Origin: a virus
Taxonomy: Duplodnaviria; Caudoviricetes
IMG/VR virus record: IMGVR_UViG_3300014205_000019
Span: 5,544 to 69,543 of that record
DNA: 64,000 nt
Direction: 5' to 3' (one strand)
Numbering within the stretch: position 1 is the stretch's first letter; the number at the start of each line of letters is the position of its first letter. The position numbers and the translations under genes were made by a program. This document shows positions 1-64,000 of this stretch, one piece after another. Under the pieces are notes generated by a model. That model did no database searches, was not told where the DNA came from, and saw only the letters and a list, made by a program, of their open reading frames with translations.

Positions 1-463
1 TGAAGCCCTTGCCGACAAGCACCTTACGGATACGCCAGAAGGACAGTTTGGCAAGGTCAATGTCGGTGAAGGACATGGGTTCACCATTCCTATCGACCTC
101 ATCTTCCAATGCAAACTCGACCGATGGCTCCGACTCATCGACCATGAACATGTACTCTTGCCATGATTCAAGGTCAACGTACTTGCCATCCTTGCCACGC
201 CGCACCTTGATAGGCCCGCTGCCGAGCCGCTCATCCATGCGCTTACGGGCAATGCCAATCATCCTGCCGCAGTCACGACAGAAGGACGACATCTCATACT
301 CGTCGCCACCAATACAGAACGTGCGGTCAGTGCCATCGTGTCGAATGACGGCACTATTCCAGTCCGCATTGGTGTAAGAATCCGCCGCCTCATCATCGAG
401 ATCGCGGACAAAGGCCAGCAACGGGTAGGTATCCTGACACGCTGGACATTTGAAACTCTTCAC
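1..463 (-). CDS. Hypothetical protein with two CxxC motifs, runs off the left edge
   Basis: Hand-translated from GTG at 463 after SD AAGGTG: MKSFKCPACQD...FCRDCGRMIG...; open to base 1. Confidence 0.7.
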   Translation of the reverse strand, partial: MKSFKCPACQDTYPLLAFVRDLDDEAADSYTNADWNSAVIRHDGTDRTFCIGGDEYEMSSFCRDCGRMIGIARKRMDERLGSGPIKVRRGKDGKYVDLESWQEYMFMVDESEPSVEFALEDEVDRNGEPMSFTDIDLAKLSFWRIRKVLVGKGF

Positions 464-577
464 AGTTACACCTTACTTGATTAACTCTTGTTGCAGCCGA
501 GGCAGGGCGGCCAGCCCCTAGCCTACCACACGGGCCACGGCTTCGTCACCCCTTCGGGGTGGGCTACGCGGGCCTCC

Positions 578-811
578 TTAAAACAAATGCTTACAGGTGG
601 GACACGACGTATGACACCGCCACGTCATGTAGGTTCGGAATGATACGGGCCTGCCGGGGCCAGCATAATGGGCGCACTTAAACTGTACGTCTCTCACCTT
701 ATAGTGCTTGCCGTCCCACGTCCAGCCCTTCTCTACTGCCGCCACGCTATGGTAGTCCATATAACATGTTATTACATGGAGTTCCAATCGCGTGTTTACC
801 ATCACACTCAC
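578..811 (-). CDS. Small hypothetical Cys/His-rich protein
   Basis: ORF track, same strand as neighbours; true start may be the internal MDYHS. Confidence 0.5.
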   Translation of the reverse strand: MSVMVNTRLELHVITCYMDYHSVAAVEKGWTWDGKHYKVRDVQFKCAHYAGPGRPVSFRTYMTWRCHTSCPTCKHLF

Positions 812-889
812 GACTATGTGCCTCTAGAGGGGTGCGTCTACCATGTGGAGTATTACATCCATCTCCATCATAGTGAATAATGTGGGGCT

Positions 890-1282
890 TCACAAGTCAA
901 TGTCCGGGATATCCAGCGCCTCCAACTTAGCACGCACCATGCCCTTGTTGTAGCCGAACAGCATCCCCGTCATAAGTGCCGAACTCATCATGTGCGTGAG
1001 GATGGGGAATAACATTGGCATACCAGCCAGCAAGTTACCCCATCGCTCGTGACCCTGCATCTCTGAATAGATGAGGCCACTGGTGTATCGCTGCACCTGC
1101 TTGTCGGGGAATACATTCTCCATGATGAAGCCGTCACGCTCCACCGCTTCGCGGGCTGAGATGATACCGTCAACAACTTCCTTTGCGAGTTTAGCCAACT
1201 CTTCATGAATCTGCTCGGGCTTCATGTTGCGAACGTCCTCGGGGATATCATTCATGTCGTCGAGTCCTTCAAAGAGTCCCAT
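890..1282 (-). CDS. Hypothetical protein
   Basis: 130-aa ORF with stop/start overlap to the upstream gene. Confidence 0.7.
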   Translation of the reverse strand: MGLFEGLDDMNDIPEDVRNMKPEQIHEELAKLAKEVVDGIISAREAVERDGFIMENVFPDKQVQRYTSGLIYSEMQGHERWGNLLAGMPMLFPILTHMMSSALMTGMLFGYNKGMVRAKLEALDIPDIDL

Positions 1283-1437
1283 TAGTTCACCACCTTAATC
1301 ATGTCACCATCCCACACCCATGACACGCGCCGACCATTGCCGATGCGAGTACGGAAGGGCTTGACGGGCTGGAACACACGGCCCTCACGCATGATGCGCC
1401 GCGTTTCCTTCTTGTTAATGTTCTTCTGCATAGCCAT
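1282..1437 (-). CDS. Small basic hypothetical protein (51 aa)
   Basis: Hand-translated MAMQKNINKKETRR...KVVN*; fills the gap with tight coupling. Confidence 0.55.
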   Translation of the reverse strand: MAMQKNINKKETRRIMREGRVFQPVKPFRTRIGNGRRVSWVWDGDMIKVVN

Positions 1438-1439
1438 TG

Positions 1440-2060
1440 CTATTTCCAATTCTTAATTGCGTCGTCGTATTCGTTGGACAGGTCGAGCAGTTCTGTTTGT
1501 CTAAGCATCTCCTTTTTAATCTTGTTAATGACAAGGCCAATCTGTCGTGGGGTACGACGCGCAAACTTCATATGAGATTCAATCTCAGTAAGAAGGGCAG
1601 TACACGCCAAGGGATATTCGTACCCACCAGCATCATCATAGTCAATAAGAAACACACGGCCATCGGGAGCAACAAGCCAGTTGTTGCCATGATTATCGTT
1701 GCGTGCGATGTATGCCGTCGCTAATCCAGCCAGCGCCGCACTCTTATAGTCGATGCGCTGACCAGTAGCAATGAAGTCGGATAGGGTCTTAGCATCCTTC
1801 AATGCCAGCGAGTAGACATAGCCCTCCTCTTGAAGTAGCGGTGCCACACATGAGTGGAAGCCAGCCTTAACAAGTTTGTCATAGATGGGTGCCTTGACCA
1901 GCATAGGCTTGCGAGAGTAGGTCGTTTTCCTTACGGCTTCAATGGTGCTGAATCCTGCTGGCACACGCACCTTTCTGATTGGCTGCGAGGCACGAACAAA
2001 TAGGGCATCGCTGATTCCATGTCGGAATCCATTTGGACTAAGCGTCGGCTTCCACTCCAA
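1440..2060 (-). CDS. HipA-like / PI3-PI4-kinase-fold atypical kinase
   Basis: Catalytic-like NDNHGNNWLV followed by VFLIDYD; TTG start at 2060 after SD AGGAGG. Confidence 0.65.
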   Translation of the reverse strand: MEWKPTLSPNGFRHGISDALFVRASQPIRKVRVPAGFSTIEAVRKTTYSRKPMLVKAPIYDKLVKAGFHSCVAPLLQEEGYVYSLALKDAKTLSDFIATGQRIDYKSAALAGLATAYIARNDNHGNNWLVAPDGRVFLIDYDDAGGYEYPLACTALLTEIESHMKFARRTPRQIGLVINKIKKEMLRQTELLDLSNEYDDAIKNWK

Positions 2061-2244
2061 CGTGTTCCTCCTTGTCCTTCTCACGCTTCTCCAACTCCTT
2101 GTCAGAGAGGGCATGAGCATGAGTGCGGTCGGGACACATGGCTTCGGCTCCGCATTCAGTGCAGGTCAGCACACCGTAGCGCAAACCCGACTTAGTATCT
2201 AACTTACCTTCACACACCGTGTGTTGGTGAACCATACAAGACAC
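2038..2244 (-). CDS. Small Zn-finger-like protein
   Basis: HTVCEG...CTECG...C...H pattern. Confidence 0.5.
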   Translation of the reverse strand: MSCMVHQHTVCEGKLDTKSGLRYGVLTCTECGAEAMCPDRTHAHALSDKELEKREKDKEEHVGVEADA

Positions 2245-2299
2245 AACTATACTCCAATAAGAACAGCGAGGCGGGGTGGTCGCTAAGGTAGGGCGGCGG

Positions 2300-2761
2300 T
2301 TATCCCTCCCCTTCGGGGAGAGCGGCCAACTCCTGCCGTACCTGCATTAGAATTTTGCCAAGTTTATTTTGGCCGACGCCACGACATACACCCCAATAGG
2401 TGTCGCCCCATGTGTTGCCCTCCACTAGTTCCTCATCGCCAGTCGCAATGAGTTTGGCTGCGAGGTCAGGATTCTGTACGAACTTGGCCCTCACAAACCC
2501 AAGCATGTAGTGGTCTTTGATGTTGTCCCAATTAGCCACCATCTTAACCCGCCTACCCAAACGCTTGGCCTCGCCCGGTGTGCGTGCCCTGATAATGGTA
2601 TGCGCATCACCCAAGTAAAGACACTTAGAGGCTTGGTAGGCGTGCTCGACAGTGGGATACACAGGCGAGGCGAACGTGGACTCCGTTTCCACACTCATAA
2701 CAAAAGGAGAGGGCCAGAAGTTTGAGAGCCAACGGTACTGTCCTTGAAACTGGTTAATCAT
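2300..2761 (-). CDS. NADAR (YbiA-like) family protein
   Basis: WLSNFWPSP, YPTVEHAYQASK, PGEAKRLGR, RAKFVQNPDL, LVEGNTWGDTYWG, GQNKLGKILM motifs. Confidence 0.92.
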   Translation of the reverse strand: MINQFQGQYRWLSNFWPSPFVMSVETESTFASPVYPTVEHAYQASKCLYLGDAHTIIRARTPGEAKRLGRRVKMVANWDNIKDHYMLGFVRAKFVQNPDLAAKLIATGDEELVEGNTWGDTYWGVCRGVGQNKLGKILMQVRQELAALPEGEG

Positions 2762-2954
2762 AGCGCATCCCCATTGTCTGCTTCATTTCACTACTCAGTT
2801 TCTCTGCATCTTGAAGCCACCGCTTATGCGTCCACGCTTCCCATTCATCGGCGGCTTCGTAGTCCCAACTACATATATCAATGTGACTGGAACGACAGAA
2901 CATACGATGAAGAATGACTGCGAGTTTCTTATCACTTTCCGTTGGTTGCTCCAA
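2754..2954 (-). CDS. Hypothetical protein
   Basis: 66-aa ORF coupled to neighbours. Confidence 0.55.
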   Translation of the reverse strand: MEQPTESDKKLAVILHRMFCRSSHIDICSWDYEAADEWEAWTHKRWLQDAEKLSSEMKQTMGMRYD

Positions 2955-3249
2955 TCAGGTCGTCGATGGACACGCACCGCCACTCGGATTCACCATACAC
3001 AGGGCGATAATCCATCTGCCATGCGTACACTTCGTCCTCATTGCACTGAACATACGGCCCGGACGACCCCGCGATCACGGCCCATGCAAAGAAGAACATA
3101 ATCACTAGCCCTAAGATAAAGCCAATAGCACCAAAAGCAAAGACTTCCTCACTGTTGTTGTACGAGTTGTTACTTGTGTACTTATTCTCGCTGTTGTTAC
3201 TTGTGTACTTATTGTATGTCATACTACCTCCGTTTACTACCTTATTCAA
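2932..3249 (-). CDS. Membrane protein with short N-terminal tandem repeat
   Basis: Hydrophobic segment FAFGAIGFILGLVIMFFFAWAVIA; NKYTSNNS twice. Confidence 0.55.
   Translation of the reverse strand: MNKVVNGGSMTYNKYTSNNSENKYTSNNSYNNSEEVFAFGAIGFILGLVIMFFFAWAVIAGSSGPYVQCNEDEVYAWQMDYRPVYGESEWRCVSIDDLIGATNGK
3166..3213. repeat. 21-bp exact direct repeat, 27-bp period
   Basis: gttgttacttgtgtacttatt at 3166-3186 and 3193-3213. Confidence 0.9.
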
Positions 3250-3292
3250 GCGAGCCGATGGGTCTGCTGCTACAGGTAGGGCGGCGTTGCCT

Positions 3293-3565
3293 TCACCCCT
3301 TCGGGGTGGGGGAATCCTCCCCCGCTACCCATTTTGCATCTTCCTTCCAGTAATTGTAGCCCTCAGATAAATCAGTCTTAGTGAACCCATCCATTGACTC
3401 TTCGGGCATGGGTTCGCAGCGGTCACACTGATGGTGCAGTTCACGATAACCTCGTGATACTTCCTCGAAGTCTTTAACGGCTGCCCATAACCACGCAATA
3501 GAAGTAGTAAGGGCACCAACAGCCATCCCAAATAGGAAGGCCAAGCCAATCAACAGCCAGTCCAT
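3293..3565 (-). CDS. Membrane-anchored hypothetical protein
   Basis: N-terminal hydrophobic helix; start overlaps upstream stop. Confidence 0.65.
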   Translation of the reverse strand: MDWLLIGLAFLFGMAVGALTTSIAWLWAAVKDFEEVSRGYRELHHQCDRCEPMPEESMDGFTKTDLSEGYNYWKEDAKWVAGEDSPTPKG

Positions 3566-3942
3566 TACCTCGTCCTCTCATTCACGAATGTCAGTTCCTT
3601 CTCGGCGTCAGCCTCAATGACCTCCTTCAACTCATCGAGCGTGTTAACGAATGTGATTCGTGCTGCCGACACAGCCCCTTCGTGTTGGGTGAAGGCGGCA
3701 ATGTTTAGTGCTGTCTTAATCGGATTGCCTTTCTTGTTGGCGTATCGAATAAGACCAACACACTCAGTAATGTCTCTGTTGTTGATGCCAATAGGCAGGG
3801 CATCCACCCTACCAATCACGGCGTGCCACCCATCCTTAAGGTAAGTACCGAAGGCGTTGCCGCACATGCAGGTAATCACACTGTCTGTGTAGACCTGCAA
3901 CTTCACAATGTCTTGACACTGTAGACAGAGCAGGAGTTTCAT
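3565..3942 (-). CDS. Hypothetical protein with N-terminal Zn ribbon
   Basis: CLQCQD...CMCGN. Confidence 0.7.
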   Translation of the reverse strand: MKLLLCLQCQDIVKLQVYTDSVITCMCGNAFGTYLKDGWHAVIGRVDALPIGINNRDITECVGLIRYANKKGNPIKTALNIAAFTQHEGAVSAARITFVNTLDELKEVIEADAEKELTFVNERTR

Positions 3943-4115
3943 TAGAATTTTCTAACCGCGATAAGTGCGAAAATCATACTAATCGAAATCAAAGCCAACA
4001 TCCCGTTGATAAGGACTTTCACAAAATCCAGTCCTGCAATGGCAATAATAACAATAGTGGTATTGTAAACCACAGAGAAGATGTTAATAGCCATTGCCAA
4101 AATCCACAGAATCAT
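3942..4115 (-). CDS. Small two-helix membrane protein (57 aa)
   Basis: Hand-translated MILWILAMAINIFSVV...LIAVRKF*; TAATG coupling. Confidence 0.6.
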   Translation of the reverse strand: MILWILAMAINIFSVVYNTTIVIIAIAGLDFVKVLINGMLALISISMIFALIAVRKF

Positions 4116-4280
4116 CTAGTCCTCCATCATTTCCAGCATGAGCAACACCTTGAGCATACGACGGGCACGCCGACGCCCCTCGGCCTTACGCCTCTTCAAG
4201 CCAGTGTTCTCACCCTCAAAGGGAGGGCACACACTACAGGCGTGCTTGCACTTGTTGTGCTTCTTGAACACGTCACCCAT
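4116..4280 (-). CDS. Small basic CxxxCxxC protein (54 aa)
   Basis: Hand-translated MGDVFKKHNKCKHACSVC...; fills the gap exactly. Confidence 0.5.
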   Translation of the reverse strand: MGDVFKKHNKCKHACSVCPPFEGENTGLKRRKAEGRRRARRMLKVLLMLEMMED

Positions 4281-4466
4281 TTAACGCTCCTTCGGGTAAA
4301 CCTGAACCTCGTTAATGAAGATAGTTACGTCGTCGTCTAAGCACCATCCATTCACCAGACTAAGGGCTGCTATGAATCCTTCTTCGGCTGTTGCATCATC
4401 GGCAATGAACAATCCCCTTGTAATGGGGTCACCGTCATTGTCAAAGATAACTATGACATGCAACAC
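4281..4466 (-). CDS. Hypothetical protein
   Basis: 61-aa ORF in operon. Confidence 0.55.
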   Translation of the reverse strand: MLHVIVIFDNDGDPITRGLFIADDATAEEGFIAALSLVNGWCLDDDVTIFINEVQVYPKER

Positions 4467-4483
4467 CAGTCACCCCCGCTCAC

Positions 4484-4867
4484 TTATCCTCCTTGATAGG
4501 CGTGGACTTTATCAATCCACCTACTTGTCCGGTAATATAGTGGCTCGTTGATGAAGTTGTTATGCCACAATACGAAGGCAGCCTCGCCTTCTTTACCGTG
4601 TCTAACAACAAACCTATAGTTCTCTCGACCATCCTCGTCTGTGTTTACTAACTGATGGTCAACCATGATGTTGTGAGAACAGATTTTCTTTATCTGTTCA
4701 GCCATGTCATTACACTGGGGGTACTCACAAGATACACCCATGTGTTTGAGTTCTGCTATTGAAGGCAGAGGCGGGGTTCCATCAAGACTACCCATACTTC
4801 GGTATCTCCACTGAATGCGGGCTGGTGCAACTGGCACAGCGATACTTGCGATAGTATGCTGCATCAA
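4484..4867 (-). CDS. Hypothetical protein
   Basis: 127-aa ORF in operon. Confidence 0.55.
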   Translation of the reverse strand: MMQHTIASIAVPVAPARIQWRYRSMGSLDGTPPLPSIAELKHMGVSCEYPQCNDMAEQIKKICSHNIMVDHQLVNTDEDGRENYRFVVRHGKEGEAAFVLWHNNFINEPLYYRTSRWIDKVHAYQGG

Positions 4868-4901
4868 TCACAAGCATCCACTTACACTTCTTTGTTGTCA
4901 T

Positions 4902-5150
4902 TCAAGACAACCTACCCGGCGGCACCCATTCGCTGTCGTCCAGCACTCTCTCTTCAACGAACGTTGAGGTATTGGGGCCGCTCTTTACGAACTTACCCCC
5001 GGCCACCCTTAAGAATCGGATTTCGCTGATCCCATCCCCCTTCATTTCGTTCAGTACAACCCGTTCGAGGTCAACCAACTCCGCCGTTAGGTTCCTGTCT
5101 CCAAAGACATAGAGCCTGATATCGACTGCATACTCTTCAAACTTGGGCAT
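4902..5150 (-). CDS. Hypothetical protein
   Basis: 82-aa ORF preceded by SD GAGG. Confidence 0.6.
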   Translation of the reverse strand: MPKFEEYAVDIRLYVFGDRNLTAELVDLERVVLNEMKGDGISEIRFLRVAGGKFVKSGPNTSTFVEERVLDDSEWVPPGRLS

Positions 5151-5302
5151 TGTCCTCTTCCTTCTTAATCTTATCGAGTAGTGCTCTGACCGTTGCTTGC
5201 GTCATAGCCATCACTAAAGCCTTGGTCTTAGGCTTCCTATTTGTCTGTCAGCAATCAGTCCTCCTTGTTCTCCATCTCACTGAGGTCAAGAAAGAATACC
5301 GT

Positions 5303-5776
5303 CTAGACCTCGCGCTGCACCATGATTACATGGCCTTCGTTCGGCTCATAGTACAACTCGTGAGCGATGGGTTCCTCATTGCGAGCAATGATGAGGTACA
5401 TCGTCTCCTTCAACTCATCGAGGCTCATGCTGTAGGTGGCACGGTCGATGAACTTCTTCAAGTCACGAAGGATGGCAGCCCGCTCGCTCCACATATTGGG
5501 TTTGTGGTCAGCAAGGAACTCGTATGCCTCTTCAAAATAGAGTTGGGTCAACTTGCCCTTCTCGTCGGCCAGCACCACAGACAGTGCCATACCCTCGTGG
5601 TCGTGTTCCATTAGGAACTGATAGGCCAACCTCTTCTTGGCATCAAGGTCGCCGTCAAGGGCTGAGTAGGTCACCCCATCACCATTGACGCAATCAATCT
5701 CGACGCGAATCATCTCAATCATGTTTCGACCCTTTCCATAGGTCATCATCAGGAGCACGGAAATAGTGCCCGACAT
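5303..5776 (-). CDS. Hypothetical protein
   Basis: 157-aa ORF, first gene after the promoter at 5937-5966; start uncertain. Confidence 0.6.
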   Translation of the reverse strand: MSGTISVLLMMTYGKGRNMIEMIRVEIDCVNGDGVTYSALDGDLDAKKRLAYQFLMEHDHEGMALSVVLADEKGKLTQLYFEEAYEFLADHKPNMWSERAAILRDLKKFIDRATYSMSLDELKETMYLIIARNEEPIAHELYYEPNEGHVIMVQREV

Positions 5777-5936
5777 ATCGGCGTTGTTCCCTCATTTTGG
5801 GTTAGCCCGCTCCCCATATCACCAGTGCCGTGTCCCTCATTTTGGAAGTAGCACCTTGAATAAGGTTATTGCCCTTAGTGCGTCACTCTAAGGTGTTATC
5901 GACGGCTATCTGGTGGCCTCGTGACCAGCCACCACT

Positions 5937-5966
5937 AATGTACCACGCCGCCGCCGCCGCTGTCAA
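5937..5966 (-). promoter_or_regulatory. Sigma70-type promoter with GGC-repeat spacer
   Basis: TTGACA-gcggcggcggcggcgtgg (18)-TACATT with TG extension. Confidence 0.6.
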
Positions 5967-6355
5967 GCGCCCCGCCTGATGCCCACCCATGATGGTATTT
6001 GATAGTGCTAAGTGCTAACTATTAAATAGATATAACTATAAACTGCTATAAATAATCACACTCATAGCATAGTAGTATAGCCCTCAGTTAACTAGTCCAC
6101 ATTGGTATATAGATGCCACCCATGCCAGCCCCTTCGCCGCTTGGCCGCCTAGTATGGCCGCCCATTATAGTAACTATCTATCCAGCCGCCCACCATATAC
6201 GTTGTCTGGCCTCAAAGTCCGCGAACTCCAACGAATGGGGGCCAACACTACAACAAACACACTCTCTTAAGAATAGGCGGCAGCCTATTCTCTAGGCACT
6301 TACATATATTTACTTAATCTTAACTAAATATTTATATTGAATGGGTGCAAAACAC

Positions 6356-6384
6356 TTGACAAGTAGTCAAAAAGGTGTTATAAT
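6356..6384 (+). promoter_or_regulatory. Consensus sigma70 promoter
   Basis: TTGACA-N17-TATAAT with TG extension. Confidence 0.85.
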
Positions 6385-6435
6385 TTCTTTAACACCTAGA
6401 GGGGGCTTCTATATATAAGAGAGGGAGAGAAGAAG

Positions 6436-6591
6436 ATGAGTAAAGAAAGTGCTATTGAGGCTGCCGTCATTCATGCTCGCACACGCCGTCGCACTAGTGG
6501 CACTCAGTGGTTAGATGGGTCGGTCGACTTCGATATCTATTATGCTACGCAGTATGGCCTCGATGTATTAAAGAAGGATCGCTCTATATAG
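6436..6591 (+). CDS. Small hypothetical protein (51 aa)
   Basis: Hand-translated MSKESAIEAAVIHAR...; purine-rich SD; directly after the promoter. Confidence 0.45.
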   Translation: MSKESAIEAAVIHARTRRRTSGTQWLDGSVDFDIYYATQYGLDVLKKDRSI

Positions 6592-6894
6592 TTATAGTAT
6601 GTTAACAGTTCCTTAGCACGTCGGTTATATTAGAGGGCAGCGATGTCCTCTTTATTTGTGTGTGTTTGTGTATAGTTCGTACGCGCGATTAGTGTGGCGC
6701 CATACATCTCTTCTGATAATGAGTAGATATCTACCTATGGTAGACTAACGGGCGCGCACGGGCACGGGGGCGGGTACATGGCGGGCGTTATGTCAAGCAG
6801 ATTTAGGTAGGTTTTTGTTTATACTTCCTTAGCACTGGCGGCCTACATTGGTCGTGGTGAGTCGTGTTGGCTCACTGGTAGTTAGGAGTTCGTA

Positions 6895-7275
6895 GTGACT
6901 GATAGCGTTTTGTTCAAGGTTCCCGCCGCTGAGGGTTTCTCGGTTGTCGGGTTCATGAAGGCGGACGGGAGCGCGGATGTTGTCGCCACGTATGACAAGA
7001 GCGCAAGCGATACGGAGGCCAAGCGGTACGTTTACATCGTGAACGGCAAGGCCGTTACCATCGGTACGTATCACGGCTCCCGCTTCGGTAGCGGTCAGGC
7101 CGCTAAGGCGATTCTTACCGCCATCGGTAAGGCACCCGCGTCCACCGCTCGGCCGCCCGCACCGGCTCCCGTGTCCACCTCCGATGTTGTCGCTGAAGTG
7201 ATGAAGGCACTGACCGCCGCCGGTATCGTCCCGGCTCCGGCTCCCGTGACGCGCGGCCGTAACACTCGCAAGTAA
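6895..7275 (+). CDS. Isolated hypothetical protein with Ala/Pro-rich linker and basic tail
   Basis: GTG after AGGAG; followed by an intrinsic terminator. Confidence 0.7.
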   Translation: MTDSVLFKVPAAEGFSVVGFMKADGSADVVATYDKSASDTEAKRYVYIVNGKAVTIGTYHGSRFGSGQAAKAILTAIGKAPASTARPPAPAPVSTSDVVAEVMKALTAAGIVPAPAPVTRGRNTRK

Positions 7276-7295
7276 AGGCGACTAGTCACTAGTCG

Positions 7296-7328
7296 GGGGA
7301 GGGTCAGCAATGGCCCTCCCCTCTTTTT
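7296..7328 (+). terminator. Intrinsic terminator
   Basis: GGGGAGGGTCA-GCAA-TGGCCCTCCCC then TCTTTTT. Confidence 0.85.
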
Positions 7329-7492
7329 GTGTCCGCTCGCCCGCCCGTATGCCAGGTGGGAGGACCGACTCCGCCCCGACCAGTCACCAAGCCCGGCACC
7401 ACGCAAGCAAACACCCAGCCGAATACGCCACCTACCCACTCAAACAACCAACCAACCAACTATAGACCGTCTACTAACGATATGTAAAAATT

Positions 7493-7762
7493 TTACAGGG
7501 GTTGTGGTCTATCTGTGCCGTAATGAATGTCGTAGTCCTCTAGCGCCGCTACTGCCACAGCCGCCACCTGTACCAACTCGTCGCGGTAATTAGTGGCGCC
7601 CTTTGTCCAGTCGGACTCGAAGATGGCGCGGGCGACCTCGCCTACTTCCTCGCCTAGAATGACGAACCACCAAGCGGGCGTGTGGTGTTGGTCGCCCCAC
7701 TTAAGTAGTTGGCGCTGGCGCTCGGCCTCAATGTCGGCTAGGATTTTCTGTCTATTTGTCAT
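7493..7762 (-). CDS. MazG-like nucleotide pyrophosphohydrolase
   Basis: ILGEEVGEVARAI...RDELVQVAAVA (ExxE...ExxQ/D pattern). Confidence 0.8.
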   Translation of the reverse strand: MTNRQKILADIEAERQRQLLKWGDQHHTPAWWFVILGEEVGEVARAIFESDWTKGATNYRDELVQVAAVAVAALEDYDIHYGTDRPQPL

Positions 7763-8357
7763 GCTTCCTGCTTTCCTGCTCCATGTTGTGCGCCACAGCC
7801 GGGTCGAGCCACTTATAAAGTAGGGCCATGCGGCGATAGATGGACAATTGCTTATGCCAATACGAATTTGTTAGCGGCGCAATCCACGGTACCTCGAAGT
7901 CGGCCACGAACTTCATCCAGTGGGCCTCGGTGCCGTGCGCCTGCTGCTCTGCTGTCAGTGTGGATTTGTTTCCCTCGACCCGCACCATAAGGAAGCCGCG
8001 ATCTTTAAGCACCTGATACTCGTCGGGTAGGCGCACATCATCTACGAAAAAGATACGGGTGCCGAAGCCGTATTGCCGGTCGAAGTCGGCCAACAGTTTG
8101 TCAACCAAGAACGACGGGTTGGCAGCGCGAAGTTCGTCGCCGTATCTTTGTAGGTCTAGGCGGTATTTATTCTTGGTATTAGGATTACGAAGTAGATTGA
8201 TATTAATGTTCTTGTCTAGGGCGTATTGAATCTTAATTGGTGCGGCAAAGGACAGCACGGGTGCACTATAGAAGCGGGCTAGTCCGTCGGCCAGTGTTGT
8301 CTTGCCAGCACCTGCGGGGCCGAAGAAGGCTACTGAGCGTGTAATCTTATACTCCAT
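7752..8357 (-). CDS. Deoxynucleoside monophosphate kinase
   Basis: P-loop GPAGAGKTT, SFAAPIK, LQRYGDELR, DDVRLPDE; ATG at 8357 after AAGGAGG. Confidence 0.8.
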   Translation of the reverse strand: MEYKITRSVAFFGPAGAGKTTLADGLARFYSAPVLSFAAPIKIQYALDKNININLLRNPNTKNKYRLDLQRYGDELRAANPSFLVDKLLADFDRQYGFGTRIFFVDDVRLPDEYQVLKDRGFLMVRVEGNKSTLTAEQQAHGTEAHWMKFVADFEVPWIAPLTNSYWHKQLSIYRRMALLYKWLDPAVAHNMEQESRKHDK

Positions 8358-8667
8358 TAAATGCCTCCTTCTTCGCTTCATAAGCATCGACCGTTTCACA
8401 GGCCGTATCGTCCGAATCACAGTATATCGCATCTTCATTATCGGGCCGAAGGCAAATGAAGCGCGGGCGGCGGAACTTACCAGTTTTAGTCAGTTCCTGA
8501 CACTCAACCTCAATGACCGTGCCAATCGGCAAGAATACGAACTCGGCTCGCTGTTCGTCGGTAAGGCCCACACTGACGCGGCCCATAGACGTTATGAGTG
8601 CGCCAACCTTACCCAAGTACCTGCCTTTGCCCGCCACGAGGCCTGTTACCACAATATCATAGTGCAT
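8347..8667 (-). CDS. Stand-alone DNA-ligase C-terminal OB-fold-like protein
   Basis: GKGRYLGKVGAL...VGLTDEQR...IGTVIEV...LTKTGKFRRPRF matches the ATP-dependent ligase OB pattern; no adenylation domain attached. Confidence 0.65.
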   Translation of the reverse strand: MHYDIVVTGLVAGKGRYLGKVGALITSMGRVSVGLTDEQRAEFVFLPIGTVIEVECQELTKTGKFRRPRFICLRPDNEDAIYCDSDDTACETVDAYEAKKEAFNGV

Positions 8668-8804
8668 TAGCGGCCCACGCCCATTTCCAACCCGCAGCGC
8701 CGACACAGGGCGAACATTAGATGCGGCTGCGTGGAAAATACAAAGTAGTCGTGACCCTCTGTCTTGCACTTTACTTCATATACGTTCGAATCAAAAACAG
8801 CCAT
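8667..8804 (-). CDS. Small Cys/His protein (45 aa)
   Basis: Hand-translated MAVFDSNVYEVKCKTEGH...CRRCG...; SD AAAGGAG. Confidence 0.5.
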   Translation of the reverse strand: MAVFDSNVYEVKCKTEGHDYFVFSTQPHLMFALCRRCGLEMGVGR

Positions 8805-8826
8805 TTACTTTTCTCCTTTAGGCTAC

Positions 8827-8860
8827 AAAACAAAAGTCCCCCAACCCGGAGGTGGGGGAC
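8827..8860 (-). terminator. Intrinsic terminator closing the tRNA array
   Basis: GTCCCCCA-cctccgggt-TGGGGGAC then TTTTGTTTT on the minus strand. Confidence 0.85.
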
Positions 8861-8890
8861 TGTGGCGGTAATAGTCGGAGCGTCCTCCGA

Positions 8891-8966
8891 TGGTAGCGGC
8901 TGGTGGATTCGAACCACCGTTCTCTTGCTAATGACACAAGCGAGACGACCACTTCTCTAAGCCGCG
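8891..8966 (-). tRNA. tRNA-Met(CAT), initiator-like C1/U72 mismatch but without three G:C pairs in the anticodon stem
   Basis: Cloverleaf, loop GT-CAT-TA, TTCGAAT, ACCA. Confidence 0.8.
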
Positions 8967-8967
8967 A

Positions 8968-9076
8968 TGGTAAGAGGCCGGTACCGTCTACAAATGACGG
9001 CCCGATGCTCCTAAGACTGCTATCGCGGATTCGAACCGCCTCGTCCCCCAACGGGACGCGAACCACTTCCTAGCAG
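8968..9076 (-). ncRNA. Composite RNA 1: compact tRNA-like domain (9017-9076), TCTT, then a CCA-ended hairpin (8968-9013)
   Basis: CTGCTA/TAGCAG stem, GCGG-TTCGAAT-CCGC arm, CGTCC/GGACG arm; then GCCGTC-ATTTGTA-GACGGT hairpin ending ACCA. Confidence 0.65.
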
Positions 9077-9077
9077 A

Positions 9078-9201
9078 TGGTGGGGAGTATCTCTCATATT
9101 CTTATGGGTAAACGAGATACCGCCCAAGACTGTGTTCGAGGATTCGAACCTCACTGCCGTCTTTACAGAGGCCGGTGTGCTGCCAATTACACTACTCACA
9201 G
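9078..9201 (-). ncRNA. Composite RNA 2: degenerate Tyr-like tRNA domain (9130-9201), TCTT, then a CCA-ended hairpin
   Basis: CTGTG/CACAG stem, D arm, CT-GTA-AA-like loop, GAGG-TTCGAAT-CCTC; then GTATCTC/GAGATAC stem ending ACCA. Confidence 0.65.
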
Positions 9202-9202
9202 A

Positions 9203-9277
9203 TGGTTCCAGCGACACGGAATCGAACCTGCTCAGACGGTTTAAAAGACCGCTATGCAACCTTTACATCACGCTGGA
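9203..9277 (-). tRNA. tRNA-Lys(TTT)
   Basis: Cloverleaf, CT-TTT-AA, ACCA. Confidence 0.92.
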
Positions 9278-9278
9278 A

Positions 9279-9361
9279 TGTTCCTTCACGGAGGGATCGA
9301 ACCTACCACTTCTTACTTTGTTTACCTTAAGTAAGCGTACTACCGTTGTACTAGCGAAAGA
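9279..9361 (-). tRNA. Atypical tRNA-like gene with 14-nt anticodon loop and 3' ACA
   Basis: Acceptor TCTTTCG/TGAAGGA, stem CTTAC/GTAAG around TTAAGGTAAACAAA, T-loop TTCGATC. Confidence 0.6.
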
Positions 9362-9435
9362 TGGTTCGGGATTAAGGATTCGAACCCTAACTAAGTGGTT
9401 CAGAGCCACTCGACCTACCTTTAGTCTAATCCCGA
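9362..9435 (-). tRNA. tRNA-Gln(CTG)
   Basis: Cloverleaf, CT-CTG-AA, ACCA. Confidence 0.93.
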
Positions 9436-9436
9436 A

Positions 9437-9513
9437 TGGCGACCCTGACGGGAGTTGAACCCGCTGCCTCTTCCTTGACAGGGAAGTGTGCATAACCGTT
9501 ACACTTCAAGGCC
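9437..9513 (-). tRNA. tRNA-Asp(GTC)
   Basis: Cloverleaf, CT-GTC-AA, GCCA. Confidence 0.93.
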
Positions 9514-9515
9514 AT

Positions 9516-9591
9516 TGGTACCACACGACAGAATCGAACTGTCAACCTTTCGCGTATCAGGCGAATGCTCTAACCGTTGCGCTAGTGTGGC
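9516..9591 (-). tRNA. tRNA-Ile(GAT)
   Basis: Cloverleaf, CT-GAT-AC, ACCA. Confidence 0.93.
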
Positions 9592-9592
9592 A

Positions 9593-9666
9593 TGGTGGGT
9601 TATCAGAGAATCGAACTCTGGTGGGCGTGGTAAGAGCACGCTAGTCTACCACTGACTTAATAACCC
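9593..9666 (-). tRNA. tRNA-Lys(CTT)
   Basis: Cloverleaf, CT-CTT-AC, ACCA. Confidence 0.93.
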
Positions 9667-9667
9667 G

Positions 9668-9755
9668 TGGTGCAAGGTGTAGGATTCGAACCTACGAAGC
9701 CTGTTAGAGCCTCGGTTTTACAGACCGCTTACTTTGTCCGCTTGTATAACCTTGC
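9668..9755 (-). tRNA. tRNA-Tyr(GTA)
   Basis: Long variable arm, CT-GTA-AA, ACCA. Confidence 0.93.
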
Positions 9756-9756
9756 G

Positions 9757-9831
9757 TGGTAGCCCCAACGGGACTCAAACCCGTTTCCAGAACTTGAAAG
9801 GTTCTTATCCTAATCCATAGACGATGGGGCC
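9757..9831 (-). tRNA. tRNA-Glu(TTC)
   Basis: Cloverleaf, CT-TTC-AA, ACCA. Confidence 0.92.
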
Positions 9832-10121
9832 ATGCGATTGAAAGTACGAACAGCGTGGCAGTTAGCACATACTATTTCGCACTTCATTAACTCATCCACC
9901 AGTTTGTCAAGTCCGACTCTGTGATAATGAGCAATGTTAAATTTCTTTTCACCTTTTACATGGTCGAACTGCATAGCGGCTTCGTGATATTGTACACCAC
10001 AATCCTTACAAGGCTTGTCTTTCCATGCTAAAACAACTTGGCGCAGTAGATTGGCCCGTTCGTATATCTGAGCCTTTCTCTTGTCCCTATTGTTTTGGTA
10101 ATAGGTCTGATTGTAATTCAT
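9810..10121 (-). CDS. HNH endonuclease 1 (homing-type)
   Basis: CKDCG...QFDH...CEIVCANCHAVRT; stop lies inside tRNA-Glu. Confidence 0.85.
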   Translation of the reverse strand: MNYNQTYYQNNRDKRKAQIYERANLLRQVVLAWKDKPCKDCGVQYHEAAMQFDHVKGEKKFNIAHYHRVGLDKLVDELMKCEIVCANCHAVRTFNRMAPSSMD

Positions 10122-10125
10122 CAGA

Positions 10126-10199
10126 TGGTACCCCTTGACAGAATCGAACTGCCGCTGGATGTGTGTAAAACATCTACACTACCATTATGTTAAAGGGGC
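10126..10199 (-). tRNA. tRNA-Val(TAC)
   Basis: Cloverleaf, TT-TAC-AC, ACCA. Confidence 0.92.
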
Positions 10200-10200
10200 T

Positions 10201-10233
10201 TGGCAGGAGGGACGGTGTTGGGCCCGCCCTCCT
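10201..10233 (-). ncRNA. 33-nt CCA-ended minihelix
   Basis: 7-bp AGGAGGG/CCCTCCT plus CGG/CCG, G discriminator, CCA; 1-nt spacers. Confidence 0.7.
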
Positions 10234-10234
10234 A

Positions 10235-10308
10235 TGGCTCCACATCAAGGAATCGAACCCTGATAGCAACGTTAACAGCGTCGCGTCTTACCGTTAGACG
10301 AATGTGGA
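10235..10308 (-). tRNA. tRNA-Asn(GTT)
   Basis: Cloverleaf, CT-GTT-AA, GCCA. Confidence 0.93.
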
Positions 10309-10309
10309 A

Positions 10310-10395
10310 TGGTACACCTAGAGGGACTCGAACCCCCATGAACTTTCGTTCGCTGCGTTCTAAGCGCAGTATGTCTGCCGTTTCATCATAGGTGC
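10310..10395 (-). tRNA. tRNA-Leu(TAG)
   Basis: Long variable arm, CT-TAG-AA, ACCA. Confidence 0.93.
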
Positions 10396-10396
10396 A

Positions 10397-10433
10397 TGGT
10401 GACCTGTCTACATTCTATTTCAAATGGTGGGCC
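10397..10433 (-). ncRNA. CCA-ended spacer RNA (weak local hairpin, strong long-range complement)
   Basis: GGCC/GGTC plus CATTT/GAATG stems, ACCA end, internal ACCA at 10425-10428. Confidence 0.45.
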
Positions 10434-10434
10434 G

Positions 10435-10509
10435 TGGTGCCGCCTGTGGGTATCGCGCCCACTACCTCTGGTTTTTCAGACCAGCGCTCTACTATTGTGC
10501 TAAGGCGGC
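10435..10509 (-). tRNA. tRNA-Phe(GAA) with non-canonical T-loop
   Basis: CT-GAA-AA; T-loop CGCGATA; D-loop without GG; ACCA. Confidence 0.88.
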
Positions 10510-10557
10510 TTAGATAGGTCAGGCAAATTCCGTGGAGTTCGCCCGACCCACTAACTT

Positions 10558-10583
10558 TGGAGCCAGAGGATTCGGATTCTGGC
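10558..10583 (-). ncRNA. 26-nt CCA-ended microhelix
   Basis: GCCAGA-ATCCGAATCC-TCTGGC, U discriminator, CCA. Confidence 0.7.
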
Positions 10584-10584
10584 A

Positions 10585-10672
10585 TGGTGTCAATGAGGGG
10601 ACTCGAACCCCTACGCGCCGTGGGCGCACTACGTTCTCAGCGTAGCCTGTTTGCCAATTACAGCACATCGAC
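10585..10672 (-). tRNA. tRNA-Leu(GAG)
   Basis: Long variable arm, CT-GAG-AA, ACCA. Confidence 0.93.
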
Positions 10673-10746
10673 TGGTCAGGGTAGGGAGAATCGAACTCCC
10701 GTCTTACCGTTCCAAGCGGCATACGTTACCACTACACTATACCCTG
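10673..10746 (-). tRNA. tRNA-Pro(TGG)
   Basis: Cloverleaf, CT-TGG-AA, ACCA. Confidence 0.93.
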
Positions 10747-10747
10747 A

Positions 10748-10804
10748 TGGTGCCGCCCTTGGGGATTTGCTATTCGCACCCCTACAGCCTTGGAGACGGG
10801 CGAC
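10748..10804 (-). ncRNA. 57-nt mini-tRNA without anticodon arm
   Basis: 7-bp GTCGCCC/GGGCGGC, tiny hairpin, GGGG/CCCC arm, ACCA. Confidence 0.7.
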
Positions 10805-10805
10805 A

Positions 10806-10891
10806 TGGCGGACTCTGTGAGATTCGAACTCACGGGGCTTGCACCCACTAGTTTAGCAAACTAGGTCGTTAAACCACTCCGACAAGAATCC
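10806..10891 (-). tRNA. tRNA-Ser(GCT)
   Basis: Long variable arm, TT-GCT-AA, GCCA. Confidence 0.93.
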
Positions 10892-10892
10892 G

Positions 10893-10927
10893 TGGTGGGC
10901 CTGCCTCATGTTGATTGCTGCAAGCCC
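10893..10927 (-). ncRNA. 35-nt CCA-ended minihelix
   Basis: GGGCTTGC/GCAGGCCC stem, ACCA, 1-nt spacers. Confidence 0.7.
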
Positions 10928-10928
10928 G

Positions 10929-10961
10929 TGGTGGCCCCTCCCGTATAAAGCGCGAGAGGCC
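10929..10961 (-). ncRNA. 33-nt CCA-ended minihelix
   Basis: GGCCTCTC/GAGGGGCC plus CG/CG, 7-nt loop CTTTATA, ACCA. Confidence 0.7.
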
Positions 10962-10962
10962 G

Positions 10963-11038
10963 TGGTGACGCATAGGGGATTCGAACCCCTGACTTCTACC
11001 TTGAGAGGGTAGCGTCCTAACCGCTAGACGAATGCGCC
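10963..11038 (-). tRNA. tRNA-Glu(CTC)
   Basis: Cloverleaf, CT-CTC-AA, ACCA. Confidence 0.93.
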
Positions 11039-11040
11039 AT

Positions 11041-11139
11041 AGAAGGAAGGGAGAGTGTGGATATTGTTTGGCAATATCGCGGCCCACCCTCTGCCTCTTC
11101 CCTCCGTGGGGGTTCCGAGTCCGCATCTCTTGGCTCGGT
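11041..11139 (-). ncRNA. Putative structured leader RNA (long irregular hairpin)
   Basis: GATATTG/CAATATC apical stem, purine/pyrimidine outer stem, 5' CCGAG/CTCGG hairpin; starts right after the promoter. Confidence 0.4.
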
Positions 11140-11145
11140 CTTACA

Positions 11146-11174
11146 ATTATAGCACAATGACAACTAGTTGTCAA
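11146..11174 (-). promoter_or_regulatory. Internal consensus sigma70 promoter with overlapping 16-bp palindrome
   Basis: TTGACA-N17-TATAAT with TG; TGACAACTAGTTGTCA at 11158-11173. Confidence 0.88.
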
Positions 11175-11194
11175 GTACCCTTGTAAGTTTATTT

Positions 11195-11269
11195 TGGTAC
11201 CCATATCAGGACTCGAACCTGACTTCTATCTTTAGGAGAGATAGGTAATATCCACTATACTATATGGGC
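11195..11269 (-). tRNA. tRNA-Arg(CCT)
   Basis: Cloverleaf, CT-CCT-AA, ACCA. Confidence 0.9.
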
Positions 11270-11484
11270 GGGTGACAGGAACACATACAATCAAAGTTTC
11301 TACACTGTTGGTGGAACCACGAACGTGTGGCTCTGTAGTCTAGGGCACACAATACTGAAAGAGTTGTGTTGGGGCCTAATTTATTCAGCATACTCTTTTG
11401 TGTGAGACTAAGAGAGTTTTCTACTCTACAATCTTTTGTGTGGCCCGACCCAACAGGTAGGTGACACGAGATGCAGTTTTCCAT
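11260..11484 (-). CDS. Cys-rich small protein, CxNF[DE]CxCxCH family member 1
   Basis: C-terminal QCRNFDCMCSCH; stop inside tRNA-Arg(CCT). Confidence 0.7.
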   Translation of the reverse strand: MENCISCHLPVGSGHTKDCRVENSLSLTQKSMLNKLGPNTTLSVLCALDYRATRSWFHQQCRNFDCMCSCHPPI

Positions 11485-11501
11485 AGGTATCCTTTCGAAT
11501 A

Positions 11502-11587
11502 TGGCGGAAAGGGCGAGAGTCGAACTCGCAAGGCTTACGCTCGTCCGTTTTCAAGACGGGTTCCGTTGCCAATCGGATAACCTTTCC
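11502..11587 (-). tRNA. tRNA-Ser(TGA)
   Basis: Long variable arm, CT-TGA-AA, GCCA. Confidence 0.93.
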
Positions 11588-11588
11588 G

Positions 11589-11630
11589 TGGTGGGGTACC
11601 CGGCGTCACTCGGGAGACTTTCTTTACCCC
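11589..11630 (-). ncRNA. 42-nt three-way mini-tRNA
   Basis: GGGGTA/TACCCC, AGA-AAG-TCT mini-hairpin, CCCG-8nt-CGGG arm, ACCA. Confidence 0.7.
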
Positions 11631-11631
11631 G

Positions 11632-11706
11632 TGGTGCCCTCGTTGGGAATCGAACCCAAACCTCAACCTTCGCAGGGTTGCATCGTATCCGTTGGACTAC
11701 GAGGAC
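11632..11706 (-). tRNA. tRNA-Arg(GCG)
   Basis: CAACC-CT-GCG-AA-GGTTG, ACCA. Confidence 0.9.
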
Positions 11707-11951
11707 TGTTCGTGACAACTACATTCACAATCAAAATTCTTACAAAAGTAGTGAGCAGTCCTGTAGTTTTCTGAAACATAATCAAAAATGTTTCCGGGAT
11801 GTGTACAAGCCTTACTAACTAATTTGTTAAGCCAATTGAAATCTTCTCCACTTTCAGGACAGTTTACGAAATGATAAAAGTTATGTCCTTTGTGTACTCT
11901 CTGTTTACAAACGTCGCAAACTACATAACCGTCGCTGGTTTCTCGTGGCAT
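11697..11951 (-). CDS. Cys-rich small protein, family member 2
   Basis: FCKNFDCECSCH; ATG at 11951; stop inside tRNA-Arg(GCG). Confidence 0.72.
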   Translation of the reverse strand: MPRETSDGYVVCDVCKQRVHKGHNFYHFVNCPESGEDFNWLNKLVSKACTHPGNIFDYVSENYRTAHYFCKNFDCECSCHEQSS

Positions 11952-11966
11952 GGTGTGACCTTTCAC
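11951..11966 (-). ncRNA. 16-nt CCA-ended tetraloop hairpin carrying the SD of the next ORF
   Basis: GTGA-AAGG-TCAC-ACCA; the last A is the A of the ATG. Confidence 0.5.
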
Positions 11967-11967
11967 A

Positions 11968-12043
11968 TGGAGCAGGATATGGGAATCGAACCCATTACCT
12001 CTTCTTTACCAAAGAAGTGTTCGTCCGTATGAACTTAACCTGC
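11968..12043 (-). tRNA. tRNA-Thr(GGT)
   Basis: TT-GGT-AA, TCCA. Confidence 0.9.
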
Positions 12044-12184
12044 ATTCTTCTTATGACACCGACAGCCGCAATCAAAATTTGCACACTTACTGTGGAACTC
12101 CTGAATTCGCGGGTCGGCCGACATAGTTGCATGGAAGCAATATCCGCTTTTAAGAGTGTTTAATTCTTCTCTTATAGTCGTCAT
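12035..12184 (-). CDS. Cys-rich small protein, family member 3 (49 aa, not in ORF track)
   Basis: Hand-translated MTTIREELNTLKSGYCFH...KCANFDCGCRCHKKNAG*; stop inside tRNA-Thr. Confidence 0.72.
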   Translation of the reverse strand: MTTIREELNTLKSGYCFHATMSADPRIQEFHSKCANFDCGCRCHKKNAG

Positions 12185-12327
12185 TATGATGCGTGACATT
12201 TACACTGACACTCGAAGTTTGCACACTTTCTGTGTAAGTCGGCAGCCACGCGTAAATGTTGGGCCGACTCTGCTGCATAGCAGTAACGTGATAGAACCTC
12301 ATTATACATATTAAATATGTTTCCCAT
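12184..12327 (-). CDS. Cys-rich small protein, family member 4 (47 aa)
   Basis: MGNIFNMY...YCY...KCANFECQCKCHAS*; TAATG coupling to member 3. Confidence 0.72.
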   Translation of the reverse strand: MGNIFNMYNEVLSRYCYAAESAQHLRVAADLHRKCANFECQCKCHAS

Positions 12328-12330
12328 AGT

Positions 12331-12344
12331 TGGTACCTTTCGGT
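12331..12344 (-). ncRNA. 14-nt CCA-ended GAAA-tetraloop hairpin carrying an SD
   Basis: ACC-GAAA-GGT-ACCA then ACT ATG. Confidence 0.45.
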
Positions 12345-12345
12345 A

Positions 12346-12420
12346 TGGTAGCCCCTGTAGGAATCGAACCCACATCACAACGTTCGAAGCGTCGCGTCGT
12401 ATCCATTAGACTAAGGGGCC
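12346..12420 (-). tRNA. tRNA-Arg(TCG)
   Basis: CT-TCG-AA, ACCA. Confidence 0.92.
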
Positions 12421-12429
12421 AAGGTGCCC

Positions 12430-12774
12430 TTAACGGGCTAGTTGGGCTGTGCTTAGAATGGCTAGAACGGTTTGCCACTCGGTATTACCATAAAGTGTAT
12501 CATCAATTAAAACTGCTGTGGCTGTATGTAAACCATCGAGGGTTTGGTCGTCCTCAAAAAATGGAGCATGTGATATGCCAGAACCCGATAGGTGAAATAG
12601 TAGTTTAGACATTTGTTGAGTATTACCACCCTCTACAATCACGAGGGTCTTGTGTTCTTTGGCCCATTTACGCGCCTTCTTGTCTTTGAGTAAGATTTCG
12701 GCTACGGCGTGTGCCGCCTGAATACCCTTTTGCATCGTTGAAAGATGCGAGTGAACAACTACATAGAGTTTCAA
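12430..12774 (-). CDS. Peptidyl-tRNA hydrolase 2 (PTH2)-like protein
   Basis: KLYVVVHSHLSTMQKGIQAAHAVAE resembles the PTH2 N-terminal motif (K-x-A-Q-x-x-H-A); later TLVIV and HTATAV segments; 114 aa. Confidence 0.7.
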   Translation of the reverse strand: MKLYVVVHSHLSTMQKGIQAAHAVAEILLKDKKARKWAKEHKTLVIVEGGNTQQMSKLLFHLSGSGISHAPFFEDDQTLDGLHTATAVLIDDTLYGNTEWQTVLAILSTAQLAR

Positions 12775-12857
12775 CTTCTATTCCTTATCTCGCAGGCACA
12801 AAAATTACACTCTCTTGCGTGTAAAAGGTGACCACATTTACAAAGTCGAACTAGCAT
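12771..12857 (-). CDS. 28-aa Zn-finger-like peptide
   Basis: Hand-translated MLVRLCKCGHLLHARECNFCACEIRNRS*; SD GAAAGGAG. Confidence 0.55.
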   Translation of the reverse strand: MLVRLCKCGHLLHARECNFCACEIRNRS

Positions 12858-12861
12858 AGTT

Positions 12862-12879
12862 TGGTGCTCCTTTCTAAGC
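12862..12879 (-). ncRNA. 18-nt CCA-ended hairpin carrying an SD
   Basis: GCTT-AGAAAG-GAGC-ACCA then AACT ATG. Confidence 0.45.
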
Positions 12880-12880
12880 A

Positions 12881-12965
12881 TGGTACAGCCTACGGGATTC
12901 GAACCCGTACTCCGTTAGGAACCAATTTTTAAGATTGGCGTGTCTACCGATTTCACCACGGCTGC
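12881..12965 (-). tRNA. tRNA-Leu(TAA)
   Basis: Long variable arm, CT-TAA-AA, ACCA. Confidence 0.93.
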
Positions 12966-12966
12966 A

Positions 12967-13010
12967 TGGTGGGACGCTCCGGGCAAATTCGGAGAAGCAC
13001 TCTTCATCCC
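12967..13010 (-). ncRNA. 44-nt three-way mini-tRNA
   Basis: GGGATG/CGTCCC, AAG-AGTG-CTT mini-hairpin, CTCCG-8nt-CGGAG arm, ACCA. Confidence 0.7.
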
Positions 13011-13011
13011 G

Positions 13012-13097
13012 TGGCGGACAGGGGGAGATTCGAACTCCCGACCCTTTCGGGTACTACTTTTCCAGAGGAGCGCACTAGACCACTATGCGACCTGTCC
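13012..13097 (-). tRNA. tRNA-Ser(GGA)
   Basis: Long variable arm, CT-GGA-AA, GCCA. Confidence 0.9.
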
Positions 13098-13448
13098 TTG
13101 TCTACGATTAAATGTTCTTATAGCATGACAATTAGCACATACTATCTCACATTTACTAATTTCTAAGAGAATTCTTTTCCAACTTATATTGGTGGTAATC
13201 CCTCTACTTATGTTGAATACTTTATCTTCTCCAATGTGATCAAACTGCATGACCGCATAATGGTATTGTACTCCACAATCAGTACAAGGAACTTCCTTTA
13301 ATTTCCTAATAAAATTACTTCTTTGGTCGTATCGTTCGAAGAAGTAATTTTTTCTACAAGATTTGCACCAAGATTGTTTTGTTCCTGTTTTCTTTTTGAA
13401 AAAGTTTATTTCTGGTAAGTGTTGGTCACATTTAGAACAGTAAAACAT
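13083..13448 (-). CDS. HNH endonuclease 2 with N-terminal Zn finger
   Basis: CSKC...WCKSC, CTDCG...QFDH...CEIVCANCHAIRT; ATG 13448 after AAAGGAG; stop inside tRNA-Ser. Confidence 0.85.
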   Translation of the reverse strand: MFYCSKCDQHLPEINFFKKKTGTKQSWCKSCRKNYFFERYDQRSNFIRKLKEVPCTDCGVQYHYAVMQFDHIGEDKVFNISRGITTNISWKRILLEISKCEIVCANCHAIRTFNRRQGQVA

Positions 13449-13463
13449 TTTGCTCCTTTGTGA

Positions 13464-13540
13464 TGGTACGGGTAGGGGGATTCGAACCCGCCACTCTTTC
13501 GCATATAAGGCGATGGCATTAACCGTCATGCTATACCCGC
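13464..13540 (-). tRNA. tRNA-Ile(TAT)
   Basis: TCGC-CT-TAT-AT-GCGA, ACCA. Confidence 0.85.
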
Positions 13541-13541
13541 G

Positions 13542-13600
13542 TGGGGCCGGTAGCAGGGACTCGCACCCTTGTATCTAGAACACTACTACTTTGTACCGGC
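13542..13600 (-). ncRNA. 59-nt mini-tRNA with acceptor and T arm, no anticodon arm
   Basis: GCCGGTA/TACCGGC, AGGG-TGCGAGT-CCCT, C discriminator, CCA. Confidence 0.7.
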
Positions 13601-13601
13601 A

Positions 13602-13676
13602 TGGTGGAGACTACGGGAATCGAACCCGTGATTCTTCTTTGCAAGAGAAGTGTGTTACCTCTAGCACTAAGTCCCC
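13602..13676 (-). tRNA. tRNA-Ala(TGC)
   Basis: CT-TGC-AA, G3:U70, ACCA. Confidence 0.94.
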
Positions 13677-13801
13677 GAAGCCCTACCAACCCGGAGGTAG
13701 TAGGGAAGAGTTTGTTGCCAACCTAACAGCAGGCCATTACGCCGCCATTTAAAGGATTCTGGTTTGCTGGCTCTCCCAATCCTTTTTCGATTGTAATTAC
13801 T

Positions 13802-14172
13802 GCAATGATGCTTAATAGCCCGGATTCTGTCAGGCCCGGTATGTAACGACGTAATTACTCGTCTCCCTGCTGGCCTGTACTGACATCTCCCTCACAACGG
13901 AATACCATCCCCGTCGTGGCCTGCGTCTAAAGCATGGCTGCCCCCTACCATATTTGGGGTTACTCGCCCGCTCCTGTACCCCGTTTCACTCGGCAAGCAA
14001 TAAGCCGATATCGTCACTGTTGGCAGGAACTCTTGCCCTTGCTAGTGGGCAGGCCGACCTTATTAGAGTCGAGCGGTTTTACATGGGTACCACCCCATGT
14101 GCGAGGCCGGAACTTGTTCCTCTATAATGTTTACCTTGCGGAACATTACAGCGTCAGAGTCCACATCATTAC
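13802..14172 (-). ncRNA. rnpB: RNase P RNA (bacterial-type ribozyme), about 371 nt
   Basis: P1 GTAATGATGT/GCATCATTGC; P2 CTGAC/GTCAG; P3 GTAATGTT/AACATTAT; P4 5' GAGGAACAAGTTCCGG (14107-14122) and 3' ACAGAATCCGGGCTA (13816-13830); GTGAAACG and CAAATA landmarks in the expected order. Confidence 0.8.
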
Positions 14173-14181
14173 TATTTGGTA

Positions 14182-14197
14182 TGGTGTCCTTGCGGAC
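14182..14197 (-). ncRNA. 16-nt CCA-ended GNRA hairpin just before the RNase P RNA
   Basis: GTCC-GCAA-GGAC-ACCA, followed by a second TACCA. Confidence 0.55.
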
Positions 14198-14198
14198 G

Positions 14199-14275
14199 TG
14201 GTGCTTGTCGTGGGATTCGAACCCACACTGTTACGTTTTTGAGACGTATCCCTCTGCCAATTGGAGTACACAAGC
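14199..14275 (-). tRNA. tRNA-Leu(CAA) with short variable loop
   Basis: TACGT-CT-CAA-AA-ACGTA, 5-nt variable region, ACCA. Confidence 0.85.
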
Positions 14276-14276
14276 A

Positions 14277-14352
14277 TGGTAGTCGCTACTGGATTCGAAC
14301 CAGTTTATCACGCTTATGAGACGTGCATCTTAACCCTGTTGATTCAGCGACC
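14277..14352 (-). tRNA. tRNA-Met(CAT), elongator (Ile2 not excluded)
   Basis: CT-CAT-AA, paired 1:72, ACCA. Confidence 0.85.
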
Positions 14353-14353
14353 G

Positions 14354-14423
14354 TGGTGCGAGTTGCTAGTCCGATTCGAACGGACGTATGTGCGACATAC
14401 CTACCTTGATTATGTAGCAACTC
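14354..14423 (-). ncRNA. 70-nt tRNA-like RNA with 9-bp acceptor and collapsed anticodon loop
   Basis: GAGTTGCTA/TAGCAACTC, GTATGT-CGC-ACATAC, GTCCG-TTCGAAT-CGGAC, GCACCA. Confidence 0.7.
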
Positions 14424-14521
14424 ATTCAATCTCTGTACTTTACTTCACCCACTCGACCAGCAGGTACCCTTAAATACTGGTTGTCTTAGCAGAGGACTGT
14501 ATTTCTGACCAGAGACTGAAT
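14424..14521 (-). ncRNA. Putative ~100-nt multibranch RNA without CCA
   Basis: 12-bp closing stem ATTCAGTCTCTG/CAGAGATTGAAT with inner ACCAG/CTGGT stem. Confidence 0.4.
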
Positions 14522-14525
14522 AGAG

Positions 14526-14553
14526 TGGCGAGAGTGTGCCCTCGTCAACTCGC
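14526..14553 (-). ncRNA. 28-nt CCA-ended microhelix
   Basis: GCGAGT/ACTCTC stem with one mismatch, GCCA end. Confidence 0.5.
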
Positions 14554-14554
14554 A

Positions 14555-14644
14555 TGGAAGATAGGGTGGGATTCGAACCCACGGAGCAAATCAATGCTCT
14601 CTCGTTTTCGAGACGAGTGCCGTAAGCCGCTTGGCTACCTATCC
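14555..14644 (-). tRNA. tRNA-Ser(CGA)
   Basis: Long variable arm, CT-CGA-AA, TCCA. Confidence 0.92.
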
Positions 14645-14645
14645 G

Positions 14646-14726
14646 TGGTTGGTGTCCTTGAAGAAGCCCGTCAGTAGATTATTTCTTCATTAGTCTACTG
14701 TTCTCACGTCACGGGACAATAAGGAC
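14646..14726 (-). ncRNA. 81-nt rod-like RNA ending ACCAACCA
   Basis: GTCCTT/AAGGAC, CCGT/ACGG and CAGTAGA/TCTACTG stems. Confidence 0.6.
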
Positions 14727-14727
14727 A

Positions 14728-14802
14728 TGGTTGAGGAAGTAGGATTCGAACCCACACCGTTTCGGTTCAAAGCCGAAAGACCTACCGTTAGTCTATTCCT
14801 CA
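14728..14802 (-). tRNA. tRNA-Gln(TTG)
   Basis: CT-TTG-AA, ACCA. Confidence 0.93.
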
Positions 14803-14803
14803 A

Positions 14804-14879
14804 TGGGGCGGAGTACGGGAATCGAACCCGCATTTACCGGGTCACAGCCGGTCGCTTGTACCAATAAGTTAACTCCACC
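14804..14879 (-). tRNA. tRNA-His(GTG)
   Basis: CT-GTG-AC, G-1:C73, CCA. Confidence 0.93.
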
Positions 14880-14880
14880 G

Positions 14881-14955
14881 TGGAGAGCCTAGCCAGAGTC
14901 GAACTGGCCTAAAGTAGTTTTGCAGACTACTGCCTTGCCGCTTGGCTATAGGCTC
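14881..14955 (-). tRNA. tRNA-Cys(GCA)
   Basis: CT-GCA-AA, U73, CCA. Confidence 0.93.
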
Positions 14956-14956
14956 A

Positions 14957-15002
14957 TGGTGCCCGGCCTACCTACGGTTCAATTACCGAATTGAGACTAG
15001 GC
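14957..15002 (-). ncRNA. 46-nt CCA-ended mini-tRNA
   Basis: GCCTAG/CCGGGC stem, CAATT-CGGT-AATTG arm, ACCA. Confidence 0.6.
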
Positions 15003-15003
15003 A

Positions 15004-15077
15004 TGGTGCAGCATGGGAGAATCGGACTCCCGCGTCAACGTTGGCAACGTTGCATTGTACCATTCAATTAATGCTGC
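15004..15077 (-). tRNA. tRNA-Gly(GCC)
   Basis: TT-GCC-AA, T-loop TCCGATT, ACCA. Confidence 0.9.
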
Positions 15078-15151
15078 TGGCACGGTGTGTAGGAATCGAA
15101 CCCACGTCTAGAGTTTTGGAGACACTAGTATTACCATTATACGAACACCGC
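15078..15151 (-). tRNA. tRNA-Trp(CCA)
   Basis: CT-CCA-AA, GCCA. Confidence 0.92.
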
Positions 15152-15152
15152 A

Positions 15153-15226
15153 TGGAGCATCATGCCGGTGCTGCCCCGGCGACCTCTGCTTGGAAGGCAG
15201 ATACGTTTCTGTTACGCCAATGATGC
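15153..15226 (-). tRNA. tRNA-Gly(TCC) with remodelled elbow
   Basis: CT-TCC-AA; T-loop GGCAGCA; D-loop without GG; U73 CCA. Confidence 0.85.
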
Positions 15227-15553
15227 TTGATATCTGTCGTATGTTCGTTGTCTGTGACAGTTAGAACAGACAAGTTCACACTTCTTGATTTCGTTTAATA
15301 TTCTTTCTTCACTGTAGGTTTGTCGTACCATAACCGAAATTTCTTTGAATTTCTTTTCATTTCCAAGATGGTCAAATTCCATAACATATGGGGGATATTT
15401 TATACCACAATCGGTACAGGGCTTATTTTTAAGACTATTTACAAACTCAAGTCTTTTCGTCCTGAGTTCCTTGTTCTTAAGGATATATTGTTCCTTATTT
15501 CTTTGGTAGTGTGTTAGTCCATCGACTTCACATTGAGAGCCTTCTTTCTTCAT
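15212..15553 (-). CDS. HNH endonuclease 3
   Basis: CTDCG...MEFDH...CELVCSNCHRQRT; own promoter; stop inside tRNA-Gly. Confidence 0.85.
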   Translation of the reverse strand: MKKEGSQCEVDGLTHYQRNKEQYILKNKELRTKRLEFVNSLKNKPCTDCGIKYPPYVMEFDHLGNEKKFKEISVMVRQTYSEERILNEIKKCELVCSNCHRQRTYDRYQASLA

Positions 15554-15561
15554 TACTTCCA

Positions 15562-15590
15562 ATTATATCATATTTTGGAAGTTTTGTCAA
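15562..15590 (-). promoter_or_regulatory. Consensus sigma70 promoter
   Basis: TTGACA-N17-TATAAT with TG; ATG 8 nt after the -10 box. Confidence 0.88.
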
Positions 15591-15711
15591 GTATGGAAGG
15601 CAGATTTCATACCATTAGAACAACGTCCCGTAACCTTACTTCTTACGCCTACGTGGGCCTATCGCGGCCTCCATGAGCGCCTTACCTATAATGTCTGCTG
15701 TGATGGTCTTT

Positions 15712-16020
15712 CTATCGGTCGTCGGACTCGTATTCTTCTTGCGAGTCGTCTTGCCTGTAGTATTCTTGCTTGCCATGCGTGAACCTCCGTGCCCTGCGAA
15801 CCGCCTCGGGAGGGGCTAGGGCCAGCACCTCGACAGGGAGGGCTTCCGTTCTCCCCTTCGGGGAGGGTGTCGCCTCCTGCTCGGTCAAATAACGGTGTCG
15901 CCCACAACTTATGCAGACGATTTTGTCCTCCGAGTGGATGCGCCCCATGCCCTGCCCGTATACAATATACCCGGCTTGGTATTCAAGGAACCCACCACAA
16001 TGTTCTCGGGGACACTTCAT
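15712..16020 (-). CDS. Zn-ribbon protein with acidic tail
   Basis: CPREHCGG...CISCGR. Confidence 0.6.
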   Translation of the reverse strand: MKCPREHCGGFLEYQAGYIVYGQGMGRIHSEDKIVCISCGRHRYLTEQEATPSPKGRTEALPVEVLALAPPEAVRRARRFTHGKQEYYRQDDSQEEYESDDR

Positions 16021-16106
16021 TACTTCTTCTTTCCGCCCTTCTTCTTAGGTGCGTCGTCTTTCTTCATCCAAGGTGGTAACTTCTTAGCCTTCTTCTTTAC
16101 TGGCAT
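16020..16106 (-). CDS. 28-aa Lys-rich peptide
   Basis: Hand-translated MPVKKKAKKLPPWMKKDDAPKKKGGKKK*; SD GGGGGTG; TAATG coupling. Confidence 0.6.
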   Translation of the reverse strand: MPVKKKAKKLPPWMKKDDAPKKKGGKKK

Positions 16107-16129
16107 TCATTCACCCCCGTGTTATTTAT

Positions 16130-16203
16130 TGGAGCACGCACCCGGAATTGGGCCGAGAATTGGATTTTACGAGAATCCCGTCTTACCGTTAGACTATGCG
16201 TGC
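16130..16203 (-). tRNA. tRNA-Thr(CGT)
   Basis: CT-CGT-AA; T-loop CCCAATT; TCCA. Confidence 0.88.
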
Positions 16204-16204
16204 A

Positions 16205-16278
16205 TGGAGCCGAAGCGGGGAATCGAACCCCGGTAGCCGCTTTACAAGAGCGGTGCAGTACCACTGTGCTACTCCGAC
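16205..16278 (-). tRNA. tRNA-Thr(TGT)
   Basis: CT-TGT-AA, TCCA. Confidence 0.93.
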
Positions 16279-16279
16279 A

Positions 16280-16354
16280 TGGCGCCCCGCAGAGGAATCG
16301 AACCCCTATGATAACTTTAGAAGAGTTATGTCCTGTCCGTTGAACGAGCGAGGC
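16280..16354 (-). tRNA. tRNA-Arg(TCT)
   Basis: CT-TCT-AA, GCCA. Confidence 0.93.
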
Positions 16355-16461
16355 GTGCCCGTTTACCAATGGCCGGGAGAATTGTAGTAATCATCGAGCG
16401 CCCACGTACTTGCATACCATAGCGCTTCTTGAATCTCTTCTTCTCTCGGTCGGTACTTTTA

Positions 16462-16490
16462 ATTATACCACTTTCTTCATTCATTGTCAA
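16462..16490 (-). promoter_or_regulatory. Consensus sigma70 promoter at the head of the tRNA array
   Basis: TTGACA-N17-TATAAT with TG. Confidence 0.88.
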
Positions 16491-16493
16491 TAC

Positions 16494-16685
16494 CTATCCT
16501 ATGATTTCCTCAACATTTTTCAATGTAGGAAGTGTTATACCACCTACCCACTTCATCAATTCTAGGTTGTTTCGCTGGTTGATATAGGCCACGCCAAATA
16601 GAAGCGCCGCTTCAAGCGCATCCTGATATGAAGAACCTGTTAGACGGGCCAGCGTTTCCACCAGCAAATCCACAGTAATATCCAT
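16494..16685 (-). CDS. Hypothetical protein (63 aa)
   Basis: MDITVDLLVETLARL...; downstream of the leftward promoter. Confidence 0.5.
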   Translation of the reverse strand: MDITVDLLVETLARLTGSSYQDALEAALLFGVAYINQRNNLELMKWVGGITLPTLKNVEEIIG

Positions 16686-16718
16686 ATGAACTCTCTTGTG
16701 AATTGTTTTCTTATCCAC

Positions 16719-16747
16719 TTGACAAACACCGCCTTTCGTGGTATGAT
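16719..16747 (+). promoter_or_regulatory. Rightward sigma70 promoter (packaging/virion module)
   Basis: TTGACA-N17-TATGAT with TG. Confidence 0.8.
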
Positions 16748-16774
16748 TATACCATATCGTACTTTCTTTGTCAA
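16746..16774 (-). promoter_or_regulatory. Leftward sigma70 promoter overlapping the rightward one
   Basis: TTGACA-N17-TATAAT with TG. Confidence 0.85.
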
Positions 16775-16788
16775 GTGAAAGGAACAAA

Positions 16789-17082
16789 ATGACAGAAGTA
16801 TTGTTAGGACAGCCAGACGCCACCCGCCGCCAGATTATCCTCCCACCGGGTGAACAGTTAGAAAGACTGACGGCTGACGTAGACCAAATCTACCAGATTC
16901 TCGAAGGCATGAGTAAGGCACTCCTACATCATGACCAAGCACTAAAGGAGATAGTTGCATTTGTAACTATCAAATTCAAGGAGTTGAATGACAAGCAATC
17001 CACTACTCAACCTAATGGAGTTGAAGAGTCAGCAGTCGAAGGAGATAGAGAACGAGGAACTACAAGTCCTCTACCAGACTAA
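16789..17082 (+). CDS. Hypothetical coiled-coil protein
   Basis: ATG 16789 after GAAAGGA. Confidence 0.55.
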   Translation: MTEVLLGQPDATRRQIILPPGEQLERLTADVDQIYQILEGMSKALLHHDQALKEIVAFVTIKFKELNDKQSTTQPNGVEESAVEGDRERGTTSPLPD

Positions 17083-17545
17083 TCCTTTGATTGGTGCTGG
17101 TGGTCTTATTGAGAATCTCAGTGACGACCAGCAGCGTTTCCTTGTGGCTAAGATGTTTGGCTCCACAGATGTTGGAGCGGCTCGTGCGTGCAATATAAAC
17201 GAAAACACGATGCGAAGTTGGAAGCAGCAAGACCCTGAATTCAAAGAGGTCTATCGGCTTGTTACAACTCAGCCCATCGAAATGGCCGCTCAGGTATCTG
17301 CCTTTGGATTTGCTAAGGCTATTGACTCGATTGTACGTATGATGGATTCGAACGACATTAAGGTTGTTCAATGGGCCATCGAGCGTATGTTGTCAATTGC
17401 CTCAGTAGGCAAGCAGCGTATCGAGGTCACACACAAAGAAGATAAGGGGGTGAGTGATCAAGATGTCGATGTTATCCTCAACAGACTCGAACAACGAAAA
17501 CAACAACGAAATGAATCCGATGGAGAAGGCTCTAGAGTTCTTTAA
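16988..17545 (+). CDS. Probable terminase small subunit
   Basis: HTH-like AARACNINENTMRSWKQQDPEFK; directly before TerL. Confidence 0.65.
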   Translation: MTSNPLLNLMELKSQQSKEIENEELQVLYQTNPLIGAGGLIENLSDDQQRFLVAKMFGSTDVGAARACNINENTMRSWKQQDPEFKEVYRLVTTQPIEMAAQVSAFGFAKAIDSIVRMMDSNDIKVVQWAIERMLSIASVGKQRIEVTHKEDKGVSDQDVDVILNRLEQRKQQRNESDGEGSRVL

Positions 17546-19067
17546 GTGTAAAGACGATATAAAGTATTTCGCTGAAAACTATATATACATTAACGACCCG
17601 CAGACCTATAGTACCTTCAAGTTCGAGGCGTGGGATTTTCAGAACGAACTGTTCGATACCTTTGACAAGTACAATAAGACTATTGTTCTTAAGGGCCGAC
17701 AGTTGGGTGTCTCGTGGTGTGTGGACATCTTTGCCCTTCACCGTGTTATGTTTTTTAACAACTCCAACGTGCTAATTCTTTCGAAGAGAGAGGACGAGGC
17801 ACAGCAGATGGTTGCCAAAATTAAGTTTATGTTTAACCATATGCCAGAGTGGATGCGCGCCGAACGTCCGGTTCATGGACGCGATGGCGGTAACAAAAAG
17901 GAAATGATTCTTGAAAAGAAGAACTCATCCGGTCAACTAGTTCATAGGGGCCGGGTTCTTGCGTTGCCTGCTACTAAGGATGCTGGACGTTCTGAGACAG
18001 CCTCTATCGTAATCGCAGATGAGTGGGCCTTCCACAAGTACGCTGAGGAAAACTGGACGGCTATCTCGCCTACCATCGACTCGGGCGGTAAGTTCATCGG
18101 GGTGTCTACGGCCAACGGTCTAGGCAACTTCTACTACAAACAGTGGAAGTTCGCAGAGCGCGGAGGTAATGGCTTCGAGGCTGTGTTCCTCTCCTACGAT
18201 CTAAGACCGGGACGTGACGAAGTATGGTATGAAGAGACTAAGCGCGGCTACCGCGATGAGAAACTCTTCCACCAAGAATACCCGCGTTCTCCTATGGAAG
18301 CCTTTATTACTACAGGTGGTTGTATCTTTGACCTAGAAGGCTTGCAGTTCCTTGCCGACAATGTTTGCAAGGAGCCTATGAAGTTCGAGGCGCTATCCAA
18401 GAATACCGGAATCGCCGAACTTGTAAAGCAATGGCCCGAAGTAAAGGTCTGGCATTTGCCCCGTACAGGTGCTAAGTATGTGGTGGGTTCTGACCCGGCT
18501 GGTGGCGATGCAGGTTCTGACTTCTCAGCGGCCTACATTCTAGATATTCTATCTAACGAACAGGTGGCTTCTATTCACGGTCGCATCGACCCTAACAACT
18601 TTGCCGGTCTAGTGGCGCAACTTGCTGAACTCTACAACAATGCTCTAGTAATCGTTGAAAGAAACAACCACGGTTACGCCGTACATGATGCACTTAAGAA
18701 CCAGTACAACTATAACAATGTGTTCACATACAGGAAGGATAGACAGTTCTCAGATGGCGACAACAAAGTTGGTATGCCTTCCAACTCTAAGACTAAGCCT
18801 ATTATGGAAACACATCTTCAAGTAAAAATACGAGAACGTCAACTAACTGTTTACGATTTGGACTTTGTATTCGAGGCGCAGTCCTATGTTCGCAAGGGCA
18901 ACGGACGAACTGGCGCAGATTCGGATGATGAGTTCGACGACCGGGTATCGGCTATGATGCTGGCGGTCATGGCAATGGAACACGGTGGAGTCTCCAAGGC
19001 TCGTGCCGCAGGGTATCAAGTAAGAAGCAAGGTTGCTGGACACTTTAGGACGAGGCACAGAAAATAA
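17454..19067 (+). CDS. terL: Terminase large subunit
   Basis: LKGRQLGVSW, IADEWAF, STANG, GSDPAGG...SDFSAA, ERNNHG, DDRV; start may be 17511. Confidence 0.93.
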   Translation: MIKMSMLSSTDSNNENNNEMNPMEKALEFFKCKDDIKYFAENYIYINDPQTYSTFKFEAWDFQNELFDTFDKYNKTIVLKGRQLGVSWCVDIFALHRVMFFNNSNVLILSKREDEAQQMVAKIKFMFNHMPEWMRAERPVHGRDGGNKKEMILEKKNSSGQLVHRGRVLALPATKDAGRSETASIVIADEWAFHKYAEENWTAISPTIDSGGKFIGVSTANGLGNFYYKQWKFAERGGNGFEAVFLSYDLRPGRDEVWYEETKRGYRDEKLFHQEYPRSPMEAFITTGGCIFDLEGLQFLADNVCKEPMKFEALSKNTGIAELVKQWPEVKVWHLPRTGAKYVVGSDPAGGDAGSDFSAAYILDILSNEQVASIHGRIDPNNFAGLVAQLAELYNNALVIVERNNHGYAVHDALKNQYNYNNVFTYRKDRQFSDGDNKVGMPSNSKTKPIMETHLQVKIRERQLTVYDLDFVFEAQSYVRKGNGRTGADSDDEFDDRVSAMMLAVMAMEHGGVSKARAAGYQVRSKVAGHFRTRHRK

Positions 19068-20974
19068 TGAGAAAGATACTTTATGCTGAGGGAGTGTTCG
19101 CCGGTAAGGGCGAAGAGGAAATAAAGAAGAACGAAGAGCGCGATGAGAGAATTCTCAGTCGTGTTATTTCTGATTTCTCTTGGGCGCAAGGTGCTTACGC
19201 AGAGCGCAACGAAGAGTTTGAAAGGCAGGAAAAGTGGTTCTATCGTGACCACTACGACCGCCCGATTGCTCAGACTTCGGATATCGACTACTCGCCACGC
19301 GATGCTTCTAGTAACATCAGCGACGAGCATCTTGTCACTCTCAACATTCCATTCTCGTCTATTCAGCGTGCCCACACAATGCTTACTGGTGATGCGCCCA
19401 TCATTGAAGTTCTAAAGAATAGGGGCAAGAGCGAGGAAGTATCTAAACTTCTGCATGGTGTAATCCAAATTAACTCTCGTCGTTGGGGTGCCAACCCTAT
19501 GCACGATGCTATCTTTGACCAGTTGCTTTATGGTTGGGGCGTAGTTCGTACTACATGGAATCGTAATAGTTGGGAGGATGAGCAGAAGTTCGATGGCGAC
19601 CGTCCGCTCTATGAGTTCCCTGTATCTGTTAAGGCTATCCCGCCTAAGGAAGTTTACCCAATTCCCGGTGGCGTCCACGAAAGGTGGAAGGCCGTTGTTC
19701 ACGCTTCTCAGATGCACGTCTATGAAGTGGAAGAAGAGTGGGGCGTTGTGCTTCACATGACGGACGAGGATAACTATGAAGAGGACGAACTCTTTGATTA
19801 CACCGAACCACTTAATCCAGACAAGAAGGTGAACGTTCTCGATTACTGGTGTTGGGAAGGTCGCCAGATTGTTCACTGTGTAATTGCACACAATCAGTAT
19901 GTGATGCGTCCCGCTATCATGAAATACTACGACGCGCTACCGTACACCATTTTCTTCTGTGGTTCTACTACTTCAAAGAATCCAAAGAACTATGGGCTAT
20001 CGATTAACTACGGTCTACTAGATAGTGTGGCCGAGGCTGAGTATCTCACAACGCGCATGATGCGTATTGCTGACCTCTATGCAGACCCAACATTGGTGGT
20101 TGTTCGTGTGAACGATTCGCCAATAAAAACTGACCCTACAGATAAGATGATTGACCTTATTGAAGGAGAGTCGGCACACTATCTAACGCATAACGGCTCG
20201 CTGCCTGAAATGGACAAGTTGCTTGGATTCTTCCGTGGACAAATTGAAGAAGAAGGATTTGCTACAGTATCGGGCCAGAGTGGTATCGATACAATTGCAC
20301 AGCAGCAGAGTGCTATGATTAAAATCTTTAAGCCTGCCGAGAATGCTCAGTTGGCTTGGGAAGATATCAACCACAAGATTATTGGCCTAATCCAGCGCTA
20401 TAGTTGGGATGAGAAGATTGAGGTACGTGGTCGTCTTGAAGGAGATGAGTCGCAGGAAGCCTTCAACTTCTCGCTTAAGGGTAGTGATACAAAGGGATGC
20501 CGCGAGACAAAGGTTATCCTTCGTGCCCGATTCCCACTTGAAGAACTACGCAACATCACTGTGGCTGCTACGGCCAAGAACTCAGAGTTGATTCCAACTC
20601 CAATTATCCAGAAGCGTTTCCTCGGTGCTAGAGATGTAAAGGCATGGGAGCGTACCATCCTCGAACAGCGTGTTAAGAACTCGCCAGAGAGCATGGGCAT
20701 GATGATTCAGCAGCGTATGCAACTCATCAATGAGCAAAGCACAGTACAGGCGCTCATTAACGAGGAACTTGAAAAGATGAAGGGCGAGAACGAAGTAGCC
20801 CAAAGACAGGAACCGGGACGTGGTGGGGCCGCAGAGAATCCAGCACCTATGCAGGAAGCGGCTCTACCAGCCGACCAACTTCTAAGACAGACAATGGCTG
20901 ACGCGCAAACTGGTGTAGTGGACAATCCAGCACCTACAAGTCTGCCAGTAGAGGGGGCCAATGGCTACCAGTAG
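19067..20974 (+). CDS. Portal protein
   Basis: 635 aa directly after TerL, helical with Q/E-rich C-terminal tail; assigned mainly by position. Confidence 0.72.
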   Translation: MRKILYAEGVFAGKGEEEIKKNEERDERILSRVISDFSWAQGAYAERNEEFERQEKWFYRDHYDRPIAQTSDIDYSPRDASSNISDEHLVTLNIPFSSIQRAHTMLTGDAPIIEVLKNRGKSEEVSKLLHGVIQINSRRWGANPMHDAIFDQLLYGWGVVRTTWNRNSWEDEQKFDGDRPLYEFPVSVKAIPPKEVYPIPGGVHERWKAVVHASQMHVYEVEEEWGVVLHMTDEDNYEEDELFDYTEPLNPDKKVNVLDYWCWEGRQIVHCVIAHNQYVMRPAIMKYYDALPYTIFFCGSTTSKNPKNYGLSINYGLLDSVAEAEYLTTRMMRIADLYADPTLVVVRVNDSPIKTDPTDKMIDLIEGESAHYLTHNGSLPEMDKLLGFFRGQIEEEGFATVSGQSGIDTIAQQQSAMIKIFKPAENAQLAWEDINHKIIGLIQRYSWDEKIEVRGRLEGDESQEAFNFSLKGSDTKGCRETKVILRARFPLEELRNITVAATAKNSELIPTPIIQKRFLGARDVKAWERTILEQRVKNSPESMGMMIQQRMQLINEQSTVQALINEELEKMKGENEVAQRQEPGRGGAAENPAPMQEAALPADQLLRQTMADAQTGVVDNPAPTSLPVEGANGYQ

Positions 20975-21206
20975 TTTTCCAGAACTCTTAGATGAGATAG
21001 TAAGTGAGGCACTCTATGAAGTTTACTCTGTTGTGCAGGATGTCATGCCTGCCAACAGTGTAATCGAAACAACATTGATGTCATCTTATACTAGACTCTC
21101 GCCACAGGAGCAGTTACAAATAGTTGAAATGTTGGGTGCCGACTGGTTTTTAAAGTTGAGCACACGCATAGAAAAGCGACTCAGGCAGTTGACAAAGCCC
21201 GAGTAG
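20961..21206 (+). CDS. Hypothetical protein
   Basis: 81-aa ORF in operon. Confidence 0.6.
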   Translation: MATSSFPELLDEIVSEALYEVYSVVQDVMPANSVIETTLMSSYTRLSPQEQLQIVEMLGADWFLKLSTRIEKRLRQLTKPE

Positions 21207-21217
21207 TGTGTTACAAT
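21189..21217 (+). promoter_or_regulatory. Sigma70 promoter
   Basis: TTGACA-N17-TACAAT with TG. Confidence 0.75.
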
Positions 21218-21227
21218 AGGAGTTACA

Positions 21228-22952
21228 ATGCCACTAATTTCATACACTATTCAGCCCCTTGATACCCCTGCCTCGGTTGCAGCCAAGTTTGGCGTAACTC
21301 CTGACAAGGTTCGGTGGCCGGTTTCCTCTTCTCAGTCTTTCTTAGGACTAGAGGCAACGGGCATGGTAGCCATGATTGATTCACCGCTATCACCGGGTAA
21401 CCCTACTCCAACTAGTTCAACGACGAATACTGGAAGCGGCTCAACCAATACTGCGGCTGCTACAGATACTCGTGGAAACACTGGTGGATTTATTACATTC
21501 CACATTATGACAGAACAGGGAGTATCCACTGTTCCTATTCGTTTTGATAACGCAGTATGGACGGCCCTCATCAACTCTCCACTTTATAGTAAGTGGGGTT
21601 TGATGGATGAGGAACCTCAGGTTCAGATTGGTCGGTCGCAAGAGTTTATAAAGGACTTAACTACTCTTCCACCTGCTGTAAAGAGTAGCGTAGATAGTGC
21701 AGTTAGTTCTCTGACTTACTTTGAAGAAGTAGACCCAAGCGGTGGTGGAGACATTCCAGCCCTTTCACCAGAGATGATTCAGTCTGGTATCATGTGGGCG
21801 AAAGACCCCGCTACTGGCGAGTACGAACTTATCGATACGCAGCCACTAGTAGGCCCATCCCTAAGCGCCTTTCGCTTTACTCCAACCAACCCTAACGACC
21901 CCAATAGTGGTGGCTCGTGGGTTGTAGTTCCAGACCTCGCATCGGAAGAGCGCTCAATTTATGAGGGCGTACCTTCTAGCGTAGAGCCGTGGCTACAACT
22001 TGCGCTGGATAATGGAGGCAACTATAATGTAGTACCAGAGGGGCCAGCCCGTTCTTGGGTTAAGTACCTACTCGACCAAGTAGTGCGAAGTAGTTCTCGA
22101 CAGCCCGGCGAACAGCCATTTGGTGTGGGTTTGCCAAACTTTCCCGGTGGAAAGCCCGGCCAAACTACACCTGTTCTTAATCCCGGCGGCTCTATTAGTG
22201 CTGCACCGGCCCTACCTAATACGCCAAATGCTACTAATACTCCCGGTGGTGGAGGCTTTGCAGGTACTCCGATTGGTAAGTGGGTTGAGCAGTTCTTTAT
22301 TAATGAGGGTATTCCGTATTCGTGGGATGAACAAGAGGCTGCCAAGAATCAGATTGCTAATGTTAGTACCTTTGCTGACCAGATGCAACTGCTTTTTAGT
22401 CCTGAGTACCAAGTTGGGAACATAGGATTAAGTGGAGAGTTGTTTAATGGCGGTAGAATGGCTAACACCCCAATGGGTCGCTTCTACCAGTACATGGCGG
22501 ACAACAATATTCTTCGTCTAGTACCTAATGGTGCTGGCGGAATGTATATTGAGCCTGTTAACCGCGATATGACACCTTGGGTTTCAGACGCGCCTGCTAT
22601 GCCTACACCCGAGACGCCTGCTCCTACAACCTCAACTACTCCATACAAGGTACCTACCACGGGTTCCGCAAGTAAGCAGACGCCAGAGCAGTTTGCACAA
22701 CTTCCTGACTTTGTTCAGAGGTTTTACCAGCAGCCTACGTTCCAAGGAGCGACGCCGACCTCGGCACCGCCTCCACCAGCACAGGGCACGACGACCCCTC
22801 AGCCTTCGGCTGAACCGACGTATACTCCTGCTCCGCCTATAACTCCGACCACAGTTATCGAGCCAACTAAGCCTGTGAACTCAACTAGTAACATGACACC
22901 GGCAGACTTCAATGCACTTCCTTCTTGGGTGCAGAAGTTTTACAATAAGTAG
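21228..22952 (+). CDS. LysM-like N-terminus, Pro/Thr-rich virion-associated protein
   Basis: YTIQPLDTPASVAAKFGVTPDKV; repeated LPDFVQRFY/LPSWVQKFY. Confidence 0.65.
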   Translation: MPLISYTIQPLDTPASVAAKFGVTPDKVRWPVSSSQSFLGLEATGMVAMIDSPLSPGNPTPTSSTTNTGSGSTNTAAATDTRGNTGGFITFHIMTEQGVSTVPIRFDNAVWTALINSPLYSKWGLMDEEPQVQIGRSQEFIKDLTTLPPAVKSSVDSAVSSLTYFEEVDPSGGGDIPALSPEMIQSGIMWAKDPATGEYELIDTQPLVGPSLSAFRFTPTNPNDPNSGGSWVVVPDLASEERSIYEGVPSSVEPWLQLALDNGGNYNVVPEGPARSWVKYLLDQVVRSSSRQPGEQPFGVGLPNFPGGKPGQTTPVLNPGGSISAAPALPNTPNATNTPGGGGFAGTPIGKWVEQFFINEGIPYSWDEQEAAKNQIANVSTFADQMQLLFSPEYQVGNIGLSGELFNGGRMANTPMGRFYQYMADNNILRLVPNGAGGMYIEPVNRDMTPWVSDAPAMPTPETPAPTTSTTPYKVPTTGSASKQTPEQFAQLPDFVQRFYQQPTFQGATPTSAPPPPAQGTTTPQPSAEPTYTPAPPITPTTVIEPTKPVNSTSNMTPADFNALPSWVQKFYNK

Positions 22953-22974
22953 GTCAGCCTCGTAAGGAGAGCAT

Positions 22975-25900
22975 ATGACAAATTTCTTAAACCCACTGGA
23001 AAACGTAGAGCGTGCCGTAACACGGGCAGCGGATTCTGTTCGACAGTATACGGAACAGGAACCTTCTGACGTTCAGCCTTCTATGCCACCAGCGCCGCCC
23101 CCTTCTCTTCAAGAGTCTATGAATAGATTCCGTGAAGTAGATAGGGGTATTTCTATTGAGAAAAGTCAGGCTGTTGCTCGTGAATCTGTGGAGCGAGCGC
23201 CGGTTATTCCTAAGCCTGTCACTTCTACTTATGAGGGACTAGCGCAGCCAGAAATGGTTGACGCCGACTACGACCGTGCCGTGACTGGATTCCGTCGCAA
23301 TGTTGATTCATACTTTGGTTCGCGCTTTGCCGCTGGTGAAACGATGCGACAGGCCGTGGATGCTATTGTTGGTCGAGAGCCTACTACAATTCCTACTAGT
23401 GAGAAGATTGAAATTCGCGATGCGCTTGATAAGACTCCCGCTCGTACAGCCATGCGCCAGTTCTCTAACGAGATTTGGCAGCAGATTGGTATGCAGAATC
23501 AGAACCTGTTCCTTGGTATTGCGTTGCAGCAGGCCGAGCAGTTTGGTGATGTGTCTGTTACTCAGTATCAAAACAAGGTAGCCAGCGATGCGGGCCGCGC
23601 AGAAATCTTTGCTAACCTACTAGACTTTGTAATTACTACACCGGATAGCGCGTCGCCTTATCTCATTGAGTTCTATGAATCTCTTGGAGTTGTATCAAAG
23701 AGAGAAGTTACTGAACAAAGTCCAGCGCCTTCCTTTACTCCGAAGTATTCTAAGATTCCGGTATTTGGTAAGCACATCGACAAGGTACTTGAAACAATCA
23801 ACGCAGGTATACCCGTAGTTACCTTTGACCTAGCCGTGGCGGGCCTCCTTGATAGGGAGGAAATGTCCACCAGTCAGATTGTACGCGAACGAACACTCAT
23901 GCTCTTCTCTGTTAAGGATGCTATCAATCAATCCATTCGTGGACTTGAAACCGATGCTGAAAAGATTGAGGCGTTCAAGGGACAGTATGTTCACATTGAT
24001 GGACGCTACACTACTACTGAAAATCCAGTAATCCAGACTATGCAGACAGAGGAAATTACCACACTTCGTGGTCTTACTCCTGAACTCTCTAAGATGCCCA
24101 TTGATACGTTCCTTGCGGCTCTGACAGTACCGGCCAACTCTATTGAGAGACAGCGCCGCTCTGACATGAGCATTCAGGAACGCTACCGCTATGGCCTACT
24201 AACCGAAGCCGAGCGTACTTGGTTCGACTTGGGCATTACTGAGGCCACCATGAAGGTGCTCTCTGAGTATCTTGTTATCAGTCCTAAGAACCAAACTCTT
24301 GACCGTATTAAGTATGCGGGCGAAGTTAAGCAGCAGCAGATTGACGAAGCGCGAATCCGCGAGTATCTATTCAGCACCGCTGAGGGACGAGAGGCTCCCG
24401 GTGTGGGAGAGGGTAACTGGACTACAGTTCTACCTAAGGGTATGATTACTTCTAACATTTCTCCTGAGTTCCTTTATGAAATGGGATTCAGTGAGGAAGC
24501 CATTAAGGATATGGTAGGAGAGGGATTCAAGGTACCAGTTATTGGGGGTCTTATGAACTTTGCTGGTGACTTGTTCTCCGGCTTTGGTCTGTTAGATGCG
24601 TGGCACGACCACGATGCAGAGTCCTTCCTTAATGACCCAACAAAGCCTGTACGACTAACAACGGTTTGGGATAGTGTTCTTTCACTTGACAACAACGAAG
24701 AACATCTTGATGTTAATGGACAGTTGGCAGCCATTCAAAAGACCTTTAATGAAAAGACCAATCCTGACTTCTTGCCCGGTGGCAAGTATCGCACTCGCTT
24801 AACTGAAATCTATCAGTCACCTTATACTTCGCCGGAGCAGCGCAACCTCATTGAAGATATTGCAGCAGACTTTGAAAATGTCGAACTCAATCAGTGGACT
24901 AATCAGTACGAGAACCCCGGCATCAAGATGTTTGTTGACTTGATTGATGCTGGTAAGTCCGTAGAGGAAGCCATCGAAGAAGTCTCTAGTTGGCGCAGCC
25001 TTGTGACTCGAACAGCCCTCGGACTTGACATGCAGTTGATGCCGCTTGGTGGACTTGTGCGAAAGGGCGGTAACGCTGCCTTCCGTGCTATCCGTGGTAT
25101 CCCTCAGTTTGAAGTAGAGGGACGCGGCATCATCGAAGGACTGCGCGCTGGTCAGGTATTGACTAGAGCCGACGACGACTTTGCCGAAGTTCTTGGCGAG
25201 TTGTCTGTGCGTCGTATGCAGGTTGAGAGTATGCTTGGTAACGAGTACGAGATAGCCGAAGTTATTACTACTGGCTCTACTCGCGGACTAGGTGTGCAGA
25301 GAGTAGCGGGACTTGCGGAAGATACTGTTATTCCTCTTAATCGTACCAAGATTCGAATGCTCGAAGATGAGTTGGCCGAAATTGACCGCATCCTTGATTC
25401 AACCGAAGATACAATCCGAGTTCAGAAGGACATCTTTAATCCTCGCACAACGCCACGCGCTATCTACACCGGAGACTCTATCTCTGACGTGTTCCAGATT
25501 TATGCGCCGATTCGTCGTGTAATCAAGCAGCGCACCAGTGCATCGCTTCCTATTGGACGCGCGGCTATGAGTCAGGTGGACGAGGGTGCTACACTAACAG
25601 AAAGAATTCTTTCTGGTACGGCTCTAAGAAACAAAGAGTTCTCTCAGAGAGCCTCAGTAGTTTCCTATGCTTTCTCGGTAACAGATGAATTCTCACAGAT
25701 GCTTAGGAAGATTCCGCTTTCTCGATACAACATTGAGACAGGCGGAAAGGACTTAATCCTTGACCTTAAGCAGTTTATTACTGACCTTGCTACTGTAGGC
25801 AAAACTGATAACGCTCGACCCTTCTTGGCTAAGTACAACACTCATAAGTATGAGACAGAGCGCTTCTTCCAGACAGCCGAACTCGTTGGAAACGAGGTAG

Positions 25901-28900
25901 CGACTGGAGCCTTCAAGACTCTACGCGACGACGTAGTTATCATCACTGACCCTGAGCAGTTCAAGAAGGCGACCGATAAGATTCGTCTTGAAGCAACACG
26001 CCTTGCCACAAAGAATGGACGTGTAGATTACAAGAAGGCTCAGGAAATCTTCAAGGAGCGAATGAGTTTGCTCTATCGCTCCGAGGATGAGTTCTTCGCT
26101 CACTTCATTACGGAGTTTAACTCTTATGTAACAGAAGCCGTGTCTCAGCGTATTCTTGGTAAGTCTTGGAACAAACTGGACGAGACTGGAAAGGCCACAC
26201 AGAACATTGGCGTTGCTATGCAGGTTCAGAACAAGTTGGCTGGCGCACTCTCGCTAATGATGTTGGAGTCGCCGGGCTTCGTTATCCGTAACGTTATCAA
26301 CAACTTTACTGTATCTACACTGGATGGCATCATGCCGTGGCAGTTGTTCTCACCATTCGGACACCCTAAGTATTTTGATAAGTATGATGAACTCTTTGGC
26401 TCTATCAACCCCCTTACCTACGGCTTCTCGCCTAAGGGTTTGGGTCAGGCCGAGATTAACGAACTTCGAGAGACGTTGGCCTCTTCGCTCTTCACAAAGA
26501 ACCCTATGGGTGGAGGTATTCCATTCGTTGGTGGTTTGCCATACATGACCTTCCGTAAGGCATCGGCCCACTTCGAGGCTGTTACCCGTATGCGTATCAC
26601 ACAGAAGGAAGCCGTTCGAGTAATGGAGCAGTTGTGGACACCGGAGAACATGGTGACGGCGCTCAACAAACTAGACCCACAGGCAGCAGCCCTCTTTAAT
26701 AAGTTGGCAGCAAGTGGGCCAGACACCGCAGCCTTCCGTGAGAATCTATTCCGCGCGCTTACTGACCACACGCACAGTTCAACTGCAAGTCTCTTCTACT
26801 ACATTGACCAGTTGGAGGATGGTACTGCTATCTTCGTGGCCTCAAAGCACCCTGCTCGAATTGCAGAGGAACTAGGTTTCCACGTACCACATCTTAACAA
26901 GGATGCTCTTGGCGAGTTCCAAGATGTTCTTGATTCCTTTGACCCTAATCTTCTTGGTAAGGGAATTGCCAACTCCATTGAGAATAGTTACCTCAACTCC
27001 GTTAAGGTCTTGGGCGAGGCAGGACGACAGTTCGGTATTCCTAAGGAAGCCGTTAGCGACATACTAGAAGTTCACTCAACACTCTATGCCGCTGCACTTG
27101 GTTCTGGCCTTCCACCTAAGGAAGCCTCAGACCTTGCTTTGTCTATTGCGGCTAACTCAACCATGCGTATTCGTGGACTCTACGAGCGCAACGAGGTTCT
27201 TCTTAAGTACATCGACAACCCTGAGTTGTACCGCGACGCCTACTTCCCTTACGTAAAGGGACTGGGAATGACCAACAGGCAACTAGAAGAGATGGTAACT
27301 ATCCCATCTACACCACAGATTAACCGCAAGGAAATCTTGGATATGCTCACCGAAGAGGATGAAGCCCTCGGCTGGAAGGCTGCCAATGAAATCATTGATG
27401 AGGCTCGCAAACTTCCATCGTTTGGTGGACAGGATAGCGGTATCATTATTCGCCGTACCGTGGATAACCTAAGCACCCTTCGCCGTGCTGCTACACAATC
27501 GCAGCGCAAGACGTTGCGTGCCGACATTGATAAGGCTAAGGACGCCTTCATCGCTAAGCATCAGGCCGAGTTTGTGAACCACAATAGATGGACACCGGCT
27601 CAGGTAGACGCTTATCTTGACGATAAGATTCTTGCCTTCGCTGAAATTGGCGACACTTCCATTGCCCTCACTGGTAATCCAAACTCGGTATTCATGAAGG
27701 TGTACCTTAAGGGCGCACGTCCTGCCGATGTACGTCGTGCAATCGACCGTGCTATTGACAACGGCACATTACAGAACAAGGTGTTCCGTACCAACACCGG
27801 AAAGCGCAACACGCGAACCGTTGTTGTTCGACGACACAGTGGCTTCGGCGACCGTATGGAAGATGCGAAGTCCATCAAGGTTACAGACGATAAGTTGCGA
27901 CAGGCTGTATCCGCCGACAAGGATATCTTCCCATCTACACCGCGCAATGCGCTTGGTGAAGGATTGGGTACTCCTGCTCTACGTGCAACCTTCGAAGAGT
28001 TTGTTAAGGACATTACCGAACTTGCTAATAGAGTAAGCCAGCAGAAGGTTGCTGGTGCTGCTGGTGATATTCGCAAACTACATCAGACACTTAACCTTTC
28101 TCGCCAGCAGACAATGGCTGAACTGCGCCGTGCTATTGTGCGAGAAACAGAAGAGGGCAATCTAGATGTTGGTCGATTGATTGAGATTGCCAACGAGCGT
28201 CTCAACCGCTTTGCTCGTACATCTAAGGAGCGCATGAACGTTGTTACAGACTCGCTCGGCCTGCAGGCTGCACCGCTTGACGGCGACCGTGAGGCTAAGA
28301 TGCTTGCACGTACCATTGGTGAGAACACTACAGACTCCTTTACACAACTTGTAAGTGAGCAGGCACCAACGGTGGCCTTCTTCAAGAAGATGTACGAAAG
28401 AGCCAGCAGCCGGGAAGGTTCACAGTCTCTATCCGAGGCCGGACAGGAAGCCTATGACGCAATCCGCAATGCCGTTTTCGAATGGAACGCTGAGGGTGCG
28501 CGTGTTCTAGGACACCCATTCGTTCGTTCTATTTCCCGCGAGGTTGACCTTGATGAGTTGGCCGACATGACTAAGGTTCCTCCTGCGATTGTTCGTCGTT
28601 GGAAGAGCCAACTCGACTCCTCTAATGAAGCAGCAATTGAGTGGGCTAAGAGTGTTCAGCCTTATCCAACATTCCGTCCTAAGGGATGGAACAAGAGCGT
28701 TGAGGTTGTCTCCCACTTCAATGAGAACGCAGTAGTGGCAAACATTCCTGAGGGTGTTAATGTAGCACCTGCTAATATCGGCATGGCCCCTGAGCCTTCG
28801 CTTACTGGTAACCTACCAGCATCGGGTGTAATGGGTCACGTATTCTACCAGCGCCCACCTGAGGGTTTCTTTGCAGTTATCACAGAGGGCGACGAGTGGG

Positions 28901-31900
28901 CTTCAATTGTGCCTAGTGTTAAGAAGCAGTCTCGTTATGGTACACACTTTGCAATCTTCATTCGCAAGGGAACTCCCGAGAAGGAAGTTGAAGAGGCAGT
29001 ACGCGCTCTCGCCAAGGAACACTACGACGCCTTGCTTGACCCTAAGCAGACTGCAACTGCCAAGGCTACTGGCCGCATGGCTCTAGAGAAGAACCCTCGT
29101 GGTTTCTACGCCTCGTACCAGATTGAGTCGCCAGTTGAGGCTACTCGTAAGTTGGCGCCGTTCGTAGCAAAGGCGGAACAGGGAGACATGGTTGCTAAGG
29201 CTCTAGTACAGAATGCCCGCTACCAGTGGCTTCGCGGTTGGCCTATCTCTGGCGACCAGCGCCGCTCACTTGACGATGCCTACAATACCTTCAAGCGAAG
29301 TTTCTCTGAGGCTGCGCCGGTCGGCCCTTACCTAACTAAGTTGACTCCACAGGAAGCCGGTACACTACGTCGTGGTGTAGAGACGCTCATCCGTGAGAAG
29401 AATCAGGTTATGGATTTTGGTATGGCACTTGGTCAGGCTCGCGCCGACTTCATACTACACAACTATAACAATGTTAACGACATTGACTTCATTCTTCGAT
29501 GGCTCGGCCCGTGGCACATTTGGCCTACTCGTACTATGGGTAAGTTGTTTACTCGTGTAGTGGACAACCCTCACTGGTACGTGGGCTACAAGGCCTTCGA
29601 GACGGCCCTCGAACTTCTTAACGAGGAACTGCCCGACTATATGAAGAACACGCTCCCAATTGATTTCCTCTTGGGTGCGCTTGCGCTACCACTCAAGGCA
29701 GCAGGTATTGACACCAGCGGCTTCTCGGGCGGCTCACTTAACGTAGGCTCGGTACTCTTCTACAACGACCTCATCGGCCAGTACCAGAGTGCGGGCGAGG
29801 GTGCGACAGGATTGGGCGAGGGCTATGACGCCATTGACGACTTCATTCCTATGAACCCTATGTTCGGTTGGGGCTTGAACCTTACCGGACAGATGGGTCA
29901 GAAGGACTTGAGTTTGATTCCTGACCAGTTGATTCGACCGGCTGAAATGATTACACAACTTGGCGCCGAGTTGACGGCTTGGACTGGAAGCGGCCTGACC
30001 TCTCAGATTATTATGTCTGATAGAGACATCCGTGATGTTAACAATGAGTTTGCTGCTTCTATTATGGCAGCAGGTGAGAAGGGCGGTACTGACCCTAAGC
30101 AGAATCCTGAACTTGCGGCCCTTATCGAAGCCTTCGATGAGTGGGGACGTATGAGTAAGGACGGTATCTACATGCCGCTCTTGCAGCAATTGGGCGCACA
30201 ACTCGGTATTGACCAAGCCATGAACCCTATCCTCGTTTCTACTATGGTGCGCGCTTCTCGAAACCGTACCGTTGCCAACGCTACGTCCTATCTTGGTGGA
30301 CACCGACTCACACTTCGTGACGGCGACCAGCAGGCTGTATTCGCAGCAATGGAGGACATGCGCGATGTTCTTGGTGCAAACTACGAAACCGATGTAGAGC
30401 GTAGCAAGGCTATCTCTAACTGGTTCAAGGACAATCCTGCCGTGTCTGTATACCTTCGAAACGGTAAGGAAACAAACGACCTTAACGCACTTGCTCAGAC
30501 AGAGGCATTGTTCTTTGGTGGACTGGCCGAGGTCAGCGCTTGGTTCGACGAAGAGTATGCTAAGTTGCCAGCAGTTGGCTCTAACATTTCCGAGGAAGAT
30601 ACCGCTACTGCCTACACGCGATTGCAGTTGGAACGCGATGCACGCATTGCGGCTCTTGGTGCTGGCGTTTACGCCTACACAGGTATCGACCCACGCTCTG
30701 ACCGCAACTTCGATATCCAGTACCGCATTAGCCAGCCAGAAATGGTTGACCTACTAGAGCGATACAACATGGAAGAGGTTGTACCGATGGTATACGCCTT
30801 TGGCAGTTACCGTGGTGAAGAGACTCCTATCCTTCCGAACATCGACCTCATTGCTGCTGGCTCTGCAAAGGATGCCCTCATTGCTGAGGTTGAGAAGTTT
30901 GCCAAGGAAACCGGCGTAGGTGCTGAGTTCGTAACAGTTGGTCAGATTAACAGGGGCCGCGTGATGTCTCAGGTAACGTCCATTATTCTTGACACGCAGG
31001 CTGCAATTAATATGCCTCAGTTCTACAAGAAGAAGGACGGCGCTTTCACTAACGCAGTTGACGTTGACACCTTCTTCGACAATCAGGAAAAGGTATTGGC
31101 CGAGTTGCCAAAAACCTACCGTGATTTGTACAACGAGTTCATGGCACGTTCGCTCTCACCTGAGCAGGCCATTGACAAGGCCATCAATGAGTGGGCAGCA
31201 CGTACTGTGCGCGAACACGGTAACGCTACGAATGCGTGGAGCCAGAGCGATAGGTCAACTGACCTCGCCGCTACACTTGCGCGTATCGAGAAGGCTTACA
31301 AGCCACCTACTCCTAAGGACATTGCAACTCTCTTGGATGAAATGACAGGAGGCTTGTGGCGCAACAACACCGATATAACACAGAGCGAACTCGACGAACT
31401 TATTCAGGTACGTCTTGATAATGCGGCGCGCATTGGTGACCTCAACACAATCCTTACGGCTAAGTACGAGGACAACATTGGTGCCCTCAGTGCTGGACTA
31501 GGACGACTTGAATCCCTCCGCAGCGAGCCAGACTCACCAGAAGTGCGTGCTCAAATCCGCGACCTTACAGGTTACGAGGACGAGAACGGCGTATGGGTAC
31601 CGGGCGAACTACGACACTTCACTACTCCAAGTGGTGTAGTTATTACTACTGCCGAGGAACTCTCTGAATTCCGTGAGGCATATGAGTTTAATCAGGAACT
31701 GCAGAAGTTGCACGATGCCGACATTCACATTCGTCTAGACTCAGAGCAGTTCGAGACTTGGAGTAAATACTTCAACAAGGAGCACTCATACGACTCTAGC
31801 GTTTCTAAGTTCCTTAACTACTTGAAGGAGACGAAGCAATGGCAGTTGTTCGACGCCGCTGTTAACCACTTCTATCCTGACAAGGAAGCCGGTGCCTTTG

Positions 31901-32808
31901 ACGAGAATGTATACAACGCCGATGGTACAATTAAGCCACCTGTTCGTGGTGTACCTTCACATGGTATGGCAACCAACCGTATCAACTCTAACTACAGGTT
32001 GCCGGACTTGGGTTCTGGCGTGGCACTCTCGCGTACTGGTCAGTTAACAAAGGCCTACTTAGAGAAGCACTTCTCGGGTGCAAACTCTAAGAACATGCCG
32101 CCTGACTATCTATTCGAGTTGCTTGCAATTAACGGCATTACCGAAGAGGAAGAGATTCTAGACTTCTTCTGGTCAGTGTACGAAATCAACGCGCCGGTAT
32201 TCGCTGAGCAGTTTGATAAGAATAGCGATGTTGCCTTCACACTATTCTCGTACACTGATGGCGATAAGGACAGTGACGGACGACCTAAGGTTTCTTCATA
32301 CCAGTACCTCATTGGTCTACGAGGTATGTACGACACCATCTACGGCTACCAGACACAGCAGGTATTTAATACCAGTGGTAAGGGTAGCGGAGGCGGTGGC
32401 GGTACTGTGAAGCGCGATACCGGAACCAAGAGTCGAGTACCTAAGTTGCCATCAGGTTGGAAGCCTAAGAACGTACCGACTCCTACAAACACAGGAGCAG
32501 GTGGACTACCTCAGTGGAGCGAGGCTATGAGTTACTTCAACTCGGTATTCAGCGACCCAACACTAGTAGAGGATGTGATAACATACTTCCAGAAGAGTAA
32601 CCACCGTATGACTAACAACCATATGCGAATGCTTAGAGCAATGCACAAGACATTCCCTATTGCTTCGGCCAATACGTTCGAAGAATGGTTGAGTGGATTG
32701 AAGTTGATGTTCAAGACAGCCGACCTAGTAACGGCACGAACCAAGACCCTTACTAATCCTGCCAGCGGGGGCTACGATAGCCCACCAAGATTCGCAAAAT
32801 TTAGGTAG
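22975..32808 (+). CDS. Giant 3277-aa protein, likely internal virion/ejection protein
   Basis: Unbroken ORF between portal and scaffold with SD AAGGAG; no catalytic motif recognised with confidence. Confidence 0.85.
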   Translation: MTNFLNPLENVERAVTRAADSVRQYTEQEPSDVQPSMPPAPPPSLQESMNRFREVDRGISIEKSQAVARESVERAPVIPKPVTSTYEGLAQPEMVDADYDRAVTGFRRNVDSYFGSRFAAGETMRQAVDAIVGREPTTIPTSEKIEIRDALDKTPARTAMRQFSNEIWQQIGMQNQNLFLGIALQQAEQFGDVSVTQYQNKVASDAGRAEIFANLLDFVITTPDSASPYLIEFYESLGVVSKREVTEQSPAPSFTPKYSKIPVFGKHIDKVLETINAGIPVVTFDLAVAGLLDREEMSTSQIVRERTLMLFSVKDAINQSIRGLETDAEKIEAFKGQYVHIDGRYTTTENPVIQTMQTEEITTLRGLTPELSKMPIDTFLAALTVPANSIERQRRSDMSIQERYRYGLLTEAERTWFDLGITEATMKVLSEYLVISPKNQTLDRIKYAGEVKQQQIDEARIREYLFSTAEGREAPGVGEGNWTTVLPKGMITSNISPEFLYEMGFSEEAIKDMVGEGFKVPVIGGLMNFAGDLFSGFGLLDAWHDHDAESFLNDPTKPVRLTTVWDSVLSLDNNEEHLDVNGQLAAIQKTFNEKTNPDFLPGGKYRTRLTEIYQSPYTSPEQRNLIEDIAADFENVELNQWTNQYENPGIKMFVDLIDAGKSVEEAIEEVSSWRSLVTRTALGLDMQLMPLGGLVRKGGNAAFRAIRGIPQFEVEGRGIIEGLRAGQVLTRADDDFAEVLGELSVRRMQVESMLGNEYEIAEVITTGSTRGLGVQRVAGLAEDTVIPLNRTKIRMLEDELAEIDRILDSTEDTIRVQKDIFNPRTTPRAIYTGDSISDVFQIYAPIRRVIKQRTSASLPIGRAAMSQVDEGATLTERILSGTALRNKEFSQRASVVSYAFSVTDEFSQMLRKIPLSRYNIETGGKDLILDLKQFITDLATVGKTDNARPFLAKYNTHKYETERFFQTAELVGNEVATGAFKTLRDDVVIITDPEQFKKATDKIRLEATRLATKNGRVDYKKAQEIFKERMSLLYRSEDEFFAHFITEFNSYVTEAVSQRILGKSWNKLDETGKATQNIGVAMQVQNKLAGALSLMMLESPGFVIRNVINNFTVSTLDGIMPWQLFSPFGHPKYFDKYDELFGSINPLTYGFSPKGLGQAEINELRETLASSLFTKNPMGGGIPFVGGLPYMTFRKASAHFEAVTRMRITQKEAVRVMEQLWTPENMVTALNKLDPQAAALFNKLAASGPDTAAFRENLFRALTDHTHSSTASLFYYIDQLEDGTAIFVASKHPARIAEELGFHVPHLNKDALGEFQDVLDSFDPNLLGKGIANSIENSYLNSVKVLGEAGRQFGIPKEAVSDILEVHSTLYAAALGSGLPPKEASDLALSIAANSTMRIRGLYERNEVLLKYIDNPELYRDAYFPYVKGLGMTNRQLEEMVTIPSTPQINRKEILDMLTEEDEALGWKAANEIIDEARKLPSFGGQDSGIIIRRTVDNLSTLRRAATQSQRKTLRADIDKAKDAFIAKHQAEFVNHNRWTPAQVDAYLDDKILAFAEIGDTSIALTGNPNSVFMKVYLKGARPADVRRAIDRAIDNGTLQNKVFRTNTGKRNTRTVVVRRHSGFGDRMEDAKSIKVTDDKLRQAVSADKDIFPSTPRNALGEGLGTPALRATFEEFVKDITELANRVSQQKVAGAAGDIRKLHQTLNLSRQQTMAELRRAIVRETEEGNLDVGRLIEIANERLNRFARTSKERMNVVTDSLGLQAAPLDGDREAKMLARTIGENTTDSFTQLVSEQAPTVAFFKKMYERASSREGSQSLSEAGQEAYDAIRNAVFEWNAEGARVLGHPFVRSISREVDLDELADMTKVPPAIVRRWKSQLDSSNEAAIEWAKSVQPYPTFRPKGWNKSVEVVSHFNENAVVANIPEGVNVAPANIGMAPEPSLTGNLPASGVMGHVFYQRPPEGFFAVITEGDEWASIVPSVKKQSRYGTHFAIFIRKGTPEKEVEEAVRALAKEHYDALLDPKQTATAKATGRMALEKNPRGFYASYQIESPVEATRKLAPFVAKAEQGDMVAKALVQNARYQWLRGWPISGDQRRSLDDAYNTFKRSFSEAAPVGPYLTKLTPQEAGTLRRGVETLIREKNQVMDFGMALGQARADFILHNYNNVNDIDFILRWLGPWHIWPTRTMGKLFTRVVDNPHWYVGYKAFETALELLNEELPDYMKNTLPIDFLLGALALPLKAAGIDTSGFSGGSLNVGSVLFYNDLIGQYQSAGEGATGLGEGYDAIDDFIPMNPMFGWGLNLTGQMGQKDLSLIPDQLIRPAEMITQLGAELTAWTGSGLTSQIIMSDRDIRDVNNEFAASIMAAGEKGGTDPKQNPELAALIEAFDEWGRMSKDGIYMPLLQQLGAQLGIDQAMNPILVSTMVRASRNRTVANATSYLGGHRLTLRDGDQQAVFAAMEDMRDVLGANYETDVERSKAISNWFKDNPAVSVYLRNGKETNDLNALAQTEALFFGGLAEVSAWFDEEYAKLPAVGSNISEEDTATAYTRLQLERDARIAALGAGVYAYTGIDPRSDRNFDIQYRISQPEMVDLLERYNMEEVVPMVYAFGSYRGEETPILPNIDLIAAGSAKDALIAEVEKFAKETGVGAEFVTVGQINRGRVMSQVTSIILDTQAAINMPQFYKKKDGAFTNAVDVDTFFDNQEKVLAELPKTYRDLYNEFMARSLSPEQAIDKAINEWAARTVREHGNATNAWSQSDRSTDLAATLARIEKAYKPPTPKDIATLLDEMTGGLWRNNTDITQSELDELIQVRLDNAARIGDLNTILTAKYEDNIGALSAGLGRLESLRSEPDSPEVRAQIRDLTGYEDENGVWVPGELRHFTTPSGVVITTAEELSEFREAYEFNQELQKLHDADIHIRLDSEQFETWSKYFNKEHSYDSSVSKFLNYLKETKQWQLFDAAVNHFYPDKEAGAFDENVYNADGTIKPPVRGVPSHGMATNRINSNYRLPDLGSGVALSRTGQLTKAYLEKHFSGANSKNMPPDYLFELLAINGITEEEEILDFFWSVYEINAPVFAEQFDKNSDVAFTLFSYTDGDKDSDGRPKVSSYQYLIGLRGMYDTIYGYQTQQVFNTSGKGSGGGGGTVKRDTGTKSRVPKLPSGWKPKNVPTPTNTGAGGLPQWSEAMSYFNSVFSDPTLVEDVITYFQKSNHRMTNNHMRMLRAMHKTFPIASANTFEEWLSGLKLMFKTADLVTARTKTLTNPASGGYDSPPRFAKFR

Positions 32809-32816
32809 TAAGGGTA

Positions 32817-32845
32817 TTGACAAGTTAACAAATGTGTAGTATAAT
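32817..32845 (+). promoter_or_regulatory. Consensus sigma70 promoter for capsid genes
   Basis: TTGACA-N17-TATAAT. Confidence 0.85.
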
Positions 32846-32886
32846 TGTAAGTATGATAGGAATACTATCATAGAACGGAGGAACTT

Positions 32887-33681
32887 ATGACAGAAACTGA
32901 TATTCGGGAGGAACAGTCTACGGACTCATTCCAAGCGAGCAATGGTCAGTCCTCAGAGCAAGTTCAGATAGCAACTTTGCAGAGTGAGAACAAGGAACTT
33001 AAGTCCCGCATTGGTGACCTAGTTCGCAAGGCCGGTGAAGAGAAGCGTACCATCGAAGAGCAATATGCTCAGTGGGCCGCTAACTACAAGGCGTGGGCGG
33101 ACAACGAGATTTCCAAGAAGGATAAGACAATCGAAAGATTGGAAGAGAAGTTCCTTGAACATGGCGATGCAGAAGGTGCGAAGGTTGTTCTCGAAGAACG
33201 TAGGAGCCGTGAACAGGAAGAGCGTTCGGCAAATGCCGCACGACAAGAGGCTGCACGATTACTACACGATGAAATCAATTCCGCAATTGAACAGGCTGTG
33301 AAAACCTTGGACGAAGTTAACGAAGCAGAAATACGGGCTGAGAATCCTCAGAGTTCACAACAAGTGTGGGCTGCCGCTGCCAGAATTAGTAGAAACAAGG
33401 AAGCCGGGCGACGTGCCGCAGAGGTAGTAGTGCCGGTGGTTCCAGTAGTAGAAGATACTAGGGAACAGGAAGAAAACAGCCGCGTTCCGGGTGAATCTCG
33501 GGGCGATGGACGACCCGCCGCTACTCGGCGCATGGATGATACTCATGCACGTCTAAAAGAACTAGAAGAAGAACTAGAAAAGACGAAGCGGTCGCCACGC
33601 GGACACAATAACCTTGCTAGGGCTGCGGCTCTGCGCGGAGAAATCATCGCTATAAAGAAGAGAATGACCTCCGCTAGTTAA
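32887..33681 (+). CDS. Capsid scaffolding protein
   Basis: Charged coiled coil directly before the major capsid gene. Confidence 0.7.
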   Translation: MTETDIREEQSTDSFQASNGQSSEQVQIATLQSENKELKSRIGDLVRKAGEEKRTIEEQYAQWAANYKAWADNEISKKDKTIERLEEKFLEHGDAEGAKVVLEERRSREQEERSANAARQEAARLLHDEINSAIEQAVKTLDEVNEAEIRAENPQSSQQVWAAAARISRNKEAGRRAAEVVVPVVPVVEDTREQEENSRVPGESRGDGRPAATRRMDDTHARLKELEEELEKTKRSPRGHNNLARAAALRGEIIAIKKRMTSAS

Positions 33682-33699
33682 TATTTTAACGGAGGATAA

Positions 33700-34899
33700 A
33701 TGGCTGTTTCAGTAAATAGTGGTATGCGTACTATCTTCGATGGTTCGTATACTGAAAGGTTGAATGTATCAGAATTCATTGATGCTATCGACCCTCGTGA
33801 GATTCCCCTTCTGGCTATGCTAGGATGGAACATCGACGGCGGCGTTAGTGGCGGTGCAGATTCTCTAGCATTCCCATGCTTCAACACAACACATACATGG
33901 CAGAACGACCAGTTGATTCCACAGAATGGAACACTGTCCGGTGCCTACACCAGTGGTGGTCTTACACTTGACTTTACAACGGGACAAGGTTCCTATGTAA
34001 AGGTGGGAGATTATCTTAAGGTTAATGACGCTTACTACGTTGTTGCTTCTATCTCTACAGATGCTGTAACCGTAGTTCTTTTGGATGGCGAGTCTGATAG
34101 TAACCACGATGCGGGCGACCGATGGGACAACCTCGGTACTCTTCGCGTAGATGGTGCTGAGTTCTCTGACCGCTTCCTATCTACCGACCTCAGCAGCACT
34201 TCCAACTACACTCAGATTTTCCACGAGGAAATCAGCGTATCTGGAACCAGCGAGTCTGTAGAGAAGTTTGGAATCACCGACGAGTTCGACCGTGAGTTCG
34301 CTAAGAAGTTCCAAGAAATGCTTATCCGATTGGAGAAGGCTGCTATCTACGGCACCAAGAACTCCCTACCTGCTAACAACGCCACACTTGCTGACGTTCG
34401 CCGCATGGGTGGACTTGCCGAGTTTATTCGCTACAACTCTAGCGCAGTAAGATACGACGCCGCTGGTGCCAATCTTACAGAGGCAATGCTTGTTGACCGC
34501 CTAGAGTCCATTTGGGAACTTGGTGGAAAGCCTAACATGATTATGGTAGGCGCTCGACAGCAGCGACGTATCTCTTCTTGGGCTGCCCCTTACGTTCGCA
34601 CCACACGCGATGAGAATTCCGTGGGTGTTATCGTGAACCAGTACGAGAGTGACTTCGGTGCTATTGACATTGTTCTTAGCCGTAGCATGAATCCAGACGA
34701 CTTGGTAATTCTTACCACCGACTACATTGGTATCGGCCCTCTATCTGGTAACGGCAACTCTCGTGCATTCTTCGTAACTCCAATCCCTGTTGACGGCGAC
34801 CGTAAGAAGGCTGCTATCACTGGTGAGTACACGATGGAAGTACGTAACGCAACAACGGCCCACGGCTGGATTTACGGTCTAGGCACAAGTCTTTCATAA
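33700..34899 (+). CDS. Major capsid protein, SU10/DUF5309 type
   Basis: THTWQND, NYTQIF...VSGT, LEKAAIYG, RRMGGL, YESDFG, GEYTMEVRN motifs. Confidence 0.85.
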   Translation: MAVSVNSGMRTIFDGSYTERLNVSEFIDAIDPREIPLLAMLGWNIDGGVSGGADSLAFPCFNTTHTWQNDQLIPQNGTLSGAYTSGGLTLDFTTGQGSYVKVGDYLKVNDAYYVVASISTDAVTVVLLDGESDSNHDAGDRWDNLGTLRVDGAEFSDRFLSTDLSSTSNYTQIFHEEISVSGTSESVEKFGITDEFDREFAKKFQEMLIRLEKAAIYGTKNSLPANNATLADVRRMGGLAEFIRYNSSAVRYDAAGANLTEAMLVDRLESIWELGGKPNMIMVGARQQRRISSWAAPYVRTTRDENSVGVIVNQYESDFGAIDIVLSRSMNPDDLVILTTDYIGIGPLSGNGNSRAFFVTPIPVDGDRKKAAITGEYTMEVRNATTAHGWIYGLGTSLS

Positions 34900-34917
34900 T
34901 TTGGGGGAGGATGAATA

Positions 34918-35802
34918 ATGGGTAACGCTATCGAATCCGTACAGCGTTTCTTTGGCAACCACTTCCCTAAGATTGATGATTATCGACGTGAAGTGCTGCC
35001 TGTGTTCCTCAGCGGCGACGTTGATGCACGCGAAGGTGAGTCCGCCGATGGTGTTGTTTTCGGTAAGTTGACATTGGCTGCCGTAACTTATGCGGCTTCG
35101 GATGATGGTGGCGTGTTCGCCGCAGAAACCACTGACATCAATGATGTTGGTGCTGCGGACGTAACACTCTTGCCTGCTACCGAGGCGGTGAACGATGCGT
35201 TCTACTTCGGTGGAGCATCCAAGTTTGCTGGTATTAAGATTACACTTTCGACAGCCGGTGTTGGTGATACAGTTGTATTTGAATATTACAACGGCCGCAC
35301 TTGGGTTAACCTAGCGACCGCACATAATCTTCAAGACGACTCTACGGGATTCACGGCAGGAACTTCTACATACTTCATTACGTGGGATGTTCCTACAGAT
35401 TGGGCAACGGTGGCAGTTAACTCTCAGACGAATTACTATGTTCGTGCTAGAGTTACAGCGGCTTCCTACACCACAATCCCCGTAGCAACACAGGCATGGC
35501 TGCTTTCTATAGTAGCCGGTGAGGGTGTTTACTGGCCTACAACGGGCATCGTAACAGGAGTATCATGGGCCATTGATGTGGCGAGTGGTTCTACCGACGA
35601 CACAGTATTACAACTTATCAATCTAACTAAGGGAACCAGTACAACAGTAACAATAACAAAGGCAACTAAGGCGGGACATGCGGCTGTGGCGGCTGTGAAC
35701 GGCTTGGCTTTCGATATGGGAGACGAGTTCGTAATACAGTGTACAGTTGGCGATGCTTCCGAAGCGGCTGATGTAAATCTACTGGTAGAGTACAAGGCTT
35801 AA
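34918..35802 (+). CDS. Virion structural/decoration protein
   Basis: Beta-rich, Ala/Thr/Val-rich, directly after MCP. Confidence 0.6.
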   Translation: MGNAIESVQRFFGNHFPKIDDYRREVLPVFLSGDVDAREGESADGVVFGKLTLAAVTYAASDDGGVFAAETTDINDVGAADVTLLPATEAVNDAFYFGGASKFAGIKITLSTAGVGDTVVFEYYNGRTWVNLATAHNLQDDSTGFTAGTSTYFITWDVPTDWATVAVNSQTNYYVRARVTAASYTTIPVATQAWLLSIVAGEGVYWPTTGIVTGVSWAIDVASGSTDDTVLQLINLTKGTSTTVTITKATKAGHAAVAAVNGLAFDMGDEFVIQCTVGDASEAADVNLLVEYKA

Positions 35803-35805
35803 TTG

Positions 35806-35840
35806 AAGAGGGGGTGGGGGCAACTCCACCCCCTTCTTAT
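35806..35840 (+). terminator. Intrinsic terminator after capsid genes
   Basis: GGGGGTGGGG-GCAA-CTCCACCCCC then TTCTTAT. Confidence 0.7.
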
Positions 35841-35855
35841 ATGATGGAGGTATAA

Positions 35856-36695
35856 ATGGGCGGAGCACCCGACTCTCATAACTTAAATGCCGTACCCTAC
35901 CGTAATAGCGTAGAGGTTCTTGCATCGGCTGCAAGGACAGCAAGCGGCGAAACAGCGGCCAATGTCGGTTGGTATTGGGCTAAGCACTTCACCTTTGTTC
36001 TAGATGTAACCGCTCTAGATACTGACGTGACAGACACACTTAATGTCTACATACAGCGTAAATTGGCTAATGGCGATTGGGACGATGTAGTAGCATTCAC
36101 ACAACAGACTGGTACCGGCTCGGCTGCTACACTTGTCGCCGATGTTTATGCCGACCCCGTGGCTTCCGACGAACGTGCCGTAACAGATGGAACACTTTCT
36201 GCTGGCACAGTACGCAAAGTTCTTATTGGAGACGCATTCAGAATTAAGTGGGTAGTTGTCAGTGAGGCGCTTACGGCGGCTACTGGCACACTTGAACTTA
36301 CACAGAATGCGGCAAACACTAACACGGTTACAATTGGTGAAACAGTCTACACTTTCAAGACGGCACTTTCGACCGGCCCGACCGTTCCGTTCGAGGTACT
36401 TATTGGTGACCTCGCCACGGATTCTATAGACAACTTGATTGCGGCTATCAATGGCGATGCTGGCGAAGGAACCCTCTATTCTACTGGCACAACGGCTCAC
36501 CCCGATGTTACGGCAGCAGTTGGCGATGGTGACACTTTGGACGCAACGGCTTCTGTTGCTGGCGAGGCGGGTAACGCGATAGCCACCACAGATACTCTTG
36601 CAGGCGCATCGGCATGGAGCGGTGTAACGCTAACAGGCGGAGAAAATGCAGACCAGACCTTTACATTTGCGGTATACGCTTATGCAAGAGGATAA
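35856..36695 (+). CDS. Virion structural protein
   Basis: Ala/Thr/Gly-rich, LTGG repeat-like C-terminus. Confidence 0.6.
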   Translation: MGGAPDSHNLNAVPYRNSVEVLASAARTASGETAANVGWYWAKHFTFVLDVTALDTDVTDTLNVYIQRKLANGDWDDVVAFTQQTGTGSAATLVADVYADPVASDERAVTDGTLSAGTVRKVLIGDAFRIKWVVVSEALTAATGTLELTQNAANTNTVTIGETVYTFKTALSTGPTVPFEVLIGDLATDSIDNLIAAINGDAGEGTLYSTGTTAHPDVTAAVGDGDTLDATASVAGEAGNAIATTDTLAGASAWSGVTLTGGENADQTFTFAVYAYARG

Positions 36696-36696
36696 A

Positions 36697-36963
36697 ATGG
36701 TTGAACAATTTGAGAAGGACTTTTATCAATTTGTCGGCAGGATGGACGCCTTCATGACTCAATCCAGCGCGGAGCGTACCGAAGTTTTAAAAGAACTTGG
36801 GGCGTTTCGCCATGAGATATATGGCGCAGGCGACGATGGCGGTCTGCGCGGGCGACTAAAGACCATCGAAGTTAAACTCTACATTGTAGGTGGCGTGGCA
36901 ATGATGGCCCTTAGTGCGGCAATCGGCACGGCTATAAGTCTTGTAGGAGGTGCAATCTTTTAA
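36697..36963 (+). CDS. Small coiled-coil protein with C-terminal membrane helix
   Basis: LYIVGGVAMMALSAAIGTAISLVGGAIF. Confidence 0.55.
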   Translation: MVEQFEKDFYQFVGRMDAFMTQSSAERTEVLKELGAFRHEIYGAGDDGGLRGRLKTIEVKLYIVGGVAMMALSAAIGTAISLVGGAIF

Positions 36964-37802
36964 TGGCTGGTACAACCAACTATCCTACCGCGATAGACGA
37001 CAATACAACACTGGATGAAACATTAGAGGATGGGCCTACTGGCGACGATGTGCTGGCCGAGCATCAGAATAATCAGAATGCGGCTATCAAGGCACTTGAA
37101 ACTAAGGTTGGTATTACTGATTCGGCTGTTGCAACTAGTCACGACTATCGCATTAACGCCCTAGAAGATAGTACCGCGCTCTCTGACCACATTGCCGACA
37201 CGTCCACACACGGCACGACCGGCGCTGTAGTTGGAACCACAGATATTCAGACACTAACTAATAAGACAATTGATGGAGACGATAACACCGTTCAAGATTT
37301 GGCATTGTCGTCTTTGAAAACTGTCCTAGGCGATGCAAATGAAATACTTCACCGCGATGGAAGTGGTGTTGTAACATCTTCGGGGGCCATGCCAGCCGGT
37401 ACAGTTGTTGGAACGTCTGATACACAAACTCTTAGTAACAAGACATTGACCGCTCCGAAGTTAACAGGTTTCTCTGAGGCTCTTGTTGAGAACGCCACAT
37501 CGGGCGCTACTGAAACTCTAGACCTATCTACAGGTACAGTATTCGATATTACATTGTCTGAAAACTGTACCTTCACATTCAGTAATCCGCCAGCAGACGG
37601 TAACGGTGGTTCGTTCACATTGATTCTTCGACAGGATGGTACAGGTTCACACCTTGCCACTTGGCCCGCATCGGTGGACTGGCCTGCCGCTACAGCGCCT
37701 ACGCTTACTACAATGGCTAATGCTGTGGACATACTAACCTTTGTTACAGTAGATGGCGGCACCGTATGGTACGGATTTGTAGCAGGACAGGCGATGGGAT
37801 AA
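36963..37802 (+). CDS. Tail fibre-like protein
   Basis: QTLTNKT/QTLSNKT repeats, C-terminal LILRQDGTGS...WPASVDW domain. Confidence 0.65.
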   Translation: MAGTTNYPTAIDDNTTLDETLEDGPTGDDVLAEHQNNQNAAIKALETKVGITDSAVATSHDYRINALEDSTALSDHIADTSTHGTTGAVVGTTDIQTLTNKTIDGDDNTVQDLALSSLKTVLGDANEILHRDGSGVVTSSGAMPAGTVVGTSDTQTLSNKTLTAPKLTGFSEALVENATSGATETLDLSTGTVFDITLSENCTFTFSNPPADGNGGSFTLILRQDGTGSHLATWPASVDWPAATAPTLTTMANAVDILTFVTVDGGTVWYGFVAGQAMG

Positions 37803-38366
37803 ATGACATTTGGTATGTCGTTCCGTGCATTATTAGGAGCCTCAGGTTCAGCACTCGCTGGCCCTGCCGCTGCTTGGGAAGTAATTGATAGTACGACGCT
37901 TGCTTCGGCTGCTGCCAGTGTGTCTTTTACATCTATACCGACGACGTACAAGATGTTCCGGGTGACGGCGTACCTGATCAAGGATGGGTCTGACGGCCTT
38001 GTCCAACTCCAAATCAACGGTGACTCGGGCGCGAACTACGACCGACAGTACCTGCGTGGTGACTCGACGACCGTCGATGGCGCACGCACTACCGGGCAGA
38101 CATCCATCAATGGGAACCGGAATGGTGAGTCCGGCCTTGCTACCACGCTAGAGATCGTCATCGCAAAGCAGGTGGCAGGCTCGCCAGCAATGGTGCTGTG
38201 GGATCAGGTAATGCTCGACAACGCGGGCACGCCAGCCATGAACAAGTTCAACATCGCTGGCATCTGGAACAACACCGCCGACCTCATCAGCCGCATCGAC
38301 CTCGTGGCCTCGGCTGGCAACTTCGCCGCCGGTACTGTGGTTGTATTAGAAGGAGTACCAGACTAA
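37803..38366 (+). CDS. Fibre-associated paralogue A
   Basis: YKMFRVT, NGDSGANY, WNNTAD, GNFAAGT...LEG. Confidence 0.75.
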   Translation: MTFGMSFRALLGASGSALAGPAAAWEVIDSTTLASAAASVSFTSIPTTYKMFRVTAYLIKDGSDGLVQLQINGDSGANYDRQYLRGDSTTVDGARTTGQTSINGNRNGESGLATTLEIVIAKQVAGSPAMVLWDQVMLDNAGTPAMNKFNIAGIWNNTADLISRIDLVASAGNFAAGTVVVLEGVPD

Positions 38367-38881
38367 TGACATGGACTGAAATTGGTTCAACAACTCTTGG
38401 TAGTGCGGCAGCCTCTATATCTATTAACGTGCCCACGCCCTATGACTTCTACCGAGTGACAATGTTCGGTATCCGGACGCTGTCGGGGATAAATACCATC
38501 ATCGGCATCCGGCTCAACGGCGACTCGGGGGCGAACTACGCCTTCCAGCAGGTCGCCGCGAACAGCACGACCATTACGGGCGCTCGTTCCACGTCGCAGA
38601 CCTCCGTGGGCCTGACGGACAGCAACGGCTGGGACGCCTCGCAGGGTCTGACTGCCATGTTCACGGCCCTCATCGCTAAGCCCGCCGCTGGCGTCAAGGC
38701 TCAGACCATCGGGCAGTCCAACTACCCGGCAGGAAACCCCGCCAACACCACCGGAGAACTGAACCTCATTGGCGGAGAGTGGAACAACACCGCCGATGAG
38801 GTCACGTCGGTCGCCGTCGTCTCGTCCTCGGGCAACTTCGCCGCTGGAACGACTGTCTTACTCGAAGGGATGAACGCTTAA
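38366..38881 (+). CDS. Fibre-associated paralogue B
   Basis: YDFYRVT, NGDSGANY, WNNTAD, GNFAAGT...LEG; ATG at 38366. Confidence 0.75.
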   Translation: MTWTEIGSTTLGSAAASISINVPTPYDFYRVTMFGIRTLSGINTIIGIRLNGDSGANYAFQQVAANSTTITGARSTSQTSVGLTDSNGWDASQGLTAMFTALIAKPAAGVKAQTIGQSNYPAGNPANTTGELNLIGGEWNNTADEVTSVAVVSSSGNFAAGTTVLLEGMNA

Positions 38882-39387
38882 TGGGTTTTGTACTTTTAGC
38901 CGATGAAGTCCTCGCGGCTCCTGCCGCCAGTATGTCAGTAAGTGTGGACACGGCCTACCGGATGTTCCGCGTGACGGTATACGGGATCAACACCACGCGC
39001 CAGAACATGCAACTCCGTTTGAACGGGGATACCGGCGCTAACTACGCGAAGCAGACCGTCTCGGCATCTTCCACGTCCGTGCAGGGGGAGAGAACTACCG
39101 GCGCAACAGGCATCTTCCCGTATCCCGAAGCGAGTTATGCAATCGGACTAGATGAGCCGTTCCTATTCACGTTCGAGATATCTAAGCCTTTGACTTCGAC
39201 GCCAGCAAGGATCGTGTCGTCAGGTTCATGGATGGACGAACCGGGCGGAACACCGCCAGCGGTAGTCCACTACGCGTCTACGGTCGCTGAGTGGAACAAC
39301 ACCGCCGACCTAATCTCATCCATTTCACTCACCATCGGGATCAACTTCGCCATCGGTACACGAATAGTTATAGAAGGAGCAGAATAA
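38881..39387 (+). CDS. Fibre-associated paralogue C
   Basis: YRMFRVT, NGDTGANY, WNNTAD, NFAIGT...IEG. Confidence 0.75.
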   Translation: MGFVLLADEVLAAPAASMSVSVDTAYRMFRVTVYGINTTRQNMQLRLNGDTGANYAKQTVSASSTSVQGERTTGATGIFPYPEASYAIGLDEPFLFTFEISKPLTSTPARIVSSGSWMDEPGGTPPAVVHYASTVAEWNNTADLISSISLTIGINFAIGTRIVIEGAE

Positions 39388-39689
39388 TGCCTGAATACGA
39401 AGTTAACGATGATGGCCGTTGGGAGATAACTGCTAACACTCGTCTCTTAATAGAACCATCGGCAGCATGGCTTGCTGCAAGAGAGGCCGAACGATTGGCC
39501 TCCGAAAAACAAAAAGCACTAGACAATGCAGCAGAAGTAACGCGCTTCACGTCTTTTGCAGCACCACTAGTACAAGTGGTTAACGCTATACTAGTGGCTC
39601 GCTCTCTTGCTACACTTACAACAGAGGAACGCACCGCCTTACGCAAGGCTGCAATGTATCTAGTCTCTCAGGGAAAGCACGGTAATTAA
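39387..39689 (+). CDS. Hypothetical protein, possible fibre chaperone
   Basis: ATG 39387 after GAAGGAG; 100 aa. Confidence 0.6.
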   Translation: MPEYEVNDDGRWEITANTRLLIEPSAAWLAAREAERLASEKQKALDNAAEVTRFTSFAAPLVQVVNAILVARSLATLTTEERTALRKAAMYLVSQGKHGN

Positions 39690-39690
39690 C

Positions 39691-39996
39691 ATGACAGAGC
39701 AGGTTAGTAAGCCGAAGGGCTGGTACGGTCAGGAGGTTGCACGTCTCAGCGGAGAGTTCACCCGCATATTGGCCGAGGTAGAGGCTCTCCGCAAGGAACT
39801 GGCAGCCAATCACGAGTTAACTAAACTTGGCGAGCATCCGATGCTTATCAATTACTCGGCCTTCTATGATAGGTTTCGCCTACAGGAAACAACTATGCAG
39901 AATCTTATCGCCAAGATAAGTCACTTTGAAAGTCGCATTGCTGGTGTGGAGCAAGCCGTTAAACGTCTTACCGCACCTGAGCGCCGAGGAGCCTAA
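39691..39996 (+). CDS. Hypothetical coiled-coil protein
   Basis: 101-aa ORF in operon. Confidence 0.6.
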   Translation: MTEQVSKPKGWYGQEVARLSGEFTRILAEVEALRKELAANHELTKLGEHPMLINYSAFYDRFRLQETTMQNLIAKISHFESRIAGVEQAVKRLTAPERRGA

Positions 39997-40835
39997 TGAG
40001 TAGACACCATTCACTCAAAGATTTGCGAACCGAGATTTCCATTGAACTTCGTAATGAGTCAGGCTCCAACGAGCGGTACACCGACTCTGAGTTGAATGTT
40101 GCCATTCGTCGTGCCACGGCCATACTAAGCGAATACTTTTGGTTTACTGAAACAGATTCGTCCAAGACCTTTACAATTAATACCTTCGATTATGTTTATG
40201 ACTATCCAGTTAAGGACATTGAGAAGGTAGGCATTATCTCAGCGTCAGCCCCCGTCAAGTTCTGTGAGAAGTGGTACGAATCCGTAGAGGGTACGTTAAC
40301 TTTTCTTGGTAACGAGGACAGCGGGGCTACCATTCGTGTGTGGTACAAGCGACACCCGGTACCGTTCCCTAACGACCTCGCAACGTCCGGCTCACACACA
40401 GCCGACACAACCTCTATCTTAGTAGCATCTTCCACCAGTCTAGTTGATTGGCCGGACACGGGCTATTGTAAGATTGGTAACGAGGTGCTGCGCTACACGG
40501 CGCTTAATCGTTCGACCAACACATTTACAGTAGTAAGGGCACAACTCAGTTCAGCGGCGGACACTATTACCACGGGCACGGCTGTCTCCTTTGTTAACAG
40601 AGTGGACAAGGACGTGTTCTTTGAGGGCGTGAAAGACCTAGCCATCGCTTACCTAAGCCGTATGAGAATCGTTGATGCACCATCGGCTGACGTTGACGGT
40701 CACGTTACAATCATGCGTGAGATTCTAGAAGCACAGGGGCGATGGGTTCGCCAACACAGGATGCGCTCACAGCGACAGGTATTCTCTGCGCCAAACGTTT
40801 CACAGGGACTTCGCTCTAGGAGCCGAGGTAGATAA
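39996..40835 (+). CDS. Probable head-tail adaptor (tail tubular A-like)
   Basis: Helical N- and C-termini typical of adaptors; directly before a large beta-rich gene. Confidence 0.55.
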   Translation: MSRHHSLKDLRTEISIELRNESGSNERYTDSELNVAIRRATAILSEYFWFTETDSSKTFTINTFDYVYDYPVKDIEKVGIISASAPVKFCEKWYESVEGTLTFLGNEDSGATIRVWYKRHPVPFPNDLATSGSHTADTTSILVASSTSLVDWPDTGYCKIGNEVLRYTALNRSTNTFTVVRAQLSSAADTITTGTAVSFVNRVDKDVFFEGVKDLAIAYLSRMRIVDAPSADVDGHVTIMREILEAQGRWVRQHRMRSQRQVFSAPNVSQGLRSRSRGR

Positions 40836-43402
40836 TGGCTAAGTATGGTGGCTTTAAGTATGGTGCAAAGAAGTACGGCCCCGACACGTTAGTAGCGGCA
40901 GGCATAACTCACCATGTCGTTCTAGATAACTATGGCCTCATGCTTGCTTCGATTATTACCAAGAGCGATATCACACAGTCTACACCACGAGTATCTATTG
41001 GCACCAACGAGCGCCGACATACAGACTTCTCCGAACGTGACACATGGGGCCAGCAGTCTTATCACCACGGCTACGGTGCTGATGTAGTAACCGACCCCTA
41101 CACCTTCAAGGACAGTAGCGGCGTTGTTACTTGGATTCCTAATCAGTTAACGCTCATGCCAGACAACATTAACTGCGCTAAGACCACTGGCGGCTCCACC
41201 GACTTAGATGGTCACGCCGTTTCTATACTGGCCTTCGAAGGCAATCTATACATTCTAGTGTATGGTACAGCAGCAGCGGCAAACGCGCTTTACTTGTACG
41301 ACAATACAACAGACACTCTAACACTTGTTACCAGTGGTATCAGCACGACTACTGGTTCGCCCGCACAACTATTCCCATATGATGGAAGTATGTTTGTAGC
41401 ACAGGGCGAGGCCGATAATGGACGCCGCTTCACTGGTTCTGTATGGAGCGACAACGGCGTACCGGCTAAGTTCTATGAGGCCTACGACGGTGCCCTATGG
41501 CGCGCTGATAACATCTTTGAACTCTACTATTCAGTAGACCCTACCAACGACAGCACGGCTACTTGGCAAGGCCCACTTGAAGTGGGTGACTCGTCATATC
41601 CAATTCGCGGCATGGTGGGTGGCTTCGACGGTGCCCTATGGGTTGGTAAGGACGACGGCATCTACTCGGTGCGAAAGGTTAACGATGTCAACTATCAGGT
41701 TACTAAAGTTATTGACCTCATTAACGTAGTCTCAGATAAGAACGGCGAGGCCATGATTGTTTATGGCGCCAACCTTTACTTCTCTGCGGGCTACACCATT
41801 GGACGCTACGACGGCTCGACCATTCAGTTCATGGGGCCAGACCGTGGTAATCACGAGTGGCAGATGGCCGACTTCAACGTAGCCAACCTACCTGCAACTT
41901 TCCAGAGTGGCGTTGCTGGTAATGTTACATCGTTTGCCCACGACAACACCTTCCTCTACTGTACAGTAGATAATGAGGGCGTTGCCTCGTCGCGCGTAAT
42001 GCTTTGGACTGGTACTGGTTGGCACACTGTATATCGCACAACCTCCACGTCACGGGTTAAGAAAGTGTTCTTCACTAAGCAGTTCGCGGCTTCGGGTACG
42101 CTATCCTATCCTCACCTATGGTGGACAGATTCTAGTGGCGAAGTTCTTAAGCGCCAGAAGAAGTCACGCTTCTCTCACAACCCGCTCGATGAAACGCTCA
42201 ACTACGTGTCCAGCGGTTGGATTATCACACCGTGGTTCGACGCCAACCTCATTGATATTGACAAGACCTTCTTTGATTTCATTATGAATGTGACACAACT
42301 CAGTGTCGGCGGCAACAGTCTGACCGTCGAGTTCCAAGTTAACGACTACGATGTCTGGTACACGCTTGGCACTGTATACAAGAGTCCTGAGTCTGTACTA
42401 TTCTTCCCCGATAATGGACAACTTGACCCGGCTATCTTCGCACGCAAGATACGTTACCGCATTACCCTGACGCGCTCTAGTGGAACAACAACGACAACAC
42501 CGATACTAAAGAGTTACGGCCACCGCTTTGTTGTACGCCCTGAATCGCGCTATGGTTGGAACCTTATCGTTAAGTGCTATGATGAGTTCGACGACTTGCG
42601 CCGCTATCGTCACGATGGTGAGTCACAGGAGATTCGTCGCTTCCTCTATGGTCTACGCGACAAGCGCACACCTATTCAACTCTTTGATGGAACTGAGTTG
42701 CCATCCTTGACGAATCTTGTAACCAATCCATCTGTTGAAATAGATACCAACAGTGACGGGGCTGCCGACGGTATAACTGCCGTTGGTACTGCCACCTTCG
42801 CAATGACAGCGCAACACAAGACCTCGGGCACACTGAGCCAGAAGGTTACAGTGGGGGCGGGTACTGGTACATGGGGAGCAAAGGTAGGCACGACCTATCG
42901 CGCACTAGCAGGCCACGGTGTCTACGCCGCTGCTGATGTATTCGTTGAGAGTGGAAACTACGTAGACATTGAGGTTCTCAACTCTGCTGGAACGGTTGTA
43001 GCAAGCCACACTATTCGTGTATCAGGAATTGAAAGCACCGAATCTATTAGATTCACGAGACACTCTGTTTACTTTGTAGCCGATGCCACCGATGATTACA
43101 CCTTTAGATTCGTGAGAAGAGAAAGTTCGGGTGTTCTTGCTACCGTGTTCTACCTCGACGCACTAGAGTTTATAACAGCAAGTGTGACAGATATGGGCGG
43201 CCAGCCTAACGGTGACTATATCGACGGCGACCAGTTGCGCTGTCGTTGGAATGGTACACCGCACGCCTCAACGTCCGTTCGACAGAAGGGTTACTTCGTT
43301 TACATTACTACGTTCACAGAGTCATTCAGGTTCCGTGAGAGTAAGAGCGAAACCACCGCCATTGAATCACAGTTTGCACTAAGTCTGAGAGAGGCACAGT
43401 AA
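40835..43402 (+). CDS. Probable tail nozzle (tail tubular B-like) with C-terminal carbohydrate-binding-like module
   Basis: 855 aa with propeller-like repeats (GALWRA/GALWVG); NLVTNPSVE module. Confidence 0.55.
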   Translation: MAKYGGFKYGAKKYGPDTLVAAGITHHVVLDNYGLMLASIITKSDITQSTPRVSIGTNERRHTDFSERDTWGQQSYHHGYGADVVTDPYTFKDSSGVVTWIPNQLTLMPDNINCAKTTGGSTDLDGHAVSILAFEGNLYILVYGTAAAANALYLYDNTTDTLTLVTSGISTTTGSPAQLFPYDGSMFVAQGEADNGRRFTGSVWSDNGVPAKFYEAYDGALWRADNIFELYYSVDPTNDSTATWQGPLEVGDSSYPIRGMVGGFDGALWVGKDDGIYSVRKVNDVNYQVTKVIDLINVVSDKNGEAMIVYGANLYFSAGYTIGRYDGSTIQFMGPDRGNHEWQMADFNVANLPATFQSGVAGNVTSFAHDNTFLYCTVDNEGVASSRVMLWTGTGWHTVYRTTSTSRVKKVFFTKQFAASGTLSYPHLWWTDSSGEVLKRQKKSRFSHNPLDETLNYVSSGWIITPWFDANLIDIDKTFFDFIMNVTQLSVGGNSLTVEFQVNDYDVWYTLGTVYKSPESVLFFPDNGQLDPAIFARKIRYRITLTRSSGTTTTTPILKSYGHRFVVRPESRYGWNLIVKCYDEFDDLRRYRHDGESQEIRRFLYGLRDKRTPIQLFDGTELPSLTNLVTNPSVEIDTNSDGAADGITAVGTATFAMTAQHKTSGTLSQKVTVGAGTGTWGAKVGTTYRALAGHGVYAAADVFVESGNYVDIEVLNSAGTVVASHTIRVSGIESTESIRFTRHSVYFVADATDDYTFRFVRRESSGVLATVFYLDALEFITASVTDMGGQPNGDYIDGDQLRCRWNGTPHASTSVRQKGYFVYITTFTESFRFRESKSETTAIESQFALSLREAQ

Positions 43403-43908
43403 TGAAGAACATTAGGAAGATGCGCCGTATAGCCCGCCTTCCTAAGCGTCCTCGTAAGATGATACGGCGAGAAGATGCCCCTATTTCCCGTAATAGAAAG
43501 AAGGAAAGCATAGCGTGGGGCGACGACGAACTAGAACAGCGGGCTATACCTAAAAGCCGATACCCCGGCGCAACGCTGCCAGAGCGTATCGTATATAAGA
43601 AACTCACTGAACTTATAGGTGAGGACAAGTTTATATTTCAGAGAGCCGAGGGTGGAGGTCGCGCAGTAATTGGAGGATTCGTGCTGGACTTTGTTATCCT
43701 TGTACGTGACCCGCCAATCCTTCTCGAAGTTGCAGGTACCTATTGGCATCAGGCCAAAGACCAGTATCGAGACTTGGAGCGCGCTCTTGTTATGCAGGGA
43801 CTGGGATATGAGTATTACGAACTGGGCGAACAGGACATATACATTTCTGATATGCACCTAGAGACAATTCTCCGGTCGATATTGGACAGGTACATGATAG
43901 GAGTATAA
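43402..43908 (+). CDS. DUF559/Vsr-like PD-(D/E)XK endonuclease
   Basis: ERIVYKKL...GFVLDFVI...LLEVAGTYWH...RD. Confidence 0.7.
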   Translation: MKNIRKMRRIARLPKRPRKMIRREDAPISRNRKKESIAWGDDELEQRAIPKSRYPGATLPERIVYKKLTELIGEDKFIFQRAEGGGRAVIGGFVLDFVILVRDPPILLEVAGTYWHQAKDQYRDLERALVMQGLGYEYYELGEQDIYISDMHLETILRSILDRYMIGV

Positions 43909-44559
43909 ATGGAACTATGGTATCCGGGCGCACGTAAGTGGCTAGGCCCATCAAACAAGAAACGATACGGCACCAACGGTGTTAAGGGAATCGTTAATCA
44001 TTCTGCTGTCGGCTACTCGGCTGGCCTCCACCACGAACTAGTAAGAGCCGATAGAGGGGCCGCTTGGCACTTCTCCGTAATGCAGGATGGTACTGTAGAA
44101 CAGCACTATCCTCTCAACTCTGTATTGTGGCACGCCGCTGACGCCTTTGGTAATATGAATTACATTGGCATCGAGCACGAGGGCGGCTTTAATCCAGCCA
44201 ACGAGCCACTAACAGTTAAGCAGCGCGAAGCCTCAGTCAAGTTGTGTCAGTGGATAGCAAAGCAGGCTGGCTTCTCGCTCTCTAGAGTCGATAAGAAAAC
44301 CCTATGGGAGCATAACGAGATAGCAGATAAGGCCACTCAGTGTCCATCTGGCCGCATCCCGTGGCAGTATTACGTCGATGAAGTAACTACTAAGGTGCCG
44401 CGACTACCCACTATAGAAGAGTTTGGGGATGTGGTAGCCTCCATATACTACTATTCACACTTGAATACGCCTATGAAGGCTACCCTCATACCAATTTCAA
44501 TAGAGGGTAGGGTAACTCGGTATGAACTTGTCATTACTGGTGGTGATTTCTCTACGTAG
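43909..44559 (+). CDS. Endolysin, N-acetylmuramoyl-L-alanine amidase (Amidase_2)
   Basis: IVNHSA, WHFSV..DG.VEQ, WHA, IGIEHEG, HNE...TQCP. Confidence 0.88.
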   Translation: MELWYPGARKWLGPSNKKRYGTNGVKGIVNHSAVGYSAGLHHELVRADRGAAWHFSVMQDGTVEQHYPLNSVLWHAADAFGNMNYIGIEHEGGFNPANEPLTVKQREASVKLCQWIAKQAGFSLSRVDKKTLWEHNEIADKATQCPSGRIPWQYYVDEVTTKVPRLPTIEEFGDVVASIYYYSHLNTPMKATLIPISIEGRVTRYELVITGGDFST

Positions 44560-44562
44560 GTC

Positions 44563-44591
44563 TTGACATTATTCGCCGCTTGTGGTATACT
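44563..44591 (+). promoter_or_regulatory. Sigma70 promoter, probably giving a leaderless mRNA
   Basis: TTGACA-N17-TATACT with TG; ATG at 44598. Confidence 0.78.
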
Positions 44592-44597
44592 TGTATC

Positions 44598-45563
44598 ATG
44601 ATGTACCGAAAGTGGACGAGGGAAGAAGATATCCAGTTGATGAAAACGTCAACGGATTCTGAGATGTTGTCGCTGTTCCCCGGCGTTAAGATAGCAACAC
44701 TCCATCGACGTAAGCGAATGTTGAAGGCCGCACCCACTATGAGTGAGGGCATTTCGCTCGGGCTTAGTGGACTAGAGCGTGTCTCCTTTGACACGAGGAA
44801 CTTCCGGGCTGTGGTAGTAGGCGACTTTCAATCACCGTTCCACAACAAGGAAGCACTTAAGGCGTTCAACTTCTTCTTGAAGGATGAGGCCGAGAACCTT
44901 GAAGCAATCATCAACATTGGTGACCACTTCGACAACTACTCGATTTCTCGATACAGTAAGGACAAGCGGCGCGGTTCACTGGAAGAATGGAAGAAGGAAA
45001 AGGCTATTGGTCTTTCAATCTTTGAGGACTGGCGCAAGTTTTACTCGAAGGACATTTTGTTGCTTTATGGTAATCACGAGGACAGGTGGAACCAGTACGT
45101 AGATAACATGGGCGACCCGATGATTCGGGAGGCCGCAGGTGAGTCACTAGTATTCGAGAAAGTATACGGTCTAGACAAATTAGATATCATTACATTTCCT
45201 TACATGGTGCCAGTAACATTGGGCGACGTAACTATTACACACGGTACACGCAGTAACAGCACTTCGCCCGGCGCTACGGCCCTAAAGGAAATTCGTACTA
45301 GGTTTGGTACAAGCGTAATCGTCGGTCACTGTCACAGTGGCGCCCTAGTTACTCAGCGTTATATACACGGTACTGCCGTTGGTGTAGAGAACTTCACGAT
45401 GGCCGACCTCGACGGACTAGGTTATGCGATGTTCCCTAACTGGATGAATGGCTTCTCCTACCTACGTGTGGAGAATGGCCGCAGTTATATCACACCCGTA
45501 CCTATGACAAACAACACGTTCATGTTCAATGGTAAGATATACACCCCGAAGGGCGTTATCTAG
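44598..45563 (+). CDS. Calcineurin-like metallophosphoesterase with N-terminal HTH-like segment
   Basis: GDFQSPFH, GDHFD, GNHEDR, ITHG, GHCH. Confidence 0.85.
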   Translation: MMYRKWTREEDIQLMKTSTDSEMLSLFPGVKIATLHRRKRMLKAAPTMSEGISLGLSGLERVSFDTRNFRAVVVGDFQSPFHNKEALKAFNFFLKDEAENLEAIINIGDHFDNYSISRYSKDKRRGSLEEWKKEKAIGLSIFEDWRKFYSKDILLLYGNHEDRWNQYVDNMGDPMIREAAGESLVFEKVYGLDKLDIITFPYMVPVTLGDVTITHGTRSNSTSPGATALKEIRTRFGTSVIVGHCHSGALVTQRYIHGTAVGVENFTMADLDGLGYAMFPNWMNGFSYLRVENGRSYITPVPMTNNTFMFNGKIYTPKGVI

Positions 45564-45571
45564 GAGGGAGA

Positions 45572-45799
45572 ATGCACATGATTGATTGGTTCTTTGACCG
45601 TCTAATAGGCACCGACTGGCCGGACGTGTTTGTGAGAGCATCTAAGACGTTCCTACAAACAGCGATACCGCTAGTGATTGCCGCACTTGGTGGCTATATA
45701 CCATTCGGCTTGGCAATCATAGCCAGCGCCGCAGCCGCAGGACTGTCTGTAATACAGAATGCCCTGAGCCGCGACCCGGCCACACACATCATCGTCTAG
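45572..45799 (+). CDS. Probable holin
   Basis: RASKTFLQTA plus two hydrophobic helices; near the amidase. Confidence 0.65.
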   Translation: MHMIDWFFDRLIGTDWPDVFVRASKTFLQTAIPLVIAALGGYIPFGLAIIASAAAAGLSVIQNALSRDPATHIIV

Positions 45800-46153
45800 T
45801 TAAAGAGAGGGGGCTTCGGCTCCCTCTTCTTTTTGTACCGAGAGGTAATACTCAATCAGGGCGTGGGCCGTAATAAAGATGCTAAGGGTCTTACCGAAAT
45901 CAAGACCATGGAAGATAGGCTTCGCCTCGGGATTATCCGCAACAATAATACGAATGGCCTCTGCGCTCGCCATCATTGCTTGTACCTTATCCATAGTGGT
46001 AATGGCACGAGCAATGCTTGGAACATTCTTAGCGATGAGAAGAGACAACTGTGCCGTATAGTCCTTCTTGTCGGCGTCTTTGGTCATGTCAGTAATGAGG
46101 TCACTGATCGTATCAATGCCATTAATCAACTTCTCACTGTACTCGCTAGTCAT
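45800..46153 (-). CDS. Hypothetical protein
   Basis: 117-aa ORF in operon. Confidence 0.6.
   Translation of the reverse strand: MTSEYSEKLINGIDTISDLITDMTKDADKKDYTAQLSLLIAKNVPSIARAITTMDKVQAMMASAEAIRIIVADNPEAKPIFHGLDFGKTLSIFITAHALIEYYLSVQKEEGAEAPSL
45804..45835. terminator. Terminator at the convergence of the virion and replication arms
   Basis: AGAGAGGGGGC-TTCG-GCTCCCTCTT then CTTTTT. Confidence 0.75.
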
Positions 46154-46730
46154 AAATTAACTCCTTAAACTTATTCAGGTGGCCCTGAGTGATTGGCTTC
46201 TCTGCCCCGTTGCGAAGTAGATAGGCTGGATGATATAGGGGCATGATGAACACCGGGTCTGTTTCGTTCCAGTAGGCTTTACGTACTGCACCCTGAATTC
46301 GTCCCATAGTCATGCCATCCATAGGAATAAACTTAGATGTACTAAACTTGCCTAAGGTAATAATACCCTTAGGCTTAATTAGGTTTAACTGGACGTTGAG
46401 CCACTCATCACAGGCATCAAGCGCAAACTGTGGCGGGTTGGGATTACCCTCACCCGGCCAACACTTAATCATATTAGTTACGTAGGTGTCGGCCCGTGAA
46501 ATGCCAGCAGTAGATAGCATCTCATTAAGCAGGGTGCCCGACCGTCCATAGAAAGGCCGACCACTTGAGTTCTCTTGAGCGCCCGGTGCCTCGCCAATAA
46601 TCATAATGTCTGCGTTAACTGGCCCCTCACCCGGTACGGCAAAGGCCCGATTCATGTACAGACTACAATCGGTGCAGAGGCCGATACGCTGATGAAGGAC
46701 AGTTAAGTCGAAGGCGGGGTCATTCGCCAT
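46146..46730 (-). CDS. Uracil-DNA glycosylase, family 4
   Basis: CTDCSL, GEGPVNADIMIIGEAPG, GRPFYG, TNMIKC, YHPAYLLR. Confidence 0.93.
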   Translation of the reverse strand: MANDPAFDLTVLHQRIGLCTDCSLYMNRAFAVPGEGPVNADIMIIGEAPGAQENSSGRPFYGRSGTLLNEMLSTAGISRADTYVTNMIKCWPGEGNPNPPQFALDACDEWLNVQLNLIKPKGIITLGKFSTSKFIPMDGMTMGRIQGAVRKAYWNETDPVFIMPLYHPAYLLRNGAEKPITQGHLNKFKELIYD

Positions 46731-47314
46731 TTGTTAATCCTCTCGTAACAACTCTGTACCTGCTTGGCCTGCTTAAAGGCGTCGAAGAGAGCATTGTGGT
46801 TCAGTCCGCTATAAGTCTCGGGCAGCGCCTCATCGGGATAGGCAATCGAGAACAGGGTGCGGGTGTCGCGGATAGCCTTATAGCGCCACGGGGTGCGGTC
46901 ATACACCGCAATAAATCCACGGGCTAGGATAGGGAAGTCAAAGGTAGTGCCGTGTGCCCAGATGCCGTTGTAATCTTCCATGTCAATCCACTTCCACAGG
47001 TCACCAAGTGCCTCTCTAATCGGCACCCTTGCCTCCAACAGTTCCAGCCGCACATCATCGGCCTGCTGTAGCCAGAAGTCCACGCTGCCCTGAGTAACTT
47101 CAGTAAGACCGGCGGCCATGTTGGATTTAAGAGTGACCCGCCTATAAAAAGCATCGGGGTCTAGTTTCTTAGCGACCTTGATGTCCGGCTTAAATAGCGG
47201 TGGGACATCAGTAAGGCTAAATCGTACGGCCCCAATAGAAAGAATGGGAGCGCCGACTTCCGTGCCTAGAGTCTCAATGTCCAGCATGATTTGGTTCTTC
47301 GTCGGCGCTTCCAA
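46703..47314 (-). CDS. DEDDh 3'-5' exoribonuclease-like protein (RNase AS/DUF5051 type)
   Basis: MLDIETLG...ILSIGAV, WAHGTTFDFPIL, RDTRTL, HNALFDA; TTG start 47314 inferred. Confidence 0.82.
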   Translation of the reverse strand: MEAPTKNQIMLDIETLGTEVGAPILSIGAVRFSLTDVPPLFKPDIKVAKKLDPDAFYRRVTLKSNMAAGLTEVTQGSVDFWLQQADDVRLELLEARVPIREALGDLWKWIDMEDYNGIWAHGTTFDFPILARGFIAVYDRTPWRYKAIRDTRTLFSIAYPDEALPETYSGLNHNALFDAFKQAKQVQSCYERINKWRMTPPST

Positions 47315-47315
47315 T

Positions 47316-47555
47316 CTAGTCCAGCCACTCGAAGGTGGACGAACCCGACGTAGTAACCTTGCCCTCGCCCATAATCTCGGGAGCGACTTCACGGGCTTCG
47401 TCCATCGTCTCCCTAAGAACGGTTTCAATCTCGGTGGCCAGCACCTGCATGTTCGAGCGCAGGTTTTCTTCGACCTCTTCACGGGACAACTCGCCAATGT
47501 CCAGCAGTTCGTGCTCAGTCTCAAACAGGAACGCACTCTTCACAATAACCTTCAT
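47316..47555 (-). CDS. Acidic small protein, paralogue 1
   Basis: KVIV...IGE...EEVE...EGKVTTSGS. Confidence 0.6.
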   Translation of the reverse strand: MKVIVKSAFLFETEHELLDIGELSREEVEENLRSNMQVLATEIETVLRETMDEAREVAPEIMGEGKVTTSGSSTFEWLD

Positions 47556-47796
47556 TAATAGATACCCTTCTCTAATCTACTTGTTAATTAATCCAACTTA
47601 GACCCGCTCGACGACCACCGAACCAGAAATAGTTACACCCTCTTCATTGCCGTAGTTCATTGACAGAGAACGCATAAACCCTTCAAGGGCTTCCTGCTCA
47701 ACCTCTTCGATAGACTTATCTGTCTCACCAATCTCTTCGGCTTCAATGAGTCCGGCCACCATAACCTTAAGCATCATTAATAGATACCCTTCTCTA
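47552..47796. repeat. 23-bp exact direct repeat pair
   Basis: tcattaatagatacccttctcta at 47552-47574 and 47774-47796. Confidence 0.9.
47598..47777 (-). CDS. Acidic small protein, paralogue 2 (59 aa)
   Basis: Hand-translated MMLKVMV...IGE...EEVE...EGVTISGS. Confidence 0.6.
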   Translation of the reverse strand: MMLKVMVAGLIEAEEIGETDKSIEEVEQEALEGFMRSLSMNYGNEEGVTISGSVVVERV

Positions 47797-48214
47797 GCGC
47801 CAGCCCATGTGTATCATCGGCTCTGGCTCGCATGTAAATCTTGTTCCGCTGCTCGTATGAGTTTACCATTTCGATAAACTGTTCGGGCGTAACGAGCCTG
47901 CCCTGAACCTTAAGTTCCTGATCGTCGATGCAAATATCACCGCTAGAGGGAACATGAATGTCCTTAGCCATGACAGCATCGGCTGGCAGTTCAAACTTCT
48001 CAGCCCATCGGCGGGCATAGGTCATGCCGCCGCCACTCCATACGGTTAGGCCAGTGGTGGGATACATTTCAAGAAACTTGGTGATGGCCTTCATCAGTTC
48101 AGTATTCGGCTTATAATGTTCAGCCCCTTCCCACGGATGGGTAAGTAGCGTACCATCCTCGGCCACGTCTGTCCATAGTACAAGGGTCATATCACAATCT
48201 ACGTACAGCCGCAT
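47777..48214 (-). CDS. HAD-superfamily phosphatase-like protein
   Basis: YVDCDMTL, VWSGGG, CIDDQ. Confidence 0.75.
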   Translation of the reverse strand: MRLYVDCDMTLVLWTDVAEDGTLLTHPWEGAEHYKPNTELMKAITKFLEMYPTTGLTVWSGGGMTYARRWAEKFELPADAVMAKDIHVPSSGDICIDDQELKVQGRLVTPEQFIEMVNSYEQRNKIYMRARADDTHGLALEKGIY

Positions 48215-48507
48215 AGGTGTCCATCCTTATCGAAGTAACCAACAAACTCCGAACCATCTGGTTCTTCGTACGTTACCCTATAGTGTGAGTGGCCTCCTGA
48301 CCACCTCTTACTTCGTCCGTAGTGTACTATAACAGAATAGTCAGGAAGTGTTTTATTATATTTATCCCTTATCTTATATTCAGGTACACAGTTAGCGCAA
48401 TCTGAAAGGGCCGGGTCGTCCACAAGTACCGTACTGTAGTAAACTACCGTACCGCACTTTGGTACTCGCATATCATTCTTAGTTTTTGCTACATGGACTG
48501 ATGCCAT
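48199..48507 (-). CDS. Hypothetical protein
   Basis: 102-aa ORF with CxxC. Confidence 0.55.
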   Translation of the reverse strand: MASVHVAKTKNDMRVPKCGTVVYYSTVLVDDPALSDCANCVPEYKIRDKYNKTLPDYSVIVHYGRSKRWSGGHSHYRVTYEEPDGSEFVGYFDKDGHLCGCT

Positions 48508-48740
48508 TAGATGGGCGTCTCCACTCGCTGATAAGTCACGAGAACCTTAGTGCCCTGTTTGTCATAACCAATAGAAAACATCCTATCTACTGGTCGGTAG
48601 CGCCGTTGAAGTGCGGGCCGACACAGGTGACAGGTCACATAAGAAATGTCCGAAGTCAAGATAACTCCGGGGCGGTTCAAACTGCTATTACAGTTGGCGC
48701 CGGTTCTTCGGTAGTTAAGCAAATGAATCTTGTCACTCAT
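48507..48740 (-). CDS. Hypothetical protein
   Basis: 77-aa ORF with VTCHLC. Confidence 0.5.
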   Translation of the reverse strand: MSDKIHLLNYRRTGANCNSSLNRPGVILTSDISYVTCHLCRPALQRRYRPVDRMFSIGYDKQGTKVLVTYQRVETPI

Positions 48741-48842
48741 AGCACTTCCTCTTCATAATCACACTGGGTACAAACCAGCATGGGCCTAATTAAATTAAGG
48801 TCTACATTCTTATAAACTACTTTACGCAGTTCGTGATGGTGG

Positions 48843-49031
48843 TCAAGAATTCTTTTTGTTTGAAGGTTCACTAATGGCTTCCTCAAAATCTTCAAGTAAA
48901 TCCTCTAGGTCGTGAAACCATGCAGCATCAGTAATGTAGATGGCATGGTTGGTATCACACGTAATTGAATTGTTTGGACTCACAAGGTACTTAAGTTCGC
49001 CAACAAGTTCTTTGACTCTCTTCTTATTCAT
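48843..49031 (-). CDS. Hypothetical protein
   Basis: SD AAGGAG; 62 aa. Confidence 0.55.
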   Translation of the reverse strand: MNKKRVKELVGELKYLVSPNNSITCDTNHAIYITDAAWFHDLEDLLEDFEEAISEPSNKKNS

Positions 49032-49049
49032 TATAACTCCTTAGTCTGT

Positions 49050-49229
49050 TTACCAATCTACGTGAGATGCCAGCATCCGACTTGCTACAATCATAAAAAG
49101 ACCAACAACACCTATAACTTGTAATGGGTAGGCCATCAATAACATACCGCCAATAATTCCAAAGGCAGTTCCAATGAATAAGATGCCGATAATTATCAAG
49201 GTTACGGTAATTGGTTCGGAAGTGTCCAT
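49050..49229 (-). CDS. Small two-helix membrane protein (59 aa)
   Basis: Hand-translated MDTSEPITVTLIIIGILF...; SD GGAG. Confidence 0.6.
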   Translation of the reverse strand: MDTSEPITVTLIIIGILFIGTAFGIIGGMLLMAYPLQVIGVVGLFMIVASRMLASHVDW

Positions 49230-49439
49230 TTATAACTCCAATAACACATACTTCTGACCACACAAACGACAGCGGCCAAATGGTAATCCATCGGGGCCAT
49301 CTATCCATTCGACAGTGCCGAGGTATTCGTCTAGTTCGGTTGGACAATAAAGACAATACCAACCCTCAGGTGGCAAGACGATAATGCCAGCAGCATCACG
49401 TTCCTTGTTCAACTCTTTAGGGTCAGGTAACTCTCTCAT
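49230..49439 (-). CDS. Zn-finger protein
   Basis: WYCLYC...GRCRLCG; SD GGAGG. Confidence 0.65.
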   Translation of the reverse strand: MRELPDPKELNKERDAAGIIVLPPEGWYCLYCPTELDEYLGTVEWIDGPDGLPFGRCRLCGQKYVLLEL

Positions 49440-49494
49440 TGTCCTCCAAATGAAGAAGAGGAAGAGGAAGGTTACCCCTCCCCTCCCTCCCCTA

Positions 49495-49662
49495 TTAGAA
49501 TCCCTCGCTAATACGTACGGCCCAGTCCTTAAGAGACTCGCGTGGCCTGCGTGGATGCGTCTCGGCCTTCATAAGCAGCGCCGTGTGGTCGTGCTTTACT
49601 GTGGCGGCGCGCAGGATAAAACCGCCGATGCCGCCAACAATGGTACCAATCATAAATTCCAT
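49495..49662 (-). CDS. Small membrane-anchored protein (55 aa)
   Basis: Hand-translated MEFMIGTIVGGIGGFILRAA... Confidence 0.5.
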   Translation of the reverse strand: MEFMIGTIVGGIGGFILRAATVKHDHTALLMKAETHPRRPRESLKDWAVRISEGF

Positions 49663-49664
49663 CC

Positions 49665-51665
49665 TTATTCCTCTATTCCGGGGATTTCACAGGCTTCCCC
49701 ATCGCAGTATTTATCTTCCATCTCGTGTAGGTCTTGTGCTGTATCAATGGTGAGTCGCGTTATCCTCGAACTCATTTCATGGAAGGTGGCCTCGGTTATA
49801 GACTCATACGGCTTCTGTTCGTAGCCGCTCTCGCCACCTAGTGGAAGGAAGGACACGCCCTTTAGACGCGACTCGCTCCACTCTAGCCAACCCTCAATGT
49901 CCTTTGGAGTGTGCTTCTCTTTATCAAACTTAACAGTAATACTGATGGCGTTATCAATGCCCACCCTTGCCGTATCAGCCGCCAGTTGTAGTTGCTGCTC
50001 GGGCGTTACGTCCCGCTCACTTACTACACCCTCACCGGCATCAACAGGGAAGGCTACAACCACCGAGGAAGGGTCAGTGACACTTGGCTCAACGTGGTAA
50101 CCACTGGCTGCGAGACTCTCAACAAGAGGGTGTTCGTTCGCCAGAGTAACTCGTCGTATATGAAAGCGACTCTCGACATTGTAGTGTATGCCGGGGGTGA
50201 CGCCCGCCACAAGTGAAACAGTTCCCGAAGGCTTAACACTAGTCCTGCGAATAGAACGAGGGATGCCAAACCACCTAGAATAAATCTCATCATATTCCCC
50301 TGACCATAGGTAGGCGCTCTCAATCCAATCTAGGTAGGTTGAGTAGTCGTGCTTCCCTATAAACTGTGTGATACCTGTAAAGGAGAGGCCGATACGCCTA
50401 TTCTTCTGCATCACACTACGGCTTTTTGCGTCGGGAACTAGGTCATTAACTAGGGCCACGGTCTTACCATACATATAAGCGTACTTAACTGCGCGTCGCA
50501 ATTCTTCTTTACTGTTTATATGCGGTAGATAGATTTCCACTAGTGTACAAAGTTCACGATGTTCGAGAGGCTGCTCGCCACAGGGATTAAACCCAACGGC
50601 GGCATCGTTTTCAACAGCCACCACGCCATTCATGCGGCCATAGTTGTGGACGTTTTCCATCCACGCATAGCCCGGCTCACCGGCTTCCCAAGTGCGCTCG
50701 GCGTAGTAGGAATAGTTCATTCCTCGATAGGCATAGATACTGTTATTAGATACCCATCCCCAGTCTTTACGTGAGACATTAGATGGTCTGCTGTAGTCTT
50801 TGAGGTTGACGAACTCCTCATCTGTAGGATAGCCGAATGCAATCTCCGCGCTTCGTCTAACATTGCCTGCGATGACACAGGTTCCAATGAGGTTGCATAT
50901 ATCCGTGATGAATCTCGATGATACTTTAATCCCTGTCCGTGCATGTATATCACAGATGCTTCGGATTTGTTCATGGAGTTTTTGGAGCGGCCCCGGCCCA
51001 CTTGCGACACCACCAAAGCCACGAATTCTCTCACCCTTGGGTCTAATTTGCGAGTAGTCAAATTCAATTCTCCCTGTGTTGGGGTAGAAATAGGAGTTGA
51101 TGAGGCTTTCAACGGAAGCGGCCCACTCTTCTCGACTGTCCCCGATAACAATTGTTCGCTTTCGGGATTCCACTGGGTTGTGTAGGCTGATTGAAAGATT
51201 CGCTCCCTTAGTGTCAAAGCCAATTCCTACTCCTTCCATTAAGCGTTCCATTACCCAGCGGAAGAAGTCGCCCTTCTCCTCATCTAGATAGGCTGAGGAA
51301 ATGAAGCCACAATTTTGCAGGGCTGTAACTACATTTCTTTCTAGGATGAAGGGAGTACCCATCTGCATGAGGCCGCGACCGGGTGGACTCCACTTCATAT
51401 TCCACATCATGTCGTAGGCTTCTCGCGCACTCTCCTGAGCCTTGTCCGCATCCCACTGGCGCTCTGGTATGTGTCGCTGTTGGATAAAGAACATGCCATT
51501 AATTACGCGCTCGCAAACATCAGTCCATGTTTCCATGCCCTCGACATTCGGGTTGTCGTCCCGACTATAGGTGCGATAGAATACTACCTCGCCTAGACCG
51601 TTCCACCCAAACTGGACAGGACGCTCTCGGTAACTATTGACAAACCCTTCGTCTAACTTGAACAC
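49665..51665 (-). CDS. nrdJ: Class II (adenosylcobalamin) ribonucleotide reductase
   Basis: PPGRG, LQNC, RRSA, FNPCGEQ, CTLVE, VKPSGTVS, C-terminal YCDGEAC. Confidence 0.93.
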   Translation of the reverse strand: MFKLDEGFVNSYRERPVQFGWNGLGEVVFYRTYSRDDNPNVEGMETWTDVCERVINGMFFIQQRHIPERQWDADKAQESAREAYDMMWNMKWSPPGRGLMQMGTPFILERNVVTALQNCGFISSAYLDEEKGDFFRWVMERLMEGVGIGFDTKGANLSISLHNPVESRKRTIVIGDSREEWAASVESLINSYFYPNTGRIEFDYSQIRPKGERIRGFGGVASGPGPLQKLHEQIRSICDIHARTGIKVSSRFITDICNLIGTCVIAGNVRRSAEIAFGYPTDEEFVNLKDYSRPSNVSRKDWGWVSNNSIYAYRGMNYSYYAERTWEAGEPGYAWMENVHNYGRMNGVVAVENDAAVGFNPCGEQPLEHRELCTLVEIYLPHINSKEELRRAVKYAYMYGKTVALVNDLVPDAKSRSVMQKNRRIGLSFTGITQFIGKHDYSTYLDWIESAYLWSGEYDEIYSRWFGIPRSIRRTSVKPSGTVSLVAGVTPGIHYNVESRFHIRRVTLANEHPLVESLAASGYHVEPSVTDPSSVVVAFPVDAGEGVVSERDVTPEQQLQLAADTARVGIDNAISITVKFDKEKHTPKDIEGWLEWSESRLKGVSFLPLGGESGYEQKPYESITEATFHEMSSRITRLTIDTAQDLHEMEDKYCDGEACEIPGIEE

Positions 51666-51775
51666 AAACCATACACCTCCACCAATCTTCCCCGAAAGGA
51701 GATAAAGAAAGACCCCACCCTCGGAGGGACGGGGCCGTTCTCAACTACATTTAATTGAACCTTCTTATTATACTA

Positions 51776-52156
51776 CTATTTCAGCCACTTGTCAATAGTT
51801 TCGTGGTGTGCATCAAGGAAAATTGAGGCAACAATATTGCCGAGGATACTTACGTCTGTCTCATAGCCGTCCATGCCTATCTCTAGTAGGTGCTTGGGCG
51901 ACGATACCTCCACTAGATAGTCCTTTGTGGTGGCCGTTAGCATATGTACAATCTCGTGGATAAGTGTGTTAACCCACTCAGTTCTATTCAATACGTGGTG
52001 TGGTAGTGTAGTAATCATTGCATCGCGGTAGTGTGGGGGCCACGTGATTGTGGCCTCGGCACCCTGTACCGGCATATCTCTATCGTCGCAAACAACCAGA
52101 CGCACGCGCCAGCCCGGTTCAAGACCAAACTCGCCGATAACATAGTCAGTCAGCAA
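51776..52156 (-). CDS. Zincin-like metallopeptidase domain protein
   Basis: TLIHEIVHML (HExxH). Confidence 0.6.
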   Translation of the reverse strand: MLTDYVIGEFGLEPGWRVRLVVCDDRDMPVQGAEATITWPPHYRDAMITTLPHHVLNRTEWVNTLIHEIVHMLTATTKDYLVEVSSPKHLLEIGMDGYETDVSILGNIVASIFLDAHHETIDKWLK

Positions 52157-52179
52157 CTCAAACTTCTTAAGTTCCCGTA

Positions 52180-52734
52180 CTAGTTTGGCGTTATTTGGGT
52201 CGTACCCGCTGAACTTGTATGTGAAGTCAGTAATTTAATCCCCTCTTCTAGTCCCAAGATTGGCTCATAGCCGTCGAACGGTACCAATACTGATAGGTCG
52301 CCGCGCTTGATGCCATCTGAAACCCGCTTGTATTCATCGAGCGCCTCTTCTTCCATTTCGTGGAAGGAGAGAATCTTAGTCTCGATGAAGCCATTCATTC
52401 CATGACCGAAGATAATAACAAAAGGTGAGCGTGTTTCAATAATCTTTTCTTTAAAGTAGGGAAGGAACCTGCGTAGTCCCTGTTGCTCCATCGGTTCAAC
52501 GTCGAGGGCCACTTCACGGATGCCGCCGTATACCTCGAAGGTATCGGCCAAGTACACTGTAAAGGCTACGGCCCCGACAGAAAAGTAAATAAAGTTCTTG
52601 ACGCCAATTAGGTTTACTTTAATCTCGTCGTTGTTTTCAAAGTATTCAAGCGTCGGAATGTCTTTCGACCCCGGCCTCTTGTACAGGAAAGACTGTTCCA
52701 GCACTAGGAGGTTTGAGGGAATTATAGAAGTCAT
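52180..52734 (-). CDS. Hypothetical protein
   Basis: 184-aa ORF, SD AAAAGG. Confidence 0.6.
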   Translation of the reverse strand: MTSIIPSNLLVLEQSFLYKRPGSKDIPTLEYFENNDEIKVNLIGVKNFIYFSVGAVAFTVYLADTFEVYGGIREVALDVEPMEQQGLRRFLPYFKEKIIETRSPFVIIFGHGMNGFIETKILSFHEMEEEALDEYKRVSDGIKRGDLSVLVPFDGYEPILGLEEGIKLLTSHTSSAGTTQITPN

Positions 52735-52778
52735 TTACCTTTTCTCCTAGCAGCCGATACAATTCCTCTTGGATAAGT

Positions 52779-53231
52779 TCAGTTAGTTTGTCGTCCTGCA
52801 TTGCTATTGTCGATAAAGGCGGAAAGAAGTAGGCGGGCCTGTTGCTCATCGAGGGCGCAAACTTGGCGTCCTTCAAGAAATAGATACGGGGTACCACTAA
52901 GGGTACGGATGGTAACTTTTGTTTCATTAGGAATTGATGTAGCGGGTCGGTTGGTATCAGCAACCACCGCTGGCTCGTCTCGTCTGAGACTATTAGTGTT
53001 TCCATGTGAAGCAACAATCCTATCATAGTTATCCACTATTACAAACATTACGCCTTTACTTTTCTCGCTTCGTTCCAGCATACAGTTAAAGGCTTCTTCT
53101 CTCGTATTAAATCTATCTTCTGTAAATTCTGATACGATAAGACAATAGTTGATTCCATGAACTTTTTTCATATACATAGAAGGAATCGTATACGACTGAT
53201 AAACCATGTGAACGTTATAGAGGGATTTCAC
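52779..53231 (-). CDS. Hypothetical protein
   Basis: GTG at 53231 after AAGGAG. Confidence 0.55.
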   Translation of the reverse strand: MKSLYNVHMVYQSYTIPSMYMKKVHGINYCLIVSEFTEDRFNTREEAFNCMLERSEKSKGVMFVIVDNYDRIVASHGNTNSLRRDEPAVVADTNRPATSIPNETKVTIRTLSGTPYLFLEGRQVCALDEQQARLLLSAFIDNSNAGRQTN

Positions 53232-53244
53232 TTCGTTCTCCTTT

Positions 53245-53955
53245 TTATTGGAGGTACCAGAGGATTTGTTCCGCAGTTTTAAGACCAACGCCCTTCACCC
53301 TTTCGCTTAGTTCCTTAGCATTTGCATTCGCTATGGCCTGCACGCTACCAAACTCATTCATAAGTTCACGCGCCATGATGGGGCCAACGCCCTTGATGCC
53401 CATTAGCACCGTCCACTTTGCTTCCTCCTTAGAAGGGAGCGAGAAGGACTTGGCACTAAGTGACAGGGTGGCGTGTTCCAATTTCGTCTCGTACTTATAG
53501 AGGGCCAGCAAGTAATTAGCGAGGTACCACTCAGCGGGATTGAACTCAATACGAATGCCGTGCCCCTGAATAGTTCGCAGTTTACCGGCGAAGCCATCCA
53601 CGGAAGCACGCAAGGTCATTTTGCCAGTCTTGATGCGCCCACCCCGTAGTGGATACCACGGCCCGTCAATGAGTAGGAGAACCTCGTCGGCCCCCGTCTC
53701 ATTCACACAGCCGTTCAACTGGCGGGCCATCTTAGTAGCCGGTTCCTTGATGGTGGCATTCGTAGAGTTAATGAAGTCACCGGGCGTCTTGCGCTCAATG
53801 ACTACGACACGCTTGCTGCCATCCTCCATGATGAGGTCAAATCGGAAGTCGCCATACTCCATCTTTTTAATTTGGACGGGGATACCGGCTTCCTCAAACA
53901 ACTTCTTAACGGGGTTGGCAACACGAGAATCCTCGCGCGTGTCGATGGTTAGCAT
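53245..53955 (-). CDS. ERCC4/XPF-family nuclease with HhH motifs
   Basis: IDTRE, GDF, IERKTPGDF..S, IKGVGP and VKGVGL HhH. Confidence 0.88.
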   Translation of the reverse strand: MLTIDTREDSRVANPVKKLFEEAGIPVQIKKMEYGDFRFDLIMEDGSKRVVVIERKTPGDFINSTNATIKEPATKMARQLNGCVNETGADEVLLLIDGPWYPLRGGRIKTGKMTLRASVDGFAGKLRTIQGHGIRIEFNPAEWYLANYLLALYKYETKLEHATLSLSAKSFSLPSKEEAKWTVLMGIKGVGPIMARELMNEFGSVQAIANANAKELSERVKGVGLKTAEQILWYLQ

Positions 53956-54714
53956 TTATTCTCCCGAGGTTTCTATTGGCTTAATGGGGGCCACTCGCTC
54001 GCCTCGTTCGGCGGCAGCGGTTACGGTATCAACATAGATTTTCCACAGCGGGAATTGGAACTCCATCCACAGGGAAGCCTTGCCACCATTCAGGTAAGGT
54101 CGGCCCTTGTCCTTGAAGGTGGTAACGAGGTTCTTACGCGGCATCAACTGTGCCTTAAGCGCCAACACCGTGTCAAAGCGGCTGATGTTGCGCTTCTCGC
54201 CACCGGGCCTGAACCCGATTTGCTTCCACATCATCAACTCTTCTTTAACGGCAGCGTCCGACTCACGTTGAATGTTGAAGTCGGCGTTGGGCTGTGCATA
54301 GGCAGTAGCGGCCACGTTGAATGGCGCTCTAGTGCAGGCTACGTCAAGGAAGTCCTTATTGTGCTTGCCCTTAATCCAGCCCCACTCATTCTGGCCGTGC
54401 TTAGTGGCGTCATAGGTGGACTGAATGATGTCCCACGCCTTATCAAGACCGTCAATAAGGAGCCAGTCGCCCGCCCCTAGTTCTTTCTTTGCCTTTGTAA
54501 AGGCTGCTTCAACTTCGTCCCAATTAAGTACAGAGATTACTTCAACATTATTTACATGAGGGAAGTAAAGGTTTCTAACTTTGTTCCACTTATTCTCGAA
54601 GTCGATTAGTATGAACTTTGCACTAGGGTAGGCCTCTGCAATCTCGAAGAGAACCGTGGTTTTGCCAACGCTGTCCCCTCCTACAAACAATACTGTCTCC
54701 TTATATTCTGTCAT
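53956..54714 (-). CDS. AAA/RecA-like ATPase (Sak4-like)
   Basis: GGDSVGKTT, LIDFE, LLIDG. Confidence 0.7.
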   Translation of the reverse strand: MTEYKETVLFVGGDSVGKTTVLFEIAEAYPSAKFILIDFENKWNKVRNLYFPHVNNVEVISVLNWDEVEAAFTKAKKELGAGDWLLIDGLDKAWDIIQSTYDATKHGQNEWGWIKGKHNKDFLDVACTRAPFNVAATAYAQPNADFNIQRESDAAVKEELMMWKQIGFRPGGEKRNISRFDTVLALKAQLMPRKNLVTTFKDKGRPYLNGGKASLWMEFQFPLWKIYVDTVTAAAERGERVAPIKPIETSGE

Positions 54715-54725
54715 TCATTCCTTTC

Positions 54726-55292
54726 TTACAAACGAGCGGGCAACTTCTGGAAGTATGGCTCAATGTTAGCGAATCGAGTGAGGTCAACCAACACGTTCTT
54801 GCCCGTGAGTTTATTCAACTCGGCACACTGGTAGGTGGCGGAGTGGTCAACGGCAGCATACTCAAAGCGCCATCCGATCGCCACCTTATCCTTGATAATC
54901 TCAGCCGCTTCCTTCCAAGTATGACGATATTCAGAACCTGCGCCATCGCTAATGAGTACGCACGTTGCCGTAGCACCCAAACCCACGGGGTCAGCCACGG
55001 TGTTCAGCGTTTCATAGATACCATCAAACAGTGGCGTACCACCAGAACCAAATACAAGAGGCATCCTGCCACGACCAAGAATTTCTGTTGGAGTACCACT
55101 AAACATGGTCAACTCGTATGGCCTACCATAGCCCAACTGCGTCACTTCAATCCAGTAATCGTTGGCCTTATCCTTTTGCATTTCGCGCAGCATATCTTTA
55201 ATTGCCGCGTCAATCGTGGGAGCAATGCCGCCCATAGAACCAGAGCAATCAATAATAAGGGTCAAGAACTTCTTAGCCACGGTACTCTCCAA
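54726..55292 (-). CDS. von Willebrand factor A domain protein
   Basis: MIDAS-type IDCSGSM, GGTPLFD, LISDG. Confidence 0.85.
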   Translation of the reverse strand: MESTVAKKFLTLIIDCSGSMGGIAPTIDAAIKDMLREMQKDKANDYWIEVTQLGYGRPYELTMFSGTPTEILGRGRMPLVFGSGGTPLFDGIYETLNTVADPVGLGATATCVLISDGAGSEYRHTWKEAAEIIKDKVAIGWRFEYAAVDHSATYQCAELNKLTGKNVLVDLTRFANIEPYFQKLPARL

Positions 55293-56064
55293 TGTTAGGA
55301 TTCACCCCACACTGTACACCACAGTTAGCACAGTGCCAACCCGGTGATGGTGGGAGGAAGCCGCTGTCAATTTGTTTTACTACTAGGGGTAGGTACTTTT
55401 CCATAAGCCATCGTGTGTGTCGGTAATCTCTCTTTGTCGTCTGCCACTCAATGCGCGGAGCCATAGTCTTAAGAAAGATGAACTGTACAAAGTGTACGTT
55501 CGAACGAATCATGCCAGAGATAGCATGATAGACTGTAGCCTGTAGGTCATACTCATTCATGTCCGCTCGGCGTACAGAGGTAGAGGTTTTCCAGTCGATG
55601 ATTGAATTTGATTCGCAGATAACGTCGATGTAGCCATGAAGGTGAGTATACTCAGCGCCCGGTACCAAGAGCGGTATGGTGCGGTAGGCCTCAACTTCGA
55701 TAGGCTTTATGTATGGAAGAATCTCTTCATAGATTTGTGGTACAAGTAGGACTGAATCCTTAATGCTCTTCTCTAGGAAGTCCGTGTTCCAGTTGATAAC
55801 TTCAAGGATGTTTTCCTTGCCGTTGTCGGTGTCGAACCCTTCATTCCAGAGAACATTCATTAAGTCCATAGCGTCGGTGACGCCCATCCACTTGCCCTGT
55901 AGGAAGGAATCATTAATGAGTTCTTCCATGAACTTGTGGATGATTGTGCCCCTGACTGACTTATCTGAATACATTGACTCGCGCTCAGCAAGTTTGCGTT
56001 CAACGTCAAATCTAAGGGCACAATCACCCATCTTGGATAACGAGGAATATGATAGTGCTTTCAT
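55273..56064 (-). CDS. PD-(D/E)XK RecB/Cas4-like exonuclease
   Basis: LSYSSL..MGDC, RGTIIH, GYIDVI, IIDWKT, QATVY, C-terminal CANC; ATG 56064. Confidence 0.85.
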   Translation of the reverse strand: MKALSYSSLSKMGDCALRFDVERKLAERESMYSDKSVRGTIIHKFMEELINDSFLQGKWMGVTDAMDLMNVLWNEGFDTDNGKENILEVINWNTDFLEKSIKDSVLLVPQIYEEILPYIKPIEVEAYRTIPLLVPGAEYTHLHGYIDVICESNSIIDWKTSTSVRRADMNEYDLQATVYHAISGMIRSNVHFVQFIFLKTMAPRIEWQTTKRDYRHTRWLMEKYLPLVVKQIDSGFLPPSPGWHCANCGVQCGVNPNIGEYRG

Positions 56065-56071
56065 TGCTTCC

Positions 56072-56100
56072 AGTATACCACATCCCCCGGTTAATGTCAA
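56072..56100 (-). promoter_or_regulatory. Sigma70 promoter, probably giving a leaderless mRNA
   Basis: TTGACA-N17-TATACT with TG; ATG 7 nt downstream. Confidence 0.8.
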
Positions 56101-56310
56101 GTCCTGCCCGTGCGAACGTTGGGGGGCAAGCACGTCTACAATGGAGTCCCCAAGACGGCGACCCATTGTGCCCTCACGTTTCAGCCTCAGCCGAGTGACA
56201 GAACCAGCAACGATGAGAAGCGGCTCGGATTTTAGAGTCCAGCCGTTCAGTCTACTTTTACTAGTAAAGTAAGACTTACTAGGGGGTCGTCTACTGCCGC
56301 TGCGCTTCTC
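56101..56310 (-). ncRNA. Putative structured intergenic RNA
   Basis: GAGAAGCG/CGCTTCTC (56303-56310/56215-56222) and ACAATGG/CCATTGT stems. Confidence 0.35.
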
Positions 56311-56883
56311 TTAGTATGCAGCCCTAGCGGACGCAACCTGCTTGGAGTTAGCAGCCGCATCCTGTGCAATCTCAATACCCTTCTCCAAGTCGAAGGCGAG
56401 GCGGTCACCAATGTGGGCCACCACGTCATAGCGACGCTGCGAGCGGCCATTGAACTCCTGCGTGTACTCAGCCACGACGATAACCTCACCGGCCACGTCA
56501 GCCGAGTCCGGCCCACCAGTGATACCAGCCGTTGCGAACTGCTTGGTCAAGCGGCCCACTGGCGTACCAATGTGAAGGGCAGGAGTACGACCTTCCTTAA
56601 CGGCGTCGGCCTGCTCGCGGGAGAGGTCGAATTCAAGTTCACGCTGTTCACCGGCACCACGGTCGGGCCAAATCTGAACAACAGGAAGGCTAAAGCGCAC
56701 AATCTCGAACGTACCATCACCCCCCTTCGCTGCGTCCTCAGCAATCTTCTCGGGGTTCTTGTAGTCGAACTTGTTGGCGCGGAAAACGCCAGCCGACTCA
56801 ATCTGATAAATCTTGTACGTTCGGTCGGTTACATTCTTCGCATCGAGGATGCCTGCACCAACCTGAATCTCACGAGTTTCCAT
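56311..56883 (-). CDS. Hypothetical replication-module protein
   Basis: 190 aa, SD GAAAGGA; sits between exonuclease and helicase. Confidence 0.7.
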   Translation of the reverse strand: METREIQVGAGILDAKNVTDRTYKIYQIESAGVFRANKFDYKNPEKIAEDAAKGGDGTFEIVRFSLPVVQIWPDRGAGEQRELEFDLSREQADAVKEGRTPALHIGTPVGRLTKQFATAGITGGPDSADVAGEVIVVAEYTQEFNGRSQRRYDVVAHIGDRLAFDLEKGIEIAQDAAANSKQVASARAAY

Positions 56884-56885
56884 TA

Positions 56886-58466
56886 CTATCCTTTCAAATC
56901 AAGATATTTAATTGCGTCCTTGAACCACTGTGGAATTTCATCCCAATGTTCTCGGGCTATCCGTTCAAACATACTATCAAGAATGTATATAGAGCAAAAG
57001 TCAGACTCGTTTCTCATCCCCCTCCCGGCTCCCTGTATTACATCTTGAATAGCCTTCCAACTATACCACTCAGGCTCAATCTTAATCCTTTCACGGACTA
57101 CCTCATCGCCTAGTGATAAGTATGGCACCTTAGGAATGATTACATAGCGACATTCATCATTCGGAAAGTCCTCACCCTCCAAGATGGAGGGCGAGAGTAA
57201 GACCACGGGCTTGTCGCTCTCTTTGAACTTACGGATTATATCATCCTTATCGTCCTTTGTATGGATTAGCATGTTGGCCTTGTGCTCACTACCTGCGTAG
57301 ATGCGCTTGGCCCTATCATAACTAACCGTATGAATGATGCCCTTGTGACCGTAGGCTTTATGTCCGTCGATGATGGAATCAATCTCATCCATCAAATCGT
57401 TGAACACCTTTGGTTCGTTGGCCGCACTCATTGGTGCCACGGGTCTATAGTAGATTGGCCTGCGCTCTGCCTCATAATTACTGCCGACCTCAATGAAGTC
57501 GTAGTCGGTAATGCCGAGTCTATCAACATCTTCCTTACTTATGGTGGCGCTCATCAGGACAATCTTGGGTATCTTGCCAAAGAGGTAGTCGGTGTGCTTG
57601 TCTACGAACACGGGCCGCACCTGATAGATGTAGCCAGTATTCGAGGACACCCACGTCTTACCCTCTTCGGTGTCAAGCCCTGCCTGATAGAACAGATTAA
57701 GTGTGCGGGCCAGCCGTTGTTGACGCGAGTAGCGCCTCATGGCATTCTTGTATTCTCGGCCACTACCCTTGATGCTATCACCGGCAGGGCCACCTGTTAC
57801 GCCGAACACTTTTGCCCTAGTTATCTTAAGGGTCTGCTCTACTTCTGGCAGGTGTGTTAGTGCCCAATCCGCCAGCCCCTCCACTGTTACGTCGAACGGT
57901 CTGCGCCAGTTCTCAGTAGCAATATCGCGGCCAGTTATCTCGGCACTAATGTACTTTTCTATTTCAGTGTGGACAAGGTGGGCTTCGTCGCACACCAGTA
58001 TGTCCGGTAGTTCAAAGGCATTGTTGAATTCAAGTTGGTGCATGTATAACGAGTAGTTGAATACTGCATAGTCTGAGGTAAAGGCCGAATCCCTGTCAAT
58101 GAAGTAGTCGCACTCGAACTTGCGAGTACATTGGAAGCCTACCTGACATGGCGCCATATCTACAGTGACATCGGTAATGAGACACTTGTAGTGCGAGCGG
58201 CCCTTTAATACTGGTGCATACTTATATGAAGTTTTCATTTGGTCTTGCAGTCGAATGGTACTAACGAGTGTATGTACTTTCTTCTTCAAGATTCGTTGAG
58301 CGGCTATTGACACCAGTGATTTACCTGTACCCGTTGGTGCAGAGATTATTAAGAAGCGCTTCTTGTTTCCGTACCAGTCCACTACCGCTTGGATAATGTC
58401 CTGTTGGTTTGGATACCACGCCTTATTAGGTAATCCATATGCCTGCGGGCTTTCTCCTACCTGAAT
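56886..58466 (-). CDS. DinG/XPD-family helicase, probable ATT start
   Basis: WYPNQQ, APTGTGKS, four-Cys cluster, DEAH, MSAT, EGEDF, QGAGRGMR; frame is open from ATT at 58466 after SD GGTGAGG. Confidence 0.9.
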   Translation of the reverse strand: MQVGESPQAYGLPNKAWYPNQQDIIQAVVDWYGNKKRFLIISAPTGTGKSLVSIAAQRILKKKVHTLVSTIRLQDQMKTSYKYAPVLKGRSHYKCLITDVTVDMAPCQVGFQCTRKFECDYFIDRDSAFTSDYAVFNYSLYMHQLEFNNAFELPDILVCDEAHLVHTEIEKYISAEITGRDIATENWRRPFDVTVEGLADWALTHLPEVEQTLKITRAKVFGVTGGPAGDSIKGSGREYKNAMRRYSRQQRLARTLNLFYQAGLDTEEGKTWVSSNTGYIYQVRPVFVDKHTDYLFGKIPKIVLMSATISKEDVDRLGITDYDFIEVGSNYEAERRPIYYRPVAPMSAANEPKVFNDLMDEIDSIIDGHKAYGHKGIIHTVSYDRAKRIYAGSEHKANMLIHTKDDKDDIIRKFKESDKPVVLLSPSILEGEDFPNDECRYVIIPKVPYLSLGDEVVRERIKIEPEWYSWKAIQDVIQGAGRGMRNESDFCSIYILDSMFERIAREHWDEIPQWFKDAIKYLDLKG

Positions 58467-58478
58467 TCGTCCTCACCT

Positions 58479-58721
58479 TTAATCCTCTACCCATTCATCG
58501 GCGAGCCAATCATCTACATCGGCCTGCTCATAATCAACATGATGCTTGTTAGTCAGCACCACGTCGGTCGTAAACTCTACATCCGCATCCTCGGCCACGT
58601 CGAAGGCATCGCCAAAGGCTACGAGTTTCTCGGCCATCGCCTTAGCCTGCTCTTCATCGCGCGCCTCAATAACCTGTGTGGCCGTACGGGTCTGACCTAG
58701 CGTAAGGAGAAACTTAGGCAT
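58479..58721 (-). CDS. Acidic hypothetical protein
   Basis: 80-aa ORF in operon. Confidence 0.65.
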   Translation of the reverse strand: MPKFLLTLGQTRTATQVIEARDEEQAKAMAEKLVAFGDAFDVAEDADVEFTTDVVLTNKHHVDYEQADVDDWLADEWVED

Positions 58722-59004
58722 CGGCCTTAGCCACCTTAGCCGCCTTAGCCTCTACCCTCTTATCATACGAAGCCTGCCTCTTGGCTGCCCGTACCCGCGC
58801 CTCTTCCATCGCCTTAGTCAGAGTGCTAACAAGAGTAAGAGTTTCCTTTTCATTTAGCGAAGCGGACTTACCTTCAATAGCAATGGAAACCTCTGGTGTA
58901 AAGGTGTCGCGGTTCGTAGAGTAATCACTATCGTAGGTCGCACGAACTACAATAACCTCTTCGTCACGCCAATTACTAGCCTTAAAAATCTTAGCCATTA
59001 TCAT
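58714..59004 (-). CDS. Hypothetical protein
   Basis: 96-aa ORF, SD GAAAGGA. Confidence 0.65.
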   Translation of the reverse strand: MIMAKIFKASNWRDEEVIVVRATYDSDYSTNRDTFTPEVSIAIEGKSASLNEKETLTLVSTLTKAMEEARVRAAKRQASYDKRVEAKAAKVAKADA

Positions 59005-59100
59005 ATCCTTTCAAATACGAACCGTGGAGCGTCGCCCTGCCAACAGGAAGGGACGGCCAGCCCCCTCCCCTTCGGGGAGAAGGGATAACCGCGAGCCGCC

Positions 59101-61446
59101 TTAGTGGATGTCGCCCCACCGCTTGCCTATACCAAACTTACTTACAATCGGTACGTGCAATTGTACCGTCTCTTCAAAGATGCGTACAACCTCGGGGCCG
59201 ATTTGCTCTAGTAATTCTTGTGGCCCCTCTAATAGTAACTCATCGTGAATCTGCTGAACCAAGAACACTTCGGGCTCTAGTTCGTCGAAGCCCATATCGT
59301 CGAGCAACTGCTGTACGCGAATGGTGGCCAGCGCCGTAATGTCGCCACTACCTGTACCCTGAAAGAGCGCGTCGAAGGCAGCACGTTCGGCTGACTCACG
59401 CTCGCCGCTGTTCCTAGAATACAGACCATAGATGTATGAGCGGTGCCCAAGATAGGATTCCACGTATCCATCACGCCGTGCCTTCTCTAGTACCATCTTA
59501 CGTAGCGCATCAATCTCAGGAATGTTTTCCTTGATTTTGTTAAGCACTACCTGCGCCTCACTTACCCTAATGTTAAGGGTTCGTCCAATACGCATGGCCG
59601 AGGCACCATAGAGAATGGCATAGAAGGCGGTCTTTGCAATGTCTCGTTCGTCTCGTGTAATCTCACTCTCCGGCTTGGAGAAGATGATGGATGCTGTAGT
59701 AGTATGAATGTCCCGGTTGGGGTCATTGAAGGTGGCGATGAGTGCGGGGTTGCCCGTATAGTGGGCCAGCACACGATACTCCAACTGGCTTGCATCACAC
59801 GACAACAACATTCTGTTACCCTGTGCTGTAAACAATTGGCGAACAAGCCGACCCTTCTCGCCACGAACTGGAATGTTCATGAGGTTGGGGTTGGTCGAAC
59901 TTAGTCGCCCTGTAATAACCTTGAACGGGTTGAGCGACGAATGAATGCGCCCGTCACCCTTGATGTGCTCTTGATAGCCTTCAAGGTAGGTGCCAATTAA
60001 CTTCATCAGTCCCTTGTATGTAATGATTTCTTCAATGATTGGGTGAAGGTGCGAGATTCTTTCAAGATGCTCGGCCCCGGTTGAGGGCTTGCCGCTTGCA
60101 GTTAATGGTGTAGGTGGTAGTTTAAGTTCGTTGAACAGGACATGCTGCACCTGAGCGGGCGCATTGATGTTGAACTTGTGCCCTGCATAGGCATAGATGT
60201 GCGACTCAGATAGGTCGGCCTCGAATTGCAGGGTGTTAAGGAGGGGTTGTAATTGTGTAAGGTCTAGGTACATGCCGTTGTAACTCATACGAATACAAGT
60301 ATACAATAGGTTCATATAGATGGCCTCATAGCGCTTTAATTGGGTGGGCGCCAACTTAGCACCCATCACGTCGATAAGCCTATAAGATTTAACAGCATCA
60401 TCGGCGGCGTATGGGGCACCCCTATCAATGGGTACCATGTCAAACGTGTCAGCACCCGCCGTCACCGTCTTGAATTCTTCCATCACGTCGCTCAACTGAC
60501 TGCGGCTCAGCGCCTTAAGTCCCAGTTCCTTTGGGTTGGGAACATGGAGGCCAAGCATATAGCCGTAGCCCTGAACATCATACAGCCTGCGTGGGAAACC
60601 TAAGCCGTGCTTAGCCGCCATCAATACGTCGAAGCCTAAGTTGGCACCACGAAGGGCGCGCATCTTAAGTAGTGGATGGATGATGTCCTCCACCTGCTTG
60701 GCATTAACGTTATGATAAACGCTGCCCTCTATGATATGGCGCATCGGCATATAGAAGCCGTGCTTCCCATCAAACGAGAAGGACTCACCTACAATGTGGT
60801 GTGTTTCCCAATTGAGGCCATTGGTTTCGGTGTCCCACCCGAGGTCGTCCACCTGTTCAATCATGCGGGCCAGCGTAGGCACGTCCTGAATGACTGTGAA
60901 GTTCTTGAAGCCGGGTCGACCCACCTTGACGTGAATGTTCTCACTCATGAACACATAATTAGGATTCTCTTTATTAAGAGCCGCCTCTACTATTGCCCAT
61001 CTAGCACCACGTCCCCGTCCTACAGCAGCCTTCTCTTTCTTATCCATGTCGGCAGTAAGAAAGCCGCTGTCTCGTGGGTCATAGCCTAGCCGCTTCTTAA
61101 GGCGACCGTGTGTAATCTCAGCAGGTTCAAGCCAGTCAGCCGACGGTTCATAACACTTAATGTCATAGGCCGTAAGCCCCAAGACTAGGTTGTCCGCCGA
61201 TAGTATGACTGTATCTGGCTGCAATCCGTACATCGCAAGGATGCCCAAAGTGGGCGCATTATCGGTTCGATGTACGCCGTTGATTGGTAGTTCCCTTGCG
61301 CCGTCCATTATAACTACGGTTTTATCGGGGTTGTGAAGCATCTTTGTTTTATAGATAAGTCGTAGAATTATTGCGTCAACTAATGGACGGGGTAAGGCCG
61401 AACTAAAGAGTCCAACCAACGACGTGGCATCGACAATAAGTAGCAT
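59101..61446 (-). CDS. DNA polymerase, family A, with 3'-5' exonuclease
   Basis: DTETNG, DASQLEYRVLAH, AKTAFYAILYG, QIHDEL. Confidence 0.95.
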   Translation of the reverse strand: MLLIVDATSLVGLFSSALPRPLVDAIILRLIYKTKMLHNPDKTVVIMDGARELPINGVHRTDNAPTLGILAMYGLQPDTVILSADNLVLGLTAYDIKCYEPSADWLEPAEITHGRLKKRLGYDPRDSGFLTADMDKKEKAAVGRGRGARWAIVEAALNKENPNYVFMSENIHVKVGRPGFKNFTVIQDVPTLARMIEQVDDLGWDTETNGLNWETHHIVGESFSFDGKHGFYMPMRHIIEGSVYHNVNAKQVEDIIHPLLKMRALRGANLGFDVLMAAKHGLGFPRRLYDVQGYGYMLGLHVPNPKELGLKALSRSQLSDVMEEFKTVTAGADTFDMVPIDRGAPYAADDAVKSYRLIDVMGAKLAPTQLKRYEAIYMNLLYTCIRMSYNGMYLDLTQLQPLLNTLQFEADLSESHIYAYAGHKFNINAPAQVQHVLFNELKLPPTPLTASGKPSTGAEHLERISHLHPIIEEIITYKGLMKLIGTYLEGYQEHIKGDGRIHSSLNPFKVITGRLSSTNPNLMNIPVRGEKGRLVRQLFTAQGNRMLLSCDASQLEYRVLAHYTGNPALIATFNDPNRDIHTTTASIIFSKPESEITRDERDIAKTAFYAILYGASAMRIGRTLNIRVSEAQVVLNKIKENIPEIDALRKMVLEKARRDGYVESYLGHRSYIYGLYSRNSGERESAERAAFDALFQGTGSGDITALATIRVQQLLDDMGFDELEPEVFLVQQIHDELLLEGPQELLEQIGPEVVRIFEETVQLHVPIVSKFGIGKRWGDIH

Positions 61447-61454
61447 TGCCCTCC

Positions 61455-61838
61455 TTAAAATACCCTAATGGTTGTTGTATTTATAAAGATGTGGTGATTG
61501 TTTGTAGAACATCTCGAACCGCCTGCATGGATTTCTTCGCTACAAACAGGACAAAGGAAGTGTTCTTTAGTATCACAGTATCTACAGTAGTCTTGAAGTT
61601 CTCTCAAGCCAGCCTCCCAACCCATCCTGTAATGCTTATCAAGTTCCCGTTCGTGTTCGTACTCAAGAGGCTGGTCAACAAACTCTTCAAGCCGCTCTAG
61701 ATAAGAAAGAAAACTCTTCTTTCGCTGTACCTGTTGGTATGCAATATCAGTACCGCTAATGTAGTTTTCCTCACCGAGTCGTTTGAAAGAGAGAACTACG
61801 TCCCTCGCCGCCAACCAAAGTTCAGCAGTCTTAGCCAT
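61455..61838 (-). CDS. Zn-finger protein
   Basis: CRYC...CPVC...C. Confidence 0.6.
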   Translation of the reverse strand: MAKTAELWLAARDVVLSFKRLGEENYISGTDIAYQQVQRKKSFLSYLERLEEFVDQPLEYEHERELDKHYRMGWEAGLRELQDYCRYCDTKEHFLCPVCSEEIHAGGSRCSTNNHHIFINTTTIRVF

Positions 61839-61839
61839 C

Positions 61840-62151
61840 TTACCAAGCCTTTACTGTGTGCTGCTTTCCCATTGCGCGTCCGGCCCCACTACCGGCCTTC
61901 TCCTTCGACTTACCCGAAACCACGGGGGTGCCGGGCTTCTTAGAGATAAGGATGATGGGGCCACCATTAGGCGACAGGTACTCGCGCCGACTCAACTGCT
62001 TGTAGCCTTGCGCCTTCATGTAGCGGGCAAAGCATCGGTGAATTTCGATGGGCGTCTTGTGATACTTAGAGCGGCCCTTGCCTACCCCGGCCACCACAAA
62101 CGCACCGCCACAGGAATCCACTGGCGTAATACAACTACTGCCATACTGCAT
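61840..62151 (-). CDS. Basic hypothetical protein
   Basis: 103-aa ORF in operon. Confidence 0.55.
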   Translation of the reverse strand: MQYGSSCITPVDSCGGAFVVAGVGKGRSKYHKTPIEIHRCFARYMKAQGYKQLSRREYLSPNGGPIILISKKPGTPVVSGKSKEKAGSGAGRAMGKQHTVKAW

Positions 62152-62152
62152 C

Positions 62153-62242
62153 TTACTTGCCCTTCTTTGGGGGAACCGGGGTCATGCCCTGCTCCTTCAT
62201 GTCGCGCAACTGGTCACGTTCGCGCTTACTTGGCTTAGCCAT
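62153..62242 (-). CDS. 29-aa basic peptide
   Basis: Hand-translated MAKPSKRERDQLRDMKEQGMTPVPPKKGK*; first ORF after the promoter. Confidence 0.5.
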   Translation of the reverse strand: MAKPSKRERDQLRDMKEQGMTPVPPKKGK

Positions 62243-62257
62243 CCTGTCCTACTTCCT

Positions 62258-62286
62258 AGTATACCACACACGGAGGCAGATTTCAA
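62258..62286 (-). promoter_or_regulatory. Sigma70 promoter for the replication operon
   Basis: TTGAAA-N17-TATACT with TG. Confidence 0.7.
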
Positions 62287-62310
62287 GTACCCCTAGAAAA
62301 CATTTCTACC

Positions 62311-62553
62311 CTAGTGCTCATACCATTTACTTACTCGCTTGTCTTCGGTCTTATAACCATGCCAAAGAACAATAAGGGCAATAACTGGAATACCAATAAA
62401 GAACCACATTCCCAGAAACTCAAACACTAAGACTAACAATAAAATAAGCGCGGATAATACAGAGAAAAGGATAAACACAAAGAACAGGGTAATCACTAAA
62501 CCATATCCTGAATCTGCATCCTTCTCATCTCTCATCCATTTAAAGAATCCCAT
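62311..62553 (-). CDS. Two-helix membrane protein
   Basis: Long hydrophobic segments. Confidence 0.65.
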   Translation of the reverse strand: MGFFKWMRDEKDADSGYGLVITLFFVFILFSVLSALILLLVLVFEFLGMWFFIGIPVIALIVLWHGYKTEDKRVSKWYEH

Positions 62554-62712
62554 TACACCGTCCTTAATGTTACTTCGTTAACAACTACATGGGTGCCCTT
62601 TGTCCACGACACGCCACTCATGAAGTCTTTGAGTTGTTCATTGGTATCAAAGACGTAAACAATGTTGTTCATTGTTACACTAATAGCGGGCTGCATCCTC
62701 AGTTTCGAGGCT

Positions 62713-63129
62713 TCAATCGCTCCCAATTCCATTTTCGTTTCTCGTTTCTTTTACCACCCATACAGGAATAGGAGGCCAACCAGAGTTTACCAAAACCATT
62801 TCTTGGTATCCACGAACCGGGCTGTCGGCACAGGTGGGGCACGGCGGGCGATCTCCAAGAGGGAAGCCAGTGATGAGGTCAATGTCCTGCCCGCGAATCT
62901 TCTTCCCGCTGCCATCGCACGTCGGGCACTTCCTACCGGGGGTGAAGGGGTGTTGCGCGCCCGCGATGTCATCGTCAACGCATGAGGCGCAGAACGGGAA
63001 CACCCCGTACATCAATGGTCGCCCGTCGAGATCGACCTCCTGATCCTCGCTGTGATCCCATTCGTCGTGCCCGCATACCGTCCCGTCCTCGCCTTGATGG
63101 ATGCAGATGATGTGCTCATCAGCGGGCAT
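62713..63129 (-). CDS. Cys-rich Zn-finger protein
   Basis: CASC, CPTCDGSG, CPTC; ATG 63129. Confidence 0.6.
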   Translation of the reverse strand: MPADEHIICIHQGEDGTVCGHDEWDHSEDQEVDLDGRPLMYGVFPFCASCVDDDIAGAQHPFTPGRKCPTCDGSGKKIRGQDIDLITGFPLGDRPPCPTCADSPVRGYQEMVLVNSGWPPIPVWVVKETRNENGIGSD

Positions 63130-63394
63130 CAGTAGCCTCCAGCAGTTCGGCGAGAACATCCCCGTGGCACGGGAGCGGCGCGCACCAACATACAAGTACG
63201 TCTGGCCTGAGTGCGCGCAACTCTTCTACAAGCCCTGGGCGTTCCGCAATCCACGCCCGATACTTCTCGATCACCTCCGTGCGGGTGCCGTCACGCCCGA
63301 TAGCGAACGGGTTTCCCCACTTCCCCGGCCTGCCGATATAGGTGCGCCGCCCACTTACCCACAACGGGCGACGAGAGTGCTCAACTAGTGGCAT
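63119..63394 (-). CDS. DUF4326 family protein
   Basis: YIGRPGKWGNPF...VIEKYRAW...LVCWCAPLPCHGDVL. Confidence 0.85.
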   Translation of the reverse strand: MPLVEHSRRPLWVSGRRTYIGRPGKWGNPFAIGRDGTRTEVIEKYRAWIAERPGLVEELRALRPDVLVCWCAPLPCHGDVLAELLEATDAR

Positions 63395-63485
63395 CGTCCA
63401 CCTCAGTCACCGCCAGGAACGCCCGGCAGTAGTCCTCGGGGGTGCAGACGGCCTCGTTGAGCGCGGTTCGTTCATCGGGGGTCAT

Positions 63486-64000
63486 TCAGTCGTCTCCCTT
63501 GAGGGCGTTCGTGTCCGCGAGAATCCGGTCGAGGGCTGCGTAGATGGACGCAGACGTATCCCCGGCGTGCTTCGCCAAGTCCTCAGTCGTGACGAGGGAC
63601 AGGCGGCGGTCTCTCACTGACTCCAGAATCTCGCATCGTACGGCCAGCCCTTCCGCGAGCGGATGAATCTGATTGACCAGCCCTCGCAGCCGGGCGTTCT
63701 CGGCTACCAGGGACTCGATGGCGGGGATGAGGAGAGCAGCCCAATCGGCGGCTTCGTCCACAGCCCACTCGAAATCACCTTCGGCTACCGCCCGCAGCGC
63801 CTCCACGATGGAGTCAGGGTTAGTCGCCATCGTCCTAGCCCTCCTTCTCGGCTGGTGCGCACGTGGAAGGGCGGCGTCGGCACGCCCGATAGCGCGGGCC
63901 AGACGAATCGGCGGCGCGTCCTCAATCACCCACTCCTCGCTGGCTTCGATGATCTCTCGCAGCAGCCCCTCGTAGCGGGAGCGTTCCTGCTCGCGGATGA
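63486..64000 (-). CDS. Hypothetical protein(s), frame open to the right edge
   Basis: In-frame ATG at 63830 (MATNPD) may start a separate gene. Confidence 0.5.
   Translation of the reverse strand, partial: IREQERSRYEGLLREIIEASEEWVIEDAPPIRLARAIGRADAALPRAHQPRRRARTMATNPDSIVEALRAVAEGDFEWAVDEAADWAALLIPAIESLVAENARLRGLVNQIHPLAEGLAVRCEILESVRDRRLSLVTTEDLAKHAGDTSASIYAALDRILADTNALKGDD

Follow-up and report, generated by a model that had tools for sequence, protein, structure and literature searches.

Which described proteins come closest to a set of very small, cysteine-rich proteins encoded between the tRNA genes of a phage? Among phage proteins these are Com of Mu, Ogr of P2 and Delta of P4, which are 60-80 aa long, carry Cys/His metal sites of the four-ligand C-x2-C type and act on one specific target each. 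The bacterial metallothioneins SmtA/BmtA (PF02069) are likewise small and bind zinc via Cys and His, with C-x-C and C-x-C-H elements, while Rpp21/Rpr2, a small zinc-ribbon protein of RNase P in archaea and eukaryotes, is strongly basic and has a C-x2-C...C-x2-C arrangement. A further point of reference is the C-C-H-C ligand order, which recalls RNA-binding zinc knuckles. For the genomic setting, a precedent is found in SP15, a T5-family phage in which anti-defence genes lie beside tRNA genes and both aid escape from a tRNA-cleaving defence; its Rad protein has 189 aa and a primase/TOPRIM-like domain (bioRxiv 10.1101/2023.03.15.532788).

The locus characterized here lies in a window of 64,000 nucleotides, comprising bases 5544-69543 of a 69,543-bp IMG/VR record that has direct terminal repeats and is rated complete; all positions below count from the first base of the window. 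ARAGORN identifies 36 tRNA genes at 8891-16354, every one on the minus strand, to which Rfam adds two weaker tRNA-like matches (36-38 in total), together with a match to RNase P class B RNA that scores 48.9 bits (E 4e-11), less than the gathering score; this RNase P-like RNA, at 13811-14166, is 1.4 kb from the genes discussed here. The array further contains three HNH endonuclease genes, which also overlap tRNAs with their stops, and a PTH2-type peptidyl-tRNA hydrolase (12430-12774), and the phage encodes an Rv2179c-like 3'-5' exoribonuclease as well. As four perfect TTGACA-17-TGnTATAAT promoters lie on the strand of the array (starts at 16774, 16490, 15590 and 11174) and the sole predicted minus-strand terminator of the region follows the last tRNA (8852-8838), the array resembles a strong operon transcribed by the host polymerase, presumably early in infection. 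Of these promoters, the nearest one upstream of the four genes of interest (15562..15590, minus strand) likely drives the operon segment that holds them, with no consensus-grade promoter and no predicted terminator in between; the next perfect sigma-70 promoter is found just downstream of the gene group (11146..11174, minus strand). The structural genes, including terminase and major capsid protein, run in the opposite direction from 16988. With at most 28% identity to that of any cultured phage, the major capsid protein has its best matches in Sporosarcina, Clostridium and Bacillus phages; these matches, the RNase P RNA of class B type and the strong GAAAGG sites jointly suggest a host among the Bacillota. 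No close kin of the PTH2 and terminase proteins were found in IMG/VR, and the PTH2 alignment reached unrelated jumbo phages only, in which the motif described below is absent. The early region of the window holds further small cysteine-rich ORFs and a NADAR domain protein, a family that we take to reverse DarT-type ADP-ribosylation.

A sequence-only reading had pointed to four paralogous micro-proteins with a C-x-N-F-[DE]-C-x-C-x-C-H motif among Arg and Thr tRNAs. All four C-termini are present exactly as it had quoted them, on the minus strand, and the sizes it had given, 47-84 aa, hold with ATG starts and GAAAGG sites. Micro-protein 1 (ORF1; 11260..11484) has 74 aa, with an N-terminal CCHC knuckle followed by a Cys5His2 core that ends in CRNFDCMCSCH. 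The same arrangement of knuckle and core is seen in micro-protein 2 (ORF2; 11697..11951; CKNFDCECSCH), which has 84 aa from the ATG at 11951 and an alternative GTG at 11966. Micro-proteins 3 (ORF3; 12035..12184; 49 aa; CANFDCGCRCH; alternative 5' limit 12199) and 4 (ORF4; 12184..12327; 47 aa from ATG; CANFECQCKCH) consist of the core only; an alternative GTG start of the latter at 12378 would overlap tRNA-Arg(TCG). The most plausible starts are thus the ATG codons at 11484, 11951, 12184 and 12327. A 36/28-aa ORF at 12771-12881 was considered as a possible fifth member; the family HMM gives it no score.

These genes are packed tightly onto the tRNAs, being flanked by tRNA-Ser(TGA) and tRNA-Arg(CCT), by tRNA-Thr(GGT) and tRNA-Arg(GCG), and by tRNA-Arg(TCG) and tRNA-Thr(GGT), respectively. 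The stop codon of ORF1 lies 10 nt inside tRNA-Arg(CCT) (11195..11269), that of ORF2 10 nt inside tRNA-Arg(GCG) (11632..11706) and that of ORF3 9 nt inside tRNA-Thr(GGT) (11968..12043), and ORF4 is preceded directly by tRNA-Arg(TCG) (12346..12420; all on the minus strand). In ORF1, ORF2 and ORF4, GAAAGG or AAAGGA is found 5-9 nt before the ATG (AAAGGA at 5 nt in ORF1, GAAAGG at 9 nt in ORF4), whereas the ATG of ORF3 overlaps the stop of ORF4 as TAATG, which commonly indicates translational coupling. All three ribosome-binding sites lie in minus-strand hairpins: one with GAAAGG upstream of ORF4 (12331..12345), 1 nt after the CCA of tRNA-Arg(TCG), one upstream of ORF2 (11952..11967), directly after tRNA-Thr(GGT), and one upstream of ORF1 (11487..11501), directly after tRNA-Ser(TGA). 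The hairpins are weak (4-5 bp, -2 to -4 kcal/mol), and each starts one base past the CCA of the upstream tRNA.

Scanning metagenomes for the strict, Phe-containing motif at the DNA level yielded a syntenic relative, L007, a 4.6-kb phage contig with 24 tRNAs in the order of window positions 9593-14878; the same phage is present in two other assemblies. L007 carries copies in the slots of ORF1, ORF2 and ORF4, while ORF3 and tRNA-Arg(CCT) are absent. Its copy 1 ends before a promoter and not in a tRNA, and the promoter at 11146..11174 is conserved in L007. Several insertions and deletions at tRNA borders set the two phages apart, and the ribosome-binding-site hairpins are kept in L007 in the same design, with changed stem sequences. 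Positional orthologues are saturated at synonymous sites (pS 0.76-1.0 versus pN 0.39-0.44). Invariant Ser residues are encoded by AGT, AGC, TCA, TCG and TCT, and invariant Cys, Asn and His residues use both of their codons each; such codon switching at invariant residues excludes a conserved RNA or DNA element and shows selection on the amino acids. In the window, the degenerate DNA form of the motif occurs four times versus none in 100 shuffles. Based on this excess, the ribosome-binding sites and the TAATG overlap, the synonymous codon use and the retention in L007, the four ORFs are real genes under purifying selection.

The four copies in the window share the pattern S-x2-C-x(12-17)-H-x2-C-x-N-F-[DE]-C-x-C-x-C-H, and a profile built from them detects no further copy elsewhere in the 69.5-kb genome. 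In the alignment of all seven copies from the window and L007 the invariant pattern becomes S-x2-C-x(12-17)-H-x2-C-x-N-[FM]-[DE]-C-x-C-x-C-H, as the Phe is replaced by Met in L007 copy 2. The additional Cys proposed earlier at about 18 residues upstream is found 16-21 residues before the first motif Cys; of the His or Tyr thought to precede the motif, the His is invariant (H-x2-C), while Tyr never occurs. The core thus offers 5 Cys and 2 His as candidate ligands, a pattern which suggests that it binds metal, most likely zinc. As this is one ligand short of two four-ligand sites, the core may form either one site with spare ligands or a two-metal cluster that shares a thiolate or the [DE] carboxylate. 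Of the sequence-only picture of a metal-binding module with variable N-termini, co-expressed with tRNAs, the conserved module and the same-strand operon were borne out, whereas the metal is a suggestion of the ligand pattern.

The N-termini, which had been regarded as unrelated, are indeed variable, yet four of the seven copies (ORF1, ORF2 and L007 copies 2 and 4) share an extra knuckle of the form C-x2-C-x(5-7)-H-x(2-3)-C. This knuckle differs between positional orthologues, being present in ORF1 and absent from its L007 partner, and absent from ORF4 and present in its partner; judged from the alignment, the N-termini are therefore modular, which the word unrelated does not fully convey. The cores are 30-45% identical for any pair, with the exception of ORF2 and its L007 orthologue (19/36), and by their sequences the paralogues are old. 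Their isoelectric points are near-neutral (pI 5.4-8.6), which counts against general RNA binding.

The family had not been recognised from the sequence, and database searches agree in that no known family was found in Pfam, PHROGs, NCBIfam, PADLOC or the protein collections. Matches in the first four were scattered, with E>0.002 and none common between members, and PADLOC models returned no family for any of the seven members. In a word-indexed search of a 5.8-billion-protein collection one query matched nothing and another only the three proteins of L007 itself, with none in the 'longer' length class, and a full HMM search of 1.84 billion protein representatives gave no match. PDB sequence profiles contained nothing relevant, the ESM Atlas no usable match, and a motif scan of GTDB genomes gave five matches, all chance-like. 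With the strict Phe-containing DNA motif there were no matches in IMG/VR, and in metagenomes L007 was the only real locus, nine others being without the H-x2 element and without tRNAs. No similarity to known anti-defence or defence proteins was found for the micro-proteins, and a literature search on the motif, or on small cysteine-rich ORFs in phage tRNA clusters, produced nothing pertinent. Structure prediction, which had been proposed as a check, was carried out with AlphaFold2 on four- and seven-row alignments, and gave unreliable models (pLDDT 49 and 55); a Foldseek search with the better one found no match, as expected at that model quality. As far as such comparisons reach, the micro-proteins are an orphan family with no detectable homologue of known function.

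The module itself recurs in other phages. We used a relaxed pattern, H-x2-C-x-N-x-[DE]-C-x-C-x-C-H, in which the Phe is dropped and H-x2 added so that the information content equals that of the strict motif. In IMG/VR it is found at six loci in three protein families, versus none for a control of reversed order. L031 encodes a protein of 51-57 aa that carries the motif C-terminally and whose gene is one of several small cysteine-rich early-type ORFs in a row; L030/L035 encode a protein of about 130-141 aa in which the motif is followed by a double zinc ribbon; and L032-L034 encode multi-cysteine proteins of 324-404 aa, the motif gene and the terminase gene being a few kb apart in L032, the only locus mapped. 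At all six loci a Cys is found 4-7 residues before the motif His, and the full ligand set is kept, such that the eight fixed residues in exact spacing, plus a Cys before the His, are seen in the seven tRNA-array copies and the six IMG/VR loci alike. In hhalign, the motif region of L031 aligns with the family profile at 93% probability, and ORF2 and L031 have 10 of 15 residues in common there; some 20 residues are the basis for homology to the other motif-bearing proteins. In these relatives the motif is not covered by any Pfam or PHROG model, and no cultured-phage or PDB relatives of them were found. The five motif-bearing records that were checked, three of which are rated complete, contain 0-1 tRNAs, and none of the six loci lies in a tRNA array. 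As the motif recurs in records with so few tRNAs, H-x2-C-x-N-x-[DE]-C-x-C-x-C-H is, to judge from these sequences, a unit that recurs in phages, lacks annotation and has no tie to tRNA arrays.

What can be concluded about the role of the micro-proteins? The explanation we favour, tentatively, is that they are early binding proteins, stabilised by zinc and of the kind that serves host takeover or anti-defence. In such a scenario, the host RNA polymerase would make them early, from the same strong-promoter operon as the tRNAs, and the Cys5His2 core, in some copies together with the CCHC knuckle, would give a chain of 45 residues the form of a rigid knob. The weakly conserved residues that surround the core would provide each paralogue with a separate binding surface, and the proteins could bind host (or phage) macromolecules stoichiometrically. 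Their location between tRNAs would reflect a modular, insertion-prone operon and not a tRNA-specific job, given that the HNH genes, PTH2 and the 28-aa ORF are slotted likewise and that the two phages differ by several insertions. The small cysteine-rich ORFs of the window, its NADAR protein and the precedent of SP15 count for an early host-takeover or anti-defence role. Against it stands that the gene slots are conserved between two phages saturated at synonymous sites, and that the ribosome-binding sites or stops of three genes adjoin or lie in tRNAs, which could signal a tie to tRNA maturation.

Such a tie, although rather unlikely, is the alternative that survives best: the micro-proteins would be cofactors or regulators of phage tRNA maturation that bind tRNA precursors, the RNase P-like RNA or a processing enzyme, and their synthesis would be gated by processing, as the stop codon is lost when RNase P cuts at the downstream tRNA and the ribosome-binding site lies in a hairpin that abuts the upstream one. 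The same phage provides an RNase P class B-like RNA, a PTH2 and an Rv2179c-like exoribonuclease, and the C-C-H-C ligand order of the N-terminal knuckle recalls that of RNA-binding zinc knuckles. The three stops at 9-10 nt inside the next tRNA speak for such gating, but the stops of the HNH genes also lie inside tRNAs, which points to general compaction, and L007 copy 1 ends before a promoter. The slot positions are conserved in L007, and the hairpins around the ribosome-binding sites are kept there with changed stems; the motif, however, also occurs in phages with 0-1 tRNAs. Moreover, the near-neutral pI of 5.4-8.6 sets the micro-proteins apart from known RNase P proteins and most RNA chaperones, and none of the Pfam models RnpA, Rpr2/Rpp21 and zf-CCHC matches them.

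It is distinctly unlikely that the micro-proteins are inhibitors of tRNA-targeting defences, such as anticodon nucleases and tRNA-cleaving abortive-infection effectors, with one nuclease for each paralogue. This was the function suggested by the sequence-only reading, and nothing was found that links the proteins to such defences. By the refuting condition set in that reading, homologues outside tRNA regions, it has lost ground, as the motif occurs in three other phage protein families and the five records checked have 0-1 tRNAs. The genes share their location, and presumably their expression, with a near-complete tRNA set, and the paralogues are diversified around a fixed scaffold; yet the proteins lack similarity to known anti-defence or defence proteins, and no sequence feature points to nuclease targets. 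In favour of the idea, anti-defence genes are found beside rescuing tRNAs in T5-family phages (bioRxiv 10.1101/2023.03.15.532788), and two further reports describe phage tRNAs as countering tRNA nucleases (PMC10264068, PMC11464382).

A role as sequence-specific nucleic-acid-binding regulators in the manner of Mu Com or P2 Ogr, which would govern transcription or translation of phage genes, for instance by opening the hairpins around the ribosome-binding sites, we consider improbable. The size and the Cys/His content of the micro-proteins are typical of small phage zinc-finger regulators and L030/L035 combine the module with a double zinc ribbon in one protein, but the net charge is near-neutral and no Pfam match to Com, Ogr/Delta or other zinc-finger families was obtained. 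Hairpins of this kind precede several genes of the operon; at -2 to -4 kcal/mol, though, they are weak enough to need no helper. We give as little weight to a more specific scenario, in which an undescribed metal-binding Cys5His2 fold of phages was amplified in this lineage into a set of proteins embedded in the tRNA operon, their synthesis depends on unprocessed tRNA precursors, and they act on tRNA maturation, as partners of the phage RNase P RNA, or on tRNA-directed host defences; the dependence on precursors would follow from the ribosome-binding site abutting the upstream tRNA and the stop lying inside the downstream one.

Finally, it is very improbable that the protein products are irrelevant, the ORFs being spacers, cis-acting translated leaders that affect tRNA folding or processing, or decaying remnants of mobile elements: the tight packing on tRNAs with stops inside them, the dynamic array with its insertions and deletions at tRNA borders and the HNH homing-type genes in the same array would suit this, but eight residues are invariant in exact spacing in seven copies, despite synonymous saturation and switches between Ser codon families, the same motif is conserved in proteins of other phages, and there is no profile similarity to phage HNH genes (hhalign 0.5%). 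The idea of HNH remnants was followed separately and rejected, the 0.5% being the probability of the family against the HNH profile of the phage itself, with no match to the PHROG HNH families 2255/3106.

If the micro-proteins are zinc-stabilised binders as we favour, and the metal assignment is right, they would provide a new compact Cys5His2 metal-binding module that is in no current domain or structure library, and four natural variants of a single scaffold in which to study how micro-proteins choose their targets. If they are ordinary early binders, the main lesson of the locus is that short genes among tRNA genes can escape gene callers and protein databases. The operon is more remarkable than the four genes, being unusually self-sufficient for a 69.5-kb genome, with 36-38 tRNAs, an RNase P-like RNA and PTH2. 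The position of the genes in such a self-sufficient tRNA operon would make the function of the micro-proteins part of a takeover of translation, or of its insulation, by the phage.

How, then, do they compare with the systems described so far? The SP15 island resembles the present locus in combining small accessory ORFs and tRNAs in one region, whereas Rad has no sequence relation to the micro-proteins. Rpp21/Rpr2 works with RNase P RNA, and the phage of the micro-proteins carries an RNase P-like RNA; the micro-proteins, however, are near-neutral, and with a pI of 5.4-8.6 and no Pfam match to RnpA or Rpr2/Rpp21 they do not group with the RNase P protein subunits. SmtA/BmtA have far more Cys per length and are devoid of the N-F-[DE] element, and no Pfam match places the micro-proteins among the bacterial metallothioneins (PF02069). 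The Cys-Cys-His-Cys order, beginning with C-x2-C, is common to the CCHC zinc knuckle of the retroviral nucleocapsid type (PF00098) and the N-terminal module found in four of the seven copies. The spacing of this module, C-x2-C-x(5-7)-H-x(2-3)-C, nevertheless differs from the C-x2-C-x4-H-x4-C of zf-CCHC, a difference that, together with the lack of a Pfam match at E<=5, sets it outside that family, and three copies dispense with the knuckle altogether. Mu Com and Ogr/Delta are small phage Cys/His proteins too, from which the micro-proteins differ in spacing and in the absence of a Pfam match. The nearest likeness is to the motif-bearing IMG/VR proteins, where the spacing of the motif is identical and the upstream Cys is present, and especially to L031, which at 51-57 aa has the motif at its C-terminus as the micro-proteins do. 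The likeness extends over about 20 residues only, with a first loop of 4-7 residues instead of 12-17, and some of these proteins are multi-zinc-finger proteins of 141-404 aa; a location in a tRNA array is seen in none. Thus, as judged by sequence comparison, the micro-proteins are a new protein family and, at the level of the motif, a new small Cys5His2 module, within the familiar kind of small cysteine-rich phage proteins.

The tRNA operon of the window, a minus-strand array at roughly 8891-16354, has four perfect promoters of the form TTGACA-17-TGnTATAAT (16746-16774, 16462-16490, 15562-15590 and 11146-11174, all on the minus strand) directed at it, and a near-perfect divergent promoter lies on the plus strand at 16719-16747. 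The promoter at 11174 is kept in L007, the 4.6-kb metagenomic phage contig that is syntenic with the array.

Within the array itself lies an RNase P class B-like RNA (13811-14166, minus strand; Rfam RF00011, E 4e-11), whose 48.9 bits fall short of the gathering score (97). At 46703-47536 the minus strand encodes a Rv2179c-like 3'-5' exoribonuclease domain (PF16473, E 2e-31), which, given that this phage carries an RNase P-like RNA as well, could serve to trim the 3' ends of tRNAs. Unlike Rfam, which gave tRNA-like matches on the minus strand at 9207-9277 and 15156-15226 (33.3 and 44.7 bits), ARAGORN called no tRNA at either place. The 44-nt spacer between tRNA-Ser(TGA) and tRNA-Arg(GCG), at 11588-11631 on the same strand, reads as an acceptor-like stem with an ACCA end, and is deleted in L007.

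Between tRNA groups, a minus-strand ORF of 102 aa (15712-16020) with a zinc-ribbon-like N-terminus (C-x4-C...C-x2-C) had no match in Pfam. In the early region, a NADAR-domain protein (2300-2761, minus strand; PF08719, E 1e-32) may be an anti-defence enzyme that reverses ADP-ribosylation. Amid the structural genes, the plus strand from 22975 to 32808 is occupied by one single ORF of 3277 aa.

L031 is a locus outside tRNA arrays in a 42-kb phage unrelated to that of the window. On its minus strand, in the stretch 2081-2477, the micro-protein with the motif and the ORF after it end in a similar H-G-E-R-H tail, and both stand within a row of about ten small cysteine-rich ORFs.

A further cysteine-rich ORF, of 28 aa (12771-12857, minus strand), begins MLVRLCKCGH and contains ECNFCAC; scored with the HMM of the micro-protein family, it gave no match. 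It has its own upstream hairpin with a ribosome-binding site, and its stop overlaps, in TTGA, the TTG start of a gene for a PTH2-type peptidyl-tRNA hydrolase (12430-12774, minus strand; Pfam PF01981, E 4e-6; PHROG 3668) inside the tRNA array. In L007 the 28-aa ORF is absent, and the ATG start of PTH2 directly follows the hairpin. The L007 counterpart of the hydrolase is 42% identical, and distant PTH2 genes are present in jumbo phages (loci L018-L024).

Follow-up and report, generated by a model that had tools for sequence, protein, structure and literature searches.

A 371-nt element inside the tRNA array of a phage genome is almost certainly a homologue of RNase P RNA that is under selection. 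We consider it probable that this phage RNase P RNA gene is real and that it encodes a strongly diverged, class-B-like ribozyme that matures the tRNA transcripts of the phage itself. RNase P RNA is considered a housekeeping ribozyme found in all cells. A full-text literature search, covering only a minority of the subscription journals, returned no paper in which a virus was reported to encode one. The stretch of DNA analyzed here (the window) is a 64,000-base part of a virus record of 69,543 bases, which carries direct terminal repeats and is rated 100% complete by CheckV.

Detection and conserved core of the RNase P RNA gene

At the Rfam gathering score, nothing but tRNAs was reported. The 522-base gap between tRNA-Ala(UGC) and tRNA-Leu(CAA), at 13677-14198, was searched permissively with Rfam cmscan. 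On the minus strand, this search gave a match to RF00011 (RNaseP_bact_b) at 13811-14166, covering model positions 1-365 of 365, with a score of 48.9 bits and an E-value of 2.3e-12. When RF00011 was searched against the whole record, it matched at a single place (E 7.2e-14), and RF00010 (RNaseP_bact_a) gave no match in the whole record at E<=10. RF00011 was also the best and only Rfam RNase P match for the two relatives tested (L015 and L016). Its gathering cut-off of 97 bits was not reached in any of these cases (48.9 bits for the window, 14.8 for L016 and 16.7 for L015). Since the P1 helix pairs 14172-14163 with 13811-13802, beyond the ends of the RF00011 match, the RNA spans 13802-14172 (Table 1). 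The z-score of the single-sequence fold was only -1.99 and is uninformative alone.

The original prediction, made from the letters of the DNA, had placed an RNase P RNA at the same coordinates as those obtained from the P1 ends. Most of its structural content was borne out by the model match, which is significant with RF00011 though below the cut-off and lacking with RF00010, and by the homologues described below. P1, P2, P3 and both P4 strands, said to pair, do so in four out of four sequences. The landmarks, said to occur in the right order over about 371 nt, align as CR-I to CR-V to the RF00011 consensus blocks. The variant P4 context (GAGGAACAAGUUCCGG at 14122-14107) is kept as GAGGA[A/G]CAAGUUCCGG in all homologues.

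Table 1. Positions in the window of the RNase P RNA, its parts and neighboring features. Double-changed pairs are those changed on both sides among the four homologous sequences.
Feature	Position	Strand	Remarks
Whole RNase P RNA gene, 371 nt	13802..14172	-	Ends set by 10-bp P1 helix; full-length RF00011 match
P1, 5' strand	14163..14172	-	Pairs with 13802-13811; 10/10 paired in 4 sequences, 3 pairs double-changed
P2, 5' strand CUGACG	14152..14157	-	Pairs with 13880-13885; C-G to U-A in L016
P3 hairpin	14122..14151	-	12 pairs, 7 double-changed
CR-I: J3/4 with 2 extra bases (AGAGGA-AC) and P4 5' strand AAGUUCCGG with bulged U	14107..14122	-	Aligned to RF00011 GAGGAAAGUCC
P5.1 hairpin, class-B-specific, loop GUGGUA	14081..14100	-	Outer register differs in relatives (AA bulge)
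P7 5' strand, P8 hairpin (loop CUAAUAA), P9 hairpin	14034..14076	-	Double-changed pairs: P7 1, P8 3, P9 3
P10/P11, J11/12 AACAGUGACGA (CR-II), P12 hairpin, J12/13-like GUGAAACGG (CR-III)	13973..14027	-	RF00011 alignment and homologues
P15 with 10-nt loop AAAUAUGGUA	13942..13959	-	Matches RF00011 AACCCAAAuUUUGGUAGG; invariant but for one base
P15.1-like hairpin (conserved bulged A) and P18 hairpin	13893..13938	-	2 and 3 double-changed pairs
P19 with extended inner hairpin	13832..13876	-	Double-changed pairs: outer helix 2, inner 2
J19/4 GACAGAAU (ACAGAA of CR-V)	13824..13831	-	Invariant; matches RF00011 ACAaAA
P4, 3' strand CCGGGCUA	13816..13823	-	7/7 pairs with 14107-14114 in all four sequences; forms CR-V with J19/4
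tRNA array	8891..16354	-	36 ARAGORN calls; candidate substrate of the RNase P RNA
Nearest upstream sigma-70-consensus promoter	15562..15590	-	TTGACA, 17 nt, TG-TATAAT, 12/12
Large terminase	17454-19067
3,277-aa ORF	22975-32808	+	Downstream of terminase
Major head protein	33700-34899

All five conserved regions, CR-I to CR-V, are present in canonical order and are invariant or nearly so among the four phages, CR-I varying at one A/G only. They correspond to five conserved sequence blocks. The first, AGAGGA[A/G]CAAGUUCCGG, is formed by J3/4 and the P4 5' strand, and the second, CAACAG..ACGA, by J11/12. The third block, UGAAACGGGGUACAGG, contains J12/13 and the 3' strands of P11 and P10. The fourth, AACCCCAAA.AUGGUAGGGG, is made of P15 and L15 and includes the GGU pairing with the tRNA CCA end. 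Finally, AGGGAGAU and GACAGAAUCCGGGCUAU make up the fifth block, with J18/2, J19/4 and the P4 3' strand. The L15 GGU lies at 13947-13949; it is invariant in the family and, by its sequence, is the predicted CCA-binding motif.

Homologues, covariation and comparison with known RNase P RNAs

Relatives were reached by way of terminase protein homologues, which led to syntenic contigs of uncultured phages. Contigs with a terminase identity of 65-67% carry 33-35 tRNAs upstream of the terminase. Homologues of the RNase P RNA were recovered at L016:4767-5140, L015:5755-6147 and L022:3281-3657, the last by a metagenome scan with the L15 motif. The same scan yielded L023, identical to L016, and L024, which was discarded as a chance match. 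The homologues always lie between tRNA-Ala(UGC) and tRNA-Leu(CAA), as in the window. Together with the window they form four distinct sequences, with pairwise identities of 67-84%, and the RF00011 matches of L016 and L015 run over the full length of the model. With blastn, none of 50,697 phage records matched the element, and two 21-nt family motifs had no match in IMG/VR. An exact search of IMG/VR for the 16-mer GAGGAACAAGTTCCGG hit 13 loci, all of them chance matches with no further similarity.

The structure was counted on an alignment of only four distinct sequences (alignment A2); it was taken from the RF00011 alignment and is partly derived from those same sequences. P2, P5.1, P7 and the P4 pseudoknot were added from the RF00011 alignment. 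Unaided, RNAalifold recovered P1, P3, P5, P8, P9, P10/11, P12, P15, P15.1, P18 and P19 on alignment A2, and the full structure comprises P1-P5, P5.1, P7-P12, P15, P15.1, P18 and P19 plus the P4 pseudoknot. Standard pairs occupied 98.0% of cells, a value that fell to about 40% when the partners were slid by 1-3 columns. Pairs changed on both sides amounted to 32 out of 98, versus 2-4 in the slid controls. The observed pairing values were reached by none of 500 shuffles; related sequences can beat shuffles without any structure, and more weight attaches to the slid controls and to the number of double changes. At least one compensatory pair was present in every helix save P4, P10/11 and P15, which never vary. 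Being invariant, P4 has no covariation support within the family. The broken P12 cells in L015 result from a one-column alignment slip, and by eye UCACC pairs with GGUGA. Of the unpaired columns 116 of 169 were invariant, and of the paired ones 117 of 195, the pattern that would be expected if the single-stranded core were constrained by function. Altogether, the comparative analysis shows that the predicted fold of the element is that of an RNase P RNA.

These data bear directly on the possibility that the element is a captured fragment of a host rnpB gene, decaying and functionless in the phage. Its sub-threshold Rfam score and the loss of one class-B helix would suit such a passenger. However, 32 compensatory pairs and 98% of cells paired, in synteny in four phages, would not be expected from it, and the 67-84% identity of the homologues rules out a single recent clone. 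A bacterial source of the P4 variant was not found by exact matching of both strands in the genomes of 185,579 species: the only two contigs with both variant strands, from MAGs, had no nhmmer similarity to the element and no tRNAs, and were rejected as unrelated chance matches. We regard a decaying passenger as very improbable and, because of the compensatory changes, exclude it.

An antisense protein-coding gene on the opposite strand was also considered, and is hardly credible. Runs of 90-100 open codons do exist on the plus strand in all four copies, the middle part being in one frame, and the window has an ORF at 13934-14242(+). Variable columns are nevertheless spread evenly over the codon positions (21/60, 20/59 and 21/59), the frame is lost across indels of 1 and 2 nt, and the ORF of the window runs into the antisense of tRNA-Leu. 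With no codon periodicity, no maintained frame and no conserved start codon, antisense coding was rejected, and the open codons are probably an effect of composition.

Compared with class B RNAs (RF00011, Bacillus subtilis rnpB type), the phage RNA has its helices in the same order, among them P5.1, a P15/L15 of the hairpin type with GGU, P15.1, P18 and P19. The class-B-specific P5.1, P15.1 and P19 are all present and paired, P15.1 and P19 with double-changed pairs. Motifs common to both are ACAGUGACGA, UG.AACG.GGUA, AACCC.AAAU.UGGUAGG, AGA.AGAUG and ACA.AA. Three features of the phage RNA depart from class B. It has two extra J3/4 bases immediately before P4. Its P4 strands are AAGUUCCGG/CCGGGCUA instead of AAGUCCAUG/CAUGGCUU; the nine-base length of P4 and its bulged U are canonical, whereas the pair adjoining the bulge is U-G rather than C-G and the outermost one A-A rather than A-U. 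P10.1 is absent, with 8 nt in place of about 40 nt in all homologues. P19 is also enlarged by a covarying inner hairpin. Finally, the gene is viral and lies within a tRNA array, where it has neither a promoter of its own nor an rnpA gene as partner.

With class A RNAs (RF00010, E. coli M1 RNA) the phage RNA shares the catalytic core (P1-P5, P15, P18 and the P4 pseudoknot), and it has CCGG in P4 as class A does, but it contains no sequence for P6, P13, P14, P16 and P17. Class B RNAs are otherwise known from Bacillota and Mycoplasmatota, and the class B type hints at a host or donor in one of these phyla. GOLLD and ROOL are likewise non-coding RNAs found among phage or prophage tRNA genes. However, they have no homology to RNase P, whereas the homology of the phage RNA points to a defined activity. 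GOLLD sits within a cluster of 32 tRNAs (PMC6582537).

The tRNA array, transcription and proposed role

Over the array (8891-16354, minus strand) Rfam counts 37 tRNA genes, versus 36 by ARAGORN. CCA is encoded in 35 of the 36 ARAGORN tRNAs, the exception being a doubtful call. Concerning the spacing of these genes, the original prediction held in part: spacers of 0-1 nt had been claimed, such that one cut would mature a 5' end and free the upstream CCA. Spacers of 0-2 nt were found at 14 junctions between annotated tRNAs, and CCA occurs 0-2 nt upstream of +1 in 26 of the 36 tRNAs. Where CCA stands 0-2 nt before +1, a single RNase P cleavage at the junction would bring the 3' end on its upstream side close to completion.

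The tRNA strand has four perfect (12/12) sigma-70 promoters, each with an extended -10, at 16774-16746, 16490-16462, 15590-15562 and 11174-11146, and a fifth one (11/12) points in the opposite direction at 16719-16747. Between the promoter nearest upstream of the RNA (Table 1) and the RNA itself, no terminator-like site was seen on the minus strand. The sole terminator-like site downstream of the RNA on that strand, at 8852-8838, is located past the last tRNA. Given this promoter and this terminator, the RNA probably belongs to a polycistronic tRNA transcript that would start near 15562.

In vivo, the RNase P RNAs of bacteria depend on the RnpA protein, and between E. coli and B. subtilis the class A and class B RNAs and their proteins can functionally replace one another. 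The statement that no RnpA-like protein is encoded in the window extends to the complete genome: PF00825 was absent from the six frames of all 69,543 bases at E<=10. Since the phage has no RnpA gene, a host RnpA would be the likely partner. We propose that the RNA would be transcribed together with the tRNAs of the array, from a promoter of host type, and then excised from the polycistronic transcript. It would pair with the host RnpA protein and remove the 5' leaders from the CCA-encoding pre-tRNAs of the phage, an activity suggested by the retention of the catalytic core, of the T-loop-reading modules and of the L15 GGU. Its purpose may be to supply RNase P capacity for some 36 closely packed tRNAs, independently of the expression of host rnpB during infection. 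Because the catalytic and substrate-binding motifs are intact, ordinary RNase P activity is the most economical reading. We think it likely that the element works as a ribozyme in tRNA 5' processing, together with host RnpA.

A different substrate preference can be imagined, in which the altered J3/4-P4 region and the trimmed S-domain shift the ribozyme towards CCA-ended hairpins or tRNA-like spacer units. Such a retuned ribozyme might work with a phage protein that is not related to RnpA, or with no protein. For only 15 of the 26 tRNAs preceded by CCA does an annotated tRNA lie there, which implies that many spacers end in CCA-terminated units other than tRNAs. One such hairpin, GUCC-GCAA-GGAC-ACCA at 14182-14197, directly precedes the RNase P RNA, and similar hairpins precede the homologues in L015 and L022. 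The absence of P10.1, the altered J3/4 and the lack of RnpA in the phage are also in keeping with retuning. Nevertheless, the modules recognizing the tRNA elbow are kept and invariant, which fits ordinary tRNA substrates, and no candidate cofactor was identified. Retuning is unlikely in our view. The original prediction had suggested that the ribozyme is perhaps tuned to elbow-less tRNAs and minihelices. This found no support: the elbow-reading S-domain modules ACAGUGACGA and GUGAAACGGGGUA are retained, and P10.1 alone is missing. It is equally doubtful that the array and the ribozyme together form an autonomous viral RNA-maturation module as opposed to a spare copy of the host enzyme.

An ORF inside the array (12430-12774, minus strand) matched the peptidyl-tRNA hydrolase PTH2 (PF01981) with 27.4 bits, for a cut-off of 23. 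The syntenic ORF of L016, at 3698-4057, gave the same weak PTH2 match.

RNase P RNAs in other phage arrays

In a more distantly related phage contig, with a terminase 48% identical to that of the window (L018, 69.8 kb, 36 tRNAs), a class A RNase P RNA of the canonical type lies at L018:1640-1999 on the minus strand. This RNA scores 207 bits with RF00010, above the cut-off of 100. It is located at the far end of the array, in a different place from that of the window RNA, with which it shares no nhmmer similarity. Its presence beside a 36-tRNA array indicates that large arrays in this clade are repeatedly accompanied by RNase P RNAs, and not always by the same one. If the array and its ribozyme were indeed an autonomous module, class A in this relative and a class-B-like RNA here would amount to repeated, independent capture by one phage lineage.

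The RNA of L018 is also relevant to the idea that the window element is a catalytically weak or dead decoy or regulator, which would bind host RnpA or pre-tRNAs and thereby alter host tRNA maturation. The unusual P4 region, the low Rfam scores and the lack of a phage RnpA could be explained in this way. However, the catalytic-core motifs, the bulged U and the GGU are invariant although the phages differ at 16-33% of positions, and a sponge would need none of them. Moreover, the RNA of L018 is fully canonical. We hold a decoy function to be improbable, and retain the processing ribozyme as the preferred interpretation.

A diverged RNase P-like RNA was detected in an unrelated, GC-rich IMG/VR fragment, 3300005253_000238 (L031/L032), at L032:1251-1558 on the minus strand, between tRNA-Gln and tRNA-Asp. 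It scores 25 bits with RF00010. The S-domain motifs ACAGUGACGA and GUGAAACGGGGUACAG are common to this RNA and to that of the window. Its P4 is GAGGAACCUCCGG/CCGGGGUAU, with, as read by eye, C-G at one pair where the window has G-C. In L019, L021 and L026, which have 1-4 tRNAs upstream of the terminase, no RNase P RNA was seen within up to 10 kb on each side. Among arrays with at least 24 tRNAs that cover the relevant stretch, five out of five carry an RNase P RNA of some class, in what is a small sample. The array of L028 is truncated at the end of the contig, and the gaps in it look as if they code for protein. In one of these gaps (L028:2519-3219, minus strand), an HNH-type endonuclease motif, CVDHNHETGEVRGLLCSDCN, was read by eye; selfish nucleases seem to be common in these tRNA arrays.

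A phage with its own RNase P RNA would mean that phages with large arrays can be limited by tRNA 5' maturation, or be vulnerable at this step, and would add a ribozyme to the translation-related genes that viruses carry. The family also provides naturally occurring variants, kept by selection, of the catalytic P4/J3/4 region and of an S-domain without P10.1. With scores of 15-49 bits against a cut-off of 97, its members are missed by routine annotation, so that such genes are probably under-counted.

Besides the terminase and the major head protein (Table 1), the phage genome encodes a DNA polymerase, a helicase and a ribonucleotide reductase. The 3,277-aa ORF matched no PHROG family and gave one weak, sub-threshold match in Pfam; its counterparts in relatives are of similar size (3,240-3,350 aa). 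In its genome size, its terminal repeats and its giant ORF, the phage is reminiscent of N4-like phages, by analogy only, the ORF resembling the N4 virion RNA polymerase in nothing but size. Finally, a 140-aa ORF adjoining the array (8347-8769, minus strand) has no more of an ATP-dependent DNA ligase than the OB-fold and the C-terminal part (PF14743, PF04679); a longer ligase gene, or a split one, may end here.
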